Positions 1 to 64,000 of a stretch of DNA of 64,000 bases are shown piece by piece. The position numbers and the translations under genes were made by a program. The stretch lies in IMG/VR virus record IMGVR_UViG_3300009155_000040, positions 1 to 64,000 of that record; one strand, given 5' to 3'. The stretch is from a virus. How positions within the stretch are numbered: position 1 is the stretch's first letter; each line of letters starts with the position of its first letter. Below the pieces are notes generated by a model. That model did no database searches, was not told where the DNA came from, and worked only from the letters and a program-made list of their open reading frames with translations.

Positions 1-203
1 GTGATAAAGACGAAAGTATAAACTCTGAAAATTTTGCCGATGGTAAAAATCCTGGACGCAAAGGACTGGCTAAACGCAGTGGTGTTAACACTAAAGCCAG
101 TGTAAGCAGCCTGCGTAACACAGCTAAACACAGTACTGGCGAGAAAGCTCGTATGGCACATTGGCTAGCTAACATGAAAGCTGGTAGAGCCAAGCATAAA
201 TAA
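1..203 (+). CDS. 3' end of a hypothetical basic protein (truncated by window edge)
   Basis: Frame 3 is open from the window start to TAA at 201-203 (…ENFADGKNPGRKGLAKRSGV…HWLANMKAGRAKHK); not in the ORF track because it lacks a start. Confidence 0.7.
   Translation, partial: DKDESINSENFADGKNPGRKGLAKRSGVNTKASVSSLRNTAKHSTGEKARMAHWLANMKAGRAKHK
196..202 (+). promoter_or_regulatory. T4-type late promoter (ATAAATA)
   Basis: Matches the core of the T4 gp55 consensus TATAAATA, 7 nt upstream of ATG 210. Confidence 0.55.
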
Positions 204-209
204 TACATC

Positions 210-467
210 ATGAAAATACGCGATATTTTAGAATCTGCAACAGCAGGAGCAACAAGTTCAGCTAATGTTGGTACTGTTGTGAGCCCGCATCTTGCAATAG
301 GCAAAGATAGAGGCAACAAATCCTACACCGGAAGCCCGGGGAAAAGCGGTACAAAAGCGCCAGCAGTTCCCAAAGTAAAGCAGGCTAAAAACAGCGACGG
401 TACAGCCAAAAATGCCCTAGATATTAAGACAAATATATTCGGTGGCGGCTCTGCAATCAAAAGATAA
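210..467 (+). CDS. Small basic Gly/Ala/Ser-rich protein, putative internal head protein
   Basis: ORF track; N-terminal ILE|S resembles a T4 prohead-protease site; late promoter upstream. Confidence 0.6.
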   Translation: MKIRDILESATAGATSSANVGTVVSPHLAIGKDRGNKSYTGSPGKSGTKAPAVPKVKQAKNSDGTAKNALDIKTNIFGGGSAIKR

Positions 468-470
468 ATA
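464..470 (+). promoter_or_regulatory. T4-type late promoter (ATAAATA)
   Basis: Motif upstream of the ORF at 503, which has an AAGGA SD. Confidence 0.55.
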
Positions 471-502
471 CAATATGGACCTTTAAAACCAAGGAATTTA
501 AA

Positions 503-2185
503 ATGGACTTCAAATCATTAATTACTAAAATCAGCTCAATGGATTCTCCAATCGAAACCGTTGCAGCTCCAGAATTACCAAAAAGCGTACAGCTTAACGA
601 AGATGCTCAGCTACGTGTTTTAAGCGGACGTACTACATACATTGCTGAAGCAAAGAAAAAAGCAGAAGCTGACGAAAAAGAAAAAGCCGACAAGAAAGAA
701 GAAGCTGTTAAAGAAGAAATGAAAGTTGGCGACAGCAAGAAAACTGCTAAAGGCGGTACTGTTACTAAGACTAAGACAGGTATCGTTCACAAAGCTGGTC
801 CAGGCAACTACGGCGGTTCCGACGATAAGGATACAGATCCTGATGCAGACGACGAGCCAAAAGCTAAGAAAGCCAAAAAAGAGTCCATCGATCCAGAAGT
901 TTTCAAATCCAAATTCCTTAGAATGGTAGAAGCTAAAAAGTCTGGAAAGAAAAAGCCAGATGATGATAACGACGGTGTTCCAGATTGGGCAGACAAAAAG
1001 CCAGGTGAGGATGACAATGCTGGCAAGAAAAAAGGTGCTGCTCCTAAGAAAGGTGTGAATCCTTTTGCTAAAAAGAAAGTTAAAGAAGCTTCAGATGACG
1101 ATGCTGATTTTGATAACATCAGTCACGGAGTTAGTAGTCCTGAAGAAAAGAAAAAACAAGAAAAATCAATGATTGATACGTTTAAGAAATCTGGAAAGAA
1201 AGCAAATCCAGATTCACAAATTGGTCGTTTGATGAAGAAGCACGGTGTTAGCCTTGAAAGCAAAGAGTCTGTTGTTAGTGAACTTTCAAAAGATACCCTA
1301 AAGAGTTACAAAGCTAAAAATATGGATGCAGGTCGCTCAGCGATGATCAAGGGAGACGAAAAAACTCTTGCAAAACGCACAGCTGGTAAAGATGCTGTTG
1401 AAAAGAAACTTGCCAAGAAAGACGAAAGCAAGATGATGCCGAAGGGCAAGAAGCGTCCAGTTAAAGAATCAGTTGAGCCAACACTGACTTTCAAAGACAT
1501 GGTTCGCCTTGTACAAGAAAGTGGTGGCCAACAACAGATCGACGCAGTTGACACTGCATTATTCAACTGGGCTCAACGTGTTGCTAAGAATAAATTAGGC
1601 GAAGGCATGAAAGCAGAACTTTATGCTGGTCTAATCTATGAGCGCAACGGTGGCGTGTTTGAAATGTACGATGTGTTAAGCGAAAGCAAAAAAAATATTA
1701 ATGAAAGCAGAGTTCAATTAGACGAAGGCATGATGGACAAAGTCAAAAGCATGTTGATGTCTAAACTAGCACCAAAGCTTTCAGATCAAGAAAAATCTAA
1801 AATGGCAAACGTTGCTAAACAAGTTTTAGGTAAAGACCGTGCAGATTCAAGCGATTTCACATTAGCAAATATCAAAGCAATTGCCAAAGCACTAGGTGCA
1901 AAACCTGAACCTGCTGCTGAATCTATCGAAGAAGGTCCAATTGGTGACTTCTTTGGTCAGAAAAAGGTAGATCCGAAAAGCGGACAGGGTACCCTAGGAG
2001 GTATTGATGCATGGGATAAAAGTGCTACACTAGGTGAAAAACTTTCAAGTTTAACAGGAGTACTAGGAGGTGCAGCCGCAACAATCGCAGGATTGTTCGG
2101 AGGACCAGCTTGGTTAATAATTCCAGGCATACTAGCGATTATGTTTATGTCGCAAATTGGAATGAGCAAAGGCGGTTCAAGTTAA
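503..2185 (+). CDS. Highly charged low-complexity protein, putative internal head/core protein with C-terminal hydrophobic segment
   Basis: 560 aa, K/E/D-rich; many (L/I/V)-x-E motifs; C-terminal GAAATIAGLFGGPAWLIIPGILAIMF stretch. Confidence 0.6.
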   Translation: MDFKSLITKISSMDSPIETVAAPELPKSVQLNEDAQLRVLSGRTTYIAEAKKKAEADEKEKADKKEEAVKEEMKVGDSKKTAKGGTVTKTKTGIVHKAGPGNYGGSDDKDTDPDADDEPKAKKAKKESIDPEVFKSKFLRMVEAKKSGKKKPDDDNDGVPDWADKKPGEDDNAGKKKGAAPKKGVNPFAKKKVKEASDDDADFDNISHGVSSPEEKKKQEKSMIDTFKKSGKKANPDSQIGRLMKKHGVSLESKESVVSELSKDTLKSYKAKNMDAGRSAMIKGDEKTLAKRTAGKDAVEKKLAKKDESKMMPKGKKRPVKESVEPTLTFKDMVRLVQESGGQQQIDAVDTALFNWAQRVAKNKLGEGMKAELYAGLIYERNGGVFEMYDVLSESKKNINESRVQLDEGMMDKVKSMLMSKLAPKLSDQEKSKMANVAKQVLGKDRADSSDFTLANIKAIAKALGAKPEPAAESIEEGPIGDFFGQKKVDPKSGQGTLGGIDAWDKSATLGEKLSSLTGVLGGAAATIAGLFGGPAWLIIPGILAIMFMSQIGMSKGGSS

Positions 2186-2203
2186 ATTTACCGTTTGGTA
2201 AAG

Positions 2204-2236
2204 AAAGCCAGCAATTTAGGTTGACTGGCTTTTTTG
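2204..2236 (+). terminator. Rho-independent terminator
   Basis: AAAGCCAG…CTGGCTTT stem followed by a T run, downstream of the 503-2185 ORF. Confidence 0.75.
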
Positions 2237-2249
2237 TTGGCTATATAAT
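2221..2249 (+). promoter_or_regulatory. sigma70-type early promoter overlapping the terminator
   Basis: TTGACT (2221-2226), 17-nt spacer, TATAAT (2244-2249); GGAG SD and ATG 2270 downstream. Confidence 0.75.
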
Positions 2250-2269
2250 AGTCTTATAGGAGAGATTAT

Positions 2270-2533
2270 ATGTCAACCAGAATGTACGGTCCGGAAGAAA
2301 AAGCAAAACTAGAACGTCTTATTAACGAAGGCGGCAATGTATTACGTGAAGTAGAAGACCTCAAAGAGGGTCTTAAAGAAACTGTTAAAGCAGTTGCAGA
2401 AGAACTACAAATTAAACCCAGCGTTATCAACAAAGCAATCGCTATTGCACATAAAGACAATTGGAAAGATCACGAACAAGAATGGAATGATATTGAAATG
2501 ATTCTTGGCGTTACAAAGCGTCTACCTGAATGA
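2270..2533 (+). CDS. T4 DsbA-like / GapR-like small dsDNA-binding protein
   Basis: 87-aa helical protein with the pattern L..LI.E…..VK…EEL.IKP.VIN.AI…HKDN.…E, resembling T4 DsbA. Confidence 0.55.
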   Translation: MSTRMYGPEEKAKLERLINEGGNVLREVEDLKEGLKETVKAVAEELQIKPSVINKAIAIAHKDNWKDHEQEWNDIEMILGVTKRLPE

Positions 2534-2823
2534 TTATTGATTTTTTTAAACCTACTGTAGAATGGATTAAAGATGACTACTATACTCATCCCTTTCGGTT
2601 TTTTATTGAACTGCTTGCTTGGGCTGTGTCTATTGGGTGCAGTATCACTATGGCCTTCACCGTCCCCAATCCGCCACTACTCGCGTTATATCCTGTTTGG
2701 ATCAGCGGCTGTGCTATGTATGCTTGGGCTGCTTATACTAGGAAATCATTTGGCATGTTGGCTAACTACATTTTGCTAACCAGCATTGATACGTTTGGCT
2801 TAATTAGAATGCTAACTAATTAA
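2530..2823 (+). CDS. Small multi-pass membrane protein
   Basis: 97 aa with about three hydrophobic segments; overlaps the upstream stop (ATGA). Confidence 0.65.
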   Translation: MIIDFFKPTVEWIKDDYYTHPFRFFIELLAWAVSIGCSITMAFTVPNPPLLALYPVWISGCAMYAWAAYTRKSFGMLANYILLTSIDTFGLIRMLTN

Positions 2824-2842
2824 ATAAAGTTGAAGATGGTCG

Positions 2843-2888
2843 GCGGGCCAGAAACCGCACATTTGGTATTTGCAAGCCCTAAATTGCA
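2843..2888 (+). promoter_or_regulatory. Twin-hairpin 5' leader of the DNA polymerase gene (candidate translational operator)
   Basis: GCGG-GCCAGAAA-CCGC (2843-2858) and TGCAA-GCCCTAAA-TTGCA (2871-2888), directly before the GGAG SD (2891-2894). Confidence 0.45.
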
Positions 2889-2900
2889 TAGGAGAAAAAT

Positions 2901-5570
2901 TTGAGTTATGTAGACGCTTTCTATGATAGAGAGCAGGATGTTATTCGTGTCGTTGAACGTGACGACAAAGGTAAAAAGCAATTTCGTGAACATCCAGCTC
3001 GTCATATTTTTTATTATCAAGACCCTAAAGGTAAATTCCTTTCAATCAAGGGAGAACCCCTTACTCGTGTAAGTTGTAAAAATGTTAAAGAGTTTCGAAA
3101 AGAACTTGCTATCTATAGCAATAAAAAACTTTACGAATCGGACATTAATCCAATTTATCGTTGTTTAGAAGACAATTATCTAAACGCAGAACCCCCAAAA
3201 CTAAATGTAGCGTTTTTCGATATTGAGGTAGACTTCGATCCAGAACGTGGCTATGCATCACCTGATGATCCATTTATGCCAATCACTGCGATTGCTGTCT
3301 ACCTCCAATGGATGGAAACAATGATCTGTTTGGCTATTCCTCCTAAGACACTGAGTATGGAAGAAGCTAAACGTCAAGTTGAAGAATTTCCAAATACCAT
3401 GCTGTTTGACAACGAAGCAGACATGTTGGACACCTTCTTAGATTTGATACAAGACTCTGATGTACTAAGTGGATGGAACAGCGAAGGCTTTGATATTCCG
3501 TATACTGTTAATCGTGTGACTAAAGTATTGAGCAAAGAAGATACACGTAGATTCTGTTTGTTTAATCAATTCCCTAAAAAACGTGAATACGAAAAGTATG
3601 GCAAGGCTGCTGTTACCTATGACTTAATTGGTCGTGTGCATATTGATAGTTTAGAACTTTATAGAAAATACACCTATGAAGAACGACACACCTATCGACT
3701 AGATGCTATTGGTGAGATGGAAATTGGTGAAAACAAAACTGTATATGAAGGCACACTGGATCAACTTTATAACAACGACTTCCGTAGATTTATCGAATAC
3801 AACAGACAGGACTGTGCATTGTTAGACAAGTTAGATAAAAAATTAAAATTTATTGATCTTGCCAATACCATTGCACATGAAAACACAGTATTGATTCAAA
3901 CCACAATGGGTGCTGTTGCTGTTACAGAACAGGCAATTATCAACGAAAGCCATCGCAGAGGGATGATTGTTCCAAACAGAGTTAAAATGGACGATCGTGG
4001 AGATACTTCTGCAGCGGGTGCGTATGTTGCGTTTCCTAAGAAAGGCATCCATGAATGGATTGGTTCATTAGATATTAACTCGCTATATCCTAGTGCTATT
4101 AGAGCATTGAACATGGGTCCAGAGACCATTGTCGGGCAACTGCGTCAAGATGGTACTAAAGACTTTATTGCTGCCGAAATAGCGAAGGGCAAATCATTTG
4201 CATCAGCATGGGAAGGTATATTTGGATCGCTTGAGTATACTGCTGTAATGAATAAAGAAGTTGGCAGGGAAATTGTCATTGACTGGGAAGGTGGCGGGCA
4301 TGACGAACTCAGTGCCGCACAGGTTTATGATTTAATTTTCGAAAGCAATCAACCCTGGATGATCAGTGCTAACGGTACAATCTTTACTTATGAAACAGAA
4401 GGTATTATCCCAGGATTGTTAAAACGTTGGTATGCCGAACGAAAAGAGATGCAGGCTAAACTTAAAGAATGTATAAAGGCAGGGAATAAAATTGAAGAAG
4501 AATATTGGGATAAACGTCAGCTCGTTAAAAAGATTTTGCTTAACAGCTTGTACGGTGCTATTCTTAATCCTGGTTGTCGTTTCTTCGACAATCGTATTGG
4601 TCAATCAACCACTCTTACTGGGCGAGCCATTGCTCGCCATATGGCCGGGAAAGTAAACGAAATCGTTACTGGCGAATATAATCACGTAGGCAAAGCAATT
4701 ATCTATGGTGACACAGATTCATGTTATTTTTCTGCGTTCAACACGCTGAAAAAAGAAATCGAACGAGGTACACTACCTTGGACAAGAGAATCAGTAATTG
4801 AACTTTATGATACTATAGGAGATGAAGTAAATGGCACATTCCCCAAATTTATGCAAGATGCTTTCCACTGTCCAAAAACCAGAGGAGAGGTCATCAAAGC
4901 AGGTCGCGAAATTGTTGCAAGCAAAGGACTCTTTATCACAAAGAAACGATACGCAGTCCTCTATTACGACAAAGAAGGAAAACGGTCAGATGTTGATGGC
5001 AAACCAGGGAAAATTAAAGCTATGGGGCTTGACCTCAAGCGTTCAGACACCCCGGTTGTTATCCAGGACTTCTTAAGCGAAGTGCTGACACGAGTACTAA
5101 ATGGTGCTGGCAAGGAGGAGGTATTAGAATATATCACTAACTTCCGTACAGAGTTTAAAACTCGTCCAGGTTGGGAGAAAGGTAGTCCCAAACGTGCCAA
5201 CAATATCACTGAATATGCCAGTAAAGAAAAGAAAGCAGGCAAGACTAACATGCCCGGACACGTTCGAGCAAGTCTTAACTGGAACACTTTGAAGCGTATG
5301 ATGGATGACAAATACTCCATGAACATCGTTGACGGTATGAAAGTGATTGTTTGCAAAATCAAAGATAATCCAATGGGGTATACCAGTGTAGCGTATCCTG
5401 TAGATGAACTTCGTTTACCTCAATGGTTTAAAGACATGCCTTTTAACGATGCAGAAATGGAAACAACTGTTATCGATGAAAAGTTAGAAAACCTAATTGG
5501 TGTTTTGGAATGGGACATCAGTTCAACTCGCAGTGATAACACATTCACAAAATTGTTTGATTTTGAGTGA
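2901..5570 (+). CDS. Family B DNA polymerase (T4 gp43-like)
   Basis: Exo motifs FFDIE, GWNSEGFDIPY and YNRQD; Pol motifs DINSLYPS, KILLNSLYG, YGDTDS and KKRY; TTG start with GGAG SD. Confidence 0.97.
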   Translation: MSYVDAFYDREQDVIRVVERDDKGKKQFREHPARHIFYYQDPKGKFLSIKGEPLTRVSCKNVKEFRKELAIYSNKKLYESDINPIYRCLEDNYLNAEPPKLNVAFFDIEVDFDPERGYASPDDPFMPITAIAVYLQWMETMICLAIPPKTLSMEEAKRQVEEFPNTMLFDNEADMLDTFLDLIQDSDVLSGWNSEGFDIPYTVNRVTKVLSKEDTRRFCLFNQFPKKREYEKYGKAAVTYDLIGRVHIDSLELYRKYTYEERHTYRLDAIGEMEIGENKTVYEGTLDQLYNNDFRRFIEYNRQDCALLDKLDKKLKFIDLANTIAHENTVLIQTTMGAVAVTEQAIINESHRRGMIVPNRVKMDDRGDTSAAGAYVAFPKKGIHEWIGSLDINSLYPSAIRALNMGPETIVGQLRQDGTKDFIAAEIAKGKSFASAWEGIFGSLEYTAVMNKEVGREIVIDWEGGGHDELSAAQVYDLIFESNQPWMISANGTIFTYETEGIIPGLLKRWYAERKEMQAKLKECIKAGNKIEEEYWDKRQLVKKILLNSLYGAILNPGCRFFDNRIGQSTTLTGRAIARHMAGKVNEIVTGEYNHVGKAIIYGDTDSCYFSAFNTLKKEIERGTLPWTRESVIELYDTIGDEVNGTFPKFMQDAFHCPKTRGEVIKAGREIVASKGLFITKKRYAVLYYDKEGKRSDVDGKPGKIKAMGLDLKRSDTPVVIQDFLSEVLTRVLNGAGKEEVLEYITNFRTEFKTRPGWEKGSPKRANNITEYASKEKKAGKTNMPGHVRASLNWNTLKRMMDDKYSMNIVDGMKVIVCKIKDNPMGYTSVAYPVDELRLPQWFKDMPFNDAEMETTVIDEKLENLIGVLEWDISSTRSDNTFTKLFDFE

Positions 5571-5578
5571 TTTAGCGG

Positions 5579-5607
5579 TTGCTTTTTTACACAGATCTAA
5601 ATATAAT
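5579..5607 (+). promoter_or_regulatory. sigma70-type promoter
   Basis: TTGCTT (5579-5584), 17 nt, TATAAT (5602-5607), upstream of the ORF at 5631. Confidence 0.6.
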
Positions 5608-5630
5608 CTTAATATAACCGGAGAATCTTT

Positions 5631-6368
5631 ATGAAAGATATTTTACAAGACATCGTAAGCCATACACAGAACCTAGGCTTCTTAACAACTGTTAAGGTCA
5701 CAGGCACAGAAGAAAAAACAACTATTAACTCAATGGCAGACGACCGTTCAGTTATTATGGAAGCTGAAACTTCAAACCCATATCCAGATATGCTAGGAGT
5801 ATTTGGTATGCCACAATTACAAAAACTAAAGTATTTGTTAGATGGCAGCGAATACAAAGAAAACGCAAAAATTAATGTTACCTTTGCAGAACGCAACGGC
5901 GAAACCATTCCGGTTGGCATTCATTTTGAAAACAAAGATAGTGACTTTAAAAACGACTATCGTTTTATGAATAGTGAAATCATTAATGAAAAAATGAAAA
6001 CTGTTAAGTTCCGCGGTGTCAAGTGGGACGTAGAAGTTGAGCCAAGCGTTGCCGCAGTACAGCGTTTTAACTTTCAAGCAGGTGCTAACAACGAGCATCC
6101 AACATTCCTTGCTAAAACAGAAGGTGGTAATTTGAAGTTTATCTTTGGTGATGCTTCAACACACGGTGGCGAGTTTATCTTTGCACAGAACGTTGCTGGA
6201 TCATTAGATCGTGGTTGGACTTGGCCAGTTATGCCAATCTTGAGCATTCTTAAGATTGCAGATGTTAACAACACAAAGATGAGTTTGAGTAACGAAGGTG
6301 CTATTCAGATTACACTCGACAGTGGTTTAGCAACTTACAAATATATTATTCCAGCACAGGCAGCGTAA
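5631..6368 (+). CDS. Putative sliding clamp (gp45-like)
   Basis: 245 aa, typical clamp size, beta/alpha repeat pattern, directly downstream of polB; ends in a YKYIIP strand. Confidence 0.6.
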   Translation: MKDILQDIVSHTQNLGFLTTVKVTGTEEKTTINSMADDRSVIMEAETSNPYPDMLGVFGMPQLQKLKYLLDGSEYKENAKINVTFAERNGETIPVGIHFENKDSDFKNDYRFMNSEIINEKMKTVKFRGVKWDVEVEPSVAAVQRFNFQAGANNEHPTFLAKTEGGNLKFIFGDASTHGGEFIFAQNVAGSLDRGWTWPVMPILSILKIADVNNTKMSLSNEGAIQITLDSGLATYKYIIPAQAA

Positions 6369-6369
6369 T

Positions 6370-6735
6370 ATGATTAAAGGACTTACAGGCACATGCGGAG
6401 TTACGGTATCAGCAGGTAATACTGCTCTGCCGTATGTTGGCCCAAACACTAGTAATCCAATGACCGGAATGATGCGTATTAACGGTACAGAGATAGAAGT
6501 GTTTAACGGTAGTAGTTGGCAACAGCTATCTACTAGCTATGCTACTGTGAGTTTAGATCAAGATATATTAGACACCGTACAATGGGCACGTAAGAAACGT
6601 GACGAAGAAATGAAGTGGAAGAGCTTGGCAAATGACAATAAGGCTGTTAAAATAGCATTAGACAATCTAGAACAGGCAAGACAGCAATTAGAACTTACAA
6701 CAATTTTAGCGAGAGAATATGAAACAACCAGTTAA
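6370..6735 (+). CDS. Hypothetical protein
   Basis: ORF track; tightly packed, C-terminal coiled coil. Confidence 0.7.
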   Translation: MIKGLTGTCGVTVSAGNTALPYVGPNTSNPMTGMMRINGTEIEVFNGSSWQQLSTSYATVSLDQDILDTVQWARKKRDEEMKWKSLANDNKAVKIALDNLEQARQQLELTTILAREYETTS

Positions 6736-8329
6736 CCTAACACCATTACAAAAAGACTATGCTGTATACCTACCGGCTATCAGTTCTTTCTATTCAACTT
6801 ATGTAGCAAAACAACGAGAAGGAGAGTTTGTCTCCAAAGATCGTATTCCCAAAGGTTTTGATCAAGGTATTGAAGGAATGAATTTCTTAAATGCAGATCA
6901 AGGATACTTTACCTACAAGTATGCTCTTTACTCTGCAGGACACGCACAGTTGAATCTCGAAAAGAGTGTGATACAAGAATCCATGATACAACAACGTGAC
7001 AGGGCAAATACTGTTATTGTTGGCGACTCTGGTGGTTATCAGATTGGTAAGGGTGTTCTTAAGTTTGATTGGTTGAACTTCGAAGGCCCCGCTGCAAATA
7101 AAACACGTTTAGATATCTTACGTTGGTTAGAACTAACTGCTGATTGGTCAATGATGTTGGACGTTCCAACATGGGCATGTGATCATATTCATAGTCCAAA
7201 GACTGGATTAAAAACATTTGATGATTGTTTAGAAAAGACTGCATTTAATAACAAGTTCTTTTTAGAAAATCGCGACGGCAAAGCCACTAAGTTCTTAAAT
7301 GTGTTGCAAGGCGGTGACTGGGATACTGCTGAAAAGTGGTATAATAGAGTTAAAGAGTTTAGTGATCCGGCAGTATGGGGTGATAATGCCGCAGAAGGTT
7401 GGGCTATGGGTGGTGCTAATATGTGTAAGATGGATATTACACTCAAGCGTCTAATGACCATGCGTGAAGATGGTTTGCTCAAAGGCAAAAACTGGATTCA
7501 CTTCTTGGGTACAGCACAATTAGACTGGTCATGTTACTTAACACAGATCCAACGTCAGATACGCAAACACATTAATCCAGAACTTACTGTCAGCTTTGAC
7601 TGTGCAAGTCCATTTATTGCTACTGCACACGGACTTGTTTATACAAATGCACAACATACCAACAAGCGTTGGAGTGTTATTATGGACAAGGCTCCGGATA
7701 ACAAAGCACTTGCTGGTAGACACGACATTCCGTTTCCGTTTGAAAGTGAAACTGGTTCTCGATTGACCATGGGCGATATTGCATACTACGATTACGGTGT
7801 TCGCAAAACTGACGCAGAACTCGGCGGAGTTAAATTTAATCATTTAGATCCAGAACACTATCATCAAGTTCCAAAACTCAACAAGCTAGGCAAGATTCCA
7901 AATAAGACTAGCTGGGATAGTTTCAGCTACGCACTAATGATGGGGCATAATGTCGAATGTCATATTGTTGCCGTACAACGTGCTCAACAGTTAATGGATA
8001 TCGAATGTGCAAGATTTAAACCTGATTGGCGAATGAAGAGCATTGAAGGTAAGAAAGAAATTGAATTTAGTGATTGGGTTCCAAATAGAATCCTGTACTT
8101 CGGTACATTCATTGAAGAATTATTTAATACCAAAACTAAAGCAGAAGCATTTGACATGATCGAAAATGCTGGGCAGTTCTTGAAATCACTGGAAGGTGCT
8201 CGACTACAGGGCGGTCCTGCTGCAAACACATTTGGTAACTTGTTTGCATTTGATGATGGTAAGAAAGCTGGAGAAATTGATTTTTCTAGTCCAGACGATG
8301 ACGAGTTGAACAGTTTAGTTGTTGAATAA
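6719..8329 (+). CDS. dpdA: TGT-fold DNA 7-deazaguanine transglycosylase (DpdA-like)
   Basis: Ordered TGT active-site motifs DSGGYQI, MMLDVP, VLQG, GWAMGG, HFLG and SFDCASP; FolE, QueE and a QueD paralog nearby. Confidence 0.75.
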   Translation: MKQPVNLTPLQKDYAVYLPAISSFYSTYVAKQREGEFVSKDRIPKGFDQGIEGMNFLNADQGYFTYKYALYSAGHAQLNLEKSVIQESMIQQRDRANTVIVGDSGGYQIGKGVLKFDWLNFEGPAANKTRLDILRWLELTADWSMMLDVPTWACDHIHSPKTGLKTFDDCLEKTAFNNKFFLENRDGKATKFLNVLQGGDWDTAEKWYNRVKEFSDPAVWGDNAAEGWAMGGANMCKMDITLKRLMTMREDGLLKGKNWIHFLGTAQLDWSCYLTQIQRQIRKHINPELTVSFDCASPFIATAHGLVYTNAQHTNKRWSVIMDKAPDNKALAGRHDIPFPFESETGSRLTMGDIAYYDYGVRKTDAELGGVKFNHLDPEHYHQVPKLNKLGKIPNKTSWDSFSYALMMGHNVECHIVAVQRAQQLMDIECARFKPDWRMKSIEGKKEIEFSDWVPNRILYFGTFIEELFNTKTKAEAFDMIENAGQFLKSLEGARLQGGPAANTFGNLFAFDDGKKAGEIDFSSPDDDELNSLVVE

Positions 8330-8340
8330 AAGGAGTTGTT

Positions 8341-8526
8341 ATGTACGAGTTACGTATAAAACATTTAGAAGAAGCACATCGTGCTTTGGATAAACAAATT
8401 GACACTTTGGAAAAAAATGGCCTGTTTGAAGACCTTAGATTGGAAACTTTGAAAAAAGAAAGGTTGCTCTTAAAGGATAAACTTGCTATAATAAAGCATA
8501 AACAAGAACTTCACACACAGGCATAA
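8341..8526 (+). CDS. DUF465-like small coiled-coil protein
   Basis: RIKHLEEAHRALDKQI…LKKERLLLKDKL pattern. Confidence 0.6.
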   Translation: MYELRIKHLEEAHRALDKQIDTLEKNGLFEDLRLETLKKERLLLKDKLAIIKHKQELHTQA

Positions 8527-8527
8527 C

Positions 8528-8734
8528 ATGGCATCAAGCTTCACCCTTAATCGAACGCAAGTCGAAAAACTTGCTAAGATGGCGGCACACTTCAAAGAAG
8601 TAGAATGGTTTACTCTTGAAGAAGTTCACACAAGCGGCATTGGCCCTTCGGTCACTGTCAAATTCAATCTTTTCAACGATAACGACAAAGACGTCGATAC
8701 TACCGTTGATATCACTGATGTGAGTACCTGGTAA
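8528..8734 (+). CDS. Hypothetical protein
   Basis: ORF track; operon packing. Confidence 0.65.
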   Translation: MASSFTLNRTQVEKLAKMAAHFKEVEWFTLEEVHTSGIGPSVTVKFNLFNDNDKDVDTTVDITDVSTW

Positions 8735-9324
8735 TGAAACAAGAACTAGATAAATTGTTGTGCGAGCGGTATCCTAAGATGATGGTTAACCGCAACAAGA
8801 ACATGCAGGAAACTTGTATGTGTTGGGGATTCGAATGTGGCGATGGTTGGTTCAATATCTTGGATCAGCTTATGGGCAGTATTCAACATCACATTGATTG
8901 GAAAGAGAAACAGCGCAAGTGGGCCATTGACTATAACGAAATGGCTGCACAGGCTAAGGCAGGTAACTTCGACTTGTTTGAAGAAAGCATGAAGGACACA
9001 CTCAGCGCAGAGTATAAAGAAAAGCGTCTTGGAGAAATTGTGGCTGGAGACTTTAGAGAAGTTCCTGAATTGATTCCACAAGTAACATTGGATCAAGTTA
9101 AAGAAAAGTTTGGTACACTACGTTTTTACTATACAGGCGGTGATGACTACATCAGCGGGCTTGTTAGTATGGCTGAATCAATGTCAGGCGTAACTTGCGA
9201 AGAATGTAGCGCACCTGCTCAAACACACGGACCTGGTTGGATTCGTACTATATGTGTACCTTGTGAAACAAACCGTGAAGAAGAACGTGCAAGAATTATG
9301 AAAGCTGAAGGGTACGAAGAATGA
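8734..9324 (+). CDS. Hypothetical phage protein with C-terminal Zn-finger
   Basis: QVKEKFGTLRFY motif, then CEEC…CVPC. Confidence 0.7.
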   Translation: MKQELDKLLCERYPKMMVNRNKNMQETCMCWGFECGDGWFNILDQLMGSIQHHIDWKEKQRKWAIDYNEMAAQAKAGNFDLFEESMKDTLSAEYKEKRLGEIVAGDFREVPELIPQVTLDQVKEKFGTLRFYYTGGDDYISGLVSMAESMSGVTCEECSAPAQTHGPGWIRTICVPCETNREEERARIMKAEGYEE

Positions 9325-9878
9325 AACGTGACTATGACACAGGTGTAGCAGACAGCATTACATTCTTTACAGGTGTAGAGATTGAAAAAACTCCTGCGTA
9401 TGGAATGAAAACTCTATTTGTAGTAGGAGTTCATGATCCATATACTATTTTAGAAATGGTTGCTGAAAGCCGTTCATACACAGACAAGTCTAAACATATT
9501 ACACATATCTATTTTGGTGCTAATCAAAGTTTTAAAACCAAAGGCGTAAATGATGTCGAAACATGGCGTCCTTGGGAGAATATGATCTATGTTTGTTTAG
9601 ACAGTGAATATGATCTTTGGTGTACTCTAGACTTTGATGTCTGCGAAGTAGAAGGCTTGTTAGAAAGCGGACTTGTCGAGAAGCGTCAATTTATCCCGCA
9701 AATTTCGGTTAAACTACCCTATTTACAACAGCTGGGATATAATGCTACAATCAAGATAGACGACAAAGATTTTAAAGCAACTAATCCTGGAGTGTGGTGC
9801 CATAACCTCCATGACCTACTAGATAGAAATAAGTTTACTAGTTGGGACCAATATGGTAAGGATGAGATTATAAAATGA
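9321..9878 (+). CDS. Hypothetical protein within the deazaguanine cluster
   Basis: ORF track; globular with HIYFGANQSF and WCH motifs. Confidence 0.7.
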   Translation: MKRDYDTGVADSITFFTGVEIEKTPAYGMKTLFVVGVHDPYTILEMVAESRSYTDKSKHITHIYFGANQSFKTKGVNDVETWRPWENMIYVCLDSEYDLWCTLDFDVCEVEGLLESGLVEKRQFIPQISVKLPYLQQLGYNATIKIDDKDFKATNPGVWCHNLHDLLDRNKFTSWDQYGKDEIIK

Positions 9879-10255
9879 GTGGTGGATATGCAGTAGCAAC
9901 GGCCAAAAGTCCGAGGCGTATACCTCGAATCACTGGCTCTAACCGTATCGGTCGTACAAGCCCTCCCAGAGAAATTCAAACTATGAAACTAACATTTAAA
10001 CAACGTATTCGAAACTGGTTAATGAATGACAGCGACGACTGTGAACAAGTTTATGCTGAAGACTGTGCTGGGCTAGAGCTTCAATCTAATAGCTTCCGCC
10101 TAAATATCTATGGTGCTAGTGGTGGCACTATTATCGAAACTACCAAGTACGACCGTAAGAGCGATGAGAATCGCCATAGTCTACATGTAGTCACTGAAGA
10201 TAAAGATCTCGGTGAAGAACTCAGCAAAATTATCACTATGGAGCAATTACGATGA
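9875..10255 (+). CDS. Hypothetical protein
   Basis: ORF track; ATGA overlaps at both ends. Confidence 0.65.
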   Translation: MSGGYAVATAKSPRRIPRITGSNRIGRTSPPREIQTMKLTFKQRIRNWLMNDSDDCEQVYAEDCAGLELQSNSFRLNIYGASGGTIIETTKYDRKSDENRHSLHVVTEDKDLGEELSKIITMEQLR

Positions 10256-10479
10256 TGCACGAAAGTATTGAAGTTAAACACTTCACAGTAAAAAACAATC
10301 CTGGATTCCGTGTTCGTGTTGAACAATGGGAAGTTATTAGTCCTAAAGGTTTGTACTCTTTGAATTTTATTCAAGAGAGTCTTAAAGACGATGGCACTGT
10401 GCAAGATAGTCAAATTTACAATTTCTTTATGACTAAAGAAGAAATTAAAACTCTAACAGAAGGATTGCTAAGTGAGTAA
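10252..10479 (+). CDS. Hypothetical protein
   Basis: ORF track. Confidence 0.6.
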   Translation: MMHESIEVKHFTVKNNPGFRVRVEQWEVISPKGLYSLNFIQESLKDDGTVQDSQIYNFFMTKEEIKTLTEGLLSE

Positions 10480-10873
10480 TACACTTCGACAAGATTGGCG
10501 TCCTAATAAAATGATATGGGTTACTTTCCGTAAGGAAGGCATTCATAAATACCCTGCGGCGCTGACAGATCCAGCGTTGGCTACAGGAGACGAATATGAC
10601 GTATCTTTTTTGGGTTATCCTCACCGCCACATCTTTCATTTCAGGGTGTGGATCAGTGTGCTCCACAATGACAGGGATATCGAGTTCATCCAGTTCAAAC
10701 GATGGCTCGAGTCGCTGTATAATGGTCAAGGTGCCGTTCTAAGCCTTGATTTCAAGAGTTGTGAAATGATGTCAGACGATCTGTTTGATGTTATTTCCAA
10801 TAAGTATCCAGGTCGCGAGATCTGGATTGAGATCTCCGAAGACGGAGAAAATGGTTCATTTATCAAATATTAA
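10472..10873 (+). CDS. T-fold QueD/PTPS paralog with L-x3-HRH-x-F motif (DpdL-like candidate)
   Basis: EGIH…LGYPHRHIF…SCEMMS…EDGENG maps onto QueD H…C-x3-HGH…TAENIA…E, with Leu at the catalytic Cys position. Confidence 0.7.
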   Translation: MSNTLRQDWRPNKMIWVTFRKEGIHKYPAALTDPALATGDEYDVSFLGYPHRHIFHFRVWISVLHNDRDIEFIQFKRWLESLYNGQGAVLSLDFKSCEMMSDDLFDVISNKYPGREIWIEISEDGENGSFIKY

Positions 10874-10885
10874 CAAGAGGCTGCA

Positions 10886-11131
10886 ATGGCTAGAAACTAT
10901 AAAGATTATTCATATTTTGAAAATCGTCCTGATGTTGTGCGGGTCTTTGATGACCTGGATGCATATCTCAACTACTGTCGTATTGAGTTATGTGATTTTA
11001 ACCCTGCGGATCTTTATCGCAAAGATTCTGCAATTTATCAGGCTTACTTAAACAGTAAGCGACCACGGAGACCATACCAAGGTAATAAACCTAGGTTTGA
11101 AAAAAGACGTAATGACAATTTTTCTCGTTGA
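10886..11131 (+). CDS. Hypothetical protein
   Basis: ORF track; GAGG SD. Confidence 0.65.
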   Translation: MARNYKDYSYFENRPDVVRVFDDLDAYLNYCRIELCDFNPADLYRKDSAIYQAYLNSKRPRRPYQGNKPRFEKRRNDNFSR

Positions 11132-12185
11132 TTTAGAATCAGTCGAAACAAGGTACACGGGACAATGGAAGTCCCATGTGCCTGCGCTCCTACGAAAGGA
11201 AGGACACAATGTTCAAATTATCTCTGGCCCTACGGATATTCCTACAGCCACTACTCCTGGTGCTTTCCTTAATTTTGGTGGTACCAATATATACAAGTCT
11301 GCTCAAGTTGAGCAGATGGGCCGTTTATTTTGTAACGGAGCCGTTCATCCCGGCGATCACTTTATTTTTACTGATGCTTGGCACCCAGGTATCATCAACT
11401 TAAAATACATGAGTGAGCTACTGGGCATACCAGTAACAACACACGGCTTATGGCATGCTGGTAGTTATGATCCTCAAGACTTTTTAGGTCGACTAGTTGG
11501 CAACAAGCCTTGGGTAAGACACTCAGAGAAAAGTTTCTTCCATGCGTTTGATCACAATTATTTTGCTACAGACTTTCATATTGATATGTTTGCACACAAT
11601 CTACTAAACATAGATTTTGAAACAGCAAAACTTTCATACATCGATAAAGGTAAAATTATTCGCACAGGTTGGCCAATGGAGTATATGCAAGATACCTTGG
11701 TGATGTACAAGAACATGCCCAAACGCGATCTTATATTGTTTCCGCATCGCATTGCTCCAGAGAAGCAAGTTGAGATTTTCCGTGACTTGGCTACACACTT
11801 GCCACAATACGAATTTGTAGTGTGTCAGGATCAACAGTTAACAAAGAATGAATACCATAACTTGTTAGGTGAGGCGAAGATGGTGTTCAGTGCCAACTTA
11901 CAAGAAACATTAGGCATCAGTTGGTATGAAGGTGCTGTAGTAGATGCCATTCCTATGGTTCCAGATCGTTTAAGTTACAGTGAAATGGCTTTGGATATTT
12001 TTAAATATCCTAGCAAGTGGACTGAAGACTATCACGCATACGAAGTATATCGTCCAGATCTATGTCGAAAAATTATCGAACATATGGATAATTACAAAAC
12101 TCGATTGCCAAGCCTAAATAAACAGGTATATGATTTAAAAGAAAACTTTTTTAGTTGTAATCCGTTACTAAAGAAGTTACAATAA
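11112..12185 (+). CDS. GT-B fold glycosyltransferase (GT4-like)
   Basis: C-domain motifs FPHRIAPEKQ and ETLGISWYEG (E-x-F/L-G-x4-E type); start moved to ATG 11112. Confidence 0.8.
   Translation: MTIFLVDLESVETRYTGQWKSHVPALLRKEGHNVQIISGPTDIPTATTPGAFLNFGGTNIYKSAQVEQMGRLFCNGAVHPGDHFIFTDAWHPGIINLKYMSELLGIPVTTHGLWHAGSYDPQDFLGRLVGNKPWVRHSEKSFFHAFDHNYFATDFHIDMFAHNLLNIDFETAKLSYIDKGKIIRTGWPMEYMQDTLVMYKNMPKRDLILFPHRIAPEKQVEIFRDLATHLPQYEFVVCQDQQLTKNEYHNLLGEAKMVFSANLQETLGISWYEGAVVDAIPMVPDRLSYSEMALDIFKYPSKWTEDYHAYEVYRPDLCRKIIEHMDNYKTRLPSLNKQVYDLKENFFSCNPLLKKLQ
12155..12183 (+). promoter_or_regulatory. Possible sigma70-type promoter for folE
   Basis: TTGTAA (12155-12160), 17 nt, TACAAT (12178-12183). Confidence 0.4.
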
Positions 12186-12225
12186 TAATATATGTCATCC
12201 ACGACATTAACTCGGAGAATTTTAA

Positions 12226-12990
12226 TTGACAACATTTACATCAGAAGATCTTCAAAGCGTACTTAAAGGCGCAGATGATATGAGCGACAAAGGTTACGAA
12301 GAAGGCTATCTAGGCGATGCTATTCGTTTTAAAATGAAACGTGATCGTAAACGTTTCTGGGCTGGCGATAATATCAGCGATTACGTTAGTGAAGCAGATA
12401 AAGAAATACTTATTGACGAAGCAACAGAAGCGTTTGAACGAGTATTGGATACATTGCTTATTGATCGTGAGAATGATCCAAACAGCAAAGGTACAGCCCG
12501 TCGACTGGCTAAAATGTACTTTAATGAAATAATGGCAGGGCGATATGATCCAGCACCAAATGCAACTGCTTTTCCAAATGATAGTGCAGATAGATATGAA
12601 GGAATGCTTGTGGTGCGAAGTGAGCTTCGTAGTATGTGCAGCCATCATCACCAGCCTGTTAGTGGCGTGGCTTACATTGGCATTATCGCAGCAAATAAGT
12701 TGATCGGACTTTCAAAGTATACTCGCATTGCACAATGGTGTGCTAAACGTGGGACACTACAAGAAGAACTATGCAATGATATTGCTAGAGAAATTCAAAA
12801 AGTCACAGGTGCTAACGATTTAGGTGTTTACATTCAAGCAGTCCACGGCTGTTGTGAGAATCGAGGCATTATGGCACATAGTTCATTGACGCAGACAACT
12901 GTGCTCAAAGGAGCATTTAATACAGATCCAGGTACAAAGAAAGAATTTTTCGACAACATTAAAATGCAACAAGAATTCGCACCACGTTAA
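12226..12990 (+). CDS. folE: GTP cyclohydrolase I
   Basis: SMCSHHHQP, LIGLSKYTRI, QEEL, HGCCENRG motifs; TTG start with GGAG SD; N-terminal extension. Confidence 0.95.
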   Translation: MTTFTSEDLQSVLKGADDMSDKGYEEGYLGDAIRFKMKRDRKRFWAGDNISDYVSEADKEILIDEATEAFERVLDTLLIDRENDPNSKGTARRLAKMYFNEIMAGRYDPAPNATAFPNDSADRYEGMLVVRSELRSMCSHHHQPVSGVAYIGIIAANKLIGLSKYTRIAQWCAKRGTLQEELCNDIAREIQKVTGANDLGVYIQAVHGCCENRGIMAHSSLTQTTVLKGAFNTDPGTKKEFFDNIKMQQEFAPR

Positions 12991-13001
12991 GGAGATAGAC
13001 G

Positions 13002-13202
13002 ATGCAGATAAGAGCAACTGAAAATACAGAAGCATTTGGAAAGTGTGGATGTGGCCGTAGCCCTACAGGTAAGTGTATCGGCTGGCATGGCCTCAATGAA
13101 GAGCAATTAACAGAAGCTCGAAGAGTTTGGGACTTAGAAGAATATAAAAAACAAGCTCAAACTCTTTGGAGTGATAGTTGTACCAGTGGGAGAGCCGAAT
13201 GA
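13002..13202 (+). CDS. CDGSH-like 3Cys-1His Fe-S protein
   Basis: CGCGRSPTGKCIGWH (C-x-C-x7-C-x3-H). Confidence 0.55.
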   Translation: MQIRATENTEAFGKCGCGRSPTGKCIGWHGLNEEQLTEARRVWDLEEYKKQAQTLWSDSCTSGRAE

Positions 13203-13417
13203 ACACAGCAAAGGATATAGCAGACACTCTAATCCATCGTGCTAAAAATTTACAAGAATTTATTGTGGAAAGAGATTGGGCACTTATTCCAGCAGGTGTT
13301 GTAAAATATGACATACAACATACTGTTGGTGAGCCTGCTCGTATCTTTGTACACGCAATGACACAAGAAGAAGCAGAACGTCAAGTTGACGACTGGTTTG
13401 GTGAAAGCGTAGAATGA
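13199..13417 (+). CDS. Hypothetical protein
   Basis: ORF track; start moved to the ATG overlapping the upstream stop. Confidence 0.6.
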   Translation: MNTAKDIADTLIHRAKNLQEFIVERDWALIPAGVVKYDIQHTVGEPARIFVHAMTQEEAERQVDDWFGESVE

Positions 13418-13824
13418 TTAAACCCTTGCGTGATGACTTAATGGTTCAACAGCAAGTAGATGATCCATGGCAACATTTTGTCGGTGTTATTATGCTTAAC
13501 CAAACTGGAAGAAAGGCTGTAAAAACTACATTGCCCGAATTTCTTTATTGGTTTCCTACCCCAATGGCGTTAATTAACGCAGAGGAAGAATTTGTTAAAA
13601 GCATTATACAACCACTAGGTATGGTTAATGTCCGTTATAATCGATTAGTTAAGATGAGTTGGGATTATTTGACTTGGGACAGAAATGATGCTACAATGTT
13701 ATATGGCATTGGAAAGTATGGTTCCGACAGCTATGAAATCTTTTACAAGCACAACTACACAGTCGAGCCAACCGATAAAGAATTAAAACGATACTTAGCA
13801 GAGGAAGTATTTGATGTTGCTTAA
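13414..13824 (+). CDS. MBD4-like HhH-GPD DNA glycosylase (minimal)
   Basis: PWQHFVGVIMLNQT…PLGM…LYGIGKYGSDSYEIF…PTDKELKRY closely follows the MBD4 catalytic domain. Confidence 0.8.
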   Translation: MIKPLRDDLMVQQQVDDPWQHFVGVIMLNQTGRKAVKTTLPEFLYWFPTPMALINAEEEFVKSIIQPLGMVNVRYNRLVKMSWDYLTWDRNDATMLYGIGKYGSDSYEIFYKHNYTVEPTDKELKRYLAEEVFDVA

Positions 13825-14287
13825 ACTCCTTGAACGATTAGGTCGCAAGCGTATTATTATGGATCGTGTACACGATGAACCATTGCTGACTCGTTATTAC
13901 TTGTTTTTAACAGATCGTAAATGGTTTCCATTTAATATATTCTTACACAAATTTCATAAAGGCGATCCCGGTGATGTACACGATCATCCATGGCCCTACG
14001 CTACACTGATATTGAAAGGCGGTTACTATGAATACACTCCTAATTTTGAAAATGGCAAAATGGTTGGAGAGACTAAGCATTGGCGCGGTCCTGGGCATTT
14101 CCGCATTTGTGGTTCTAACAGCTACCATCGTATCGAATTGGTTCCTGGAATAACTGCTTGGACACTGTTTATGCCAGGTCCACATAAACGTGAGTGGGGA
14201 TTTTTAGTTAATAACAAATGGATACAAAACGATCAATATCTAAAGGAGAGATATGAACAAGCTCATAATCAATCAGCAAGAACTTAA
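13814..14287 (+). CDS. Cupin-fold metalloprotein
   Basis: HDHPW…GGYYE…YHRIEL cupin metal-binding pattern. Confidence 0.7.
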   Translation: MLLKLLERLGRKRIIMDRVHDEPLLTRYYLFLTDRKWFPFNIFLHKFHKGDPGDVHDHPWPYATLILKGGYYEYTPNFENGKMVGETKHWRGPGHFRICGSNSYHRIELVPGITAWTLFMPGPHKREWGFLVNNKWIQNDQYLKERYEQAHNQSART

Positions 14288-14762
14288 TGGTTTAGTTAAT
14301 AAGATATGTCGCGACATTGTTATCAGTGATTGGCGTCCGGATTATGTTGTAGGCATAAGTCGCGGAGGATTGATTCCTGCCATTATGATTAGTCACTATC
14401 TAAATATTCCAATGCGTCCATTGCAGGTAAGTCTGCGTGATGGCGGAGATTGCGTAAGCGATTTAGGTATGGCGGAAGATGCATTTGGACATTTAGAGAA
14501 TCTTAAAAACATTCTCCTAGTAGATGACATCAACGACACTGGTGCTACATTTAATTGGATCATGAAAGATTGGCCAAGTGGTTGTTTTCCTGATGATCCT
14601 ACCTGGGAAGAAGTATGGAACGACAATGTAAGGTTTGCTGTTGTTGTTGATAATCTATCTAGCAAATGTGAAGCACCAATGGACTATGTTGGTAAAGAAA
14701 TCAACAAAGCAGAGAACGATGTCTGGGTTGATTTTCCTTGGGAAGATTGGTGGGCAAAATGA
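14253..14762 (+). CDS. Type I purine phosphoribosyltransferase (Gpt-like)
   Basis: VVGISRGGLIPA, PRPP-binding LLVDDINDTGAT, C-terminal WVDFPWE. Confidence 0.88.
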   Translation: MNKLIINQQELNGLVNKICRDIVISDWRPDYVVGISRGGLIPAIMISHYLNIPMRPLQVSLRDGGDCVSDLGMAEDAFGHLENLKNILLVDDINDTGATFNWIMKDWPSGCFPDDPTWEEVWNDNVRFAVVVDNLSSKCEAPMDYVGKEINKAENDVWVDFPWEDWWAK

Positions 14763-14986
14763 TTGATTCAAAAATCAAAGTACATTGCACTGATGCTGGT
14801 AAAGATTTCGACATGCATGTATTGGGCTACAAGCCTAAAGCATTTTTAGAAGTTGCATTTCAAACAATCAAAATGCGTTTGGCCTATATGGAACGTACTC
14901 GAGCGTTTGTTGGCAGTTTAGGCGGGCGTGAATTTGTCATTCGTGAAGATGCGCTGCCCACAGAAAGAAAGGAATACAAACGATGA
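14759..14986 (+). CDS. Hypothetical protein
   Basis: ORF track; start moved to the ATGA overlap. Confidence 0.6.
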   Translation: MIDSKIKVHCTDAGKDFDMHVLGYKPKAFLEVAFQTIKMRLAYMERTRAFVGSLGGREFVIREDALPTERKEYKR

Positions 14987-15369
14987 GAGAAGTAATTATG
15001 GAAGGACAACCTTCCGCAATTGAAGATTCAAATGCACCATGGGATAGTCTTGTTGAAGAAGACTTTCATGTTAAAGTGTTTTCAGACAAATATCCTGTAA
15101 CTGAAGGACATTTATTATTTGTGCCTAAATATAACACTGTAAGTGTTCTTATGAATGCATTTGAAGATGCAGTTCGAGACGGAATGCGTATGGTAGAAGC
15201 TGGAGAGTGTGACGGATTTAATGTAGGATTTAATTATGGTGCTACTGCTGGACAGACTGTTGGCTGGCCACATGTGCATTTAATTCCTCGACGCAATGGC
15301 GACATGGAAGATCCCACAGGCGGTGTTCGACACGTGATTCCAGAACGGGGTAATTATAGGAAATGGTAA
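14983..15369 (+). CDS. HIT-family nucleotide hydrolase
   Basis: GHLLFVPK, GFNVGFNYG…AGQTV.WPHVHLIPR. Confidence 0.85.
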   Translation: MREVIMEGQPSAIEDSNAPWDSLVEEDFHVKVFSDKYPVTEGHLLFVPKYNTVSVLMNAFEDAVRDGMRMVEAGECDGFNVGFNYGATAGQTVGWPHVHLIPRRNGDMEDPTGGVRHVIPERGNYRKW

Positions 15370-16190
15370 TGTCAAGAACTTTGTTCATTGGTGATAGTCA
15401 TACTTGCGGTTATGTTGCAGTTCCTGGAAAAGTAGGCCCGGGTAGTTATAGCTTTTGGAACGACAATAGCTATTGCGATCTGTACAGCAACGAAAATAAA
15501 AAACCCATTGCTGTCTATGCAATGGCAGGTGTTAACAACCGTGTATACACTGACTGGCTTAAAACCATGTTTGAAAGATACAGTGAAATTGACGAAGTAT
15601 TTCTTTGCATGTCTGCATTAAATCGATTTACGATTGCATACGATCCGGGTTTAATTGATGAACCCATTGCCGTTGACAACTTTACAATATTTGACAAGAC
15701 AGCATCTACAGATATGATACATCGTTATGCTGATTTGACTATGGCAAATGAAAGAGCTCAGTTATTTCAAAAGCCAATTTATAACGATTACGCCGATCCT
15801 CCTTCTTTTGAGATTAGTCCAGAAAAAGGTCTGGTTGATCCGGATCTTAGAAAAGACACTTTTATGAAAATTAAATTGTTCTTTGATCTAAATACCTATA
15901 CAGAAAAACGTGATTTTTTAAATTGCGTATACACATGGGATAATATCTGTAACGATCACGGCGCCAAATTGTATCTTTTTAATTTTACAGAACGATTAAA
16001 ATATCCTAGCAATTTTGAATACTACGGCAAATTAAAATGTACGAAGATAGCACCCAAAACTGTAGAGAAATTTTTCTCAGGACGAATGGTTGATCATTCA
16101 AAATATCTATTATCAGATAAAGAACATTACGATAAAACATATCATCACATGATTGCTACACAATATATTCCGTGGTTACGATCTTTATGA
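15369..16190 (+). CDS. SGNH/GDSL-like hydrolase
   Basis: N-terminal LFIGDSHTCG and C-terminal D..H (DKEHY). Confidence 0.6.
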   Translation: MSRTLFIGDSHTCGYVAVPGKVGPGSYSFWNDNSYCDLYSNENKKPIAVYAMAGVNNRVYTDWLKTMFERYSEIDEVFLCMSALNRFTIAYDPGLIDEPIAVDNFTIFDKTASTDMIHRYADLTMANERAQLFQKPIYNDYADPPSFEISPEKGLVDPDLRKDTFMKIKLFFDLNTYTEKRDFLNCVYTWDNICNDHGAKLYLFNFTERLKYPSNFEYYGKLKCTKIAPKTVEKFFSGRMVDHSKYLLSDKEHYDKTYHHMIATQYIPWLRSL

Positions 16191-16762
16191 AATTGTTAAT
16201 TGCAGGAGACAGCTTTGCCGCACCGTGGCCCAATGCAACTACAGGTTGGGTTAATCTTCTTGCAGAAAAATATAATGTTGTCAACATTGCTCAACCGGGT
16301 ATAAGTGAGTATAAGATACTAAAACAGATCGAATCTCAAAACGTTAATAACTTTGATCTTGTTATTGTGAGCCATACTAGTCCTAGCAGATTACATACTA
16401 AAAATCATCCGATACACAAAGAAGGCTTTCACAAAGACTGTGATTTAATTCTTAACGATTTAATCGATAGACCTTCGCTAGGCAACCCAAGTTTAAAAGC
16501 AGCTCAAGAGTATTTTAAGTATCACTATGATGATAACTATCAAATTGACATTTATAATTTAATTAGAAAACAAATCAATTCATTAATTAATGTGCCGTAT
16601 GTTAGTATATCGCATGTTGACATTGCTAACGAACTAGCGATAGAAACTGATCACATTGATTTTAGTCATCTTTGGTCTAAGGAACGAGGAACTGTAAATC
16701 ATTACACTGAAGAAGGCAATCGTGAAATATTTAAAAAGTTAGAGGAAATTATCAGTGAATGA
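16187..16762 (+). CDS. SGNH/GDSL-like hydrolase
   Basis: LIAGDSFA, NIAQPGISE, VNHYTEEGN. Confidence 0.65.
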   Translation: MKLLIAGDSFAAPWPNATTGWVNLLAEKYNVVNIAQPGISEYKILKQIESQNVNNFDLVIVSHTSPSRLHTKNHPIHKEGFHKDCDLILNDLIDRPSLGNPSLKAAQEYFKYHYDDNYQIDIYNLIRKQINSLINVPYVSISHVDIANELAIETDHIDFSHLWSKERGTVNHYTEEGNREIFKKLEEIISE

Positions 16763-16949
16763 AATAGTAATCCTGTGGGATAACCAAAAAGGATTTTGGT
16801 GGAATGAAACCTGTGCCATGATATTGGAACACTTTGGATTACCTGGCGAACGATATACTAGTCATCCAGAGACCGATCAAATGACATTTAAATTTTTTAA
16901 CGAACACGATGCATTACTGTGTAAAATACTGTTAAGTGATAGAATATGA
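16755..16949 (+). CDS. Hypothetical protein
   Basis: ORF track (GTG start, GAGG SD). Confidence 0.55.
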   Translation: MNEIVILWDNQKGFWWNETCAMILEHFGLPGERYTSHPETDQMTFKFFNEHDALLCKILLSDRI

Positions 16950-17164
16950 AAAAAGACATAATTATAGCAATTATATTATTTGCACTTGCTGTATCTATTA
17001 TGGTGTTTAGCGATATAGATAAACATGGAGTGAGGGTGTACAATTGTGGATTGGCTGAAATTAGTCCTGACTATCCCGTTGAAGTTCGAGATGAATGTAG
17101 AAAATTACACCTAGAAGAATATCAAAAACAATTTGAAACCAATAGAAAGACAATATCAATATGA
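16946..17164 (+). CDS. Small protein with N-terminal TM/signal helix
   Basis: IIIAIILFALAVSIMVF, then two Cys. Confidence 0.6.
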   Translation: MKKDIIIAIILFALAVSIMVFSDIDKHGVRVYNCGLAEISPDYPVEVRDECRKLHLEEYQKQFETNRKTISI

Positions 17165-17346
17165 ATAAATGGACATTAACAATTGAGGAAGATCCGGATA
17201 CAAAAGAATTAGTTCTTCCATTCACTGATGAAATTTTGGAGACTGTTGGGTGGAAATCTGGAGACACCATTGTTTGGAAAAACAATAATAACGGTACGTG
17301 GACGTTGACAAAAAAGATTGACAAGATCGATGAAAAGAGTGTATAA
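17161..17346 (+). CDS. AbrB/SpoVT-like swapped-hairpin DNA-binding protein
   Basis: LVLPFTDEILETVGWKSGDTIVW pattern. Confidence 0.55.
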   Translation: MNKWTLTIEEDPDTKELVLPFTDEILETVGWKSGDTIVWKNNNNGTWTLTKKIDKIDEKSV

Positions 17347-17347
17347 T
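17318..17347 (+). promoter_or_regulatory. sigma70-type promoter for queE
   Basis: TTGACA (17318-17323), 18 nt, TATAAT (17342-17347). Confidence 0.7.
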
Positions 17348-17352
17348 ATATT

Positions 17353-18213
17353 ATGAGTAAAATTAAAATTGCAGAGCTGTTTTACAGCATTCAAGGTGAA
17401 GGACGCTACATGGGCGTTCCGTCTGTGTTTCTACGCACATTTGGTTGTAACTTTAAATGTGCTGGCTTTGGTATGCCACGTGGTGAAGTAAGTCACGAAG
17501 CAACTGACATTGCGGCTACACATACTATGATTGAGTCTTTTCAAAAGTACGAAGAGTTGCCATTGGTTAGTACAGGCTGCGACAGCTATGCAAGTTGGAT
17601 GCCAGAGTTTAAAGACTTGAGTCCTATGCTGACAAGTGATGCTATTGCAGATCGTATTGCAGAGATTATTCCACACGGTGAGTGGAAGGATGAACACTTA
17701 GTTATTACAGGCGGTGAGCCTTTGCTAGGGTGGCAACGTGCTTATCCGGACTTGTTAGATCATCCTAAAATGGCAGGACTAAAAGAGATTACTTTTGAAA
17801 CTAACGGTACTCAAAAGCTATCACAAGAATTTAAAAATTATCTAACTGTGTGGAAAGGACTTCCACGTCAAAAAAGAGAAATTACATTTTCAGTAAGTGC
17901 TAAACTTCCTTGCAGTGGAGAGAAGTGGGATGAAGCTATTCTTCCAGAAGTAGTTTGCGAATACGAAGAAGTTGGCACAGCATATTTGAAGTTTGTTATT
18001 GCTACTGAACAAGATTTTGCTGACGCAGAGTGTGCAATTGCCGCTTATCGTACAGCAGGATTCAAAGGACACGTTTATCTAATGCCGGTGGGGGGCGTAG
18101 AAAGCGTTTACGCACTGAACAATAAAAATGTAGCATTGTTGGCAATGAAAAACGGTTTACGTTATAGCGATAGACTGCAAGTGCCGTTATTTAAAAATGA
18201 GTGGGGAACTTAA
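17353..18213 (+). CDS. queE: 7-carboxy-7-deazaguanine synthase (radical SAM)
   Basis: ELFYSIQGEG..G.PSVFLRTFGCNFKC…CDS, VITGGEPL, ETNG, VSAK, LMPVG, RLQVPL. Confidence 0.88.
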   Translation: MSKIKIAELFYSIQGEGRYMGVPSVFLRTFGCNFKCAGFGMPRGEVSHEATDIAATHTMIESFQKYEELPLVSTGCDSYASWMPEFKDLSPMLTSDAIADRIAEIIPHGEWKDEHLVITGGEPLLGWQRAYPDLLDHPKMAGLKEITFETNGTQKLSQEFKNYLTVWKGLPRQKREITFSVSAKLPCSGEKWDEAILPEVVCEYEEVGTAYLKFVIATEQDFADAECAIAAYRTAGFKGHVYLMPVGGVESVYALNNKNVALLAMKNGLRYSDRLQVPLFKNEWGT

Positions 18214-18650
18214 TGAAAAAATTTGTAGAAAAACTATTTGGCATTGATAAGATTCGTGCAGAGGCAGAACGGTCTGTAGCCCTAGCAGAAGAAGCTGCCA
18301 AAGCAGCCAAAGATGCAACCGAGGCGGCTGAGAGAGCTAAAGAAGCAGAAGAACTTGCAAAACTGAGCGAAAAGGATCGAGCTACTCGAAGAAAAGAACC
18401 TTGGGTAGGAGTATTGAATACTCATGTTAACAAAGACAATGTACGCAATGGTTTTTTTGAGCTTGACTGGAATGAGCCATTTGTTGTAAAATTAAAGCAA
18501 GAAGGTTACGGTTTTGATGGTGACAAAGATGAAGAAATTGTCGATCGTTGGTTCCGTGAACTGTGTGCTAATGTAGTAGTTGATGGTGATTTTGGCGGCC
18601 CTGTGAATACAGGTGTGATTGATATTAAAACAGTGAAAAAGAATAATTAA
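18213..18650 (+). CDS. Hypothetical protein
   Basis: ORF track; TAATG coupling with queE. Confidence 0.7.
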   Translation: MKKFVEKLFGIDKIRAEAERSVALAEEAAKAAKDATEAAERAKEAEELAKLSEKDRATRRKEPWVGVLNTHVNKDNVRNGFFELDWNEPFVVKLKQEGYGFDGDKDEEIVDRWFRELCANVVVDGDFGGPVNTGVIDIKTVKKNN

Positions 18651-19636
18651 TGACCTATATTATAGTTGATACAGCAAATACATTTTTTCGTGCTCGTCAC
18701 GTTATCAACGGTGACGCTGATATCAAACTAGGCATGGCTTTTCATATTACATTAAACAGTATTCGAAAGGCTTGGCAGCAATTTAACGGCACCCATGTCA
18801 TCTTCTGTTTAGAAGGTAGATCGTGGCGTAAAGATTACTATGCTCCTTACAAACGCAATCGCAGTGATGCTCGTGCCGCACATACAGAAAAAGAAGCAGA
18901 AGAAGATCGTGTATTCTGGGAAGCGTTTGATACATTTAAAGAATTTATCAATGACAAAACTAACTGCACAGTATTGCAAAATTCACGACTAGAAGCTGAT
19001 GATTTGATTGCTGGCTGGATACAAACTCACCCACAAGATAACCATGTAATTATCAGCACCGATACAGATTTTGCACAGTTAATTGCACCCAATGTAAAAC
19101 AGTACAATGGTGTAATGGAAATGACAATTACACACGAAGGCTATTTTGATGACAAAGGCAAAGCAATCATTGACAAGAAAACACAAGAAGCCAAAGCTGC
19201 TCCAAACCCAGAATGGCAATTGTTCGAAAAATGTATGCGTGGTGATACCAGTGATAATGTCTTCTCGGCGTATCCAGGTGTGCGTACTAAAGGCACAAGC
19301 AAAAAAGTGGGTCTTACTGAAGCGTTCGAAGATCGTAAGAGCCGCGGATATGCGTGGAACAATCTCATGCTTCAGAGATGGACTGACCACGAAGGGTTAG
19401 AACACAGAGTGTTAGAAGACTACGAGCGTAATCGTAGACTAATCGATTTAACTCATCAACCCGAAGATATTAAGAAAATTATTGTAGATACTATTTCTAC
19501 AGCAACAGGTGCAAATAAAAACATCAATCAGGTTGGCATCCGATTGATGAAATTTTGTCACTTGTACGATTTAAAGAAAATTTCCGAACAGGCGCAAAGT
19601 TATGCAGAACCATTAAATGCGAGGTATACACTATGA
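18650..19636 (+). CDS. rnh: T4 RNase H / FEN-type 5'-3' exonuclease
   Basis: IVDTAN, YKRNR, EADDLIA, STDTDFAQL, GDTSDNV. Confidence 0.9.
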   Translation: MTYIIVDTANTFFRARHVINGDADIKLGMAFHITLNSIRKAWQQFNGTHVIFCLEGRSWRKDYYAPYKRNRSDARAAHTEKEAEEDRVFWEAFDTFKEFINDKTNCTVLQNSRLEADDLIAGWIQTHPQDNHVIISTDTDFAQLIAPNVKQYNGVMEMTITHEGYFDDKGKAIIDKKTQEAKAAPNPEWQLFEKCMRGDTSDNVFSAYPGVRTKGTSKKVGLTEAFEDRKSRGYAWNNLMLQRWTDHEGLEHRVLEDYERNRRLIDLTHQPEDIKKIIVDTISTATGANKNINQVGIRLMKFCHLYDLKKISEQAQSYAEPLNARYTL

Positions 19637-20109
19637 CAGACTTACATGCAAAACCAATCATTGAAAACAAATTTTGGATCGTTGAACGAAACGGAGAAAA
19701 ATTTGGCACTTTAAGAAAGAACGAAGACAATCGATTTATCTTAAGCAATGAAGCAGGTGTTAAAATTTACGACACTAAAAAAAGTTTAACTGATCAATTT
19801 GGCAAGGATTTCTTTGTTGCTAAAATTGTTAAAGAAGCACACAATGCATTACCTAATGAAGTTCATGGGTATAGCACCAGCGTTGAACCTCACAATGCAA
19901 TGTTTGACATACAACGTAAACTACCATTGTTCACAAAAAGTGGCGATAGTAAAAGTTTATATTGTGCAGGATACTATGTTATTCGATTTGAAAAAGGATG
20001 GGTTAAGAGTTTTTGTCCTAAACTGATCACTTTACAAAGATACGAATACAAAGGTCCTTTTAAAACTGACTTTGAAATGAAACAGGTACTTTCAAATGTC
20101 TCAAAATAA
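19633..20109 (+). CDS. Hypothetical protein
   Basis: ORF track; start moved to ATG 19633 (GAGG SD). Confidence 0.7.
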   Translation: MTDLHAKPIIENKFWIVERNGEKFGTLRKNEDNRFILSNEAGVKIYDTKKSLTDQFGKDFFVAKIVKEAHNALPNEVHGYSTSVEPHNAMFDIQRKLPLFTKSGDSKSLYCAGYYVIRFEKGWVKSFCPKLITLQRYEYKGPFKTDFEMKQVLSNVSK

Positions 20110-20344
20110 CATACCTTCTAATTTGCCTTCGGTTGAAAGACTGATACAGCGAGTAGCAGTTGCTGAAAAGAGTCAACAAAAAGACATAAAATTATCCTTA
20201 CAAGAAGCTCGAGACCTAACTGCTGAATTAGCCATCATAACTGCCAAGTTAGGTAAGACAGTTCAAGAAATACATCAAATGTTGTCGGAAATACGTGAAT
20301 CTACCACTAATATAGACGTAAAATTTGACGGCGGAACGTTCTAG
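20096..20344 (+). CDS. Hypothetical coiled-coil protein
   Basis: ORF track. Confidence 0.6.
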   Translation: MSQNNIPSNLPSVERLIQRVAVAEKSQQKDIKLSLQEARDLTAELAIITAKLGKTVQEIHQMLSEIRESTTNIDVKFDGGTF

Positions 20345-20349
20345 CCGAG

Positions 20350-20383
20350 ATAAATATATACGTGGTTAATTAGGAACACGTAT
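20350..20383 (+). promoter_or_regulatory. Late promoter plus RBS-sequestering hairpin
   Basis: ATAAATA (20350-20356), then ATACGTG (20358-20364)/CACGTAT (20377-20383) enclosing the AGGA SD; ATG at 20386. Confidence 0.6.
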
Positions 20384-20385
20384 CA

Positions 20386-20670
20386 ATGAGTAGACCAAAA
20401 CCTAAAGTTTTGCTTGAATATGCAAATAAAGAAACATTTAAGATCGAACAGATTCTTGAAAGTGATGCCATCTGGGCAGTTTTTTATAAAACACAACCGT
20501 TTAATTTAAAGAGCGGAAGTTTAGTTGCAAGTTATCCAGGTCCAAAATATAAAAAAGTTTCGTTTAGCAATCCCGGACATGCACACAATCTTGCTAAAAA
20601 ATTAAACAGACTCTTTAAGACAACAGAATTTACTGTTGTCAAATTAACACAAGGTGAAGAAATAAAATAA
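20386..20670 (+). CDS. Hypothetical protein
   Basis: ORF track. Confidence 0.75.
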   Translation: MSRPKPKVLLEYANKETFKIEQILESDAIWAVFYKTQPFNLKSGSLVASYPGPKYKKVSFSNPGHAHNLAKKLNRLFKTTEFTVVKLTQGEEIK

Positions 20671-20671
20671 G

Positions 20672-21061
20672 ATGGACCTCAAGGATACCTACACTGAGGT
20701 ATTCCTAAAAGCAGTTAACCAAGATGTTAACGGGGATATCATAAAACAATTTCGTTCTGCGTGGTGGTGGAACGTTAGAGGAAAATCTAGTGGCGGGCTT
20801 CGTTTGACTGACGAGGGGTTGAATTTTGTTCAAGACAATGCTAAAATTAAAACTTACAAAATAGACTTTCCTAAGGACTTTGCCATTACACCACAAATTC
20901 TAGTTTGGTTAGATCAATTTATTGACTCACCGTTTTACATCACAAAAAAATCAATCACTGTTTTAAAAGAAAAAGCCGCATTTGAATTATATCTGTTTTC
21001 TGGAGATATAAGAAAGATGGGATACAATAAAGCACTAGCCAAACGCTTTAGCCAAGAATAA
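20672..21061 (+). CDS. Hypothetical protein
   Basis: ORF track. Confidence 0.75.
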   Translation: MDLKDTYTEVFLKAVNQDVNGDIIKQFRSAWWWNVRGKSSGGLRLTDEGLNFVQDNAKIKTYKIDFPKDFAITPQILVWLDQFIDSPFYITKKSITVLKEKAAFELYLFSGDIRKMGYNKALAKRFSQE

Positions 21062-21081
21062 CCCCCCTAATTTGCCAAGTC

Positions 21082-21089
21082 TATAAATA
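21082..21089 (+). promoter_or_regulatory. T4-type late promoter (exact TATAAATA)
   Basis: Exact consensus 8 nt upstream of ATG 21098. Confidence 0.7.
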
Positions 21090-21097
21090 TTTTTACT

Positions 21098-21370
21098 ATG
21101 TTTGATCTTAATCCTATTGACGTACTAAATCAAAGAGAGATGACGGTGTTACCGCCGCACTTCTCTAAGATACAAATTTCCGACAGCGACCTCTTTGATG
21201 GAAAAATGAAGACGTGGGTTAGGACCAAACTAAAAGGTAGATTTTGTATGTTAAGAGCACCCGCAATTGACCAAAGTGGAAATTTAAAATCATCCACATT
21301 TTTGGCTTTTGAGGATCACAAAGAGCTAACATACTTTGCACTTGCCTGCCCATATTTAAGGAGAACCTAA
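21098..21370 (+). CDS. Hypothetical protein
   Basis: ORF track. Confidence 0.7.
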   Translation: MFDLNPIDVLNQREMTVLPPHFSKIQISDSDLFDGKMKTWVRTKLKGRFCMLRAPAIDQSGNLKSSTFLAFEDHKELTYFALACPYLRRT

Positions 21371-21598
21371 ATGACTGAAGAAGTTAACAACCAAGCAGCA
21401 CCAGAAGCACAACCAGCACCGGCTACAGAAGCACAGCCAGGCGCAGAATTAAACATCAGCGACCTTGTTGCTGTTAAGAGCATTATCGAAGTAGCATCAC
21501 AGCGAGGAGCGTTTAAAGCAGCAGAACTTGAAGCAGTGGGTAAAACTTTCAACAAGTTAAACACCTTTATCGAGTCTGTAAGCAAAAAGGAGGCCTAA
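21371..21598 (+). CDS. Hypothetical protein
   Basis: ORF track; GGAG SD. Confidence 0.7.
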   Translation: MTEEVNNQAAPEAQPAPATEAQPGAELNISDLVAVKSIIEVASQRGAFKAAELEAVGKTFNKLNTFIESVSKKEA

Positions 21599-21599
21599 A

Positions 21600-22238
21600 A
21601 TGGCAGCATTAAAACACATCGGTAAAATGAAAAACACAGGATCGAAAGTTGTTGTAGTTTTTCGTACATTACCCGGAGAATCAAATACTGCATTAGTATT
21701 ACCAGCTGCAACATTGCCGGACTCATATCATAACTCATTAATGGCATTGATCGAAACTGATCAAGCACAACAAAGTTTTGAATTAGGCGAATTAATGTTT
21801 GTGCGTTTATTCCCAGATGGTAGACAGATGTTACAGGCAATGCAACAAGATGGCAGGCTACAAAAAGTTCCAACCGATACTGTTATCATGACACCTACTA
21901 ATCAAACTGAAATTGTATTAGCCGACTTGAACGTTCTTATTGCTGAACAAAAGAACTGTACTATTGATGACCTATGTACATTTGTAAAAGGCTATCAAAG
22001 TCCTAAAGACAACAGTACAGAAGTTAAAACAGTTGCGGAAGTTAAAGAAGTTCCAGCAGCGCCAGTAAGAGCACAAGCAGCTCAAAATGAAGTATTAACT
22101 GATCTTGACATTGCTAAGTCTTATCGTAGCCAAGCAGATGCTATGTATAAAGAAGCAGCTAGATTGCGTAAACAAGCAGATGATTTAGATCCTCCTAAAA
22201 AGAAGGCAACTAAAGTAAGTGAAACTGCTGATGCCTAA
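21600..22238 (+). CDS. Hypothetical protein
   Basis: ORF track; GGAGG SD. Confidence 0.75.
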   Translation: MAALKHIGKMKNTGSKVVVVFRTLPGESNTALVLPAATLPDSYHNSLMALIETDQAQQSFELGELMFVRLFPDGRQMLQAMQQDGRLQKVPTDTVIMTPTNQTEIVLADLNVLIAEQKNCTIDDLCTFVKGYQSPKDNSTEVKTVAEVKEVPAAPVRAQAAQNEVLTDLDIAKSYRSQADAMYKEAARLRKQADDLDPPKKKATKVSETADA

Positions 22239-22536
22239 TTCGTTATTTAGGCCTCCACGTCATTTAGTTAAAGAGTGGCCAGAAGTGTTTGAAGATTTGT
22301 ATATGAATACCATGCCCGTGGCATATCTAGAGATGGTTCATCTAGAATTTGCCGACGGCAGGGTATGGCAAATCGATATTAAAAATCAGTTAGCCGAAGA
22401 AGCTGCTGAATTTATTGCAGACAAACTTTTGGAAACTTTTCAAGAGTACAAAGATGATATCAAAAAAATTGATTTTAAAATAGATGTAGAAAGATTAAAA
22501 AAAGATATCGCTACTTCAACAAAGGCTATTCTTTAA
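22231..22536 (+). CDS. Hypothetical protein
   Basis: ORF track; start moved to ATG 22231; last + strand gene, whose 3' end overlaps the convergent gene. Confidence 0.65.
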   Translation: MPNSLFRPPRHLVKEWPEVFEDLYMNTMPVAYLEMVHLEFADGRVWQIDIKNQLAEEAAEFIADKLLETFQEYKDDIKKIDFKIDVERLKKDIATSTKAIL

Positions 22537-23395
22537 TATAGCCTTTTTCTTTCATAAATTTAAAAATTTCTTCAGCCATTATTCTATAACCTTCTCTAGT
22601 AGGGTGCATACACGTTGTAATGTAATCTGTAGGTTCTTTTAATTTAGAATAATAGTCATAAAAAGCACCGTCGGCTAATTCTTCCCTACCGTCATATCGT
22701 AATAATAATTGCATAAAACTGTTGCACCCTTGAGGATATAAAAACTTATCCCACGGAATAGAATCTACTAATTCAGTATGCTCTTCTCCAATTTGCTGTA
22801 TAAAGTTTTCTCTAGTAATTCTTTGATCAAATGCACTGGCAACTATAAAATTCCATCCTTGGGCTTTGGCAAACATTGCTGCTTCGCGAATGTTTAATAG
22901 TGCTTCAAGGCAGACAAATTTTTCACTCCATATATCTCGAGAGTATGCTTCCCACAATTGTCGTTGTGTAGCATTTTTATCCCAAGGATTTGGCCACATG
23001 GCAAAAAAGTGATGATGTTCTTCGAATTGTCTATTAATAAAATCAAAACGCTCTATACCACTAAGCATTAAAACAAGAGTAGCTTCATTAGCTTTTTCCA
23101 TTTTAACTTTGGGGTTAATGTACAGCTCTTTTACACTTGCTCTATTTCCTTTACCAGATGCTCCAAAATTTACCGGAGTAAAGTTAGGAAGATGATTTTT
23201 ACAAATTTGAGATACCCAACTATATTCGTACATTTCAAATTCTAAATCTCTAGGAACCTTTAACGGATCAACAAATCCTCCGTATTGTTTATAAGTTTTT
23301 TTACTCCAGCTGCCTACTCCTTGAGTAAAGCTATCTCCTAATCCAATAATTAATTTTGAATTTTCATCTATTATAGGTATATGGATGTCATACAT
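22526..23395 (-). CDS. SGNH/GDSL-like hydrolase
   Basis: IIGLGDSFTQG, NFGASGKGN, CMHPTREGY. Confidence 0.7.
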   Translation of the reverse strand: MYDIHIPIIDENSKLIIGLGDSFTQGVGSWSKKTYKQYGGFVDPLKVPRDLEFEMYEYSWVSQICKNHLPNFTPVNFGASGKGNRASVKELYINPKVKMEKANEATLVLMLSGIERFDFINRQFEEHHHFFAMWPNPWDKNATQRQLWEAYSRDIWSEKFVCLEALLNIREAAMFAKAQGWNFIVASAFDQRITRENFIQQIGEEHTELVDSIPWDKFLYPQGCNSFMQLLLRYDGREELADGAFYDYYSKLKEPTDYITTCMHPTREGYRIMAEEIFKFMKEKGYIKE

Positions 23396-23397
23396 TT

Positions 23398-24654
23398 TTA
23401 TACTTTTCCTAATTTAAAATATTTGTTATACGCTTTTTCTAAACTGGCAAATGCAGGATTTATTTTTGTAGCATTCTTTTTTAGATTTTCATAATTGTGT
23501 TCTAAGATTGGTCGCATAGATTCAATCCAACTTGCTTTATCTTCAATTGCAATTATTTTTTTTATTGACTCAACTATTGCATCGTATCTTTCAAACGTTG
23601 ACAAGTTATCGTAACTTTCATCAATAAATCCATCAAACGTTTTATATCCCATGTCACGCAATTCTTTTAAACTGCCTTTGTTGCCTAAAATAATAAAAGG
23701 ATGAAAACACACAATCGGTTTGAAAACTTTTTCACTTAAGAATAATTGTTGATCAAAATCTGAAAAAGATGCTTCCGACACAACAGTGACCCACGAATCA
23801 AGACATACTTGATCCTGTATTCTTTGTATGTAATATCTATCGTCAAACTCGTTATTATTTTTTCCATGCACTATCAACGGTAACATAGAGTTTGCAACAT
23901 CTGCTCTTTCTTTTGGTAATATGCGATCTTCAAAATACACAGTATTGGTATTAAACGGATTCATACTTACTAGTCCGTGTTTTAATAATTGTTCTTCAAA
24001 CATTCTAATATAAAACCAAACTCTGTGCCCGCGAAGTCTTTTTTGTAGACAATTAAAATCTTTAATTTCGTTTATTTTTTTATATGATAAGTGTTTGTCG
24101 ACTGATGCTTCTAAAGCTGTCCAAACAGAATTATTATACACATCTGCTTCAAAATGCACATAGGGAATTGCAGTCATTCTATTTTCAATAGCATTATCCG
24201 TTGCCCATTGATCATATTGAATAGCACATAAAGAATTGCCGGTGGTGTAAATCACAGCCTCTGGGGGGATTTGATAATCAACACACTCTTTATGAAAAAA
24301 TTCCCATAACCATACTGCATGATATCCTTCCAAACATTGATCAAATAACAGCATTGCCTTTCCGTCACGAACATCATTAAGTTGTTTTTTACCGATATGA
24401 GAAAAGGCTGTTGCTTTGTTGTTTCCTATAGCTTTTGAATAACCTGTCCAATCGTTAGGACTATGATTAACACCAGTAGGTATAATGTACGGACGGGGTT
24501 TATTTTTCATAGAATACTGTCGTGCCATTTGAGTTCTATGTAATATAGTTATAGCCATTGGAGAAGGTGCAAATCGTCTAGACCCAGATAACACAACGTC
24601 CGGACATGCTGTATAATTTAAATAATTTTCTGAATCTTCAAATACAAAATTCAT
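23398..24654 (-). CDS. Putative glycosyltransferase (distant GT10/fucosyltransferase-like C-domain)
   Basis: VVSEASF…FLSEKVFKPI…PFIILG resembles the GT10 (Y/F)-x-(T/S)-EK motif; start moved to the ATGA overlap. Confidence 0.45.
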   Translation of the reverse strand: MNFVFEDSENYLNYTACPDVVLSGSRRFAPSPMAITILHRTQMARQYSMKNKPRPYIIPTGVNHSPNDWTGYSKAIGNNKATAFSHIGKKQLNDVRDGKAMLLFDQCLEGYHAVWLWEFFHKECVDYQIPPEAVIYTTGNSLCAIQYDQWATDNAIENRMTAIPYVHFEADVYNNSVWTALEASVDKHLSYKKINEIKDFNCLQKRLRGHRVWFYIRMFEEQLLKHGLVSMNPFNTNTVYFEDRILPKERADVANSMLPLIVHGKNNNEFDDRYYIQRIQDQVCLDSWVTVVSEASFSDFDQQLFLSEKVFKPIVCFHPFIILGNKGSLKELRDMGYKTFDGFIDESYDNLSTFERYDAIVESIKKIIAIEDKASWIESMRPILEHNYENLKKNATKINPAFASLEKAYNKYFKLGKV

Positions 24655-26015
24655 ACTGTTGCACACTCAAAATAGAATTCTTCCAATTCTGGAAAGGTTT
24701 TTACAAAATCTGTACCTCTTCTACGATCATATTCCGTGAACCAATTAAAGAAGTCGCGTTTGCCTTCTAACAGCTTCTCTGGGGTATAGATAGCTGATTC
24801 CATGTATTTCACGACTCTTTCAAATTTAGCATACTCTAAGTCGTTGAATTTACTACGGTTTTTATCGTCTAAATTGGCTAGAATGAAGTCTAGGTGCCGT
24901 TTCATATAAGGTATAAATTCATCTTTAGGCAAAATATTCATGTCGTACTGTAACGGTTCTTTTAAGTAGGGTGTATCAAATCGGATACGCTGCCATTTGT
25001 TTTGTTCAAATCCATTGTACTTAACACGCCACTCTAGAATTTTTTCTAACAAACTTTGGAAGTTAGTCACTGTAAGGATATTAAAGGTTATCATAAATGT
25101 AACCGGTAATTGAGTTTTTGTTAGATATGTATCTAAGTTACGCTCCCATACAGTTAAGTCCAATCCTGTACGAATGTATTCTGCCGGTGCTCCCCAAGTA
25201 TCCATACTGGTAAAAATTTTAAAATCTTTAATACAACTATTGGCAATCAAATTATTAACTTTTTCTACTAGCCTATCGATTAAAATCGGCTTGACTCCAA
25301 AATTTGAGTTGATGTTTAATTCAAGATTAGGCAACGGATTGATCAATAGATCATCTAATAGCTTCCATGTGCTAGATTGCAATAACGGCTCGCCACCAGT
25401 AATTCTTAGGATAGTTAAAGTCTTACTAACTTCCGGCCACCACTTCCACCACGCTATCACATAGGGATTAGTTTCTTCTTCGTAAATTTGAAACCAGTCA
25501 ATATCGTTGCGATGATTCTTAACCATAGTGTAAGGACCGTGATCTTTAATTTCTTTGTAATATGCACTGCTGTGTTTTGGATGACAATATCCGCATTTAA
25601 AATTACATTCATTACCAAAACTTACTTCGATGTACTGAGGATTGACAGGAGCTAGAGGATCGGCTTTAATAGCTCCTAATCGTTGTTCTGTAAAGATACT
25701 GGCATTGCGTTCATGTCTGTCGCTGATATAATCTTCGCCTAATGCTTCAATGTTCCAACAATAATTACATCCGGAAGGTTTTTCTCCTGCTATCATTTCA
25801 GCACGTTGACTGATCTTTTCTTTAGTGTTATGCAATGCACTAGGGTCTAGTGCAATTTCGTCTAAAGGAATTTTATGCGGGGCGGGATGATAACAACTGT
25901 GTGTTTCACCTGTACCTAAATAAATGGTTGTGTGATGCCATTTAGCAAGACAAAAGGTAGGAGAGATTTCATTCATTATAGGAATGAATTTCTTAATCCG
26001 GATCTTATCGTCCAT
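24651..26015 (-). CDS. Radical SAM protein with N-terminal Cys-rich (twitch/SPASM-like) domain
   Basis: CNFKCGYC, ITGGEP; N-terminal CLAKW…SCYH…CNYCW. Confidence 0.88.
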   Translation of the reverse strand: MDDKIRIKKFIPIMNEISPTFCLAKWHHTTIYLGTGETHSCYHPAPHKIPLDEIALDPSALHNTKEKISQRAEMIAGEKPSGCNYCWNIEALGEDYISDRHERNASIFTEQRLGAIKADPLAPVNPQYIEVSFGNECNFKCGYCHPKHSSAYYKEIKDHGPYTMVKNHRNDIDWFQIYEEETNPYVIAWWKWWPEVSKTLTILRITGGEPLLQSSTWKLLDDLLINPLPNLELNINSNFGVKPILIDRLVEKVNNLIANSCIKDFKIFTSMDTWGAPAEYIRTGLDLTVWERNLDTYLTKTQLPVTFMITFNILTVTNFQSLLEKILEWRVKYNGFEQNKWQRIRFDTPYLKEPLQYDMNILPKDEFIPYMKRHLDFILANLDDKNRSKFNDLEYAKFERVVKYMESAIYTPEKLLEGKRDFFNWFTEYDRRRGTDFVKTFPELEEFYFECATV

Positions 26016-26703
26016 TTAGTTTATCCTTTGACAGTTCATATTGTTCTTTTAACCAATCAAAATCATTTATCTTTATTAACTCACTTGGCGCATTTTGCCA
26101 GAACAGACCAAAATATTTTCCTGCAATTGCCCCCATATAAGCATGAGAGCCATATGGGACTGCATCGTTTAGTGTACACCATGCTTCTAATCGCTGTGTT
26201 GTCTCTAGGTCATCTTGGCGGTCAATGGTTTTACTTGCCAACTTGCAACATTCTCTGAAAGCTGATTTCCATGTATTGAACGAATCTGTATTGAATGCAG
26301 TAATGTTGCTGACTTCCGGCATTGCTTTAAACAAAGAACTAATACTTGTTGTCATGTCTGGAGTAGAGACATCCATATTTTGTGTTAGTCGTTTAGGCAG
26401 CAACTTAACTCCACCGTATCCGTATTCTAAATCATTGATAGGATTACGACTGCGCCAAACATGCACACACTCCAAATCGTATTTGCTAACTTCGTAATCA
26501 AAATTAAATGTATCAAGTATTTCTGCATCAGCATCTACTACCCAAAACATTTTTGTAAATGCTTTTTTTGCTGCGGCAATATGTGCTTGGTGTATTCCTT
26601 TAATTCCATGCACTCTGTGTGCGTAAGGAAACCTTGCCTTTAACTTAGCAAAGTTAGCATCTGCATTTGGTTCGTTATAACTGATAAAAATAATATCGTA
26701 CAT
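26005..26703 (-). CDS. GT-A-like putative glycosyltransferase
   Basis: DIIFISYNEPNA, WVVDADA (DxD), YGYGGVKL. Confidence 0.6.
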   Translation of the reverse strand: MYDIIFISYNEPNADANFAKLKARFPYAHRVHGIKGIHQAHIAAAKKAFTKMFWVVDADAEILDTFNFDYEVSKYDLECVHVWRSRNPINDLEYGYGGVKLLPKRLTQNMDVSTPDMTTSISSLFKAMPEVSNITAFNTDSFNTWKSAFRECCKLASKTIDRQDDLETTQRLEAWCTLNDAVPYGSHAYMGAIAGKYFGLFWQNAPSELIKINDFDWLKEQYELSKDKLNGR

Positions 26704-27584
26704 TATTGCCTAAAATAAGTTAATCCGAGATCTATTGTTTCATTATAAAGATCTAAAACATATTTGCTCTGCTGGGCATCAAGGTTGGGCCAATCTAACC
26801 CTAAATTAAGTTTAATTTTTTCTCCAAGGTCCTGTATGTCTTTTTCAAGACATCCATGCAAAACATTTTCTTGGTATATATTTTTAAGAATTTCAAAATC
26901 TCTAACTTGGACATAATCCCAATCTGTACAGTTAGTCATCCATGTACCAAGCCTTGCACCATGTATTGCATATAATCCGTTTTCCTCATGGGCTCCTACA
27001 GTACTCCACATACGCAACCTATGGATATTATGCCACCATATATGATCCTGTAATTCCATTGCTGGAACTTTAATTCCGTCCTTCAATGTCATCTTAACAC
27101 CTTCACGGAATCCTGCTCGCCATGCTTGGAACGGCGAACCTGTGATAATGCTTTCACTGTAGACTACTGGGAAATTTCGATAACCGTCTTCCCAACAGAA
27201 ATCTACCTGTGCCCTATCGCTTGTACTGGCTTCATGGGTTTGCATATTGAGAATAAACTCTTTTTTCCAAATTTTAATTCCGCCGTTACCGTAACGTAAA
27301 CCATTAATTTTATTTCTACCACACCAACCATAAACTTGTATCTTTGGATCACTCATATCTAGATCTAAATCAAAAAATTTAGGATCTACAATATTATCTG
27401 CATCAACAGTTATAAGCCAATCGGTATCACTCAAGTTGGCTGCGGCTTTGTGTGCATGGTCGCTGCCCTTAACACCGTGTACTCGTTTTGCCCACGGAGC
27501 TTTATCGCATAAGTCGGCATAATGTATATCAGCATTTGGTTCATCGTAACTGATAAAAATAATATCAAATTCTACTATTTTCAT
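26703..27584 (-). CDS. GT-A-like putative glycosyltransferase, paralog of 26005-26703
   Basis: DIIFISYDEPNA, ITVDADN, YGNGGIKI, AWRAGFRE. Confidence 0.6.
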   Translation of the reverse strand: MKIVEFDIIFISYDEPNADIHYADLCDKAPWAKRVHGVKGSDHAHKAAANLSDTDWLITVDADNIVDPKFFDLDLDMSDPKIQVYGWCGRNKINGLRYGNGGIKIWKKEFILNMQTHEASTSDRAQVDFCWEDGYRNFPVVYSESIITGSPFQAWRAGFREGVKMTLKDGIKVPAMELQDHIWWHNIHRLRMWSTVGAHEENGLYAIHGARLGTWMTNCTDWDYVQVRDFEILKNIYQENVLHGCLEKDIQDLGEKIKLNLGLDWPNLDAQQSKYVLDLYNETIDLGLTYFRQ

Positions 27585-28204
27585 TTAATCTCCAATACAT
27601 AATTTTTAAACAATCGTCTTGTATACACACTAAATTTAATAGGTAAATCTAAATTTTTAAGTACAAATTTCTTTCCTACAAGATCTGATATTTTTATAGA
27701 AAACGGTTTGTACAATACATTAGGATCATTGTAATCTGTAATTAAAAAATTCATATCAGTATTACCGGCCCAATTGATTTTTTTCTTTTTAACTGGTTGG
27801 AATTTCTTAGGAAGTTTTTTAGTTCCACCGTATTCTTCAGTTAATTCTAGTGTCAACGAGTTTGCTTTATAAGTTAAAAATACATTTGGTTTATCAAATT
27901 CTGCATGTTGCACTTCAACAATGCGATGTAACACATCGTCTATTTTATATAAAGCTCTAGTTTCGGATATAACATAACTGTCGCCTGTGATGTCCACCGA
28001 ACAAGAATTAAGATTAATTTTACCTTCAATGATCATTTCAGCAACTTCTTGATCCATTGGAATTTTATGTTCTTCATTTAAAAATGCAGACTTTGGACCA
28101 ACTGCTGTTATTGCGCCTGATGTCGGATTAAACACAGCAAAGAATTCTACCGGAGGTAAAATAATAGGTTCGAATAACATATCAAAATCAATTATTTCTT
28201 CCAT
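27581..28204 (-). CDS. Hypothetical protein
   Basis: ORF track; within the GT block. Confidence 0.7.
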   Translation of the reverse strand: MEEIIDFDMLFEPIILPPVEFFAVFNPTSGAITAVGPKSAFLNEEHKIPMDQEVAEMIIEGKINLNSCSVDITGDSYVISETRALYKIDDVLHRIVEVQHAEFDKPNVFLTYKANSLTLELTEEYGGTKKLPKKFQPVKKKKINWAGNTDMNFLITDYNDPNVLYKPFSIKISDLVGKKFVLKNLDLPIKFSVYTRRLFKNYVLEIK

Positions 28205-29031
28205 GCTATTTCCTCTAAAATATTAATTACTTCTTGTGTAATTTTATCTTTTTCTACATAATGAACAATATTATGTTGTTGATAGTTTCCTATTTTTACC
28301 TGTCCTTTGCGATTTACATAAAATCCCAAATGATCGCTCCATACATCTGACGGCCAAGGAAAGTTTTGTATCATGCCTTTCATGTGTACTACTTTAGGAA
28401 AATCTAAATCATATGCGATATCATCAGCAATATCTAAAATTTTTGCTGCTAGGGCAAAGGCTTCGTCAGTGCCAACAACTTTTGGTTTAAGTTCTGTTAA
28501 AAATAAATTTGAAAATTCTACAGGATTTTCAATAATACTGCGAGCCAATGTAAAAAACTCTTTGGCTACAGCACTGTCTTTTTTAAAAAATGTATAGAAA
28601 CTATAAAGATTAGGTAATTTATTTTTTGTAAATGTCCTACGATAATAGTCACTGTCTACTAATTCTTCTCTATAGGTATATGCATTATTGGCAATATACA
28701 ATTCATTATTTTCTACAAAATAATCAATCCAATGACTGTAGTCTCTAGTAAACAACATGTCAGAATCTAAACAAACTGTATAATCAAAAGGACTGTATGT
28801 GTCCATCCATGATCTAGCATCCCAACCTTTATACTTTTCAATTTTTTCTACATGATCAAACACCCAAGAAGATTTTAATTTCTTTACTGCATCGACATCG
28901 TCTGTCATTAGACATACTTTGTCATATCCTTCTTTTTGAGTATTCTTAATACTAAGTGCTAATGCATAAGCTAGATTGAGATAATCTATATTGTCATTAG
29001 TAGAAACAAAAATTAAATATCCAAAGTTCAT
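28192..29031 (-). CDS. GT-A (GT8-like) putative glycosyltransferase
   Basis: YLNLAYALALSIK, SPFDYTVCLDSDMLF, GTDEAF, late VH.K. Confidence 0.65.
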   Translation of the reverse strand: MNFGYLIFVSTNDNIDYLNLAYALALSIKNTQKEGYDKVCLMTDDVDAVKKLKSSWVFDHVEKIEKYKGWDARSWMDTYSPFDYTVCLDSDMLFTRDYSHWIDYFVENNELYIANNAYTYREELVDSDYYRRTFTKNKLPNLYSFYTFFKKDSAVAKEFFTLARSIIENPVEFSNLFLTELKPKVVGTDEAFALAAKILDIADDIAYDLDFPKVVHMKGMIQNFPWPSDVWSDHLGFYVNRKGQVKIGNYQQHNIVHYVEKDKITQEVINILEEIAWKK

Positions 29032-29891
29032 GCTAACTCCATTAGTTTTTCTGAGTGGCGAATAATACTTTGTTTGTTCATCACATGGATATCAAGTCCT
29101 CTTACAGCAGCGGCATAATAATTGTTGTCGCTGTGTGGACTTGCTAATATTATTAGTTTTCCTGTAGCGTCTACCGAATGTAAAACATCTTTATCTAATA
29201 CTGTTAAAATAGGAGGAAGACTTTCGTTGGTGGTTGTTTCAAACCCATCTAATATATGTTTTGCCACACTAAAAGAAATGTCATTTCTATACTGTGTTGT
29301 GTCGAATCGAAATAGGTCAGCATAATATTGATAGTTTTGTCTAATAACGTTGACCAGTTCAAAAAACATTTTGCTGTAGGGTGTTTTTTTAAACATCACA
29401 GTTGTTGCCCAATATAAATGGACCCCTGTATCGGATACATATTTGTCATGATATCCTAATCTTTTTTGATCGTAGATGTCTAGCATATTTTTAGCAATCA
29501 TAACATCTGCATCAACGTCCCAATACGAACTCAATCTATTGGAAAAAATTAAAAAATCACTGTCCATTAACAGTGTTTGATCATACGGTGTTAACTCGTA
29601 CACATTAGCACGGTTGGCATTGACAAATGGAATATTTTTAAAATGTACACCGTCGTGCAAGCGTCTCATATTGTCTGTTATTGGACGATCAACTTCTATA
29701 ATTTTATCGAATGTTGAAACTAGTTGTTCATAGTTGTTTGATATTTTAGCCCATTCTAATGTAGAGGGGTCTGTAACTAATGACACCGGTATACCTAAAT
29801 TCTTTTTAGCCAAGCGAGCAGCTAACATTGCCATGTATGCATAGTCAATGTCTCTATTGTTGTGTGCAAATATTAATGCGCCGCGTGTCAT
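29028..29891 (-). CDS. GT-A (GT8-like) putative glycosyltransferase, paralog of 28192-29031
   Basis: YAYMAMLAA, TPYDQTLLMDSDFL, RNDISFS, late HVMNK. Confidence 0.65.
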   Translation of the reverse strand: MTRGALIFAHNNRDIDYAYMAMLAARLAKKNLGIPVSLVTDPSTLEWAKISNNYEQLVSTFDKIIEVDRPITDNMRRLHDGVHFKNIPFVNANRANVYELTPYDQTLLMDSDFLIFSNRLSSYWDVDADVMIAKNMLDIYDQKRLGYHDKYVSDTGVHLYWATTVMFKKTPYSKMFFELVNVIRQNYQYYADLFRFDTTQYRNDISFSVAKHILDGFETTTNESLPPILTVLDKDVLHSVDATGKLIILASPHSDNNYYAAAVRGLDIHVMNKQSIIRHSEKLMELA

Positions 29892-30238
29892 ATGTCTAAT
29901 AATTTTTCCACACTGCGGCTTTTTTTAAGTTCTTGAAATTCTTGATAGTACTCTAATGTAGTATCATAATATCTGTCAAATATATCATCTCTAAATTTTT
30001 CTAAATCTTCAATCATGATTGGATTTTCGTTGGAATCAATTAAGGGAACATTTTCTGTTCTTCCCTGATCAATAAACATCTGTACAAATGTTATTAACGA
30101 TTTGTCAATCTTAAAGATGCCGCCGTTTTGACCAATGGTTAATTTGGCTTCAATTTTTTCTTTGAGAAGGCGTCTTTGGATTGAAAAGGTCTGACGATAG
30201 TTTGAAAACTCTAGAGCTTTTTTGAGTTGCTCTTCCAT
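29888..30238 (-). CDS. Hypothetical protein
   Basis: ORF track; first gene of the GT block; AGGGG SD. Confidence 0.7.
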   Translation of the reverse strand: MEEQLKKALEFSNYRQTFSIQRRLLKEKIEAKLTIGQNGGIFKIDKSLITFVQMFIDQGRTENVPLIDSNENPIMIEDLEKFRDDIFDRYYDTTLEYYQEFQELKKSRSVEKLLDI

Positions 30239-30265
30239 AATAATCCCCTAATTAAAGTAGCAGTT

Positions 30266-30272
30266 TATTTAT
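30266..30272 (-). promoter_or_regulatory. T4-type late promoter for the GT block
   Basis: TATTTAT on + = ATAAATA on -, upstream of the SD and ATG 30238. Confidence 0.55.
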
Positions 30273-30295
30273 TGTGCTAGATAATCAGGAAAAAA

Positions 30296-33019
30296 TTATG
30301 TGGTTGGTGCAGTGGTAATTTGTATTGTTGGTGTTGTTACTTGGAAATTGCCTGACCCACCTGGCAATAGTGTACCAGTGGCTTCAAGCGTTGACAATGA
30401 AATACTTAATGTTCCGTCAACACCTTCTGTTGCGCCGCCGATGCCTGTGTGATTATCTGTCCACTCAACTTGGAATTCGATGCTGGATGCGGTTCCTGCA
30501 GAGTTATCCGAAATGCCTGGAGTTCTAGCATAAATTTTATAGGTGTTTGTTGAATATGGATTTGATGATGTAGCAGTATACCATGCATTAAATCCGTTGC
30601 TTAATCTATAAAAATTACCGCCATTCAAACTTCCAGTTTCAGCAATTGGTTTGTTTCCGCCAAATGCTTGTGTGCCGATTCCCGTTAAGAATGTTGTCCA
30701 ATTTGCATTTTGAGCAGCAATTGCGCCTGTAGTTGATCCACCGGCCCTTGCTGATAAAAATCTTATTTCACCGCCACTATTGAAGAACGCTCGGGCTTGG
30801 GCAGCAGTTGGCCAGTATACACTGATTAAACTGTATACTCTAGTGGTCCAAGTTGAGCCAAGTGCACCTGGCCACGCTGTTTCAGAATACCAAGATCCTA
30901 ATCCCACAGGAGCAGTCCTAGTAATGGCCTGTGTAGCAGAAATGTCAAATTTTTGTGTAACCAACACATCGGCCCAAGTAGCATATTGTTTATAAGGTGC
31001 AGTTGCAGTATGAGCTCTTACAGTTTCTCCTACAGATGCATTGACCAATGTTGGTGTAGTTCCAACCTGATGTATATAGGCATTGATAATGTCATATTTT
31101 AACGTAGTCCAATCAGTTACTGAAACTCGATTGCTGGTTGTTATTTGATTACTGAAAACTGTTTGTCCGTAACCGCTATTTCCAGAACCTACACCTAATA
31201 CACCAGCTACTTTAGCTTGGATATCGTTGTAGTCTGCAACCTGAATAGTTTTAGAAACCCATATACCCGAAGCTACGCCCGTACCTTGAGAAGCGGTACC
31301 TAAGTCGGTGCCAAGTGTTAATGATGTTGCTGGCATCACTGTGCCGGTGCCGGTGCCTGGACCAGTTGCTGTAAATGTTAATCCTGTTGTGGCTGTAAAT
31401 GTTTCTGGAATAGCACGTCCTGTTCCAGGGCTAGTTGTTATAACTGTTGCTACTGTGATTGTCATACCCACAGTATATGTTATTCCCGACGTGCCGGCAA
31501 TGTTATTCCATTGAGTATTTGTTGTCGAACCTATTACTTTAATTGTATAGACTTCACCGATTTGGAATGCAGCAACATCTACCCATCCTGCACCAACTGC
31601 TGTATAGTCTGTGGTTCCCAAAGTTACTACGGTATATTTTTGAGCTGCTACCATTGCTGTTGCATTGATAAATCCAGATCCTGTGGCAGTGAATGTTACA
31701 CCAACGGTATTTGACGATGCACCAAATTTTGTAAAATCAGTGTTGCCAGCAAATGTAATAGTGTAAGATCTACCACTGACAAAATTACCAGCGGTTACTA
31801 AACCTGTGGCGGTGGCTGTGAATACTGTACCTGCAGTATTATTAGCGGAACCAAGATCTGTCCATATTGTTGTGCCTGCGGTAATAATAGTATAAGAACG
31901 GCCTATTACTAAGGCACCCGGATAATCAGCTGTGTTAGCCACAGCATTTTGATATAGGTCACCAATTTTAAATGATGTAAAACCTAAACCGTTGTTTAAG
32001 CTGAGAAGGGCAATTTCTTCACCTTCTGTAATACCGCTATCTGCGGCAATGGTTATTGTGGTACTGGCCATTCCACTAAGACCGCCATCTGTACTAGATA
32101 CTGTAAATGACCCAGTTAAAGTTGCAGGATTAAAATCAGTGCCGGTAATGCCTGCACCGGAAATTGTGTAAGGCAACACTGTACCATTTGGCACATTACG
32201 TGTATACATGTATACAATTATGGAGTTACCGTCAGACACTCCAGGAAGATTAGTCTTAAAAGAAAATTCAGCTTCGTCATAGGTAAGGATGATAATACCT
32301 TGCGACCCAGCTCCGCCAGCTGTAAATCCGCGAGATACATATGACGCTCCAGGGTTTGGTGTTCCGCCGGTAGCTGTCCTTTCTGTAGATACTCCTTGAG
32401 ATGCACCGCCACCTCCGCCTGAACCCGTGAAGCCCTGTCCGTCGGCACCGGTTAACCCTTCGCCGCCGCCGGCGCCGCCACCGCTTGCACCCCTGGTGCC
32501 ACCTGCTATTGGTCTTGCGGTTGTTTGATCAAATACTCCGCAGCCGCCGCCGCCGCCGCCACCATAAAGGGTTCCTTTATACAGATATCCTGCTGCGCCT
32601 GCACCTCCAATAATCCCATTTTCAGGTAGTCCGTTATTAGCAGGACTAGGGCCGCCGCCTCTCGCACCTGCACCTTGAGACGTAACGGTAAGCACACCAT
32701 CAATAGTTCTAGAGGATCGGTTACTGCCCAATGCCCCTCCACCGAGCGCACTTAGTGCTCCAAACGTAGTAGTAAAACCGGTACCGTTTGGTGCCACGCT
32801 GGCTCCGACGGCATACGATATTGATGTGCCAGGACTAACTATTATATTCCTTGTAAGGAGGATACTGCCGCCGGCGCCGCCGTAACCGCCACCGTTCACG
32901 TTTCCTTGTCCAGCAGCACCGCCACCAACAAGAAACACCTCACTAAGTAAAAAACAGTTAGCAGGGGGGGTCCATGTTGTGGGTGATGTACTGGTTAGTG
33001 TGACTGTTTGTACGGCCAT
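30296..33019 (-). CDS. Gly/Thr-rich tail fibre/appendage protein
   Basis: Gly-rich N-terminus, central ~40-aa Thr-rich repeats, C-terminal domain paralogous to 33057-33977. Confidence 0.75.
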   Translation of the reverse strand: MAVQTVTLTSTSPTTWTPPANCFLLSEVFLVGGGAAGQGNVNGGGYGGAGGSILLTRNIIVSPGTSISYAVGASVAPNGTGFTTTFGALSALGGGALGSNRSSRTIDGVLTVTSQGAGARGGGPSPANNGLPENGIIGGAGAAGYLYKGTLYGGGGGGGCGVFDQTTARPIAGGTRGASGGGAGGGEGLTGADGQGFTGSGGGGGASQGVSTERTATGGTPNPGASYVSRGFTAGGAGSQGIIILTYDEAEFSFKTNLPGVSDGNSIIVYMYTRNVPNGTVLPYTISGAGITGTDFNPATLTGSFTVSSTDGGLSGMASTTITIAADSGITEGEEIALLSLNNGLGFTSFKIGDLYQNAVANTADYPGALVIGRSYTIITAGTTIWTDLGSANNTAGTVFTATATGLVTAGNFVSGRSYTITFAGNTDFTKFGASSNTVGVTFTATGSGFINATAMVAAQKYTVVTLGTTDYTAVGAGWVDVAAFQIGEVYTIKVIGSTTNTQWNNIAGTSGITYTVGMTITVATVITTSPGTGRAIPETFTATTGLTFTATGPGTGTGTVMPATSLTLGTDLGTASQGTGVASGIWVSKTIQVADYNDIQAKVAGVLGVGSGNSGYGQTVFSNQITTSNRVSVTDWTTLKYDIINAYIHQVGTTPTLVNASVGETVRAHTATAPYKQYATWADVLVTQKFDISATQAITRTAPVGLGSWYSETAWPGALGSTWTTRVYSLISVYWPTAAQARAFFNSGGEIRFLSARAGGSTTGAIAAQNANWTTFLTGIGTQAFGGNKPIAETGSLNGGNFYRLSNGFNAWYTATSSNPYSTNTYKIYARTPGISDNSAGTASSIEFQVEWTDNHTGIGGATEGVDGTLSISLSTLEATGTLLPGGSGNFQVTTPTIQITTAPTT
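31450..31910 (-). repeat. About four degenerate ~40-aa repeats (G-R/Q-x-Y-T-I…G-T-T-x-W/F-T…G-x-T-F-T-A-T)
   Basis: GRSYTIITAGTTIWTDLG, GRSYTITFAGNTDFTKFG, AQKYTVVTLGTTDYTAVG, GEVYTIKVIGST; boundaries approximate. Confidence 0.7.
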
Positions 33020-33044
33020 TATTGTGTTATCCTTAACTCAGGAA

Positions 33045-33052
33045 TATTTATA
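33045..33052 (-). promoter_or_regulatory. T4-type late promoter (exact TATAAATA)
   Basis: TATTTATA on +, upstream of ATG 33019. Confidence 0.7.
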
Positions 33053-33056
33053 TAGT

Positions 33057-33977
33057 TCAAGTCGCAGTTATTGACGATATTGAATACGTTGGGCTTGTGA
33101 TAGTAAATGTTCCAGTAGGCACTAACAATCCTGCTGCTTTTAGTTCGTCCACAGCCACTGCCAATGTGCCGTCTATTACATCTCCCGGTGGAAAGATTGT
33201 AGGAGGGTTTGGATACCCAGGATTTAGCGTATCTGGATCAACATAAGCATCATTCCAAATTACCTTGATGTAAACAACTGTGGCTGTTCCGCCCACATTG
33301 TTTGCCACATTAGTTTTGGCCTGCAATTGATAATTGTTAGACGAGTAAGAGCTGGTTGCACCCTGTTGATAAAATGTTTGATAAACATTGGTTAACGAAT
33401 AAAATGTTGCACCGCCGGGTGTGTTTGCACCAAGTCCCTGTGATCCAATAGTATCTAACAAACTTGTCCAAGATGAATTTTGTGGAGTTGTTGCTCCGCC
33501 GGTTCTCGTACTGGAAATTCTAATTTTTCCGCCACTGTTAAAAAAGTATCTTGCTTGATTTGCTGAACCAAAAGTAACAGTAATCTCACATGATGATTGC
33601 GATGCCCATGATCCTGTTCTTGATGTTCCGGGTTTAGCAGTAATTACTGACTGGTCAACACCAATATTAAATCTATTTAGACTGGCTGCGTCAGCAGCAA
33701 TATCAAATCCGTTGTTAGGAAATGTTATTCCTTGTTGAATAACAGATAGTGGTTCCACTTCTGCAAGAGCAGGTTCTCCGCCATCTTGATGTATTTTGAT
33801 ACTGCGAAGCATGTTGCGCAAATCGTCCCATTGAACTTTGGAAATTTGCTCGCCTTGCGATACTGTGGCTCCTAATACTGTTTGTCCATACCCCTTTGAG
33901 CCCGTGCCTGTCCCAAGAATGTCAACAATCTTGGCGCGGATATTATTGTAATCGGATGATGATATTTGAGTAGGCAT
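33057..33977 (-). CDS. Virion structural protein (tail/collar-associated)
   Basis: DYNNIRAKI…GYGQT…FFNSGGKIR…W..LL..IG.Q shared with the C-terminus of 30296-33019. Confidence 0.7.
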   Translation of the reverse strand: MPTQISSSDYNNIRAKIVDILGTGTGSKGYGQTVLGATVSQGEQISKVQWDDLRNMLRSIKIHQDGGEPALAEVEPLSVIQQGITFPNNGFDIAADAASLNRFNIGVDQSVITAKPGTSRTGSWASQSSCEITVTFGSANQARYFFNSGGKIRISSTRTGGATTPQNSSWTSLLDTIGSQGLGANTPGGATFYSLTNVYQTFYQQGATSSYSSNNYQLQAKTNVANNVGGTATVVYIKVIWNDAYVDPDTLNPGYPNPPTIFPPGDVIDGTLAVAVDELKAAGLLVPTGTFTITSPTYSISSITAT

Positions 33978-33978
33978 T

Positions 33979-35796
33979 TTATAACACTAGTGCTTCAATT
34001 GTTGTTATTCCGTCAACATCACTAGACTCAAGTGCAATTGCAAATGTATCTACGTTGAAATTTTGTCTTACTAGCGCAGTACCAGCTGGGCCTGCTACCA
34101 GTCTATCGCCTTTCTTAACAGCACCTGTTACTTTAACAGGAACTCGTCCTTTAAGGGCAATGTATGTACCGCCTACTAGATCTTTATTCATCATAAACGC
34201 TGGATTTGCACTAACTACACCAATAGCTCTGTCGCCTTGTGTGCAGGCAGTAACTTCTTTAGTACCTCCAACTGCAACCACTGTGCCTGTTTCGTAGTCG
34301 GCGTCTGCCAGATATTTTTCTGCCAAGTCAGCATATTGAGCTGATGTAGCTGTTCCGTCAAATACGTTGGCTAACAAATTACCTGCGGCATTTCTAGCAG
34401 CAATTGTAAATGCTGTTTTTGTTGTTCTAGCTGATCTGTACCAAGTGCTTTGATCGCTGCCGTTCCAAGTGGTATCAGTGGCTGCATCATCAATTTTTAA
34501 TTTGTTTGTACTTGTGGCAATGCCGTTGAATTTTACAGCATTTAATTCACCTAATGAGTTTCTTACTGCTATCGAATCGGCGGTTGCTGTAACTTCACCA
34601 GATAGTGAATTTAATTCTAACGCATTTGATGCTGTTCCGTTAACATCTCCTTGAACAGAACCAAATAAGTTTCCTCTAAGAGTTGCACCAGTGTAACCAA
34701 TTTGTTTAGTAGTACCATTAATCAATACAGTGGCATCAGTTGCTAGGACATTTCCTACAAATGCTCCAGTAAATTGTTTGGTAGAATAATCATATGCAGT
34801 TGTAAGGTCAGACGCTTTAAGATTTGCCACTACGCCGTCAGCATAAACAGATCCCCATTTAAGCGTTGGCGATCCTAAATTATAACCTTCATCTATTCCT
34901 GGTACTATTCCTGTACCCGTAAACACAGCAACGTTTTGTTTAACAGTGCCATTGGTAATTCTAACAGTAATATCATTGTTATTTTTATTTTCAATAATAA
35001 CATCTTCACTGTTTTCAATCCAAATACGAAGATCAGTATCAGTACCTACATAAAAACCTACATCTGGAAAAGTAATTGCTGAAGTAAACGGATTTGCAAT
35101 ACCAACTCGAACATAGTCAGATGCTAATCTTCCACCTAACCTGTCTGAATTACTTGCTGTTCCCCAGAATCTATAATCGCTAGTGGTCTGTCCATTACTC
35201 GGAGTATTAATTAATGTAATACCCTGTTTAATAACTGGAAAGTTTGCTGTCAATCCTGTTGAACTTGCTGGAATAAACTCTTCAAGGGCGTTGACAATTG
35301 CTACAATCTCTCCGCCTGCAATAATTTTAATAATGGCATGTGTATCAGCAACCGGCGATTGATTATCTTTAATTGTATCAGTAGCAATAGCACTAGATCC
35401 AAGTTCAGGACTTGCAGCTGGTCCAACTAGAACATACTGTGTTCCGGACCACGTGTATAATTGTTTAGCGTTTGAATCCCACCAAAACTCACCAGTAGCC
35501 AAGCCTGCGGGCTGAGTAATGCTGACTTCAGCGCCATTGGCAACTTTAAATTTAACACCATCGTAGAATTTTAGCTTTTTATTTCCGCTATCATACCATA
35601 TTTGCCCTGGAACCACTTTTGGGGGTGCTGAAGTGTTTGCAAAATTTTCCATTAAATGTAGGAAATTTTCGTTTTGTACTTCGCCGTAGCCTGCGTAGTT
35701 TTTACCTACAAATCGTAGATCAGTGCTGGAATCGATTGTTCCGTCTGCTACAGTTGTTTGTAGTACTCCGTTAAATTTGTTTACTTGATATGCCAT
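33979..35796 (-). CDS. Tail fibre protein (paralog 4) with C-terminal chaperone-like domain
   Basis: Shared N-domain GKNY.GYGE…ENFA; C-terminal ADLAEKY…YETGTVV…IALKGRVPVKV.G. Confidence 0.75.
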   Translation of the reverse strand: MAYQVNKFNGVLQTTVADGTIDSSTDLRFVGKNYAGYGEVQNENFLHLMENFANTSAPPKVVPGQIWYDSGNKKLKFYDGVKFKVANGAEVSITQPAGLATGEFWWDSNAKQLYTWSGTQYVLVGPAASPELGSSAIATDTIKDNQSPVADTHAIIKIIAGGEIVAIVNALEEFIPASSTGLTANFPVIKQGITLINTPSNGQTTSDYRFWGTASNSDRLGGRLASDYVRVGIANPFTSAITFPDVGFYVGTDTDLRIWIENSEDVIIENKNNNDITVRITNGTVKQNVAVFTGTGIVPGIDEGYNLGSPTLKWGSVYADGVVANLKASDLTTAYDYSTKQFTGAFVGNVLATDATVLINGTTKQIGYTGATLRGNLFGSVQGDVNGTASNALELNSLSGEVTATADSIAVRNSLGELNAVKFNGIATSTNKLKIDDAATDTTWNGSDQSTWYRSARTTKTAFTIAARNAAGNLLANVFDGTATSAQYADLAEKYLADADYETGTVVAVGGTKEVTACTQGDRAIGVVSANPAFMMNKDLVGGTYIALKGRVPVKVTGAVKKGDRLVAGPAGTALVRQNFNVDTFAIALESSDVDGITTIEALVL

Positions 35797-35818
35797 GTTT
35801 GATCCACCTTAATCTTTG

Positions 35819-35825
35819 TATTTAT
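35819..35825 (-). promoter_or_regulatory. T4-type late promoter (ATAAATA)
   Basis: Upstream of the AAGGTGG SD and ATG 35796. Confidence 0.55.
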
Positions 35826-35828
35826 TCA

Positions 35829-36185
35829 TTATATAATACGAGTTGCAGCCGCTTGTCTTTGAGTTTCTAAATCTAAATATTGCTGTTGCGTTAAACTCGT
35901 TGGAATCGACAATGCTTGCTGTCTAATATGACGCAAAACTTTCCAATCTGTGCTTCTTAAAAATTCTAAATCGCTTGCATTTCTTAATTGATTTTCTTTC
36001 TGTGTTAAAATTTCAACGCCTACTGGTTGAACAGTTTTAGTAGGAATATCAAAATAGTGAGTTTGTGCTATTATGGAGTTATGATCAGCATCACTAATCT
36101 CCGATACTGACACAGTATTAGGAACGGACGGTGCATAACTTAATATGCTGATTACTTTATTATCTTCTATACATACGTAGTGCAT
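35829..36185 (-). CDS. Tail fibre assembly chaperone-like protein
   Basis: C-terminal LRSTDWKVLRH…RQAA motif; follows a fibre gene; start moved to ATG 36185. Confidence 0.55.
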   Translation of the reverse strand: MHYVCIEDNKVISILSYAPSVPNTVSVSEISDADHNSIIAQTHYFDIPTKTVQPVGVEILTQKENQLRNASDLEFLRSTDWKVLRHIRQQALSIPTSLTQQQYLDLETQRQAAATRII

Positions 36186-36187
36186 TT

Positions 36188-38473
36188 TTAACTCCAAATT
36201 GCCATGTAATTGGCGGCCGGTGTAGATCGTTGTTCTGTATTTTGAACATATACTCGAATCCTGTCTCCAAGATCGCTCCAGGTACAACGTAGTGAGTCGT
36301 TACCATCAACTCCGCCGGCATAGTGTATAACTGCTATACTAGGCATAAATGCAATTAAATTAGCCATTGTTTTGCCTGAGGGCGGAAACACATCAAAAAA
36401 GTTTGCGCCATTATTCCAACTGCCTACTTGATTTGTGTAACCCGAAGTACTGTAAACTGTATTACCGTAGGTAAATGTATACTGTGGTAATCTACTGTCA
36501 ACATACTGTTTAGGAGTGGCATGTAAATCAGATATCGGATTGCCGTTCAGTGTTAGGTATCCAGACATTGTGCTACCGGAAATGGCTACTTTTGTTGGAT
36601 CGGTTGCACTAATTGATATATTAGTTGTGCCGTCAAACGACACACCATTAATAGTTCTAGCTGTTTGTAATCTCGATGCCGAGGTTGCATTTCCAGTTAC
36701 TGCTCCAACTAACGAAGCTGTAATTGTTCCTGCTGAAAAATTACCACTAGAATCACGTGCAACTACTTTACTTGCAGTATTAGCAGATGTAGCATCTACA
36801 GAAATTGTTAATGGTAACTGAGTATCGTAGTAACTCGGTGAACCAGTGCCTGAATAAGAAATATAAGTGCCAGCAGTTAATTTTTCTAACGCCATTGCAC
36901 CCCATGTTATAGAGTTGCCGCCGGTTGATTTAAGAACATAGCCAGGGGTGCCGGCTGGTAAAAATGCCGTTGTTCCAGATGCCGTTTGATAAGGTACAGA
37001 ACCGGCACTGCCGCCGGCGATGTTTGTAGATCTAGTTGCTAATGTTGCTGTTTCTGCATTGCCAACTAGAGTATTTGCATATATTTTATCCCATTTATTG
37101 TTTGAAGTTCCCAAATTAATTGGATCTCCAGCATGTATAAAATTAGGTGCAAAAGCTGGCTGGTTAATTCCGCTGCTGCTTAAAGATTGCGCAGATGTAA
37201 TAAAACCAATATCGGCGAAGTCTCCAGTAACAGCAGTATCAAATATTTTTAATAAAAATCCGGTTTGCTGATTTGCTGATAATGTTGGTGTACCACCTTG
37301 CACTCCAAGTGTAAGTTCTTCGGCTCCACCAACTGTTACTCCAAGGTCTGCAACATTTAAAGAATTAAGTGTTCCAACGTCAGTTAAAGACGAATTTAAA
37401 ACACTAGGACTTAATATGTCCCCAGTCAATGTTTCTGCGGCGGCTGGAATACTAATGTCAGCAGTTCCATCAAAATTAACATTATTGATTTTTCTAGGTG
37501 TTGTTAATTTAGTTGCTGTAGCAGCATTACCGCTAAGTGTTGCTCCAATAAATGTATTGGCTTGAACTACGTCAAAGGTGCTGGTTCCACTTGATGCTGT
37601 TACATTTCCAAGTAAGGTAGCAGTAATTGCGCCTGCTGAAAATCCGCCTGTGCTATTTCTTGCTACTACTTTTCCTGCTTGATTTGCAGACGATGCATCA
37701 ACAGCCCATGTAACTTCTGTTGACCCATTAAAATCAGTTCCAGTTAGATATGTTCCACGTTTCAACCTGTTGGTAGTATTTGATAAAACTGTTACATCCG
37801 ATGTTCCATCGAACACTGTACCGTTAATCAATCTTGGTGTTATCAGTCGTGTTGCAGTTGCCGCATTACCTGTTAGATTTCCTTTAACTACTGTTGATGA
37901 ATTTAATGTCAGGCCGGCTGCTAAGTTACTAAATCCAACAAGTCCATATGAAGGATTAATTGTAAATGCTGTGGCTGAAATAATGCCGATTATGCCGCCG
38001 TCGATTGTTAATTTTATAACTGGTCTACTGACATTGTCGCCATCTAATAAAGTAGTCGATACTGCTCGGGTGATTCCGAACCCTTCGGCAGTTTCTGGTC
38101 CGATGAATCGCCAATTGTTATCAGCCCATACATGCAATGTATTAAACGGAGATTTTAACCACAAAGCACCATTTGATGGCTCTTCCGGTGGGTCATTTGA
38201 TATTACAGCCGAGCCAACAATGGTCCATTTTGAGCCGTCATATACGTGTAAAATATTACTTAAAGTATTAAACCAAGTTTGACCTTGTAAAGGCCTTGCA
38301 GGAGGAAATTCATTTGCAAAATTTTCTAACATCCATACAAAGTTTTCGTTTTGTGTTTCACCATATCCAACATAGTTTCTTCCAACCAAGCCAATGCTGG
38401 TAGAAGTATCTATTGTACCGTCTTCTAAAACGACTAACGGTTCATTGTTAAATTTATTAATTGTATATGGCAT
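36188..38473 (-). CDS. Tail fibre protein (paralog 3) with internal repeats
   Basis: Shared N-domain; three A..L.T.R.ING..FDG.. repeats, two VDA.SAN.A.KVVAR.S.G.FSAG repeats, ATPKQYVD, C-terminal globular tip. Confidence 0.8.
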   Translation of the reverse strand: MPYTINKFNNEPLVVLEDGTIDTSTSIGLVGRNYVGYGETQNENFVWMLENFANEFPPARPLQGQTWFNTLSNILHVYDGSKWTIVGSAVISNDPPEEPSNGALWLKSPFNTLHVWADNNWRFIGPETAEGFGITRAVSTTLLDGDNVSRPVIKLTIDGGIIGIISATAFTINPSYGLVGFSNLAAGLTLNSSTVVKGNLTGNAATATRLITPRLINGTVFDGTSDVTVLSNTTNRLKRGTYLTGTDFNGSTEVTWAVDASSANQAGKVVARNSTGGFSAGAITATLLGNVTASSGTSTFDVVQANTFIGATLSGNAATATKLTTPRKINNVNFDGTADISIPAAAETLTGDILSPSVLNSSLTDVGTLNSLNVADLGVTVGGAEELTLGVQGGTPTLSANQQTGFLLKIFDTAVTGDFADIGFITSAQSLSSSGINQPAFAPNFIHAGDPINLGTSNNKWDKIYANTLVGNAETATLATRSTNIAGGSAGSVPYQTASGTTAFLPAGTPGYVLKSTGGNSITWGAMALEKLTAGTYISYSGTGSPSYYDTQLPLTISVDATSANTASKVVARDSSGNFSAGTITASLVGAVTGNATSASRLQTARTINGVSFDGTTNISISATDPTKVAISGSTMSGYLTLNGNPISDLHATPKQYVDSRLPQYTFTYGNTVYSTSGYTNQVGSWNNGANFFDVFPPSGKTMANLIAFMPSIAVIHYAGGVDGNDSLRCTWSDLGDRIRVYVQNTEQRSTPAANYMAIWS

Positions 38474-38494
38474 TTGAGCCGCTCCTAAATTTCA

Positions 38495-40387
38495 TTATAT
38501 TGTTACACTTCCAACGAATGTCCAAGCACTGCCTATAATTCTAAATGTTCTAACACTTCTAACAGGATTCAATATTTGTGCATCTAATGATTGTGCTGGT
38601 ACTGATAAACTGGTAATTGCCGATGCTGATCCACCAGCTGCTACTGTAAACACATTGCTTCCTGGCGAACCAATATTGAGATTCAGCGTGGATGGTAAAT
38701 TGCTTAACTCCATACAGAATATTCTTGCAAATGTGTTTACATCGTATTCAGCTATGGGTGCTATTTCCGGCAACATTGTGCCAGCAATATACCCGTTGGT
38801 AATTGTCGGATTGCCTGCAGAGTCCATTGGAATTACCAATGATAATACCACAGCCCTTGATCTAATTGATGCATCAACGTATGCTTTATTTGTAGCATCG
38901 TTAGCAGATGCAGGAGTTCCTAATCCAGTAATTTTAGGAGTACCAATTAATGCAATACTACCGCCTAATGAAGAAATTTCTAAATTTGGTAGTGCCGCAT
39001 TAATTGATGATATTCTATTGTTTTCTATTCTGACTGTTGATACACTTGCTGGTCCAACGTTAAGTTGTGTTAACGTACCAAAGGATGTAACACCCGGAAT
39101 ACTGGTAATTCCTGCACCCAATGAAGTTGCTGATAATACTTCAACTCCGTTAATGGCAAAATATTTTCCTGCTGCAATATTGATATGTTCAGAACTGTTC
39201 CATGCTGTGCCTAATAACTGCGGAGTTGAATCAGTGTATCCTGCTAGAACTGCGGCTGCTGTTGACTGTTGTGGAGCAAGTCCGCTAGAATCGGCCCATA
39301 AAAATATATGACTGCTGGCGCCTTGCAGGATTATGCCGCCACCGCTGGCATTTTGATCTGTTGGCACAGTAGATGTTTGTTTAGCTAATACAATGTTTTT
39401 ATCTTCTACAACTAACGTTCCAACATCAACAGTTAGGTAATCTCCTTGAACTGTGAGGTTTCCAACTACTGTTAAACTTCCGCCAATGGTTGTTTGGCTG
39501 GCAGGTTGTCCGTCGTATATGGAAACTGTACGAGAGTCGGATGCAATTCTAACAGCATCTTCTTGTACAATACCTTTTCTAACGTTAAAAACAATATCTC
39601 GGTTTGTTGCAGAGTTTGAAAGAATTACATTTCCTCCGCTAACAGTAATAGCACCCTGGCCAGCACTACCGACAGATATTCCTAAGTCAGTATTAATTCT
39701 TATCTGCCCTTCAATAATATTTGAAGTATCTTTACGAACATAGGTTGTAGCATCTGCGCCACCTAATTGTTCTGCATTTGTAGCAGTTGCATAAAATTTA
39801 AAACCGTCAACTGTTCCTGCATTGAAACCTGGACCGATGGATCCTGAAAATCCTTGAATGGCAGATTTTGGAGTAAATGCATCTTTTGAAAAGATTCCCA
39901 ATAATATTCCATTGTTGTATAGATAGGTTACAACTCGTGTTTGATTCAGCGTATCTAAAATACTTACAACTTTGAGACCACTTAATCCTTGACTAGCAGA
40001 ATATGCTGGTCCTAATAGTATTGTGCTAGTACCGTCATAAAAATATAATTGTTTTTCAATACTATTAAACCACAAGTCACCTGCACCCAAAGTTAAAGGC
40101 TGCGATCCTGCAATTGTTGCAGAACTTACTGGAATAAATTCATTTCCGTTATAAACTTTTACTCTGTTTTCTGACGTATCAAACCAAACTTGACCGCGGA
40201 TTGGATTAGTTGGGGTGTCGGCACTTGCAAAATTTTCCAATAGCTTGATTAAATTTTCATTATATATCTCACCAAAGCCGCTGTAATTTTTACCAATAAG
40301 AGTTAAGTCAGTGGATGACTGATCTATTTGACCGTCTGGAACTGTAGATACTATAGTTCCGTCTGTTTTATTAATTTGATATGCCAT
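38495..40387 (-). CDS. Tail fibre/baseplate protein (paralog 2)
   Basis: MAYQINK…GKNYSGFGE…LLENFA…P..GQ.W.D; ATNKAYVD. Confidence 0.75.
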   Translation of the reverse strand: MAYQINKTDGTIVSTVPDGQIDQSSTDLTLIGKNYSGFGEIYNENLIKLLENFASADTPTNPIRGQVWFDTSENRVKVYNGNEFIPVSSATIAGSQPLTLGAGDLWFNSIEKQLYFYDGTSTILLGPAYSASQGLSGLKVVSILDTLNQTRVVTYLYNNGILLGIFSKDAFTPKSAIQGFSGSIGPGFNAGTVDGFKFYATATNAEQLGGADATTYVRKDTSNIIEGQIRINTDLGISVGSAGQGAITVSGGNVILSNSATNRDIVFNVRKGIVQEDAVRIASDSRTVSIYDGQPASQTTIGGSLTVVGNLTVQGDYLTVDVGTLVVEDKNIVLAKQTSTVPTDQNASGGGIILQGASSHIFLWADSSGLAPQQSTAAAVLAGYTDSTPQLLGTAWNSSEHINIAAGKYFAINGVEVLSATSLGAGITSIPGVTSFGTLTQLNVGPASVSTVRIENNRISSINAALPNLEISSLGGSIALIGTPKITGLGTPASANDATNKAYVDASIRSRAVVLSLVIPMDSAGNPTITNGYIAGTMLPEIAPIAEYDVNTFARIFCMELSNLPSTLNLNIGSPGSNVFTVAAGGSASAITSLSVPAQSLDAQILNPVRSVRTFRIIGSAWTFVGSVTI

Positions 40388-40410
40388 GTTCTTATCCTAA
40401 ACGCCTTATA

Positions 40411-42543
40411 TTATATTACTGTACTGAATGCAGGTGGTCCGGATCTAATAATATAATTAATTGTTAGATACGGATTCATAATACCCACTGGTTGCGCTAA
40501 TGCAAATGTTGGGTCTGGTTTAGTAACCGGTCCTGAATTATTAAAATACTGTGCTTGACCTGGGGCTGTTGGTCCTAAGCCTGTGGTTGCTGGCGGATTA
40601 ATTGCAGTGTCTACACGTAGCGCAGAATACTGCGTTGTGCCATTTTGGAATGAATGTGTATGTTCCGGTAAATTACCCAGTGTCAATGTTGCAGCACTTT
40701 GCCCTGCATCTCCACCCAATGTTTGTGCTTTTGTGTCAGGCACCCGTCCTGCTGTACCGCCACCGCCATCAATGTAAGATCCTGTAGACAACGGAACTGA
40801 AACTCCGTTATCCATGTTGTCTTTACCAAGAGGAAATCTACCTCTCAAGTCTGGTAATCGATAAGTGTTAAAACCATTTAGTACTGATGAGCCATTGTAA
40901 GTAACTCCTATAGTATCATACAATGCTTGATACTTTGCAATTTCAACTTCAGATCCATCACACAACAAGTATCCGTAAGGAACGTTTGGTCCAGCATACG
41001 GAAGTATTGCTCCGATAGGAACTCCTAAGTCGCCAACAAAGGTATCTCTAGTTTGTTTGTAAAGACCAGTTGATCCAATACTTCTGTAGGTCAATACATA
41101 ATCAGACGGTTTTGAAACTGCAGGAGATGGTTCAGGTTTAGCAGAAATAATATTTGCTGTCAACTGTGTGTTAAAAATCTTTGAATTACTTTCAACCTGT
41201 CCGTCGAATCTAATAATGTTAGTACTGATAACGTCGCCTTGCATTTGGAAGGTTGTAATATTTTTAAGGTTAGTAGCAGTATTGGCATTTCCGCTGATGT
41301 TGCCATCAAGTACTCCTGAAATAGTTTCAGCAATAATTGTTTTTGCTCTAATTTCTTTCCAACGTTTTGACGCTGTTCCTAAATTGTAAGTATCGGTTGT
41401 TTTAGGCTGGGTAGCTGATAGGATCGTTGTTCCTGATATTTCAAGATCAGTGCCGACTCTAAGATTTTTTGTAATTGATACTCCGCCTGCTGTTCTGATA
41501 CTACCATCGCTAAGACTAGTACTTTCATCAGAGTTTGTAATTATTACCGATCCAGTTGTTTTTATGTTACCAATAATATCCAATGCTTCGTCCGGAGTTT
41601 CATTGTTAATACCAACCTTATCATCAATTATTCGGATAATAGCCGTTGCTCTTCCATCAATGTTTGTTTGAAGATCAATACTGCTACCAGTTTGAGAATT
41701 AAAAATTCTTGCAGATGTTGCTGTTGTTGATAATGTAAATGTTCTGTCAGCACCTAATGTTATACCTGTATTATTTGCAATATTAAATCCAGCAGCAGAA
41801 ATTGTATTTGCTGTGTCTGATCTTAAAAAGAATCCAGAATTAACTGTGTCTCCGTTTACAATTAATGCATCGGCAGCAAGAGCTGTTCCGTATAATTTAG
41901 GAAGCAATCCGCCTTCAAAATTTGCAGCTTCTGATAAACTCGGAACGTTAAGATTAATACCAGATTTAATAATTGGGAAGCCATTTAAAATAACTTTAGG
42001 TGTAAACGTATCTTTACTAAAAATAATAACAGGAATGTCAGCAATATAAAATACCAACACACTTCTAGTTGTATTATCACTGTCAGATATTCTTTCTACT
42101 GTAGGACCGTATCTTAAACCATCAATCGAACTTTCGCTCGGACCAACTAAAATCCAACGACCATTTTCTCCTCCAGAGAAAATACGCAACTGTTGATTGG
42201 TCGTGTCAACCCACAATTCGCCAACCTTTGCCGTATCAACTGAAGGTTCGGTTGGACCTTTTTGTATGTTTGACGCTGCCTTCCAACTCGAGTTATCCCA
42301 TATTTGTAAAATACCGTTTGTAGTATCATACCACAATTGGCCTTCTACTGGATTAACCGGTTTATTATCTTCATCGTTGGCAAAATTTTCTAACAGATGT
42401 AAAAAATTCTCTGCAATAATTTGTCCATAGCCTGTTTGATTTCGACCTGGAAATACTAAGGAAGTATCAAAATTTGATGTGTTGTCGTATACCGTAAGGT
42501 CTGTTTTGTTATTACTATCTGAAAATTTAATTGAATATGGCAT
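40411..42543 (-). CDS. Tail fibre protein (paralog 1) with tail-collar domain (gp12/gp10-like)
   Basis: PIGAILPYAG…GYLLCDGS…Y.ALY..IG…LPDLRGRF collar motif; C-terminal HTH and NPYLTINYII. Confidence 0.8.
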   Translation of the reverse strand: MPYSIKFSDSNNKTDLTVYDNTSNFDTSLVFPGRNQTGYGQIIAENFLHLLENFANDEDNKPVNPVEGQLWYDTTNGILQIWDNSSWKAASNIQKGPTEPSVDTAKVGELWVDTTNQQLRIFSGGENGRWILVGPSESSIDGLRYGPTVERISDSDNTTRSVLVFYIADIPVIIFSKDTFTPKVILNGFPIIKSGINLNVPSLSEAANFEGGLLPKLYGTALAADALIVNGDTVNSGFFLRSDTANTISAAGFNIANNTGITLGADRTFTLSTTATSARIFNSQTGSSIDLQTNIDGRATAIIRIIDDKVGINNETPDEALDIIGNIKTTGSVIITNSDESTSLSDGSIRTAGGVSITKNLRVGTDLEISGTTILSATQPKTTDTYNLGTASKRWKEIRAKTIIAETISGVLDGNISGNANTATNLKNITTFQMQGDVISTNIIRFDGQVESNSKIFNTQLTANIISAKPEPSPAVSKPSDYVLTYRSIGSTGLYKQTRDTFVGDLGVPIGAILPYAGPNVPYGYLLCDGSEVEIAKYQALYDTIGVTYNGSSVLNGFNTYRLPDLRGRFPLGKDNMDNGVSVPLSTGSYIDGGGGTAGRVPDTKAQTLGGDAGQSAATLTLGNLPEHTHSFQNGTTQYSALRVDTAINPPATTGLGPTAPGQAQYFNNSGPVTKPDPTFALAQPVGIMNPYLTINYIIRSGPPAFSTVI

Positions 42544-42545
42544 GT

Positions 42546-43208
42546 TTAGACCTCAGTGAAACCAGTTAAACTCTGTATGCGGATTGTATAATCAATCTGC
42601 AATAATCTGTTTAAAGATTTTTGTACAGGGTGGAATACTACATGGGTCAACAGTTTGCCGCCCTCTGGATGAAATGATTTTAATCCCAGTTCATCAAATA
42701 CAAAGTTGCCGGATAAATCAACAGAATTATCAAATGCTTCTTGCCCTAACGGTTCACCGTAGTCAAGCAAACAGGTTACAATAATGTCACTGTAAGTTGC
42801 TCCGCTAACATGGCGTATCTCCATTTTATTTCTAATTGGATCTGTATTTTCAATAACGTTTTGATCAACAATTTTGTTATAAGTTTGATTGTATAAGCTA
42901 GAATTAATTCCTATAGTATTCGGAGTCAAATATGTTATCAATCCAGTTGGGTCAACCACTGTGCCGCCAGTGCCGAATACCATTTCATATATGGTTCCGT
43001 TGCCTTGATTTGATAAACTGTTAACCATTGCTACTGACATGTTTTCGTAATGTATAGCATTTCGTTTATCAACAGCAATTTCGCCGGTTTCGGGATACCA
43101 AATTTTGATATGTCCTTCAAAATGGAACCCGCCTGTTTCATTTGGGCGAGTTGTTTGTTGTTTGTTTTGATCGTTATTTTCTGGCATGTTAGTCTCTTGT
43201 GATTCCAT
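42546..43208 (-). CDS. Baseplate/fibre-attachment structural protein
   Basis: FGTGGT…FDELGL…LLTHV.F.PVQKS…I.YTIRI; position between the wedge and fibre genes. Confidence 0.55.
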   Translation of the reverse strand: MESQETNMPENNDQNKQQTTRPNETGGFHFEGHIKIWYPETGEIAVDKRNAIHYENMSVAMVNSLSNQGNGTIYEMVFGTGGTVVDPTGLITYLTPNTIGINSSLYNQTYNKIVDQNVIENTDPIRNKMEIRHVSGATYSDIIVTCLLDYGEPLGQEAFDNSVDLSGNFVFDELGLKSFHPEGGKLLTHVVFHPVQKSLNRLLQIDYTIRIQSLTGFTEV

Positions 43209-43213
43209 AGTAG

Positions 43214-43220
43214 TATTTAT
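43214..43220 (-). promoter_or_regulatory. T4-type late promoter (ATAAATA)
   Basis: 5 nt upstream of ATG 43208. Confidence 0.55.
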
Positions 43221-46200
43221 TCGGGCAGTCTAGTAGTCTTTTTAGCTATGAACGCAGCAATAGGAGTACTGTTTTCTAACAATGTAATACCCTTGCTGAC
43301 TGTTGTAGCACCTTTTTCGTACCAAATATTGCCTACCTTTTTAATAATTGAAATTCTAGTTCCGGCTGGTATTTTAGATGTTAGTCTAATGTACGGACTA
43401 ACTCCATCTACTGAAAAATCAGCTTCTAAAACAACGTCCGAGGACGGACTAGATGCTCCTAGTGACTCATCGTATACTTGTAGAGAATCTTTTCTCAATC
43501 TTTCTCCGCCAGCAAATACTTCAAATTCATCACAAGGTCCGTATTCTTCTGGTATAGTAACAGTTGTTGCTGTAGTCCATATTCTGCTAGATTTCGTTGG
43601 GATAAAATCTAACGGGCCAACTAACAATGTGCTTCCGTCGCTTATAAAGTCTAATTTATTTTGACTTTCTTTGTAAGGAATTGTTTCATTTCTGCCAATA
43701 TCAACTACAAAACTTCCTGCACTATGAATAGGTGCAATAGCTGTTCCGCTAACTCCACGTCTTAATTGAGTTAGCGTATTGCCAGTTTTTTGTAGATATT
43801 CAATTCTTTCACTGTTAATTATCAAAGTTCCAGGAATGTTTCTTTCTCTCATGGGTTCTGATAACGTTGACGCATCTGTCACAACAATCTCTTGATCGTA
43901 ATATGTTAACTCTTTGGTTAGAGTAACTGTACTGTCAACACTGTATCGTTTGAAAGAATAACCGTTTAACATATCTTTGTGTATTTCATATGCGCTCGGT
44001 GATCTATATATTTTAGAACCAAATAATACTATTTTAATAGTATCATCAGTTGTTGTGGAGTCTTTCAAGTAGACAACACCACGCGGTAGAGAAACATAAA
44101 ACTCTCTGTCCTGAACAAGTCGTTCTCCGTTTTTGTATACCCATACATAACTAGCATCCAATGGTGCAAATCCTAACTGATAGTTAATTTTTCCGCCAAC
44201 ATATTCGTCGGACACTATTTCCATTGACGGATATTCACTAAACCAAGTAATTTTGATAATGTCATTATCTGTTTCGTTTGTTGTTGACATTGGGAGCGTA
44301 CTGTTTAAAGTTAATATTGTAGCTGTTGAATCTGTTGAAATTGTATATTCAGCTCTAAAATCATTTTCAATCTTAATAGTATCGCCCTCGGACATGTCCT
44401 TAGTGATTATCAACTGTTTTGTCGGGCCGTTGTAGATATAATCTTTAACAAACTCTGTTAACTCGTTATTAACAAAAACTTTTATGTTAGAAGATAATAC
44501 TGTACCAGCACCTTCGAGAGGGTCTACTCCAATAACAAAAGTATTTGTTACGCCGTCATATATTGCTGATATAGTATCCACACCTTGCAGTATTGTTCCA
44601 TTAAGTTCAACCACAACTGATGCAACGACCGATCCTTTTGATTGAATGCTTAAATCAGCGATTTCAAAGCTTCGTGTGCTTCCTTCAAATTCAAATTCTT
44701 GTGAATGCACTCTAACAATGCCTGAGGATGTTGCGCCTGGGCCTATTGATAGAATTTTAATAACTGAGTTGGCCAATGGGGTTGTTCCAAATTGTATCAA
44801 TGTTTTTTCTAATGTGTCTACTACATTCGTGCTGTTGATAAACCCGGTATCTTCGTAAATTCCGTTAACCGATACTGAAACCATATCTGTGTCTTTAAAA
44901 TTTGCATTGGTCAAGAATAAATTCGTTTCACCGTCTGCAATAAACTCCTGATAATCTAACAATGCAACACCGCCAATTCCAAAAGATATTAATTCAATAA
45001 GCATTCCTGTTGTAGGTGCTGTATTAAACAATACTTCATTGGATACAAAATCTATAGAGTAATCAAAAGAAGATGTTCCTTGATACTCTTTTTTGTTTTT
45101 GTCAACATACACCAATAATGAATTAGATTCAAATATGTTTAAACCTATTTTAAATATTGTATCGCTACCGTTACCTACTAGTGTTTTAGTCTGTAGAGGT
45201 GCAGCACCGTCGCTATCTGTTGTAAACACTTTAATGCTAACGCTGTCAAGAATCTGTCCTGGGATATTCTCTTCAGGAGCAGGTACTTGATCTGGTCCGA
45301 TCAACTTACCGCCGTCGATGGTTATATCTTCTGCTCGTGTTCCTGTTGCAGTAATATATGCCGGACCCATTGCTGCAAACGACCCGCCGCTGAGTTTAGT
45401 ATCTAATAAATTAGTGTCGTTAATTGTAACAGATCCATCACTGTCAACTGTTCTAAAAATTAATGTATCGCCGGCATTGGTGTGAACATACTCGCCAATT
45501 TCAACTACCTTAGTAGAGCCGTCGCCAATAAACGTAGGCATTAGTGCATTTGGATCAGTTCCTACCACTCCGTCAATTCTAACTGTTGGCTGGTTAGAAA
45601 TAATTGGTTCGTAGACCACTGTGGGTGCTGTATCATCTCCTAATGTCTGTATTGTCTTTGGTGAGCGGCCTAGTCCGGATCCTGTTCTCTTTAGATATAC
45701 ATTTATTTCTTTTCCATCTAATGGTGTAAACGGTAATGTAATATTTGTTGTGCTACCATCGCAGACAACATAAAAATCAGCACTTGATTCAACGCTGTCC
45801 CATGCATCGGTAAACCACGGTAACGCATCCCAGCCACCTGTTACGTCAAAGGTCGTTCCTTGTACCTGTACTCCGCCATAGTCTATACCTGTCATTAACT
45901 GTCCAAGGTCTTTGCCTTTCATTCCAGTTAATGGATAGTAGTATTTGCTGATCCTGTTAACACTGTCTAATAATTCATCATTTTTTACATAATAAATTTC
46001 AATTAAGTCGCCTAGATATCCAGTGGCTACATTTGGACCTGCTGGAACTTCTGTGAATATAATTTTACCTTTTAGTAAAGAGAATGTGTCAGTGCTTGAT
46101 TTAAACAACGTGATATTGTATTCGTTGCTCAATACCACTTGGTTATTTTTTAACACCTGAATTTGACTCTTATCTCGCGTTGGAGCATAAGCCAATTCAA

Positions 46201-49200
46201 ATGTTGCACTGTATCCGTTAGCTCTAAATTGTTGGAAATTATCTAGAGAAGATAATAAACCAGTTTTAGTAAATCTGTCAAATTTTATTCCTAGATTAAA
46301 TGTTCTAGCTTTTGTATTTCCGATAATTGCCACAGCAGTTGCAGTATTGTCGCTTGATCCATTACCGCCAACTAATGATATAGTCGGAGCTGATGTAAAA
46401 CCTGTTCCTGAATTTATTATCGAAACACCTGATACTTTGCCATTAGAAATGTACGCTTTAGCAACAACTCCGGTTCCGTCTCCTGTAATTAATACATTTG
46501 GAGCTTGAACATACCCGCTTCCAGGATTTGAAATTTTTATAGAAACAATTTCATATGTGTGATTATCAAGCCACGATCTCCATGGGTAGGCCAATGATGT
46601 TTCGTCAGATGCTGTTACAGGTAATATTTTTCCTTCTGCTACTGAGAATGTAGGTGGCAAATCAAAATCGGTATTGGCTGATCCAACACGATCTATTTTT
46701 TCGTAATTGCTGATATATTCTCGAATTGTGGTTCTATACGGCTTAACTTCGTTTATGTATTCTTGATAACTTTCAAGGTTATCGTTTTTGTAATTAAGTT
46801 TTTCTTTTAATTCTCCGACATAATGAGTAGCATTTAAGAAACTTGTTTTAAATGCCCAGTCGATATACTGTTGTTCTGCAAGTGCATATCGAACTGATGT
46901 AAAGAATAATTTATTCCATTCGTTTTCATATTCGCCAATGAATAAAAATTCTTTGATACGCTGTAAAATAATTCTTAATTCTTTGCTGTTGTCGATGTCA
47001 TAGGAATCGGTGTCAAAAGAAACAGTATTGTCAAAGCCAATACCGGACAATTTATTATTCCAAAGAGATTCTGCTAACTGAATAGTTCCTGTGCCGCGGC
47101 CAACTAATTTGTACCTAGCAAAGAATTCTGCACTATCAGAAACTCTTTCAAATACTGCCCAGTCTCCGGTATCATATTGCTTTGCTCTGATCAAATCGCC
47201 AATTTTGGTAGTAAGTAGTGGCTCATAACTTATATCTGGGATTTCTGTTGTGATTCTAGTTTTTATAGAATAGCCTTCGGCCCACCAGTCATATGCATAT
47301 CCGTATCGAGTAGTGTCAAATGCTTGCGCTCTACTTCTATAAAATGTTTGACGCTCATTGTCCCAAGAATAAATTCCCCAGAATCCTTTAGTTGTTTCGT
47401 CAGATGTAACCAACACAGCAAATTGTCTTACGCTGGCTGTTGCTTCACTGTATTTTTTACCTTTTGAGACTACGGTCACTGATGCAATTCTGCCTTGGTT
47501 ATCAAGAACAGCCGTTGCCGATGCACCGTTACCGTCGCCATAAATGCTTACGGCAGGCGTTACTCGATATCCAAATCCTGGATCTAAAATGTCGATAGAG
47601 GATATTTGATTATTTGAAATATTAACTCTTAATGTGGCCTGTTTCACACGAGTTGTACCAACTGTCTGCAATGCTTCGTAAGTGTCTACCGCTTGGTCGT
47701 ATAGATTTAATGCCTGATCGGGCGGCATATCTATTAAATTTAAATCTTCAATCAGTATCTGATCAGCCCAAGGTTGTTGTAATAAAAATTCATTTACCTT
47801 TGTTACAATTATTTTTAGTATAGGCGCACGGTTAACAAACATGCTTTGTCTTGGTCTAAAACTCAATCCATACTTTTGTTTGGCTGGTAAGTTAGGGTCG
47901 GGCACCGGGCCGCCCTGTGAATCAACACCAATCAAACTGTCTAACCATTTAGTTTCTAATGCTTCTGTCGGTCTACTTAATATATGGTCTTCTGTTAACA
48001 GTTGGTATTCGTTATGTATTGGATTTAATTTATCGCTATTTTTAAAATACTGTATGTTCAATACCGCAGTATCCGACGACATGATTGATTTAAAATTATA
48101 AGCTATAAATTTATCGGAATCAATCAATGCAATGTGTGCAATTCCTGATGCAGCCGGATTGGTAATATACGACGAAACCGTAGCAGATGAAATTTCCCTG
48201 CCTGGCATGTTTTCAGGTACTGTTGTTTTATTTTTAACCCAGTAAAAGTATAAAGTTCCAGAAATTTCGCCTGTGGTTGGATTGTATAATTCTTTAACAG
48301 AATATACTGTATCATCTGGATATTTAGGTTGCCCTGAGATACCTAGCGCCAATCCTTCTGTAGTGTCTGCTACAATAGACCATTCGCTTGGTAATAATCT
48401 AGTTTGTACCCATTCATAAACATCAACGCTTGACCCTTCTACTAGACCGTTCCAGTTGCTGGTCTTGTATGCAATGTCGCCTTGTTCATAATATTTCCAC
48501 TTGACTCTAGAAAGATCCCACCATAGTTTTCCAACATTTTTTTCTGCCCAAGCTGTTGTCGAATCAACTGCTTGATTGTCTGTGCCTATTGTATAAGTTG
48601 CTGGGTCATATAGTGTTTTGAATTTAATTTCTTTTTCAGCTGAATTAAGTATTTTTAATTTTGAATGGTCAACATAATCAATGTCTTGTACTTTGACATT
48701 TTTAACCGTGTCGTACATTGAAATGCTTTTAACTTTTCTTACATCAACCAATGGTTTCTGCTGTTCTAAAATTTCCCACGAATTAACCGACGGGTCTTTA
48801 GTAAACAATCTCACAGTACCAATCATTGGACCATCAAACAACACACTCGATCCAGTGTTAACTGGTGCTCGGTAATCTGGTGATCCGACAGCAATTTCAG
48901 AATCAGTACAGTCTAAAGTATAACCAAAAGACTCGTACGGTGATGCTTCGATTTCTAATTTTTCAACTAGGAAGAATTGATCATTTTTCTTTTCAAATAC
49001 GTAGACGCCGCCGGCATATCCTGAACGTTCAACGAATCTAGTTCTGCCTTGATCAAAAGTAGTTTCTTTAGTCGAATCTAATTTTGCCAGTACAGTGAAC
49101 GGTGTATTCTTAGAACCAATTGCAATTCTGTTACCAGACGAGCTAATTGAAACATTTTGTCCAAAGAATTCATTAGGATATTTTTCAAAACTTTCTAATT

Positions 49201-52200
49201 TTTGTTTTAATCTATATTCTATTGATTCTAAACTGTCTGTTTTAAACACATACGCAGAACCTTGATTTTGAAAATTGACATCTGCTTTTGGACTAGAAAT
49301 GATCAATGTAGATCCGGTATAATCTAAATCGGCCGAATAACCAAATTGATCTCCAACATTGATATCGGGTGTGCCTCCTGCGGTAATTTCTAAAGATCCT
49401 GTAGCAGTGGTTAAGGCTACTACACCGCTTCCAAAGGTTCTGCTGACTTTTATTTTTCCATTAACTCCGTATTGTAGAATTTCTTTAACATAATATGTTG
49501 TGCCAGAAATTAATCCGCCAAACGACACGCCTGTAACCAGTAGAGGCATGTTTATTACAATGCCTGTGGTATTCTTTAATACTATTGAATTGTCAACGCT
49601 AGAAGTTACAATTGCACGTGAATTTACTACTGAAGGAGTATCATCTATTAATACCAATGATCCAGCATCAATCGTTTGTATTAAATTGTATTTGTCATCG
49701 GTGTCTCTTTTGTAAACAAAGACTTTACCAGAAGCTTGTGCGCTGCTGTCACCGACATCATCCCATCCGGCATTGCTCGGGTCTACCCCCACTTCGCTAG
49801 ACGAGTCTGCAAGTTGATAATAGTTGTCTTGATATTTTACTACATCATCTTGATTGTAGATAATATCAGACTTCCACCAGCCTCTATAATTTTCAAAATA
49901 TTGGCCATCACTATTCGGAGCTCCGACTACTAACACTGTGCCATCGCCGCTGGTAGCTAATGTAGTACCAAACTCGTCACCATCTTTGATTATTTCAACA
50001 TCAAAATTTACACTCGAACCATCAGACCCTAATGCAATCTGTTGAGGTAGTGCAAAATCAGTATTGTCTATATTCAAGATTTCCCAACTTACAGAGTCGT
50101 CGCCAAGTGTGGTTCCTTTAAACAGATACACTCTGCCTTTATTTCCAAATGCCGCTTTAGCGGCCACTGATGCATAGTAAGTAGTGCCAGACTGACTGAT
50201 TGTTATTTCAGAACCAAAGGTTTCATTGTCTATTGGTCGAGGACTTAGATATGAATTAGTAATTTGCCAACGCTGTCCAGTCCAGTGGTACACTGAAATC
50301 ATACCTTGTTTTGTAAAGCCCGAACTAGTACCAGACGTGGTTACTGGAATTATTCCTTGCGGAAGCCACACGGTTGATGTTGAGTTTGGATACGGCGGTG
50401 TTGCTAAAGATACTTGAGCAACCCACAATCTGTTATCCCACTCTACAATCTCATTTGGTGCATACGCAGTTAAAGGATTAAATGTTCCTTTATAATAGCT
50501 TTTGAGAGATCCTGCAAGTGGAGATCCAACAATTAATTGTTTACCGTCTGGGCTAAGAGCCATTGCTTTGCCGAACGATCCGGTGACACTTGGTCTAATG
50601 CTTTCGGCCGGAGTTAATACCTGTGTAACTCCGATGCCGTTTAATGACTGGGCATACACCATCACATATCCAGTATCTGGGATGCTGGCAAATGTTTGAC
50701 GTGTTAGCGAGTTGTAAACTACCCTAGTTCCTAAATGTGACGGCTCTGCAATTCCAGCATCGATCAATTCTTTAGTAACAAATTGTTTTTTCTTTTTTAT
50801 TACTTCCCAGCCAGTTGTTGTATTATTATCAATCCATACTGTTGAACCAGTTTTTAATAAAGCTGCTTGCTGAGGACTCAATTGTTCATAGTTAGCAAAT
50901 CTTGCTTCTGTGAATAGATTTAAATTAACAATTGAACTGCCGTCCCATTCTGGTGGTTGAGCTTTTGCCGATACTTCTACTGTGATAGTTCTTGGAGTTG
51001 CAGAAACTATTTTAAAGAATCCAGTTAAATTAACAATGTCTTTAATACCAACAATGTCGTCAATTTTACACTCGTGGAATCTTCCTAATTCAATTGTAAC
51101 TTTAGTTTTTTCTTTTGTAATGTTTGTAATAATCAAAATTGGAGATTGATTATATCGCAATACTGTCCACGAATAGTTGTCAAAGGTAATCCAAACATTG
51201 TCATTTTCATTAAAATTAGCAATATCTAAATCCAATATCGAATCTCGAGAGGAAATTATAAAATTTACTTGATCTGTTTTTACATAACCCGGAGTGCGAG
51301 AAAGCAACAGATCATCTGTAGTAGGATTGATATCGACTGAATATTTGTCAGGATCAATTGTAAAATCAGTTTTAAGTACTCTATAATATTGGTCGGAAAT
51401 AGAATCTGATATTTCGTTTGCAATAATAATAGGTTGAGGATTAATTACAAAGCTGTCTTTGTTTAGAGTCATCTCAACTTCTCTTAGTTGATCAACTCCT
51501 CCTAACCTACCAACTCTAAACGCCCATTCTTCTTTAAGGTCTACACTGCCTGCTGCAGAATTGCTGAGTTTATCAAATACTTTTGTTATCGAGTTTGCTG
51601 TTCCTTTCTCTTTAATAAAGCCTTGATACAATTGAAATTGTGTAACAGAATCTTCTGCTAAATTTTGTAAGTATTCTCTTTCTTGATAGCCAATCGAATG
51701 TCTGGCTAGATTTCTTTGATTGTTTCCTAGTCCGTCTGCAGAAACTTCAAAGTAATCTTCAAATTGATTAATTTTGTAATCGAAGTTTGATACTAATTGT
51801 TTCTTCGGATCGCTGTCAAGTTTGGTCCAATAGGTATCGTCAAAAGATTCTACTCCTATCTGATTTGTTAAACTTGTCCAGTTATAACTTCTATAAGAAA
51901 CAATGTCTCCAGATTTATAATCTGTAAACGGTTGCCATTTCTGAATGTTTACATTGTCGAATAAGAAACCCGGACTTGTGTAATCTCCATCCCAATCTAC
52001 TGTTACAAAGCCTTGAGTTTTGATACGATCCTGTCTATATCCTGTAGTCTTGTCATAGATAACATCGTTGAAAACGGTTCTGTCGCTGAATATTACTACA
52101 TGCTCTTTAAGAACAAAATAAACTTTTAAGAAATAAATTCCGTTGGTTGTATTAACTGTTTCTACAGTTATGGATTGGAATCCTCTATTAACATTAATAT

Positions 52201-55200
52201 TTGCGACCGGTAATACTTTACCGTCATCTTTTAAAATTTGATAATCATAAAAACCGTCTAGTAAATTGTCTGCAACGCCCACAGGCATTGTGATATCAAT
52301 TTTTTCTGCGGCTGGACTTAATGTAATCAAAGATCCAATGGCCCAATTATGGGTGGTCCAGTACATAAATTCTTTAGATGATGTTAGCCAGTTTGTTGCT
52401 GATTTAATAGTGGGATCAAAATTATCAAACTTAAATCCGACTGATATTAAATAATTTTCATAACCTAATAGAAAATCTACAACAGCCTGTATCGACGTTA
52501 ACTTGGTACCGTATACTAATTTTTGAGGATTTAAAGTGTTGAATGATCTTCTACGCTGTGCCTCAACTCCGCCAGTTAACGGAATGTTCGGTAATTTTTT
52601 CCAAAGAGTGGCATCAAACTCAGCAGTTGATGTATGGGTTTTTAATGCCCGATAAAAATCATTTCTATACCTTACAATTCTACCATTGTTAAAATTAGTA
52701 TCTTGTGACCAGTCTGTAAAATCTTCACTTACACCGCCTACTGTAATAAGAGGGTCTCCTTTATTAGGGCGGGCTTCATGATAGTTAAAATAAGGATGTA
52801 TATTATCGTAGCCTGTAAGAACCCATCCTCCTTCAGTCTTTTCAATGATCACTCCACTGTATGTTAAATTAGAAATCGGTGAACTTACATTAAAAATAAT
52901 ATCGTAGTTTTCTGAAGGAATAAAAATACTACTTGACGATGACTTTGGACTCTTACTGTCTAACAAATATTTTTGTTGCGATTTATCTGCAAATCCAGAC
53001 AATCTAGTCGACAGTGCTACATCTAAATTTTGTAATTTAGCTTCGTATTCGGCTAATTCTAAACCTCTCGACTTTACATATCCTGCAAGATATTTTACAA
53101 GGCCAACTGTTAAGTCTGCACTAACTCCAGGAAGCGTTATGTCAGCCGGTGTTACAAATAAGTTTGTTTCTGAATGTACGGTCTGTCCAATGATATTAAT
53201 TTTTGTTTTAGAAATGTCAAAACTATCGTTGATAAACTCAAATGGTTTTAATAACGACATTGCCATGACAACCGCAAACGGCCATTCGGAACTAGATCTC
53301 CATGCATATTCAGCAGGACTAATATCACCTAATACAAATGGGCCTCGATTATTAATTAAACTAAAGTTTTGTGCTAGATTTGAATCAAGAGGACTTAATA
53401 AATTACCATCACCGTCAACTGGGATGTGACCTATTATTGTTGGACGTTTATATCGATCGTATGTGCCTGCTCGATCGCCTTGACGAATTATACCGTCTCG
53501 TAAATCTTCCCATAACAATAAGTTACCGCTGGTATAAGGAGCAGGACCATATTCGCTTTCCCACCAATCTGGTTGTTCACTGAAGCCTAACATCTCCCAA
53601 GGACAACGATGTGGCCTGTCGGTGTCGTAAAACCATTGATATACACCTCTCCAATATCCAGGAAGATTAATAGTTCCCGAAGGATCGGCCATATTAGTAT
53701 AGGTATATGTGAATGAATTTTCACTGTCAAAATACTCGTTCAATGTGTAATTAATATTTGTATTTTGCACCCATTTTAAAAATTCTTGAACAACTACATT
53801 ATCAAGCTGTGCTTTAGAATATGTGCTGGTTGTATAATAGAATCCTCCAACGATATCGTCTATATTAAAAATATCTCTATTGTAAGTAACTTTGATATTG
53901 TTATAAATTCTATATTCTAATTCTAATAATAGATCATCACGATAGTCATCATAGGCAACTGTGATACTACCGTCGTGCCCTTGTATAACCATTTGAGGTA
54001 CAACATAAGTATCGTCTAAAAATTTTGCAGGAGTATATTTTTTGTATAATCCCATCGCAGACGGAGTAGGCGGAATATGATTGTATGCTGTGGATACATA
54101 TTCTCTAATCTGGATTTGATCGCCTCTGTTCAATTGAACTTTTAATATTACAAAACCAAATGTTGAATTAAATTCGTACTCTTTTGTGTACAATAACTGC
54201 TGTTCATTTATATAAACATATACTGCTTTTCTACTTAGAGTATCTAATCCAAATTTTTCTGATAATGCAAACGTGTTAATTCCTGTGTCATCAACTGTGT
54301 AATCAATAGACGTATATGCTCCAGAACCGATCATGTCTGAATCTGCAAATGGGCTGTTTTCTGATTTTGTTTTTGTTAACTCATTTATGATATCATCAAC
54401 AAAATCTGCAACATTTTCATTAAAGTCTATTTCTGTTGCTTTTAAAATAAAATTATTTTTATAGTCAGTATAAGACTTTTTAGCATATTGTATCGATTTA
54501 ACAATGTTAGAAGTTTTGTCTGTTAATAGATTAATTGCTAGAGGAGTTAACCCAGAATGTTTTAAAAATCTCTTACTGTTTTTTTGGTAACCAACAATGT
54601 CACGTAAATTAGACACGCCAGGCAGTGCACCAACAAATTCGTCTGTAAACTCGACAGCACTTAGTAAATGATCAATTGCCTGACCAAGTGTAAATGATGT
54701 TAAAATTTGATTTAAAGGATTCTTTTCTAATCCTACAGGAATTTCATAGTAGCCTTCGTTTGGCTCTAGATCTGTAATTATTTTTACAGACACAACATCT
54801 TTATCTGCAAATGTAGTGTTGTCAAAAGTAAATGTCGATCCTGCCCGTGTATATGAATCTGTGAAACGAACGCCGTTTAAATAGAAATTAATTTTTAATA
54901 GCGTTGTATCTGTTACTAAACTCCAATCAACTGGATTTAAAGAAACTGAATTAGTAGACTGTGTAACAATGGTGCTGTCAATGATTGGTTGGATAAAAGA
55001 GTTATCTGTCGTGATCCATCCGTTGGCATTGTTTCCATTTATTTGATAAAATCCTGTTGAGATAGATTTTGAAAATACCTCTTGATTTGCTGTGTAATAA
55101 AATGACTCAGTGTCCCATACCCAGTTAAATTGTATGTCTCCGATATTGTCAATATTAAGATAACTTAGACTAAATCCTAATTCAGAGTCAGCAGTACTGC

Positions 55201-57130
55201 TTCCAATTTTATAAGATAAAATTTCTGTTCCAGCAAAGGTTGTTGTAGGGTAATATGCTTCGTCTGAAAAACTTGTGCCGTTTTCATCAAATGCATCAAA
55301 CTTAGGCTGTTGATTGACTTTCGATTTGCTTTGGCTTTGAACCCAATTAGATCCGTTGTAGTGGAACATTGTTCCACCATACTCGTTACCTCTTTTTACA
55401 ATAACGCCTTCGCCAAGTAACGGTTCCGAATCTTCTGTCGCTCTCAGATGTATTTGTGTTCTACCATTGTGATTAATAAATTCAACTTGATAAATTTTAT
55501 TATTTGCTAATATATCGGGGTCTGCAATTACTAAAATTCTTGCGCCTTCAAATAGAAACTCACCGTCTATGTTATAACCTAGACTACCTTCAATAGTAGA
55601 AAATACATCTGTAGTAAAATTGTCAACAAAATCCACAGCCTCTTTGGCTACTGATCCGTGATTGATTAATTTTAAGCCCGGAACAAATTCAATGATAGGA
55701 CGTTTTGCTCTTGCAGCTTCCGAAGCAGGAAAATCCTGACCTCTTGTTTTGTAGGCATTTTCAAGGACTGATCTATGAAACCATCTATTGTAGCGACTCC
55801 ACGGGTTTCTATCCACGCTGCTTCTGCTGATAGTAATGTAGTCTTTCTGTCCGGGATATTGGGTAGCATCATCAAATGGGCCGGTGTCAAAACCGCCATC
55901 GTCAAATAATACTTCTGGAACTGATTTAGAAATAATAGGAACAATTAAATCAGTAAATTTAATTAGAGAAATCTGATCACCAACACCATCAATTACCCAG
56001 CTATCTGTAGAGTATTTGGTTGGCGTCACTGTTCCTGTGAACTCTATCACCATGCCATTAGAAAATTCTACGCCGTTGCTACTGGTGTATGTAGACTTTC
56101 CTAATATTTCTTTTTCTATATTAAGTTCGGTATTTGATTCAATATTTGAAATTACAAATTGACCAAATTTATTAGGATCAATTATACTTTGGTAGTACAA
56201 TACGTCCGGTGCATCGTACGGAACTTCAAAAGTTAATATGCCATTTTCGATTCTATTATTAGTCACACCTTTATTATAATCAGACGGTGTTCCTATTGAT
56301 ACTAATGAAATATATTCCCAATCTTGAGAATCCGTTGTAATTGTGCTGCCATCGCCTGCAGGAATGTCTACTTTAGCTTTCCAAACTTTACTGTCAAATA
56401 TAGTAACTTGGCCTTTAGAATAAGACATTTCTGGCCTAAAGTATAGTGTACCAACATCGTAATTAGTTCTAATTACAAACCCATCATTAGGTGCATCTAT
56501 TTTAAATTTGTAAGTCTGTCCTCTATACAATGTTACCAACGGATTATTTGTATATCCATCAGGGGTGAAGATAAATGACGACCCCGTTCCAAGAGAAACT
56601 TTGTACGAGCTTACAATTCCTTTTGCCTGTCCACTTACAGGAATTGCAGGCGGTCCAGAAGGTTCCCAATAATATTCTCTGTAGTTGATAAACTTGTCCC
56701 AATCGATTGGGGGGTTCCAAGAATAATGCTCTTGGCTGGTTATTAGATCATCTCTTTCATTTTCGTTTCCAAAGAATTTTAATTGATTTTTAAAATCAAG
56801 ATAATCATGAAAACTTTCAATGTCGTTAGAAACTGTATGGGCATGAGTTGTTACTCCGGCGTCTTGATTTTTAATAATTACACCGGGCTCTAGTTGGTAT
56901 CTGCTACGAAGCGTTTGATCAGTATTAAGATAGATATCCGAACCGTTATAGGTTTTTCCATACCTTTTTCCAACGTAACCGACTGTTTTTTGTAAAACTC
57001 CTGGCTGAATTAATGGGTCAATGACTCCAGCCATAAATTTTTCATTAGTTGGTGTTTGAAAAACTTGAGGTAGAAGATCTACAGATCTTCTAATAGGTAA
57101 TCCGCTCTTTGGAAATATTTTGTTTGCCAT
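43217..57130 (-). CDS. Giant 4637-aa baseplate wedge/adhesin protein (gp7-positioned)
   Basis: Directly after gp6-like; contains CBM5/12-like repeats, FG-GAP-like propeller blades, G.GY..AP.V.I.G repeats and C-terminal G-x-G-x3-F repeats. Confidence 0.8.
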   Translation of the reverse strand: MANKIFPKSGLPIRRSVDLLPQVFQTPTNEKFMAGVIDPLIQPGVLQKTVGYVGKRYGKTYNGSDIYLNTDQTLRSRYQLEPGVIIKNQDAGVTTHAHTVSNDIESFHDYLDFKNQLKFFGNENERDDLITSQEHYSWNPPIDWDKFINYREYYWEPSGPPAIPVSGQAKGIVSSYKVSLGTGSSFIFTPDGYTNNPLVTLYRGQTYKFKIDAPNDGFVIRTNYDVGTLYFRPEMSYSKGQVTIFDSKVWKAKVDIPAGDGSTITTDSQDWEYISLVSIGTPSDYNKGVTNNRIENGILTFEVPYDAPDVLYYQSIIDPNKFGQFVISNIESNTELNIEKEILGKSTYTSSNGVEFSNGMVIEFTGTVTPTKYSTDSWVIDGVGDQISLIKFTDLIVPIISKSVPEVLFDDGGFDTGPFDDATQYPGQKDYITISRSSVDRNPWSRYNRWFHRSVLENAYKTRGQDFPASEAARAKRPIIEFVPGLKLINHGSVAKEAVDFVDNFTTDVFSTIEGSLGYNIDGEFLFEGARILVIADPDILANNKIYQVEFINHNGRTQIHLRATEDSEPLLGEGVIVKRGNEYGGTMFHYNGSNWVQSQSKSKVNQQPKFDAFDENGTSFSDEAYYPTTTFAGTEILSYKIGSSTADSELGFSLSYLNIDNIGDIQFNWVWDTESFYYTANQEVFSKSISTGFYQINGNNANGWITTDNSFIQPIIDSTIVTQSTNSVSLNPVDWSLVTDTTLLKINFYLNGVRFTDSYTRAGSTFTFDNTTFADKDVVSVKIITDLEPNEGYYEIPVGLEKNPLNQILTSFTLGQAIDHLLSAVEFTDEFVGALPGVSNLRDIVGYQKNSKRFLKHSGLTPLAINLLTDKTSNIVKSIQYAKKSYTDYKNNFILKATEIDFNENVADFVDDIINELTKTKSENSPFADSDMIGSGAYTSIDYTVDDTGINTFALSEKFGLDTLSRKAVYVYINEQQLLYTKEYEFNSTFGFVILKVQLNRGDQIQIREYVSTAYNHIPPTPSAMGLYKKYTPAKFLDDTYVVPQMVIQGHDGSITVAYDDYRDDLLLELEYRIYNNIKVTYNRDIFNIDDIVGGFYYTTSTYSKAQLDNVVVQEFLKWVQNTNINYTLNEYFDSENSFTYTYTNMADPSGTINLPGYWRGVYQWFYDTDRPHRCPWEMLGFSEQPDWWESEYGPAPYTSGNLLLWEDLRDGIIRQGDRAGTYDRYKRPTIIGHIPVDGDGNLLSPLDSNLAQNFSLINNRGPFVLGDISPAEYAWRSSSEWPFAVVMAMSLLKPFEFINDSFDISKTKINIIGQTVHSETNLFVTPADITLPGVSADLTVGLVKYLAGYVKSRGLELAEYEAKLQNLDVALSTRLSGFADKSQQKYLLDSKSPKSSSSSIFIPSENYDIIFNVSSPISNLTYSGVIIEKTEGGWVLTGYDNIHPYFNYHEARPNKGDPLITVGGVSEDFTDWSQDTNFNNGRIVRYRNDFYRALKTHTSTAEFDATLWKKLPNIPLTGGVEAQRRRSFNTLNPQKLVYGTKLTSIQAVVDFLLGYENYLISVGFKFDNFDPTIKSATNWLTSSKEFMYWTTHNWAIGSLITLSPAAEKIDITMPVGVADNLLDGFYDYQILKDDGKVLPVANINVNRGFQSITVETVNTTNGIYFLKVYFVLKEHVVIFSDRTVFNDVIYDKTTGYRQDRIKTQGFVTVDWDGDYTSPGFLFDNVNIQKWQPFTDYKSGDIVSYRSYNWTSLTNQIGVESFDDTYWTKLDSDPKKQLVSNFDYKINQFEDYFEVSADGLGNNQRNLARHSIGYQEREYLQNLAEDSVTQFQLYQGFIKEKGTANSITKVFDKLSNSAAGSVDLKEEWAFRVGRLGGVDQLREVEMTLNKDSFVINPQPIIIANEISDSISDQYYRVLKTDFTIDPDKYSVDINPTTDDLLLSRTPGYVKTDQVNFIISSRDSILDLDIANFNENDNVWITFDNYSWTVLRYNQSPILIITNITKEKTKVTIELGRFHECKIDDIVGIKDIVNLTGFFKIVSATPRTITVEVSAKAQPPEWDGSSIVNLNLFTEARFANYEQLSPQQAALLKTGSTVWIDNNTTTGWEVIKKKKQFVTKELIDAGIAEPSHLGTRVVYNSLTRQTFASIPDTGYVMVYAQSLNGIGVTQVLTPAESIRPSVTGSFGKAMALSPDGKQLIVGSPLAGSLKSYYKGTFNPLTAYAPNEIVEWDNRLWVAQVSLATPPYPNSTSTVWLPQGIIPVTTSGTSSGFTKQGMISVYHWTGQRWQITNSYLSPRPIDNETFGSEITISQSGTTYYASVAAKAAFGNKGRVYLFKGTTLGDDSVSWEILNIDNTDFALPQQIALGSDGSSVNFDVEIIKDGDEFGTTLATSGDGTVLVVGAPNSDGQYFENYRGWWKSDIIYNQDDVVKYQDNYYQLADSSSEVGVDPSNAGWDDVGDSSAQASGKVFVYKRDTDDKYNLIQTIDAGSLVLIDDTPSVVNSRAIVTSSVDNSIVLKNTTGIVINMPLLVTGVSFGGLISGTTYYVKEILQYGVNGKIKVSRTFGSGVVALTTATGSLEITAGGTPDINVGDQFGYSADLDYTGSTLIISSPKADVNFQNQGSAYVFKTDSLESIEYRLKQKLESFEKYPNEFFGQNVSISSSGNRIAIGSKNTPFTVLAKLDSTKETTFDQGRTRFVERSGYAGGVYVFEKKNDQFFLVEKLEIEASPYESFGYTLDCTDSEIAVGSPDYRAPVNTGSSVLFDGPMIGTVRLFTKDPSVNSWEILEQQKPLVDVRKVKSISMYDTVKNVKVQDIDYVDHSKLKILNSAEKEIKFKTLYDPATYTIGTDNQAVDSTTAWAEKNVGKLWWDLSRVKWKYYEQGDIAYKTSNWNGLVEGSSVDVYEWVQTRLLPSEWSIVADTTEGLALGISGQPKYPDDTVYSVKELYNPTTGEISGTLYFYWVKNKTTVPENMPGREISSATVSSYITNPAASGIAHIALIDSDKFIAYNFKSIMSSDTAVLNIQYFKNSDKLNPIHNEYQLLTEDHILSRPTEALETKWLDSLIGVDSQGGPVPDPNLPAKQKYGLSFRPRQSMFVNRAPILKIIVTKVNEFLLQQPWADQILIEDLNLIDMPPDQALNLYDQAVDTYEALQTVGTTRVKQATLRVNISNNQISSIDILDPGFGYRVTPAVSIYGDGNGASATAVLDNQGRIASVTVVSKGKKYSEATASVRQFAVLVTSDETTKGFWGIYSWDNERQTFYRSRAQAFDTTRYGYAYDWWAEGYSIKTRITTEIPDISYEPLLTTKIGDLIRAKQYDTGDWAVFERVSDSAEFFARYKLVGRGTGTIQLAESLWNNKLSGIGFDNTVSFDTDSYDIDNSKELRIILQRIKEFLFIGEYENEWNKLFFTSVRYALAEQQYIDWAFKTSFLNATHYVGELKEKLNYKNDNLESYQEYINEVKPYRTTIREYISNYEKIDRVGSANTDFDLPPTFSVAEGKILPVTASDETSLAYPWRSWLDNHTYEIVSIKISNPGSGYVQAPNVLITGDGTGVVAKAYISNGKVSGVSIINSGTGFTSAPTISLVGGNGSSDNTATAVAIIGNTKARTFNLGIKFDRFTKTGLLSSLDNFQQFRANGYSATFELAYAPTRDKSQIQVLKNNQVVLSNEYNITLFKSSTDTFSLLKGKIIFTEVPAGPNVATGYLGDLIEIYYVKNDELLDSVNRISKYYYPLTGMKGKDLGQLMTGIDYGGVQVQGTTFDVTGGWDALPWFTDAWDSVESSADFYVVCDGSTTNITLPFTPLDGKEINVYLKRTGSGLGRSPKTIQTLGDDTAPTVVYEPIISNQPTVRIDGVVGTDPNALMPTFIGDGSTKVVEIGEYVHTNAGDTLIFRTVDSDGSVTINDTNLLDTKLSGGSFAAMGPAYITATGTRAEDITIDGGKLIGPDQVPAPEENIPGQILDSVSIKVFTTDSDGAAPLQTKTLVGNGSDTIFKIGLNIFESNSLLVYVDKNKKEYQGTSSFDYSIDFVSNEVLFNTAPTTGMLIELISFGIGGVALLDYQEFIADGETNLFLTNANFKDTDMVSVSVNGIYEDTGFINSTNVVDTLEKTLIQFGTTPLANSVIKILSIGPGATSSGIVRVHSQEFEFEGSTRSFEIADLSIQSKGSVVASVVVELNGTILQGVDTISAIYDGVTNTFVIGVDPLEGAGTVLSSNIKVFVNNELTEFVKDYIYNGPTKQLIITKDMSEGDTIKIENDFRAEYTISTDSTATILTLNSTLPMSTTNETDNDIIKITWFSEYPSMEIVSDEYVGGKINYQLGFAPLDASYVWVYKNGERLVQDREFYVSLPRGVVYLKDSTTTDDTIKIVLFGSKIYRSPSAYEIHKDMLNGYSFKRYSVDSTVTLTKELTYYDQEIVVTDASTLSEPMRERNIPGTLIINSERIEYLQKTGNTLTQLRRGVSGTAIAPIHSAGSFVVDIGRNETIPYKESQNKLDFISDGSTLLVGPLDFIPTKSSRIWTTATTVTIPEEYGPCDEFEVFAGGERLRKDSLQVYDESLGASSPSSDVVLEADFSVDGVSPYIRLTSKIPAGTRISIIKKVGNIWYEKGATTVSKGITLLENSTPIAAFIAKKTTRLPE

Positions 57131-57132
57131 CT

Positions 57133-60100
57133 TTAAGTACTCGATACTATAGAATTAACATCTGCCCTAACTTCAATTGCTGTAATAGCTTTTACTATTT
57201 CAACATCGTCAACTGTTGCACCGCTGACAAAAATTTCGTCAGCTCTGCTTTGTATTTCAAAAAGACTACCAAATGCTTGGCTAGACTGTTTTGGGATTAT
57301 AATCATGTTGCTTACATCCGGAGTTACTGAATTAATTACATAGGTAACCAATTCACTAAGGTAGAAGCGATCTCCAAAATCCCAATTGTTAATATCAAAA
57401 AATGTGTTAACAGCTGAAATAATTCTAACCTTTAGATCATTATCGTTAATCGATTGTGATGGATTTTTAACCACTTTAAATGTTGCTTGTAATTTTTGAT
57501 CAGCTTTAGATCCAAACAAAATTTTATATTTTACAGGATGATAGATAATTTCATCGCTGATAGATTTAATAGAATCTAATGTAGATCCATAATTAATTCG
57601 TAATTGATCAGTTGTCGGCGGAGACGGTTCTGTTGAGCCTCCAGCAATGTATGTTCTAAATGCGGTATCATAATTTCGAGTTAACAAGAATATATCAATT
57701 ATGTTGCTAGAACTTGGATCAATTCTTCTGTTAACACTGGCATTGTGAATGTATTGGAATTTCAAACCTTGTCTTCCAACGTATGCTTTGTATGACGGTT
57801 GTAAAATAAATGTATTTGTAGCTGTGTCAATAGACATAATTCTATCTTCGTTGCTGTCATAAAAATATACCAAGTCGCCGTCGGTGATAGCTGTTCCGTC
57901 TGGCCAAGTTACAAAATCAGTAACTGATGTTTGTTTTAAGAAGAGGCGTATTTTTGTGACAGAAGTGTCAACTAACACATCTGATACATTTCCATAAGTA
58001 TCTGCTGTTTCTTTAAAAAACAAATAGCCTAGATCGATATCCTGCCCTGCAACTTCAATAAAAGATTCTGGGTCGTCAATAACTCCATCATCGTCGCCAT
58101 CTTTAAATGCTACCTGTATTTCTGTTGAACTTTCAAACCCGTCTTCAAATTTTATAGTGTCAACAATTTCGAAAGAATAGTCGCGATTTAAAGACGAAGT
58201 TCCGTCGCTGGTAGGATTGATACTCAATACCTTAACTTGATCTTTTACCACATTGCCTAATCGATCATTATATTGTTTTTCACTAGAATCAAAATAAAAT
58301 CTGTTCTGCTCAACGCTACCAAAGATATATTCAATAGATCTAATACGAATCAAATACTGATCGGCTTCTTTTACAAATGCAATCAGCCACGATGAATCAA
58401 GATTGTTATCTGTAGTATCGCCAGCTTTACCTAAAGTAAAATTATTTGAAAAGTTTACGTTAGATGCTGAAATTATTTTCCATGTAGTTGTAGCAATGTC
58501 GTATCGAACGCCAAAGTTTAAATTTTGATAGATTTGATTTACTAGTTCATTTTCTAATGCGGGGGGTAAATCGTTAATAAATTTAGGGATAATTTGTACT
58601 GCAACTGCTCCAGACGGAATAACATCACTAAATGTAATTGCTCCGATTCCGCTTGGCAGTGTGCCAACTCCGTTGGCAGTACCGTCACCAACTACTTGCA
58701 CAGCCTTGGTCCATATTCTAGTTGTTTGATATGGATCTGCTGCATTATACGTAACCAATGCACCATTTTTAAAAGCATATCCTGTCGGTGGTACAAATTT
58801 AATTAAAGTATCTTTGGCCATATACTTCAAACTGTTTGTTGAATATGAACCAACTCTTAATTTTGAACTGTCAACAAAATTATAAAAATATCCGGTAGAC
58901 ATGTTTATATCTGTTGTAATCGATTCCCAGCGAATATTGGTGTCACCAAATAAAATTTTATCAAATTTAGTTAGATAATAATTGTATACGTAGTCCTGAT
59001 TAATCAGAACCTCGTAGGCTTGTCTAATATAATTGATAATGTCAACTCTGCTGGCAAATTTAAAAGTTTGAGTTTTTTCAGATTCTTTTTTGTAAATGTA
59101 ACCATCGTCGGCAAATACTGTCACCGAGCTGTATTTTCCAGAAGCATCAATAATTTCGTAGTTTCTTGAAATTCCGCTAGAGGTTCTATTAATAGATTTA
59201 ATTTTAATAATATCTTGACTGCTTGACAATGGAGCAAGATTATAGTCTTCTCCAGTAATCATTCTATTTTGTGTATAGTAAAGCGCCGGAGCATTAGTTC
59301 TAATAGTATCTATGTCTTCGGAAGGTGCTGCAGACGAAACTGAAGATTGTAATGCAAGGTTGATAGATACTGTATGTCTAGTTCCTTGTTTATTAACGTA
59401 AGGAATAGCAATTGTAATTCCTCTAAGTTCATTAGGGGCAACGATATATGAAAGACCGTTACTTACTCTATAATAAACTCTGAATGTACCTTGCGGCAAA
59501 TTACCATAAACGCCGTCTGCAAAAATAAGATCAATCTTGTCAGATTCTTTTGTTTGTACAGCATAAATGTTTCTAATATTTTGTGATACGCTGTTATATG
59601 CAATATTGTTGCCAACTAAATTAGCAACCTGTGTCCATTGATCTAATTGTACACCACCCGAACTCAATTTAAACAACCACACATCATCATTATTGATGTT
59701 TGCGCTGTCTACGGCAATTTTTTCATTGGTGGTAGGAACATCAATAGCAAAGTCAGCAAGCTCTAAACTTCCTTGCTTGAACATCAAATAAAATCCGGTG
59801 TTAGCAGATCCAGGTCCACTGCCATCATTTCTGTAAATATATCCTAACTGATTACCGGGCACCGGAGCTTCTTCATACGGTGCTTGAGCATTTTTAAAAG
59901 AAGTTGAAACAACTTCAAATACCATGGCGCGGCCTGCAACAGTTTTGCTAAAAGAATAGATTGGCACGTCTGTTGATATCGAATTAAATCTATATTGTTC
60001 TGTGAGAATTCCTTGAATCGTTGCAGAACCTTGGCTACGACCAAATTCTGTATTGCTTGCCATTGAAGCATTCAATATGATAATAAACTGTTCTAGCCAG

Positions 60101-60552
60101 TTTGAATTTGTAGGATCGTTCCAAGAAATAATTTGTTGGGCAAGATTTTTTCCGTTGCTGTCAACTATGCTTTCTGTTGTTGACACCGAAGTAAATTTTA
60201 ATAAACCAGCTGCTGGCTTATTTCTTTTAGGATTATATCCTAGCATTCTAGCTAGGCGTAAAACAGAATCTTTACGTTCTGCAAGTTCAATAAAGTTTTC
60301 TCTGCTGGCTAGATCAATCCTAAAAGCCAGGCTTTGTCCTAAAAATGCAACAGCATCAATTAGTGCTAGATACTCTGAACTTTCAATATAATCATTAAAA
60401 TCTTCTGGGTAATTTTCACGCAAATAAGTGATCATAACCCTACGTAGATTTTCAAAGTCGTAAGATTTAAAATCAGCATTCTTAAATGTCTGATATATTC
60501 TTGTCCAATCTTGATTAAGAATTAGATTGTTTTGTCTAGCGGTTGTTGTCAT
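57133..60552 (-). CDS. Baseplate wedge subunit (T4 gp6-like)
   Basis: DFKSYDFENLR…YL…DFNDY.ESS…A.RKDSVLRLARMLGY.P; QNRMITGEDY. Confidence 0.85.
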   Translation of the reverse strand: MTTTARQNNLILNQDWTRIYQTFKNADFKSYDFENLRRVMITYLRENYPEDFNDYIESSEYLALIDAVAFLGQSLAFRIDLASRENFIELAERKDSVLRLARMLGYNPKRNKPAAGLLKFTSVSTTESIVDSNGKNLAQQIISWNDPTNSNWLEQFIIILNASMASNTEFGRSQGSATIQGILTEQYRFNSISTDVPIYSFSKTVAGRAMVFEVVSTSFKNAQAPYEEAPVPGNQLGYIYRNDGSGPGSANTGFYLMFKQGSLELADFAIDVPTTNEKIAVDSANINNDDVWLFKLSSGGVQLDQWTQVANLVGNNIAYNSVSQNIRNIYAVQTKESDKIDLIFADGVYGNLPQGTFRVYYRVSNGLSYIVAPNELRGITIAIPYVNKQGTRHTVSINLALQSSVSSAAPSEDIDTIRTNAPALYYTQNRMITGEDYNLAPLSSSQDIIKIKSINRTSSGISRNYEIIDASGKYSSVTVFADDGYIYKKESEKTQTFKFASRVDIINYIRQAYEVLINQDYVYNYYLTKFDKILFGDTNIRWESITTDINMSTGYFYNFVDSSKLRVGSYSTNSLKYMAKDTLIKFVPPTGYAFKNGALVTYNAADPYQTTRIWTKAVQVVGDGTANGVGTLPSGIGAITFSDVIPSGAVAVQIIPKFINDLPPALENELVNQIYQNLNFGVRYDIATTTWKIISASNVNFSNNFTLGKAGDTTDNNLDSSWLIAFVKEADQYLIRIRSIEYIFGSVEQNRFYFDSSEKQYNDRLGNVVKDQVKVLSINPTSDGTSSLNRDYSFEIVDTIKFEDGFESSTEIQVAFKDGDDDGVIDDPESFIEVAGQDIDLGYLFFKETADTYGNVSDVLVDTSVTKIRLFLKQTSVTDFVTWPDGTAITDGDLVYFYDSNEDRIMSIDTATNTFILQPSYKAYVGRQGLKFQYIHNASVNRRIDPSSSNIIDIFLLTRNYDTAFRTYIAGGSTEPSPPTTDQLRINYGSTLDSIKSISDEIIYHPVKYKILFGSKADQKLQATFKVVKNPSQSINDNDLKVRIISAVNTFFDINNWDFGDRFYLSELVTYVINSVTPDVSNMIIIPKQSSQAFGSLFEIQSRADEIFVSGATVDDVEIVKAITAIEVRADVNSIVSST

Positions 60553-60593
60553 TTTTCTTCCCTATATCATATTTACCAAACAAAATTAACTGC

Positions 60594-61034
60594 TTAGTTT
60601 ATGACTGAACGTTGTTTATCGAAGTCAAACGTCATTCTTTCGTTAACATTAAATGGAATATAAGTTATGTCTGCTTCAATCCTAATACCTTGGTCTGTTG
60701 AATCAACTGTTACCGCATTTACCACAACACGAGGATCATAATTTACAATATCTTCAACATCTTTGGCAATGATTGTTTTAACTTCTTCTGTAAATGGTTC
60801 AAATAAAATGTCCCATATTACTGTGCCAAATTCTGGATTTTCTAACTTCTCTCCCTTTCGAATATAAAAATTATTAATGATATCTTGTTTTACCAGATCA
60901 ATATCATAAAGTTTATAATTCCTTTTATATTCTTTTGAGCTAAATCCTTTATAGGCAAATGCTCCGGAGTTGGCGTCGCCAACTGATGCTTTGTTTACTG
61001 CAACTGTTTTATTATTGTAAAGTTTAGTTGACAT
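60594..61034 (-). CDS. Baseplate wedge subunit (T4 gp25-like)
   Basis: YKGFSS…LYDIDLVKQDI.N…RKGE…PEFGT.IWD.LFEP…YDPR. Confidence 0.88.
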   Translation of the reverse strand: MSTKLYNNKTVAVNKASVGDANSGAFAYKGFSSKEYKRNYKLYDIDLVKQDIINNFYIRKGEKLENPEFGTVIWDILFEPFTEEVKTIIAKDVEDIVNYDPRVVVNAVTVDSTDQGIRIEADITYIPFNVNERMTFDFDKQRSVIN

Positions 61035-62650
61035 TATTGAACCTCTCTATCCGTGTTTGCCGGAGTTAATAGTTGTGGCGTTTGATTCTCATGCAATATC
61101 CATGGCTCGTGCATTGGGATGCGTTTCATAATACTAGAAATAGCAGCCTCTTGATATTTGGCTTCTGCCCAATCAGTGGCCGTGCTTGTTTTTGGATTTT
61201 GATGAAGATTCAACGGATTTATAGCTACTGCTTTTGTTGCTGTTCTAGCCACTGGTCCGTTCATATCGATCCTTGCCGCAGTTTCTGTATGATTTCCACC
61301 GCTCTTGATATCTGTAGTTGTGCCTGCTGTAAACTTGTTGCTGGTTCCAGAGTTTAAATCAAACGATGCCGATGTTGTGATTTTTGTGCTGCCGCCAATG
61401 ACATGTTCGTAGTTTCCACCAAGTGTAATTTTTCCATTTGATCCAACTGTGACTAAAAGTTCTGTTGCTATGTCCATTTGCATACGACCGCTCTCTGTGT
61501 GCAGATTAATATTTCTACCTGCTTCCATATTGATGTCTCTATCGGCTTTGATGTTTAAATCATTTTCAGAGTGAATGCTGATAGAGTCTTTTGCAAAAAT
61601 ATCTATCTTTCCATTAGCTGTGAGTTCAATCCACGTTGTGCCTTTGCTGTTGGCAATGTAAATCAAATCTTCTGAATTGTGCATCAATATCTGATGGCCA
61701 GTCCTTGTGCGGATACGGAAATACTCATTATAAGGAATTGTTGGTTCGCCTTTGTCGTTTGTTTTATCTGTTGAACCGACGTATGTTCCGTTTAACACAT
61801 CAACATATTTCATAGGACCAGACGAAGCAGGAGTTGATCTAACATATCTATCATCGCCATCATCCATTACAAATGTGGTTCCTCCTAATCTACTAACAGG
61901 AACCGTCGCTGGCGACTGGTCGTCGGTTTTGCCGATGAATGCTTTTTTTGCTCCGGCTTGTCGATCTACAGGACCAGGAGTTGAAATTCCAAATACCATG
62001 CTCGGTGCTTCTCTGCGAGCTGACGATGTTGTAACTCCGCGGATATCGTCTTCTAATAATCCTTGCTCTACAAATCTATCAACTATAGGATGCAAAGGTT
62101 TTTTAATTTTTTCAACATCGTCAATTTGATTTTTAGAATTTAATCGCTTGTTCATTTCTGCAACAGGCAAAGGCTGTTTTGTGTTAAGACGTTTTTTATC
62201 GTCGTCGTCTAGGTCAACATTTGTTGATCCAGCAATCGCTGGAACCATGTTGTTGATGAATCTTCCAGGAACACAGCCCATCCAGAAACCTTGGCTCGGG
62301 TCTCCGTTGACAAAAAATACAAGAACTGTAACTCCGATATCTGGTGGTACCATCCACCATCCATAGCTTTTTTGAGTATCGTTATATGCTTCAACAGTTT
62401 TAGCGCCATCTGCCGCAGAGTTATTCCCCATATATTCAAATGGAGTATATCCAAAGAAAGGAGATGCTCCTTGAACAACATACGTTTGATCGTTATCGGC
62501 GTTGGCGTTTCCTTGCTCTCTTAATAGGGTAACCTCAAGGCTTCCCATAAAGCTAGGATCTAAATGACTGACAATTCTAGCAAGATACGGGCCTGCACCG
62601 ATATTATTATTTTCGGTCTTACTTGCTACGGTTCTACGTTGTTGAGCCAT
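61034..62650 (-). CDS. Baseplate central spike (gp5/VgrG-like, no lysozyme domain seen)
   Basis: N-terminal OB fold (GPYLARIV…PPDIG..VLV.FVNGD…FW.GC), RTRTGHQI, then beta-helix repeats. Confidence 0.8.
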   Translation of the reverse strand: MAQQRRTVASKTENNNIGAGPYLARIVSHLDPSFMGSLEVTLLREQGNANADNDQTYVVQGASPFFGYTPFEYMGNNSAADGAKTVEAYNDTQKSYGWWMVPPDIGVTVLVFFVNGDPSQGFWMGCVPGRFINNMVPAIAGSTNVDLDDDDKKRLNTKQPLPVAEMNKRLNSKNQIDDVEKIKKPLHPIVDRFVEQGLLEDDIRGVTTSSARREAPSMVFGISTPGPVDRQAGAKKAFIGKTDDQSPATVPVSRLGGTTFVMDDGDDRYVRSTPASSGPMKYVDVLNGTYVGSTDKTNDKGEPTIPYNEYFRIRTRTGHQILMHNSEDLIYIANSKGTTWIELTANGKIDIFAKDSISIHSENDLNIKADRDINMEAGRNINLHTESGRMQMDIATELLVTVGSNGKITLGGNYEHVIGGSTKITTSASFDLNSGTSNKFTAGTTTDIKSGGNHTETAARIDMNGPVARTATKAVAINPLNLHQNPKTSTATDWAEAKYQEAAISSIMKRIPMHEPWILHENQTPQLLTPANTDREVQ

Positions 62651-64000
62651 TAAACTAGTCCTTCGCCTTTGTCGTTAACCGCATATTCTTCTGCGGGGTT
62701 TGTTTTTGGTTTTTCTTGTTGTCCGTTAGATTGAACTGCTAATTGTTTAGATTTATCGTTAGCAATATTAGCAATATTATTAGGATTACTATCTTTAAAG
62801 TCTTGACTTTGCCCAACTTGTCTTATGCAGGTTAGTCGTTGTTTGAATACACCATCGTTAAAAGTATTTTCACACTGAGTAACTCTGTAGATTCCGCTGA
62901 ACGGACTTTCTTTACCCTTTGTAGGCCACTGATATAATCCTGTTTTTTCATCAATATCTGCAGGAGTTCTAAATGTTATGTAGATAAAAACATCTCCGCC
63001 TTCGTAGTTTAACGTTCCGTCTTCTGTTAAAAATCTACTCTTTGTACTAGTCCTAGCAAAATAATTTGAAATTCCGCTGTCTACCATCCAGTAAGGATCG
63101 CCAACGGTTTCTAAATTAACTTTAACTAGGTCGCCGGCGCCAGAGGAAATAAATGCCTGATGGAATGATTCTGCAACTTTTTGTTCTGTGTCTTGATCTC
63201 GTTGTCCGCCTGTGGGTTTTTTCAATTGCACCGGATCTTTTTTAACTCGACGTCTTCCATTAACCACTTCCAGTGCCTTGGGCCCCGAGGCTGTTTTATT
63301 AGTTGGTGTTTCTTTTCCGGGTGCTTCAGTAGTACCTTTTTGGTCTTGATTTACTACTTTGCCGCTGTTGGCTTCTGGTGATGAATTAATTCCTGTAAAG
63401 AATAAATTATCAATTGTAATATCAAATTTTAACACGTCTACATTTTTTCCAGTGTAGATATAATTGTATTGTTTAACTACTTGTTTTAACAGCTCGGAGT
63501 AGTCCATTGGCCCAGCGGTTGCAGGCGAAAACACAGAACGGTGAACTAGGAACGGCACAACTCTAAAAACATATTTGTAAGCATAGTCGCCTGTGTAAGG
63601 ATCAAGTGATTTTATCTGCACTTGGGTATCTAGTCGCCACCATTTGATAAAATCATTTACAAGATTTTTTGGATCTAGTGCTCGCTTTGCATACGTCGAA
63701 CTTAGAATAATTTGATTTATTATGGTTGTTAATTTTTGTTCTTGGGTAAATTGGAATGTTCGTGTTTTAGGATTGATAACCATGTTATCTCTGTTGACCA
63801 CTCCTGTTGCTTTATCAACCGAATCGCCAACTTGACTAAACGGGTAATTTCCTCCAGTGGATTTTCCTAGTGCAAAATCTGCCTTTCCGATGTCATTCTC
63901 TCCAAACTCGAGAACCACCGCAACATTTTTTCCGGTGACCTGTGCTGTTTCAGGGGCTTTAGGATCCGCTGTGGCTCTTTTTGTAACTCCCGGAATCTCG
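62650..64000 (-). CDS. Putative baseplate hub / tail-initiator protein (5' end outside the window)
   Basis: Frame is open to the window edge beyond 63918; …GDPYW…FRTP…FSGIYRVT..ENTF..G.F.Q.L.C.R upstream of gp5. Confidence 0.6.
   Translation of the reverse strand, partial: EIPGVTKRATADPKAPETAQVTGKNVAVVLEFGENDIGKADFALGKSTGGNYPFSQVGDSVDKATGVVNRDNMVINPKTRTFQFTQEQKLTTIINQIILSSTYAKRALDPKNLVNDFIKWWRLDTQVQIKSLDPYTGDYAYKYVFRVVPFLVHRSVFSPATAGPMDYSELLKQVVKQYNYIYTGKNVDVLKFDITIDNLFFTGINSSPEANSGKVVNQDQKGTTEAPGKETPTNKTASGPKALEVVNGRRRVKKDPVQLKKPTGGQRDQDTEQKVAESFHQAFISSGAGDLVKVNLETVGDPYWMVDSGISNYFARTSTKSRFLTEDGTLNYEGGDVFIYITFRTPADIDEKTGLYQWPTKGKESPFSGIYRVTQCENTFNDGVFKQRLTCIRQVGQSQDFKDSNPNNIANIANDKSKQLAVQSNGQQEKPKTNPAEEYAVNDKGEGLV

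Follow-up and report, generated by a model that had tools for sequence, protein, structure and literature searches.

A predicted GT4-like glycosyltransferase in phage deazaguanine modules that encode DpdL and a long-form DpdA candidate

What does a glycosyltransferase (GT) act on when its gene lies within a run of deazaguanine genes in phage DNA? To our knowledge, the known sugar-decorated DNA bases are all pyrimidines (glucosyl- and arabinosyl-hmC, base J, and glycosylated hmU or 5-hydroxycytosine), and the known deazaguanines of DNA all carry small groups. We analysed such a locus in a 64,000-nucleotide stretch (the window) of IMG/VR virus record IMGVR_UViG_3300009155_000040, part of a jumbo phage; the source record spans 139 kb, about 40% of the genome, the other ~60% being missing. 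No description of a glycosylated deazaguanine in DNA was found in the literature searched. A glycosylated deazapurine, if true, would add a class to the known DNA hypermodifications and bear on the evasion of restriction and CRISPR, on the sensing of modified G by glycosylase/END-nuclease defences, and on the sequencing of these phages by nanopore. We propose the GT module of this locus as a strong candidate variant of deazaguanine DNA modification.

The locus and its glycosyltransferase

The original prediction described a GT-B gene of 357 aa packed between a QueD paralogue and folE, which is borne out by both the ORF run and the predicted fold. The run lies on the + strand and comprises DpdL, the QueD paralogue (10472..10873), an 81-aa ORF (10886..11131), the GT (11112..12185), and FolE (12226..12990). 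Spacings along it are an 8-nt overlap, a 12-nt gap, a 20-nt overlap (between the 81-aa ORF and the GT start), and a 40-nt gap, and no + strand terminator-like site lies within 9800-13500. The ORF list begins the GT at a TTG (11097); the ATG at 11112, to which the N termini of homologues align, gives 357 aa. The 81-aa ORF has no Pfam or PHROG match and no counterpart in other cultured lineages, megablast of the window region against cultured phages gives no match, and the ORFs of the tail-linked GT block elsewhere in the window (22.5-30 kb) have no Pfam match.

DpdL, a 133-aa ORF with a likely start at ATG 10511, is predicted from its sequence to be a 7-carboxy-7-deazaguanine decarboxylase. Its LGYPHRHIF conforms to the DpdL signature LxxxHRHxF (PMC10516641), which replaces the CxxxHGH of QueD; L35, H39, H41, and F43 are invariant in an alignment with the DpdLs of phiST and ACP17 (alignment A2); and the ORF matches phrog_17812 (E 1e-31), with no Pfam PTPS match. 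FolE, the GTP cyclohydrolase I with which deazaguanine synthesis begins, matches PF01227 (E 9e-38) and phrog_2197 (E 1e-43), and a QueE-like radical SAM enzyme (CDG synthase) is encoded on the + strand at 17353..18213 (phrog_2076, E 1e-49; weak PF04055). Neither QueC (PF06508) nor canonical QueD (PF01242) has a match in the 139-kb record, which covers ~40% of the genome; in phage PA5oct, the PTPS gene lies far from its cluster (PMC12191111).

The AF2 model of the GT (pLDDT 96.1) consists of alternating strand-helix domains, with two Rossmann-like domains and an inter-domain cleft. Foldseek matches it to GT4/GT5 GT-B enzymes (E 1e-10), glycogen synthase being among the structural matches, and VIA aligns ~300 residues to BshA, MshA, and SPS, all retaining GT4 enzymes (Z 24-26, rmsd ~3 Å). 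The GT has no Pfam, PHROG, or PDB sequence match of its own, PF00534 being absent even at E 10, and 31 of 60 GT homologues match PF00534 at E <=0.01 (best 6.5e-7); by sequence it is a divergent relative of the PF00534 family, not a scored member. The 60 homologues match seven Pfam families at this threshold, PF13439 in 3/60 cases. A PDB profile search returned only the C-terminal domain of AmGGT (8xsg; E 1.6e-4), which is uninformative.

The donor side of the site reads FPHRIAPEKQ ... ETLGISWYE. In the alignment of the 60 homologues (alignment A1), R213, K218, and E265 are >=90% conserved and E273 is invariant, with E265-x7-E273 forming an EX7E motif. Model and motifs together identify the ORF with confidence as a GT-B, GT4-like glycosyltransferase whose donor-site motifs are intact. 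The N-terminal domain, on the acceptor side, carries family-specific conserved residues (E9, R14, Y15, W19, D88, and W90, and further H115, D120, D123, E139, and D147), and purifying selection acts on the gene (dN/dS ~0.1).

Close relatives of the GT are, as far as sequence searches reach, confined to phage DNA: 185,579 species genomes gave only 2 matches, both on short MAG contigs, one with the full module and the other with the GT and FolE. The lineage of the window is very abundant in metagenomes (>8000 clusters at 90% identity). Scanning with either the window GT or the DpdL alignment recovered the window's own clade only, and scans with the distant GT representatives P0257 and P0270 found no loci.

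A long DpdA and its co-occurrence with the glycosyltransferase

Because PF01702 has no match in the 139-kb record, we considered whether the GT could itself be the DpdA3 transglycosylase. This was rejected on its GT-B fold and on the presence of a separate gene with a TGT fold at 6719..8329 (+ strand, 536 aa). The product of the latter has invariant GDSGGFQ (D103), WAMGG, and FDC (D294) motifs (alignment A3); the best 50 Foldseek matches of its AF2 model (pLDDT 80.5) are all Z. mobilis TGT (E 6e-8), and one of its homologues matches PF01702 (2.9e-5). Fold and motifs make it a candidate long-form DpdA, a putative DNA-guanine transglycosylase.

Comparison of this long DpdA with the short DpdA3 by hhalign gives only 68% probability. 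Profile A3 also misses the long DpdAs of the ACP17 type, and the two long forms (window type and ACP17 type) are linked only by hhalign (96%) and BLASTP (E 1e-4). The nearest relatives of the long DpdAs in systems lacking the GT lie in QueF-type clusters, namely, those of pf16, Vibrio 2.275.O, and the nt-1 group; QueF is annotated in Vibrio 2.275.O, and in pf16 a neighbouring gene is QueF-like by sequence reading. The DpdAs of QueF-type clusters are expected to insert 7-substituted bases.

Co-occurrence was counted in 11 phage lineages of a GT family that has 1071 representatives. The GT adjoins DpdL or lies within ~3 kb of it in about 11 lineages (7 cultured). It stands near DpdL, FolE, QueE, and a TGT-like gene in Phosso, PA5oct, ACP17, BUDD/X1, BCSR5, and BUCT-ZZ01, as well as at metagenomic loci L099-L101, and a further locus (L103) combines the GT with QueD and a long DpdA. 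Within the window's clade, DpdL lies <=1.5 kb away in 105/107 GT loci, and the GT <=2.5 kb away in 100/101 DpdL loci. The order of DpdL and GT varies by lineage, so the linkage is more than inherited synteny. The original prediction tied this GT family to deazaguanine genes, and the counts in the 11 lineages and in the clade are strongly positive. Occurrence of the family apart from such genes, which would speak against that tie, was seen only in a distant branch, the PhiXhv-12 group (27% identity to the GT over 64% of its length), where the gene lies beside GlmS and a deacetylase.

We further find that the GT follows the form of DpdA. It is present in 11/11 lineages with DpdL and a long DpdA (416-570 aa) and in 0/6 lineages with DpdL and a short, phiST-type DpdA3, phiST included; absence in these six was established by whole-record profile searches with positive controls. 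Long DpdAs in DpdL systems thus go with the GT and short DpdA3s go without it, a rule newly described here on the basis of sequence.

Some co-location with deazaguanine genes is expected, since the modules adjoin replication genes: in several lineages they stand beside genes for DNA polymerase, clamp, and RNase H. The GT could accordingly share only an early nucleotide-metabolism/replication block with the deazaguanine genes and act on an unrelated target, such as a hydroxymethyl-pyrimidine, a phage or host protein, a tRNA, or an envelope precursor. The company of GlmS and a deacetylase in the distant PhiXhv-12 branch, and the ThyA-family enzymes encoded by PA5oct and Phosso, would fit such a target. 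We nonetheless consider it improbable, because adjacency to DpdL persists through rearrangements and flips of order across the 11 lineages, all six of the short-DpdA3 lineages lack the GT despite similar replication blocks, and no ThyA-family hydroxymethylase, the one route searched, is found in the window's record or in the complete ACP17 and BUDD genomes.

Strict co-occurrence with long DpdAs in DpdL systems would also be expected if the GT were catalytically idle and served the long DpdA as a partner, such as a scaffold or a DNA-handling subunit, and bacterial DpdA does require a partner, DpdB (introduction of PMC10516641). This explanation is very improbable in our estimate: the near-invariance of the donor-binding R/K and EX7E residues across 60 diverse homologues argues that catalysis is retained, and the long DpdAs of QueF-type phages work without any GT.

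Comparison with known systems

The closest known system is that of phiST (FolE, QueD, QueE, DpdL, DpdA3; Cui, Hutinet et al., NAR 2023, PMC10516641), with which the window shares FolE, QueE, the DpdL motif, the absence of QueC, and the presence of a TGT-superfamily transglycosylase. It differs in that phiST has a short DpdA3 of 259 aa and no GT, whereas the window encodes the 536-aa DpdA with its DSGGFQ and FDC motifs in addition to the GT. The virion DNA of phiST contains 100% plain dDG (PMC10516641). ACP17 is named in the same study as a dpdL/dpdA phage; in E. coli, its dpdL and dpdA produced no dDG, and the authors raise a possible need for a further enzyme. The word glycosyltransferase occurs 0 times in that paper (PMC10516641). 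We find that a GT homologue (35% identity) adjoins the DpdL of ACP17, and the GT may account for the failure of dpdL plus dpdA in E. coli. Likewise, the DNA of PA5oct resists restriction enzymes cutting at G sites, and its base is not yet identified (PMC12191111); a glycosylated deazapurine may be the G modification of PA5oct and Paride, both phages relevant to therapy.

Like other phage glycosyltransferases that modify 5-hydroxymethyl-pyrimidines in DNA, the T4 enzymes AGT and BGT (alpha- and beta-glucosyltransferases) resemble the window GT in having a GT-B fold, in using nucleotide sugars, and in being encoded with base-making genes. The likeness is a general GT-B one, however: the T4 enzymes act on 5-hydroxymethyl-pyrimidines, whereas the pathway partnered with the window GT would yield a purine analogue with no hydroxyl handle, and no AGT or BGT family is among the seven Pfam families matched by the 60 homologues. 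In BFVD, the matches to the GT include a cyanophage "DNA alpha-GT" (rank 36, E 3.5e-6).

A functional parallel, compared by description, is HuiG of huimycin biosynthesis, a glycosyltransferase encoded with FolE/QueD/QueE-type genes and acting on a 7-deazaguanine-derived base. Its assigned role is to attach GlcNAc at the 2-amino group of the free 7-deazapurine, and the glycosyltransferase of the huimycin family is annotated with the GT4-type domain PF13439 (PMC7439116; 10.64898/2026.04.15.718813). HuiG differs in serving a free actinomycete secondary metabolite made from preQ0 (QueC being present), after O-methylation, and no DNA transglycosylase is involved.

In eukaryotes, QTMAN/GTDC1 and QTGAL transfer sugars onto a 7-deazaguanine derivative already in nucleic acid, and QTMAN is a GT4-type GT-B enzyme. 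Their acceptor, however, is the cyclopentenediol of queuosine in tRNA, which the window pathway, lacking the genes, cannot make. The Pfam matches of the 60 GT homologues include no domain family specific to QTMAN, and the HRxxPEK stretch of the GT is the R/K motif general to GT4 enzymes.

Proposed product and neighbouring genes

The linkage of the GT to deazaguanine genes suggests a sugar-bearing purine in DNA. In the pathway that we propose, FolE, QueD, and QueE would make 7-carboxy-7-deazaguanine, with QueD supplied by the host or by the missing ~60% of the genome, and DpdL would convert this to 7-deazaguanine. The long DpdA (6719..8329) would then exchange guanine in phage DNA for 7-deazaguanine, and the GT would transfer a sugar from a nucleotide sugar to the deazaguanine, either as the free base before insertion by DpdA or within DNA, giving virion DNA with a glycosylated deazapurine. 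Deazaguanine as the acceptor, the atom of attachment, the order of steps, and the sugar are parts of this proposal that we infer. Insertion by DpdA followed by glycosylation, as originally envisaged, has its DpdA in the TGT-fold protein with its motifs, and this order is not favoured over the reverse. We give about an even chance to the GT being an active, retaining GT4-like enzyme that is a working part of the DpdL-type module and leads to a sugar-bearing deazapurine in virion DNA.

Plain 7-deazaguanine, the predicted product, offers no obvious acceptor atom for a sugar: it has no hydroxyl or side-chain amine, which leaves only N2, O6, a carbon, or, if the base is free, N9. The original placement of the sugar on a deazaguanine in DNA is upheld as regards linkage in the 11 lineages and stays a proposal as regards attachment. 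Somewhat more tentatively, we suggest that phages with DpdL, a long DpdA, and the GT carry glycosylated 7-deazaguanine in their virion DNA, which would make theirs the first genomes to contain a purine analogue bearing a sugar. The bond might be an unusual one, with the sugar on N2 or O6 or, as a C-glycoside, on the electron-rich pyrrole C7/C8, and glycosylation might come before insertion, by a transglycosylase suited to bulky 7-substituted substrates.

The same gene linkage with DpdL and long DpdA would be explained equally well if the GT belonged to the pathway and left no sugar in virion DNA. Free CDG, 7-deazaguanine, or a pterin might be glycosylated as a carrier, protected, or storage form, or the GT might be needed for the long DpdA with no sugar remaining on the final base. 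Consistent with this, the best structural neighbours of the GT include enzymes acting on small molecules, namely, BshA (malate), MshA (inositol phosphate), LmbT (ergothioneine), and, ranked 41st, a glucosyltransferase of tetrahydrobiopterin; the deazapurine that HuiG glycosylates is a free base; and dDG lacks a major-groove acceptor. The GT family is, moreover, acidic (median pI 5.8), and these small-molecule GT4 structures together with its acidity give no specific pointer to DNA binding; net charge and pI are useless as a test of DNA binding, since DpdA is equally acidic. Such an intermediate would meet no known need, however: the GT is dispensable for dDG itself, because phiST-type phages reach 100% dDG without any GT, and no sugar-removing glycosidase is conserved in the modules. 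We thus regard this explanation as unlikely and retain the sugar-bearing deazapurine as the preferred reading, one that is directly testable in at least six cultured phages bearing the GT.

We found no oxygenase, handle-making, or sugar-nucleotide gene common to all GT lineages. In the window's clade, a cupin-like gene (13811..14287, + strand; phrog_4786, E 9e-35, a family annotated as cysteine dioxygenase) stays beside the GT throughout, and it is absent from the other GT lineages searched. Atlas leads point to CDO_I (0.78-0.82); as a lead only, its product could act as an oxygenase or on sugar nucleotides. In PA5oct, gp0320 partially matches a "nucleotide-sugar epimerase" PHROG and shows no similarity to the window cupin. 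The next gene on the + strand encodes a phosphoribosyltransferase (14253..14762; PF00156, E 4e-9) with homologues in the PA5oct and BUCT-ZZ01 clusters, which may salvage guanine after its release by DpdA, or may ribosylate a deazaguanine base. A gene for a HIT-family nucleotide hydrolase or transferase (14983..15369, + strand; PF01230, E 1.5e-8) is likewise kept in the module within the window's clade.

A predicted glycosyltransferase within a deazaguanine module

The window is the opening 64 kb of an IMG/VR phage record that runs to 139 kb and is judged ~40% complete, and this length at this completeness implies that it belongs to a jumbo phage. Its plus-strand block at 0.5-22 kb encodes a B-family DNA polymerase, a clamp-like protein, and RNase H. 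Four co-oriented, closely packed ORFs lie within 10472-12990 (+): a 133-aa ORF (10472-10873), an 81-aa ORF (10886-11131), the 357-aa candidate glycosyltransferase (GT; 11097/11112-12185, length counted from the ATG), and FolE (12226-12990; PF01227, E 9e-38). There are no plus-strand terminator-like sites within 9800-13500. The 133-aa ORF has no Pfam match; its LGYPHRHIF motif corresponds to LxxxHRHxF, the defining signature of DpdL, a paralogue of QueD for which decarboxylation of 7-carboxy-7-deazaguanine, yielding 7-deazaguanine, has been proposed (PMC10516641). The phiST and ACP17 DpdL proteins align with this ORF from end to end (alignment A2). QueE (17353-18213, +) also belongs to the module, QueC is absent from the 139-kb record, and no canonical QueD was seen in the sequenced ~40% of the genome.

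The window GT sequence alone has no match in Pfam, PHROGs, or PDB sequences. Its family is large (1071 representatives at 50% identity, E <=1e-3; >8000 clusters at 90% identity), and 31 of 60 diverse members match Glycos_transf_1. An AlphaFold2 model built from the family alignment (pLDDT 96.1) retrieves retaining GT-B enzymes of GT4/GT5 type with Foldseek (E 1e-10) and superposes on them with VIA-align at Z 24-26 across ~300 residues, the structural neighbors including BshA, MshA, sucrose-phosphate synthase, glycogen synthase, and PimA. The donor-side GT4 residues R213, K218, and E265-x7-E273 are near-invariant, and the gene is under purifying selection (dN/dS ~0.1 vs clade relatives). Given this fold, these residues, and this selection, the protein is very probably an active enzyme; that it is an idle structural partner seems highly improbable. 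Its fold also excludes it as the missing DpdA itself. The original prediction had placed a GT-B enzyme among deazaguanine genes: model, structural matches, and donor motifs bear out the fold, and ORF layout, DpdL motif, and FolE match confirm the setting.

The module also contains a small HhH-GPD glycosylase-like protein (13414-13824; PF00730, E 8e-7); in Phosso, an annotated glycosylase lies immediately upstream of DpdL, with no tblastn similarity to the window protein. A phosphoribosyltransferase is found within the modules of the window (14253-14762), PA5oct, and cyanophage BUCT-ZZ01 (L002:10330-10764 and L092:3474-3935), annotated in BUCT-ZZ01 as xanthine-guanine PRTase. It could recycle DpdA-released guanine to GMP and GTP, the pathway's precursor, or could alternatively ribosylate the deazaguanine base. 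ToyH and TubE ribosylate a deazaguanine-type base. In the minus-strand late block (22526-30238), which was originally read as a tail-linked glycosylation cassette with putative GT-A enzymes, seven ORFs have no Pfam match at E <=0.01, weak matches being confined to SGNH-like and radical-SAM ORFs.

Linkage of the glycosyltransferase to DpdL

Co-occurrence of the GT family with deazaguanine genes, the check proposed with the original prediction, was found, with the GT near DpdL in eleven lineages. By tblastn, the GT is present in 22 and DpdL in 28 of 50,697 phage records. The two genes are adjacent or <=~3 kb apart in Phosso, the PA5oct group, ACP17, BUDD/X1, and BCSR5, with QueE and a 420-540-aa TGT-like gene nearby and, in most of them, FolE as well. 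A profile search (E 1e-37) placed the GT immediately after DpdL in BUCT-ZZ01, and the divergent metagenomic lineages L099-L101 (GT ~30% identical) show the same deazaguanine linkage. In the window's clade, DpdL lies within 1.5 kb of the GT in 105/107 GT loci, and the GT within 2.5 kb of DpdL in 100/101 DpdL loci. Among 185,579 prokaryote species genomes, close GT relatives occur on only two short MAG contigs. The first holds the complete phage module; the second, at 4.6 kb, has GT and FolE.

A GT target unrelated to deazaguanine, with linkage arising from a common early-gene block, is an unlikely explanation. Gene order is DpdL-GT in the window and Phosso and GT-DpdL in ACP17 and PA5oct, and this variation argues that the linkage is not merely inherited synteny. 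The hydroxymethyl-pyrimidine version of this alternative is weakened, since the complete ACP17 and BUDD genomes have no ThyA-family enzyme.

Two metagenomic jumbo-phage contigs each encode two GT-family paralogues (L099: 1584-2636, 10001-11092; L100: 4772-5953, 10001-11092), one adjoining FolE and the other DpdL; these pairs are reminiscent of the T4 alpha/beta GT pair or could reflect stepwise addition of two sugars. A distant member (27% identity) in Xanthomonas phage PhiXhv-12 (L089:6669-9903) lies far from that phage's FolE; immediately before it come a GlmS-like aminotransferase and a deacetylase resembling BshB, and it may represent a separate GlcN-type modification system.

Long and short transglycosylases

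PF01702 has no match anywhere in the 139-kb record. The 536-aa ORF at 6719-8329 (+) carries GDSGGFQ, WAMGG, and FDC motifs that are invariant in alignment A3 and that we take to correspond to the catalytic Asp, substrate-pocket Gly-Gly, and nucleophile Asp of Z. mobilis TGT. Its AF2 model (pLDDT 80.5) has a TGT fold, the best 50 Foldseek matches all being TGT structures (E 6e-8). Motifs and fold together indicate that the module possesses a transglycosylase, a long DpdA.

Long TGT-like proteins (~400-570 aa) occur in 11/11 GT-bearing lineages, 170 kb distant in Phosso. Six cultured DpdL lineages (phiST and kin, RHph_I1_18, Ahp1, Bakedbeans, D479, and MA9V-3) lack the GT family throughout their whole records in profile searches, the second with positive controls, and 6/6 have a short transglycosylase (259-290 aa; the group includes phiST DpdA3). 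Among DpdL lineages, the GT accompanies the long DpdA in 11/11 and the short DpdA3 type in 0/6, and no other gene co-varies with it. The window and ACP17 types of long DpdA are joined by hhalign at 96% probability, the short form being more remote (68%). Long DpdAs without GT or DpdL occur in QueF-type clusters of pf16 (adjoining a gene read as QueF-like from sequence), Vibrio 2.275.O (QueF annotated), and the nt-1/KVP40 group, where they are expected to insert 7-substituted bases. By gene content, the GT appears exactly where the DpdL pathway meets a transglycosylase type otherwise serving substituted deazaguanines. Since phiST DNA is fully substituted by plain dDG (PMC10516641) and phiST has no GT, the GT is not required for making dDG.

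Long DpdAs of the window's clade are 33-97% identical to that of the window in loci L104, L152, L067, and L074, the GT and DpdL being 80-98% identical, which suggests much faster evolution of this DpdA or its exchange between phages. In Vibrio phage Bakedbeans (gp176, L087:7212-8363, 383 aa) and Chryseobacterium phage MA9V-3 (L093:7464-8345, 293 aa), the annotated protein is larger, with DpdL as its C-terminal portion behind an extra N-terminal region of ~170-260 aa.

Proposed role and its chemistry

In the simplest reading, to which we give about even weight, the GT would transfer a sugar onto the deazaguanine produced by the DpdL-type pathway, and the long DpdA would act on the sugar-bearing base or on its precursor before glycosylation. 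The original interpretation is supported in part: the GT travels with deazaguanine genes, and a sugar on deazaguanine in DNA is what we infer. Full-text literature searches found no account of glycosylated deazaguanine in DNA; Cui et al. 2023 (PMC10516641) do not mention a glycosyltransferase, and the PA5oct DNA evidence (PMC12191111) consists of restriction digests without mass spectrometry. Judged from its genes, the GT-bearing module appears to be a new form of known deazaguanine DNA-modification systems.

A natural-product precedent for a sugar on a 7-deazapurine is the huimycin family, in which a glycosyltransferase bearing PF13439, a domain of GT4 type, has been described; HuiG is assigned GlcNAc transfer to the 2-amino group of a free 7-deazapurine (PMC7439116; 10.64898/2026.04.15.718813). 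The main weakness of the sugar-on-deazaguanine reading is chemical, 7-deazaguanine having no hydroxyl. A GT that works in the pathway and leaves no sugar in DNA is also possible, although we consider it improbable. No oxygenase common to all GT lineages was found. A cupin-like protein (13811-14287; phrog_4786, annotated cysteine dioxygenase, E 9e-35), not found in other GT lineages, is retained next to the GT across the whole of the window's clade and follows it directly at some loci. This protein might supply a hydroxyl as acceptor or modify the sugar donor.

Follow-up and report, generated by a model that had tools for sequence, protein, structure and literature searches.

What do the enzymes encoded at the 3' end of the tail-fibre module of an uncultured, RsoM2USA-like jumbo myovirus build, and to what is their product attached? 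Chloroviruses, mimiviruses and mycobacteriophages are established cases of viruses with glycosylated virions, and no report of the kind was found for phages of Gram-negative bacteria. The window, which is the whole stretch of 64,000 nucleotides analysed here, was described in a sequence-only reading as carrying a late nine-gene glycosylation cassette co-oriented with and adjoining the fibre genes. The nine genes were indeed found there on the minus strand, at positions 22526–30272, and the view of this operon as a multi-enzyme cassette for building a glycan is solid. The reading that we lean towards, with confidence a little short of even, is that the operon encodes a soluble cytoplasmic pathway for glycan assembly and tailoring, which travels with the tail-fibre module, is late in this lineage and has a phage structural protein as its likeliest acceptor.

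Organization and Genomic Setting of the Operon

The nine genes are tightly packed, with overlaps of 1–13 nt at seven junctions and a gap of 2 nt at one, and are thus regarded as a single operon, consistent with the translational coupling claimed before (Table 1). Scans of the nine proteins against Pfam, PHROGs and NCBIfam returned almost nothing apart from the radical SAM enzyme, and a megablast search of the operon region against phage records gave no match. Membrane segments were detected in none of the nine proteins, nor were signal peptides, a flippase, a polymerase or a priming transferase found among them. In the 139 kb of available sequence, about 40% of the genome, no nucleotide-sugar genes of the epimerase or NTP-transferase families were found, and the deazaguanine genes lie on the opposite strand, among replication genes.

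Table 1. Features of the operon and its flanks, with positions in the window.
Feature	Position	Strand	Description
f907 (Gly_rich_2 domain) and f306	30296..33977	minus	structural genes directly upstream of the operon
RNA hairpin	30236..30300	minus	promoter core in the loop; 3' arm pairs with the Shine-Dalgarno sequence and ATG
Late-type promoter core (AATAAATAAA context)	30266..30272	minus	ATAAATA, 27 nt upstream of the g116 ATG
g116	29888-30238	minus	first operon gene; small acidic protein, no family match
g287	29028-29891	minus	GT8-fold GT-A glycosyltransferase, probably of retaining type; DSD 110-112, invariant H269
g279	28192-29031	minus	g287 paralog, same invariant residues kept
g207	27581-28204	minus	no family assignment; slot varying between lineages
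g293	26703-27584	minus	DxD GT-A glycosyltransferase, unannotated family; DAD 61-63; C-terminal helical domain
g232	26005-26703	minus	g293 paralog
g454	24651-26015	minus	radical SAM enzyme, N-terminal twitch/SPASM-like Cys cluster (NF033640)
g422	23398-24654 (ATG; alternative start GTG at 24666)	minus	unannotated family, variable accessory
g289	22526-23395	minus	probable SGNH esterase or acyltransferase; rare accessory
Hairpin	22521..22546		convergent junction with a plus-strand block; marks the operon end

Two Pairs of GT-A Glycosyltransferases

The two GT8-like proteins, g287 and g279, are paralogs with 24% identity (E 8e-6), and the profile of their family matched only glycogenins in the PDB (E 2.5e-7), while a single-sequence PDB search with g287 gave empty or chance matches and neither protein matched the Pfam GT8 model PF01501 at E <= 0.1. 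The g287 model (pLDDT 91) aligned with glycogenin-1 over 212 residues in VIA (Z 16.9, rmsd 3.5) and with GT8-type structures in Foldseek (E 2e-8). The second aspartate of its DSD motif, D112, is invariant in 28 sequences and aligned to the DAD of glycogenin, and H269 is invariant across the family alignment. Within the glycogenin/GT8 clan (LgtC, AgtA, GlyE and the catalytic domain of UGGT), the GT-A fold matches the whole of g287, with Z from 16.9 to 13.9, and g287 has the DxD as well as a conserved His near the C-terminus that may act as third metal ligand; the identity is limited to 10–15% and the Pfam model of the clan is not matched. The modelled fold and the family profile confirm the assignment of g287 and g279 as GT8-fold GT-A glycosyltransferases, as had been read from the letters; both are probably retaining.

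The same neighbourhood brings in a serious rival to a virion target, in which the targets of the soluble glycosyltransferases would be the infected cell's lipid-linked intermediates of O-antigen, LPS core or capsule. A surface altered in this way would block superinfection or keep progeny from adhering to debris. LPS is a frequent substrate of GT8 enzymes, which form a classic LPS family, and both LgtC (Z 14.7) and WbbM (Z 13.6) are among the VIA neighbours of g287; cellular homologues sit in GT2/GT4/GT28/FkbM clusters. Against such host-envelope remodelling, which we judge unlikely but weighty enough to be followed through the sections below, stands the lack of any membrane component encoded in the operon.

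The second pair, g293 and g232, shares 35% identity (E 6e-35), and the g293 model (pLDDT 95) had PBCV-1 A64R as its best Foldseek match, followed by GT2 enzymes. In VIA, Z values of 9–11.7 were obtained to B4GALNT1, WrtF, A64R, SpsA and SunS, a range in which nucleotidyltransferases of the same fold are also found (Z 9–10.5), and the viral fold neighbours include a glycosyltransferase of Mycobacterium phage Che8. Across 79 sequences, D63 of the DAD motif never varies and D61 hardly ever does. Neither g293 nor g232 matched the curated GT2 model PF00535, to which fused homologues gave sub-threshold matches only (E 0.001–0.004). In other genomes a single chain unites the counterparts of g293 and g232; further fusions join g293 homologues to GT-B domains of the GT1/GT28 type and, in one case, to protein-binding Sel1 repeats. 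The g293 family is large, with over 8000 clusters of near-identical sequences at the 90% level and 1234 at 50% identity. The GT-A Rossmann-like fold of the model and the conserved DxD confirm g293 and g232 as GT-A glycosyltransferases of an unannotated family, as anticipated for two further DxD paralogs; the models of both g287 and g293 have a GT-A fold. All four GT-A fold enzymes keep the invariant DxD and other conserved residues, which, together with the glycosyltransferase fusions, bears out the multi-step glycan-building pathway proposed earlier. A bias towards protein-glycan enzymes among the structural neighbours may only mirror what was crystallised.

Radical SAM Enzyme and Accessory Genes

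The protein g454, previously called a twitch-radical SAM enzyme, retained this name with a score of 319 bits against the NCBIfam model NF033640 (N_Twi_rSAM; cut-off 170), the full model being covered, and it carries CxxxCxxC at residues 137–144 (Cys 137, 141 and 144) as well as four N-terminal cysteines (22, 41, 83 and 86). A single-sequence PDB search with g454 yielded empty or chance matches. No report of a described reaction was found for the NF033640 family, membership of which gives g454 a name and no explanation of function.

Peptide maturation is a common role of SPASM/twitch radical SAM enzymes, and the fold neighbours of g293 include two S-glycosyltransferases, SunS and ThuS (Z 9.5–9.8), which is consistent with another cytoplasmic product, such as a glycosylated, radical-SAM-modified peptide or small molecule, or a glycosylated host protein, used for take-over or defence evasion. 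The pairing of a GT-A enzyme with an N-twitch radical SAM enzyme also recurs in Bdellovibrionales chromosomes. We consider this product improbable: a precursor-peptide gene is not evident, g116 and g207 exhibit no Cys-rich or leader-like features, and the strict fibre linkage described below would stay unexplained.

The family of g422 is marked by a conserved VTET...F.TEK.KP motif, which may correspond to ENS...TEK, the donor-binding motif expected of GT10 enzymes. It had been called GT10-like, and a protein-atlas lead towards GT10 (score 0.79) was the only pointer of its kind; the label failed every sequence test run and was dropped. The protein itself had no Pfam, NCBIfam or PDB-sequence match, a 10-member alignment gave no match either as a profile against the PDB or in a Pfam scan of all members, a search of the genome with PF00852 returned no GT10 match, no Pfam domain occurs in the best 120 of 501 homologues, and tblastn against phages added no annotation. 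The protein may be a GT-B/GT10-like enzyme. The SGNH call for g289 stood in its motifs, with GDS at residues 20–22 (the block I Ser) and HPT near residue 264, both read from the translation, but not in its score, which at 19.7 bits (E 0.001) falls below the cut-off of 23.6 for Lipase_GDSL (PF00657). The block V Asp lies outside the canonical position, neither a PDB nor a phage match was obtained, and the gene is rare, occurring in 4 of 80 related loci; a probable, weakly called SGNH esterase or acyltransferase is thus suggested.

The slot of g207 varies from 97 to 444 aa across lineages and harbors a 2OG-Fe(II) oxygenase in one locus (L018), and a protein-atlas search with g207 returned unnamed viral clusters only. 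The first gene of the operon is g116 in every case, and it is 27–44% identical to its counterparts in relatives, including ORF354 of RsoM2USA. Scans of g116 in Pfam, PHROGs and NCBIfam gave no family match, and the protein may be a fibre chaperone or adaptor.

Promoter, Hairpin and Timing of Expression

The word ATAAATA, which had been read as the operon's own late promoter, is depleted in the window, with 9 occurrences against 28 expected, and these are found almost exclusively in front of genes. All 70 of 70 related viral contigs have a TAAATA core, with varying flanks, at a distance of 31–39 nt upstream of the first gene, and a late promoter in this lineage is thus well supported. The promoter core is held in the loop of an RNA hairpin of −18.7 kcal/mol (z −6.3), as stable as which none of 200 shuffles was. 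The same layout, with differing arm sequences, was observed in 24 of 33 distinct relatives, each folded singly; no consensus structure emerged when the promoter regions were aligned with MAFFT and passed to RNAalifold. The hairpin is a candidate gate for late-only translation, in which the ribosome-binding site would be hidden on read-through transcripts. Such gating in this lineage would come at a poor time for protecting the cell, which counts against remodelling of the host envelope.

Different promoters were observed in more distant relatives (30–40% identity), six of which have near-consensus sigma-70 promoters before g116; of the 10 sigma-70 matches that deviate by no more than one base in about 290 kb, 5 are located at this place. 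Within the operon of the present phage, the number of sigma-70-like sites (53) shows no enrichment over expectation (45). The promoters before g116 suggest early or constitutive expression in the six relatives and argue against the simple reading that a late operon must serve the virion. They fit host-envelope remodelling, and they would also fit DNA hypermodification, in which the glycosyltransferases would glycosylate a modified base, either a hydroxymethyl-pyrimidine or a deazaguanine derivative, in the phage DNA. GT-A and GT-B enzymes of phages are described as glycosylating DNA (Pyle et al. 2024, as cited in PMC12619734), RsoM2USA has a second, divergent ThyA-family gene, and the present phage has deazaguanine genes. 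On the other hand, the promoter here is late and gated, the operon always lies at the end of the fibre module and away from nucleotide-metabolism genes, and the deazaguanine block is on the opposite strand; DNA as the acceptor appears very improbable. No ThyA-family gene was found in the 139 kb, an absence of little bearing in a record only about 40% complete.

Fibre Linkage and Candidate Acceptors

In 15 divergent phage loci the fibre gene is followed by g116, g287, g279, a variable gene and g293, in this order. These loci include that of the cultured Ralstonia phage RsoM2USA, which carries the operon as ORFs 346–354, and the corresponding order (fibre, g116, GT8, GT8, X, GT-A) is also found in 80 closer viral loci, giving about 95 in total for the synteny survey that had been proposed. 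RsoM2USA was the only match when g287, g293 and g454 were searched by tblastn against 50,697 phage records. The operon is linked to the fibre module both in position and in evolution. As these phages share only 30–50% identity and one of them infects Ralstonia, a conserved phage-encoded acceptor is favoured over host-specific LPS; a four-glycosyltransferase core conserved over phages with such different hosts, attached to a single type of fibre gene and not located in an early or accessory region, likewise counts against envelope remodelling.

The adjacent fibres had been noted as very Thr/Ser-rich, and a content of 17–25% Ser+Thr was measured, but this carries no weight since fibres are generally rich in these residues, and it was rejected as evidence for glycosylation. 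The proteins f306 and f907 share a C-terminal module with a Thr/Ser/Pro tail at its end and are on this account, as a lead only, candidate acceptors.

Proposed Pathway

Virion protein is our best guess for the glycan target, close to an even call without reaching it, and fits the viral glycosyltransferases beside structural genes in the roughly 95 loci and the conserved late promoter. The four GT-A enzymes (two of the GT8 fold and two of the new DxD family) would add sugars stepwise from host nucleotide sugars, g454 would edit the glycan, and g422 and the SGNH protein would represent variable accessories with possible further tailoring. The likeliest acceptor would be a structural protein made by the phage, with proteins of the f306/f907 type just upstream as first candidates, and g116 would possibly assist as chaperone or adaptor. 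Of this scheme, the analysis shows folds, motifs, fusions, synteny, a conserved promoter and the lack of membrane segments; we infer chiefly the acceptor, and also which sugars are donated, in what order the steps run and what the radical SAM enzyme catalyses. As a counterpoint, soluble glycosyltransferases could act on inner-leaflet lipid-linked intermediates by way of host export.

A wider proposal, held more doubtfully, is that the tail fibres, or another virion protein, of a very abundant aquatic jumbo-phage clade and of RsoM2USA bear an oligosaccharide that is built by the fixed core of four glycosyltransferases and diversified by a fast-evolving set of N-twitch radical SAM enzymes and accessories. 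If true, phages of Gram-negative hosts would here provide their first case of a glycosylated virion, together with a novel class of radical chemistry for editing sugars, by which host recognition would be tuned or the fibres shielded. Were the fibres glycosylated, a sugar layer unreadable from their sequence would need to be considered both in predicting host range and in engineering phages. The operon is very common and holds two enzyme families without a known reaction, the g293-type GT-A enzymes and the N_Twi radical SAM enzymes, and with RsoM2USA in culture the question is directly open to a bench test.

Comparison with Known Systems

The capsid glycosylation system of PBCV-1 (A64R and its partner glycosyltransferases) likewise consists of virus-encoded, soluble, cytoplasmic GT-A enzymes, and its glycan is built without host ER or membrane machinery, as proposed for this operon. 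A64R is the best solved Foldseek match to g293 (E 1.4e-5; Z 9.4–9.6), a match limited to about 140 residues at 14–19% identity. PBCV-1 differs in its eukaryotic algal host, in its target, the major capsid protein, and in having neither a radical SAM partner nor a fibre linkage, both of which are present here.

Virion glycosylation in the mycobacteriophages Che8, Corndog and Myrna (Freeman et al. 2023, as cited in PMC12619734) involves glycosyltransferase genes beside structural genes, as here, and glycans on the C-termini of virion subunits. The Che8 enzyme among the g293 fold neighbours and the Thr/Ser/Pro tails of f306 and f907 add to the likeness. These actinobacteriophages are siphoviruses, with 1–3 glycosyltransferases and no radical SAM enzymes; no sequence homology between their glycosyltransferases and this operon was detected by BLAST, and the virion acceptor proposed here is a candidate only. 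The four core glycosyltransferase orthogroups that the same source describes for the 'moraphages' may correspond to this operon.

The host recognition clusters of pelagimyophages and cyanomyophages, which like the present phage are T4-type aquatic myoviruses, have a variable island in which GT8 glycosyltransferases and radical-SAM cassettes accompany the fibre genes (PMC7029224), and the pelagimyophage island has been read as a means of host O-chain modification (Zaragoza-Solas et al. 2020, PMC7029224), a published reading that speaks for envelope remodelling. The enzymes of these clusters are not close homologues of g287, g293 and g454 in the tblastn search above, and the clusters are non-syntenic, whereas the core here is conserved and ordered.

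Genomic Context and Conservation of the Operon

The nine co-oriented genes, in transcription order g116, g287, g279, g207, g293, g232, g454, g422 and g289, constitute a real and widespread phage glycosylation operon, so far uncharacterised, and represent a new variant of virus-encoded glycosylation. The record is 139 kb and ~40% complete (CheckV), and the window, its first 64 kb, contains a plus-strand block with T4-type DNA polymerase, FolE, QueE and an exonuclease, and a minus-strand block in which baseplate hub and wedge genes are accompanied by a 4637-aa protein and several fibre genes in a row. The wedge protein, matched by 93 phage records, is 32-36% identical to its counterparts in jumbo phages of the Atu_ph07, SCTP-2, 121Q, GAP32 and PA5oct type. 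The operon ends in a hairpin where it converges with the plus-strand block (coordinates are listed in the table). Its only cultured-phage match was Ralstonia phage RsoM2USA (343.8 kb), whose syntenic ORFs 354-348 are all annotated as hypothetical and are not discussed in the paper on that phage (PMC8504454); RsoM2USA is a culturable model carrying the operon. A single ORF, flanked by the baseplate wedge gene on one side and by fibre genes on the other, encodes the 4637-aa protein; relatives have shorter homologues there (2540 aa in RsoM2USA).

Coordinates of the operon and associated features
Feature	Location	Strand	Remark
Operon, nine genes	window 22526-30238	minus	neighbours overlap by 1-13 nt, except at one gap of 2 nt
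C-terminal module of f907 and f306	window 30296-30340, 33057-33100		
220-aa gene	window 42546-43208		
ATAAATA core at 220-aa gene	window 43214-43220		5 nt before ATG
4637-aa ORF	window 43217-57130		
Sigma-70-like promoter	L004:7351-7400		before first operon gene
Sigma-70-like promoter	L006:6536-6565		before first operon gene
Sigma-70-like promoter	L007:3536-3570		before first operon gene
Sigma-70-like promoter	L011:6775-6832		before first operon gene
Sigma-70-like promoter	L013:1164-1219		before first operon gene
Sigma-70-like promoter	L018:7030-7058		before first operon gene
2OG-Fe(II) oxygenase	L018:9229-9999		in g207 slot
Chromosomal homologues	L066:6025-10930		
Chromosomal homologues	L026:2404-11849		
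Second ThyA-family protein	MG752970.1 7739-8398 (L077)		RsoM2USA

All 80 closer viral contigs (g287 identity 57-93%) retain g116, g287, g279, g207, g293, g232 and g454, followed by up to two more radical SAM paralogs (bringing the g454-type genes to at most three), 0-2 copies of g422 and rarely g289, so the cassette delineated in the sequence-only reading consists of seven conserved core genes and two accessories. The species-genome scan returned 72 loci, 15 of which belong to phages; several of these phage contigs had been wrongly binned into MAGs. The 15 share the order giant protein, 220-aa gene, fibres, f306-type gene, g116, g287, g279, variable slot and g293, beyond which radical SAM and g422-like paralogs occur in varying numbers. 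The MAGs holding such contigs (L004, L006, L007, L054 and others) are labelled Bifidobacterium, Neomarinimicrobiota, Rickettsiales, Pacearchaeota, Fischerella and others, which looks like binning contamination rather than host evidence. The variable slot, g207 in the source phage, encodes a 2OG-Fe(II) oxygenase in one relative (PF13759, E 2e-21) and a 444-aa g207 homologue in another.

The remaining loci belong to chromosomes of Rhodobacterales and Bdellovibrionales, where g293-like genes lie among GT2, GT4, GT28 and FkbM genes, sometimes adjoining an N-twitch radical SAM gene, a setting that points to glycan work. Chromosomal homologues were observed in Bdellovibrionales, Bacteriovoracaceae and Rhodobacterales (L066, L052, L043, L026 and L027); the g293-like gene is accompanied by the N-twitch radical SAM gene in the predatory bacteria and by a caspase-Sel1 protein in Rhodobacterales.

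Domains of the Encoded Proteins

Curated family libraries were nearly blank for the nine proteins, and alignments were therefore built from relatives. The joint profile of the paralogs g287 and g279 matched only glycogenins in the PDB (E 2.5e-7), over the N-terminal half including the DxD motif, and the g287 AlphaFold model (pLDDT 91) matched glycogenin along its entire length (Foldseek E 2e-8; VIA Z 16.9, rmsd 3.5, 212 residues aligned), followed by AgtA, LgtC, UGGT, LARGE1 and GlyE. D112 and H269 do not vary within or between the two paralog groups.

The second pair, g293 and g232 (35% identity), belongs to a large unannotated family of more than 8000 close clusters, or 1234 clusters at 50% identity. 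The g293 model (pLDDT 95) comprises a GT-A domain (residues 1-150) and a helical domain; among solved structures Foldseek ranked the PBCV-1 capsid glycosyltransferase A64R first and GT2 enzymes next, and the viral fold neighbours of the model include a Mycobacterium phage Che8 glycosyltransferase. VIA gave Z 11.7 for B4GALNT1 and 9-10.6 for WrtF, SpsA, SunS/ThuS and A64R, a score range that also includes same-fold nucleotidyltransferases. A transferase is favoured by D63, which is invariant, by D61, which is nearly so, and by the fusions. The g293-like and g232-like domains form a single chain in many genomes (P0122, P0126, P0129-P0131; ~500-540 aa), about 20 proteins fuse a GT1/GT28-type GT-B domain to a g293 domain (P0186, P0192, P0213 and others; ~730-770 aa), and one (P0173) joins a g293-like domain to Sel1 repeats; such fusions link the family to glycosylation.

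The radical SAM protein g454 belongs to NF033640, covering the full model at 319 bits (cut-off 170), and carries CxxxCxxC as well as four cysteines in its N-terminal part; a literature search gave no paper assigning a reaction to this family. The GT10-like label proposed earlier for g422 draws on a protein-atlas score of 0.79 and on a TEK-type motif; it was not accepted as established, as neither the single sequence nor the profile matched PDB sequences and none of the 120 listed homologues, out of 501 clusters, carried a Pfam domain; the SGNH assignment of g289 was kept as a weak candidate. Family scans gave no assignment for g116 and g207, nor did the protein atlas for g207.

Promoter Architecture and Timing

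ATAAATA is rarer than expected in the window (9 observed, 28 expected), and ~18 of its 22 copies in the 139 kb precede a same-strand gene, one lying 27 nt 5' of g116. The TAAATA core was found 31-39 nt before g116 in all 70 related contigs, conserved between diverging flanks. The promoter region forms a hairpin (dG -18.7 kcal/mol, z -6.3) with the promoter core in the loop and the Shine-Dalgarno sequence and ATG paired by the 3' arm, and this layout, with differing arm sequences, is retained in 24 of 33 distinct relatives. Genes of T4, among them e and soc, offer an analogy for hairpin-gated late translation, by which read-through transcripts would be silent and only those begun at the late promoter translated. 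The motif just before the 220-aa gene implies either a leaderless mRNA or a wrongly called start codon.

In relatives at 30-40% identity, g116 is preceded by a near-consensus sigma-70 promoter (TTGACA-17-TATAAT, 0-2 mismatches). Of the ten sites in ~290 kb that match with no more than one mismatch, five lie there, and operon timing may therefore differ between lineages; the fibre genes of these relatives retain the ATAAATA late motif.

Candidate Acceptors

The nine proteins are predicted to lack membrane helices and signal peptides, since no 19-residue segment in any of them exceeds a Kyte-Doolittle hydropathy of 1.44, and a flippase, a polymerase and a priming transferase are all missing from the set; their chemistry would be cytoplasmic. 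The fibre-module genes f907 and f306, directly upstream, share a C-terminal module (DGT...LEATG...F.VT.PT...) with a short Thr/Ser/Pro tail (TTPTIQITTAPTT in f907; SPTYSISSITAT in f306). The gene directly before g116 has this type of ending in nearly all relatives (L078-L157), the tail containing PT in most, and the tail may serve as an acceptor or as a chaperone-recognition element. A four-glycosyltransferase core common to phages of very different hosts, this tailed upstream gene, cytoplasmic chemistry and late expression in this lineage argue for a phage-protein acceptor, and a virion protein is tentatively put forward, with a chance approaching even. Modification of the host envelope appears rather unlikely, although GT8 is a typical LPS family, distant relatives have the sigma-70 promoters, and pelagimyophage fibre-linked cassettes with GT8 and radical SAM genes have been interpreted as modifying the O-chain (Zaragoza-Solas et al.). 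Another cytoplasmic product is improbable. DNA is a highly improbable acceptor: the case for it consists only of general precedent and of RsoM2USA having a second ThyA-family gene, and the deazaguanine genes of the source phage are located away from the operon. This second ThyA-family protein is divergent, scoring 85 bits where the canonical thymidylate synthase that RsoM2USA also encodes scores 242 bits, and may be a pyrimidine hydroxymethylase.
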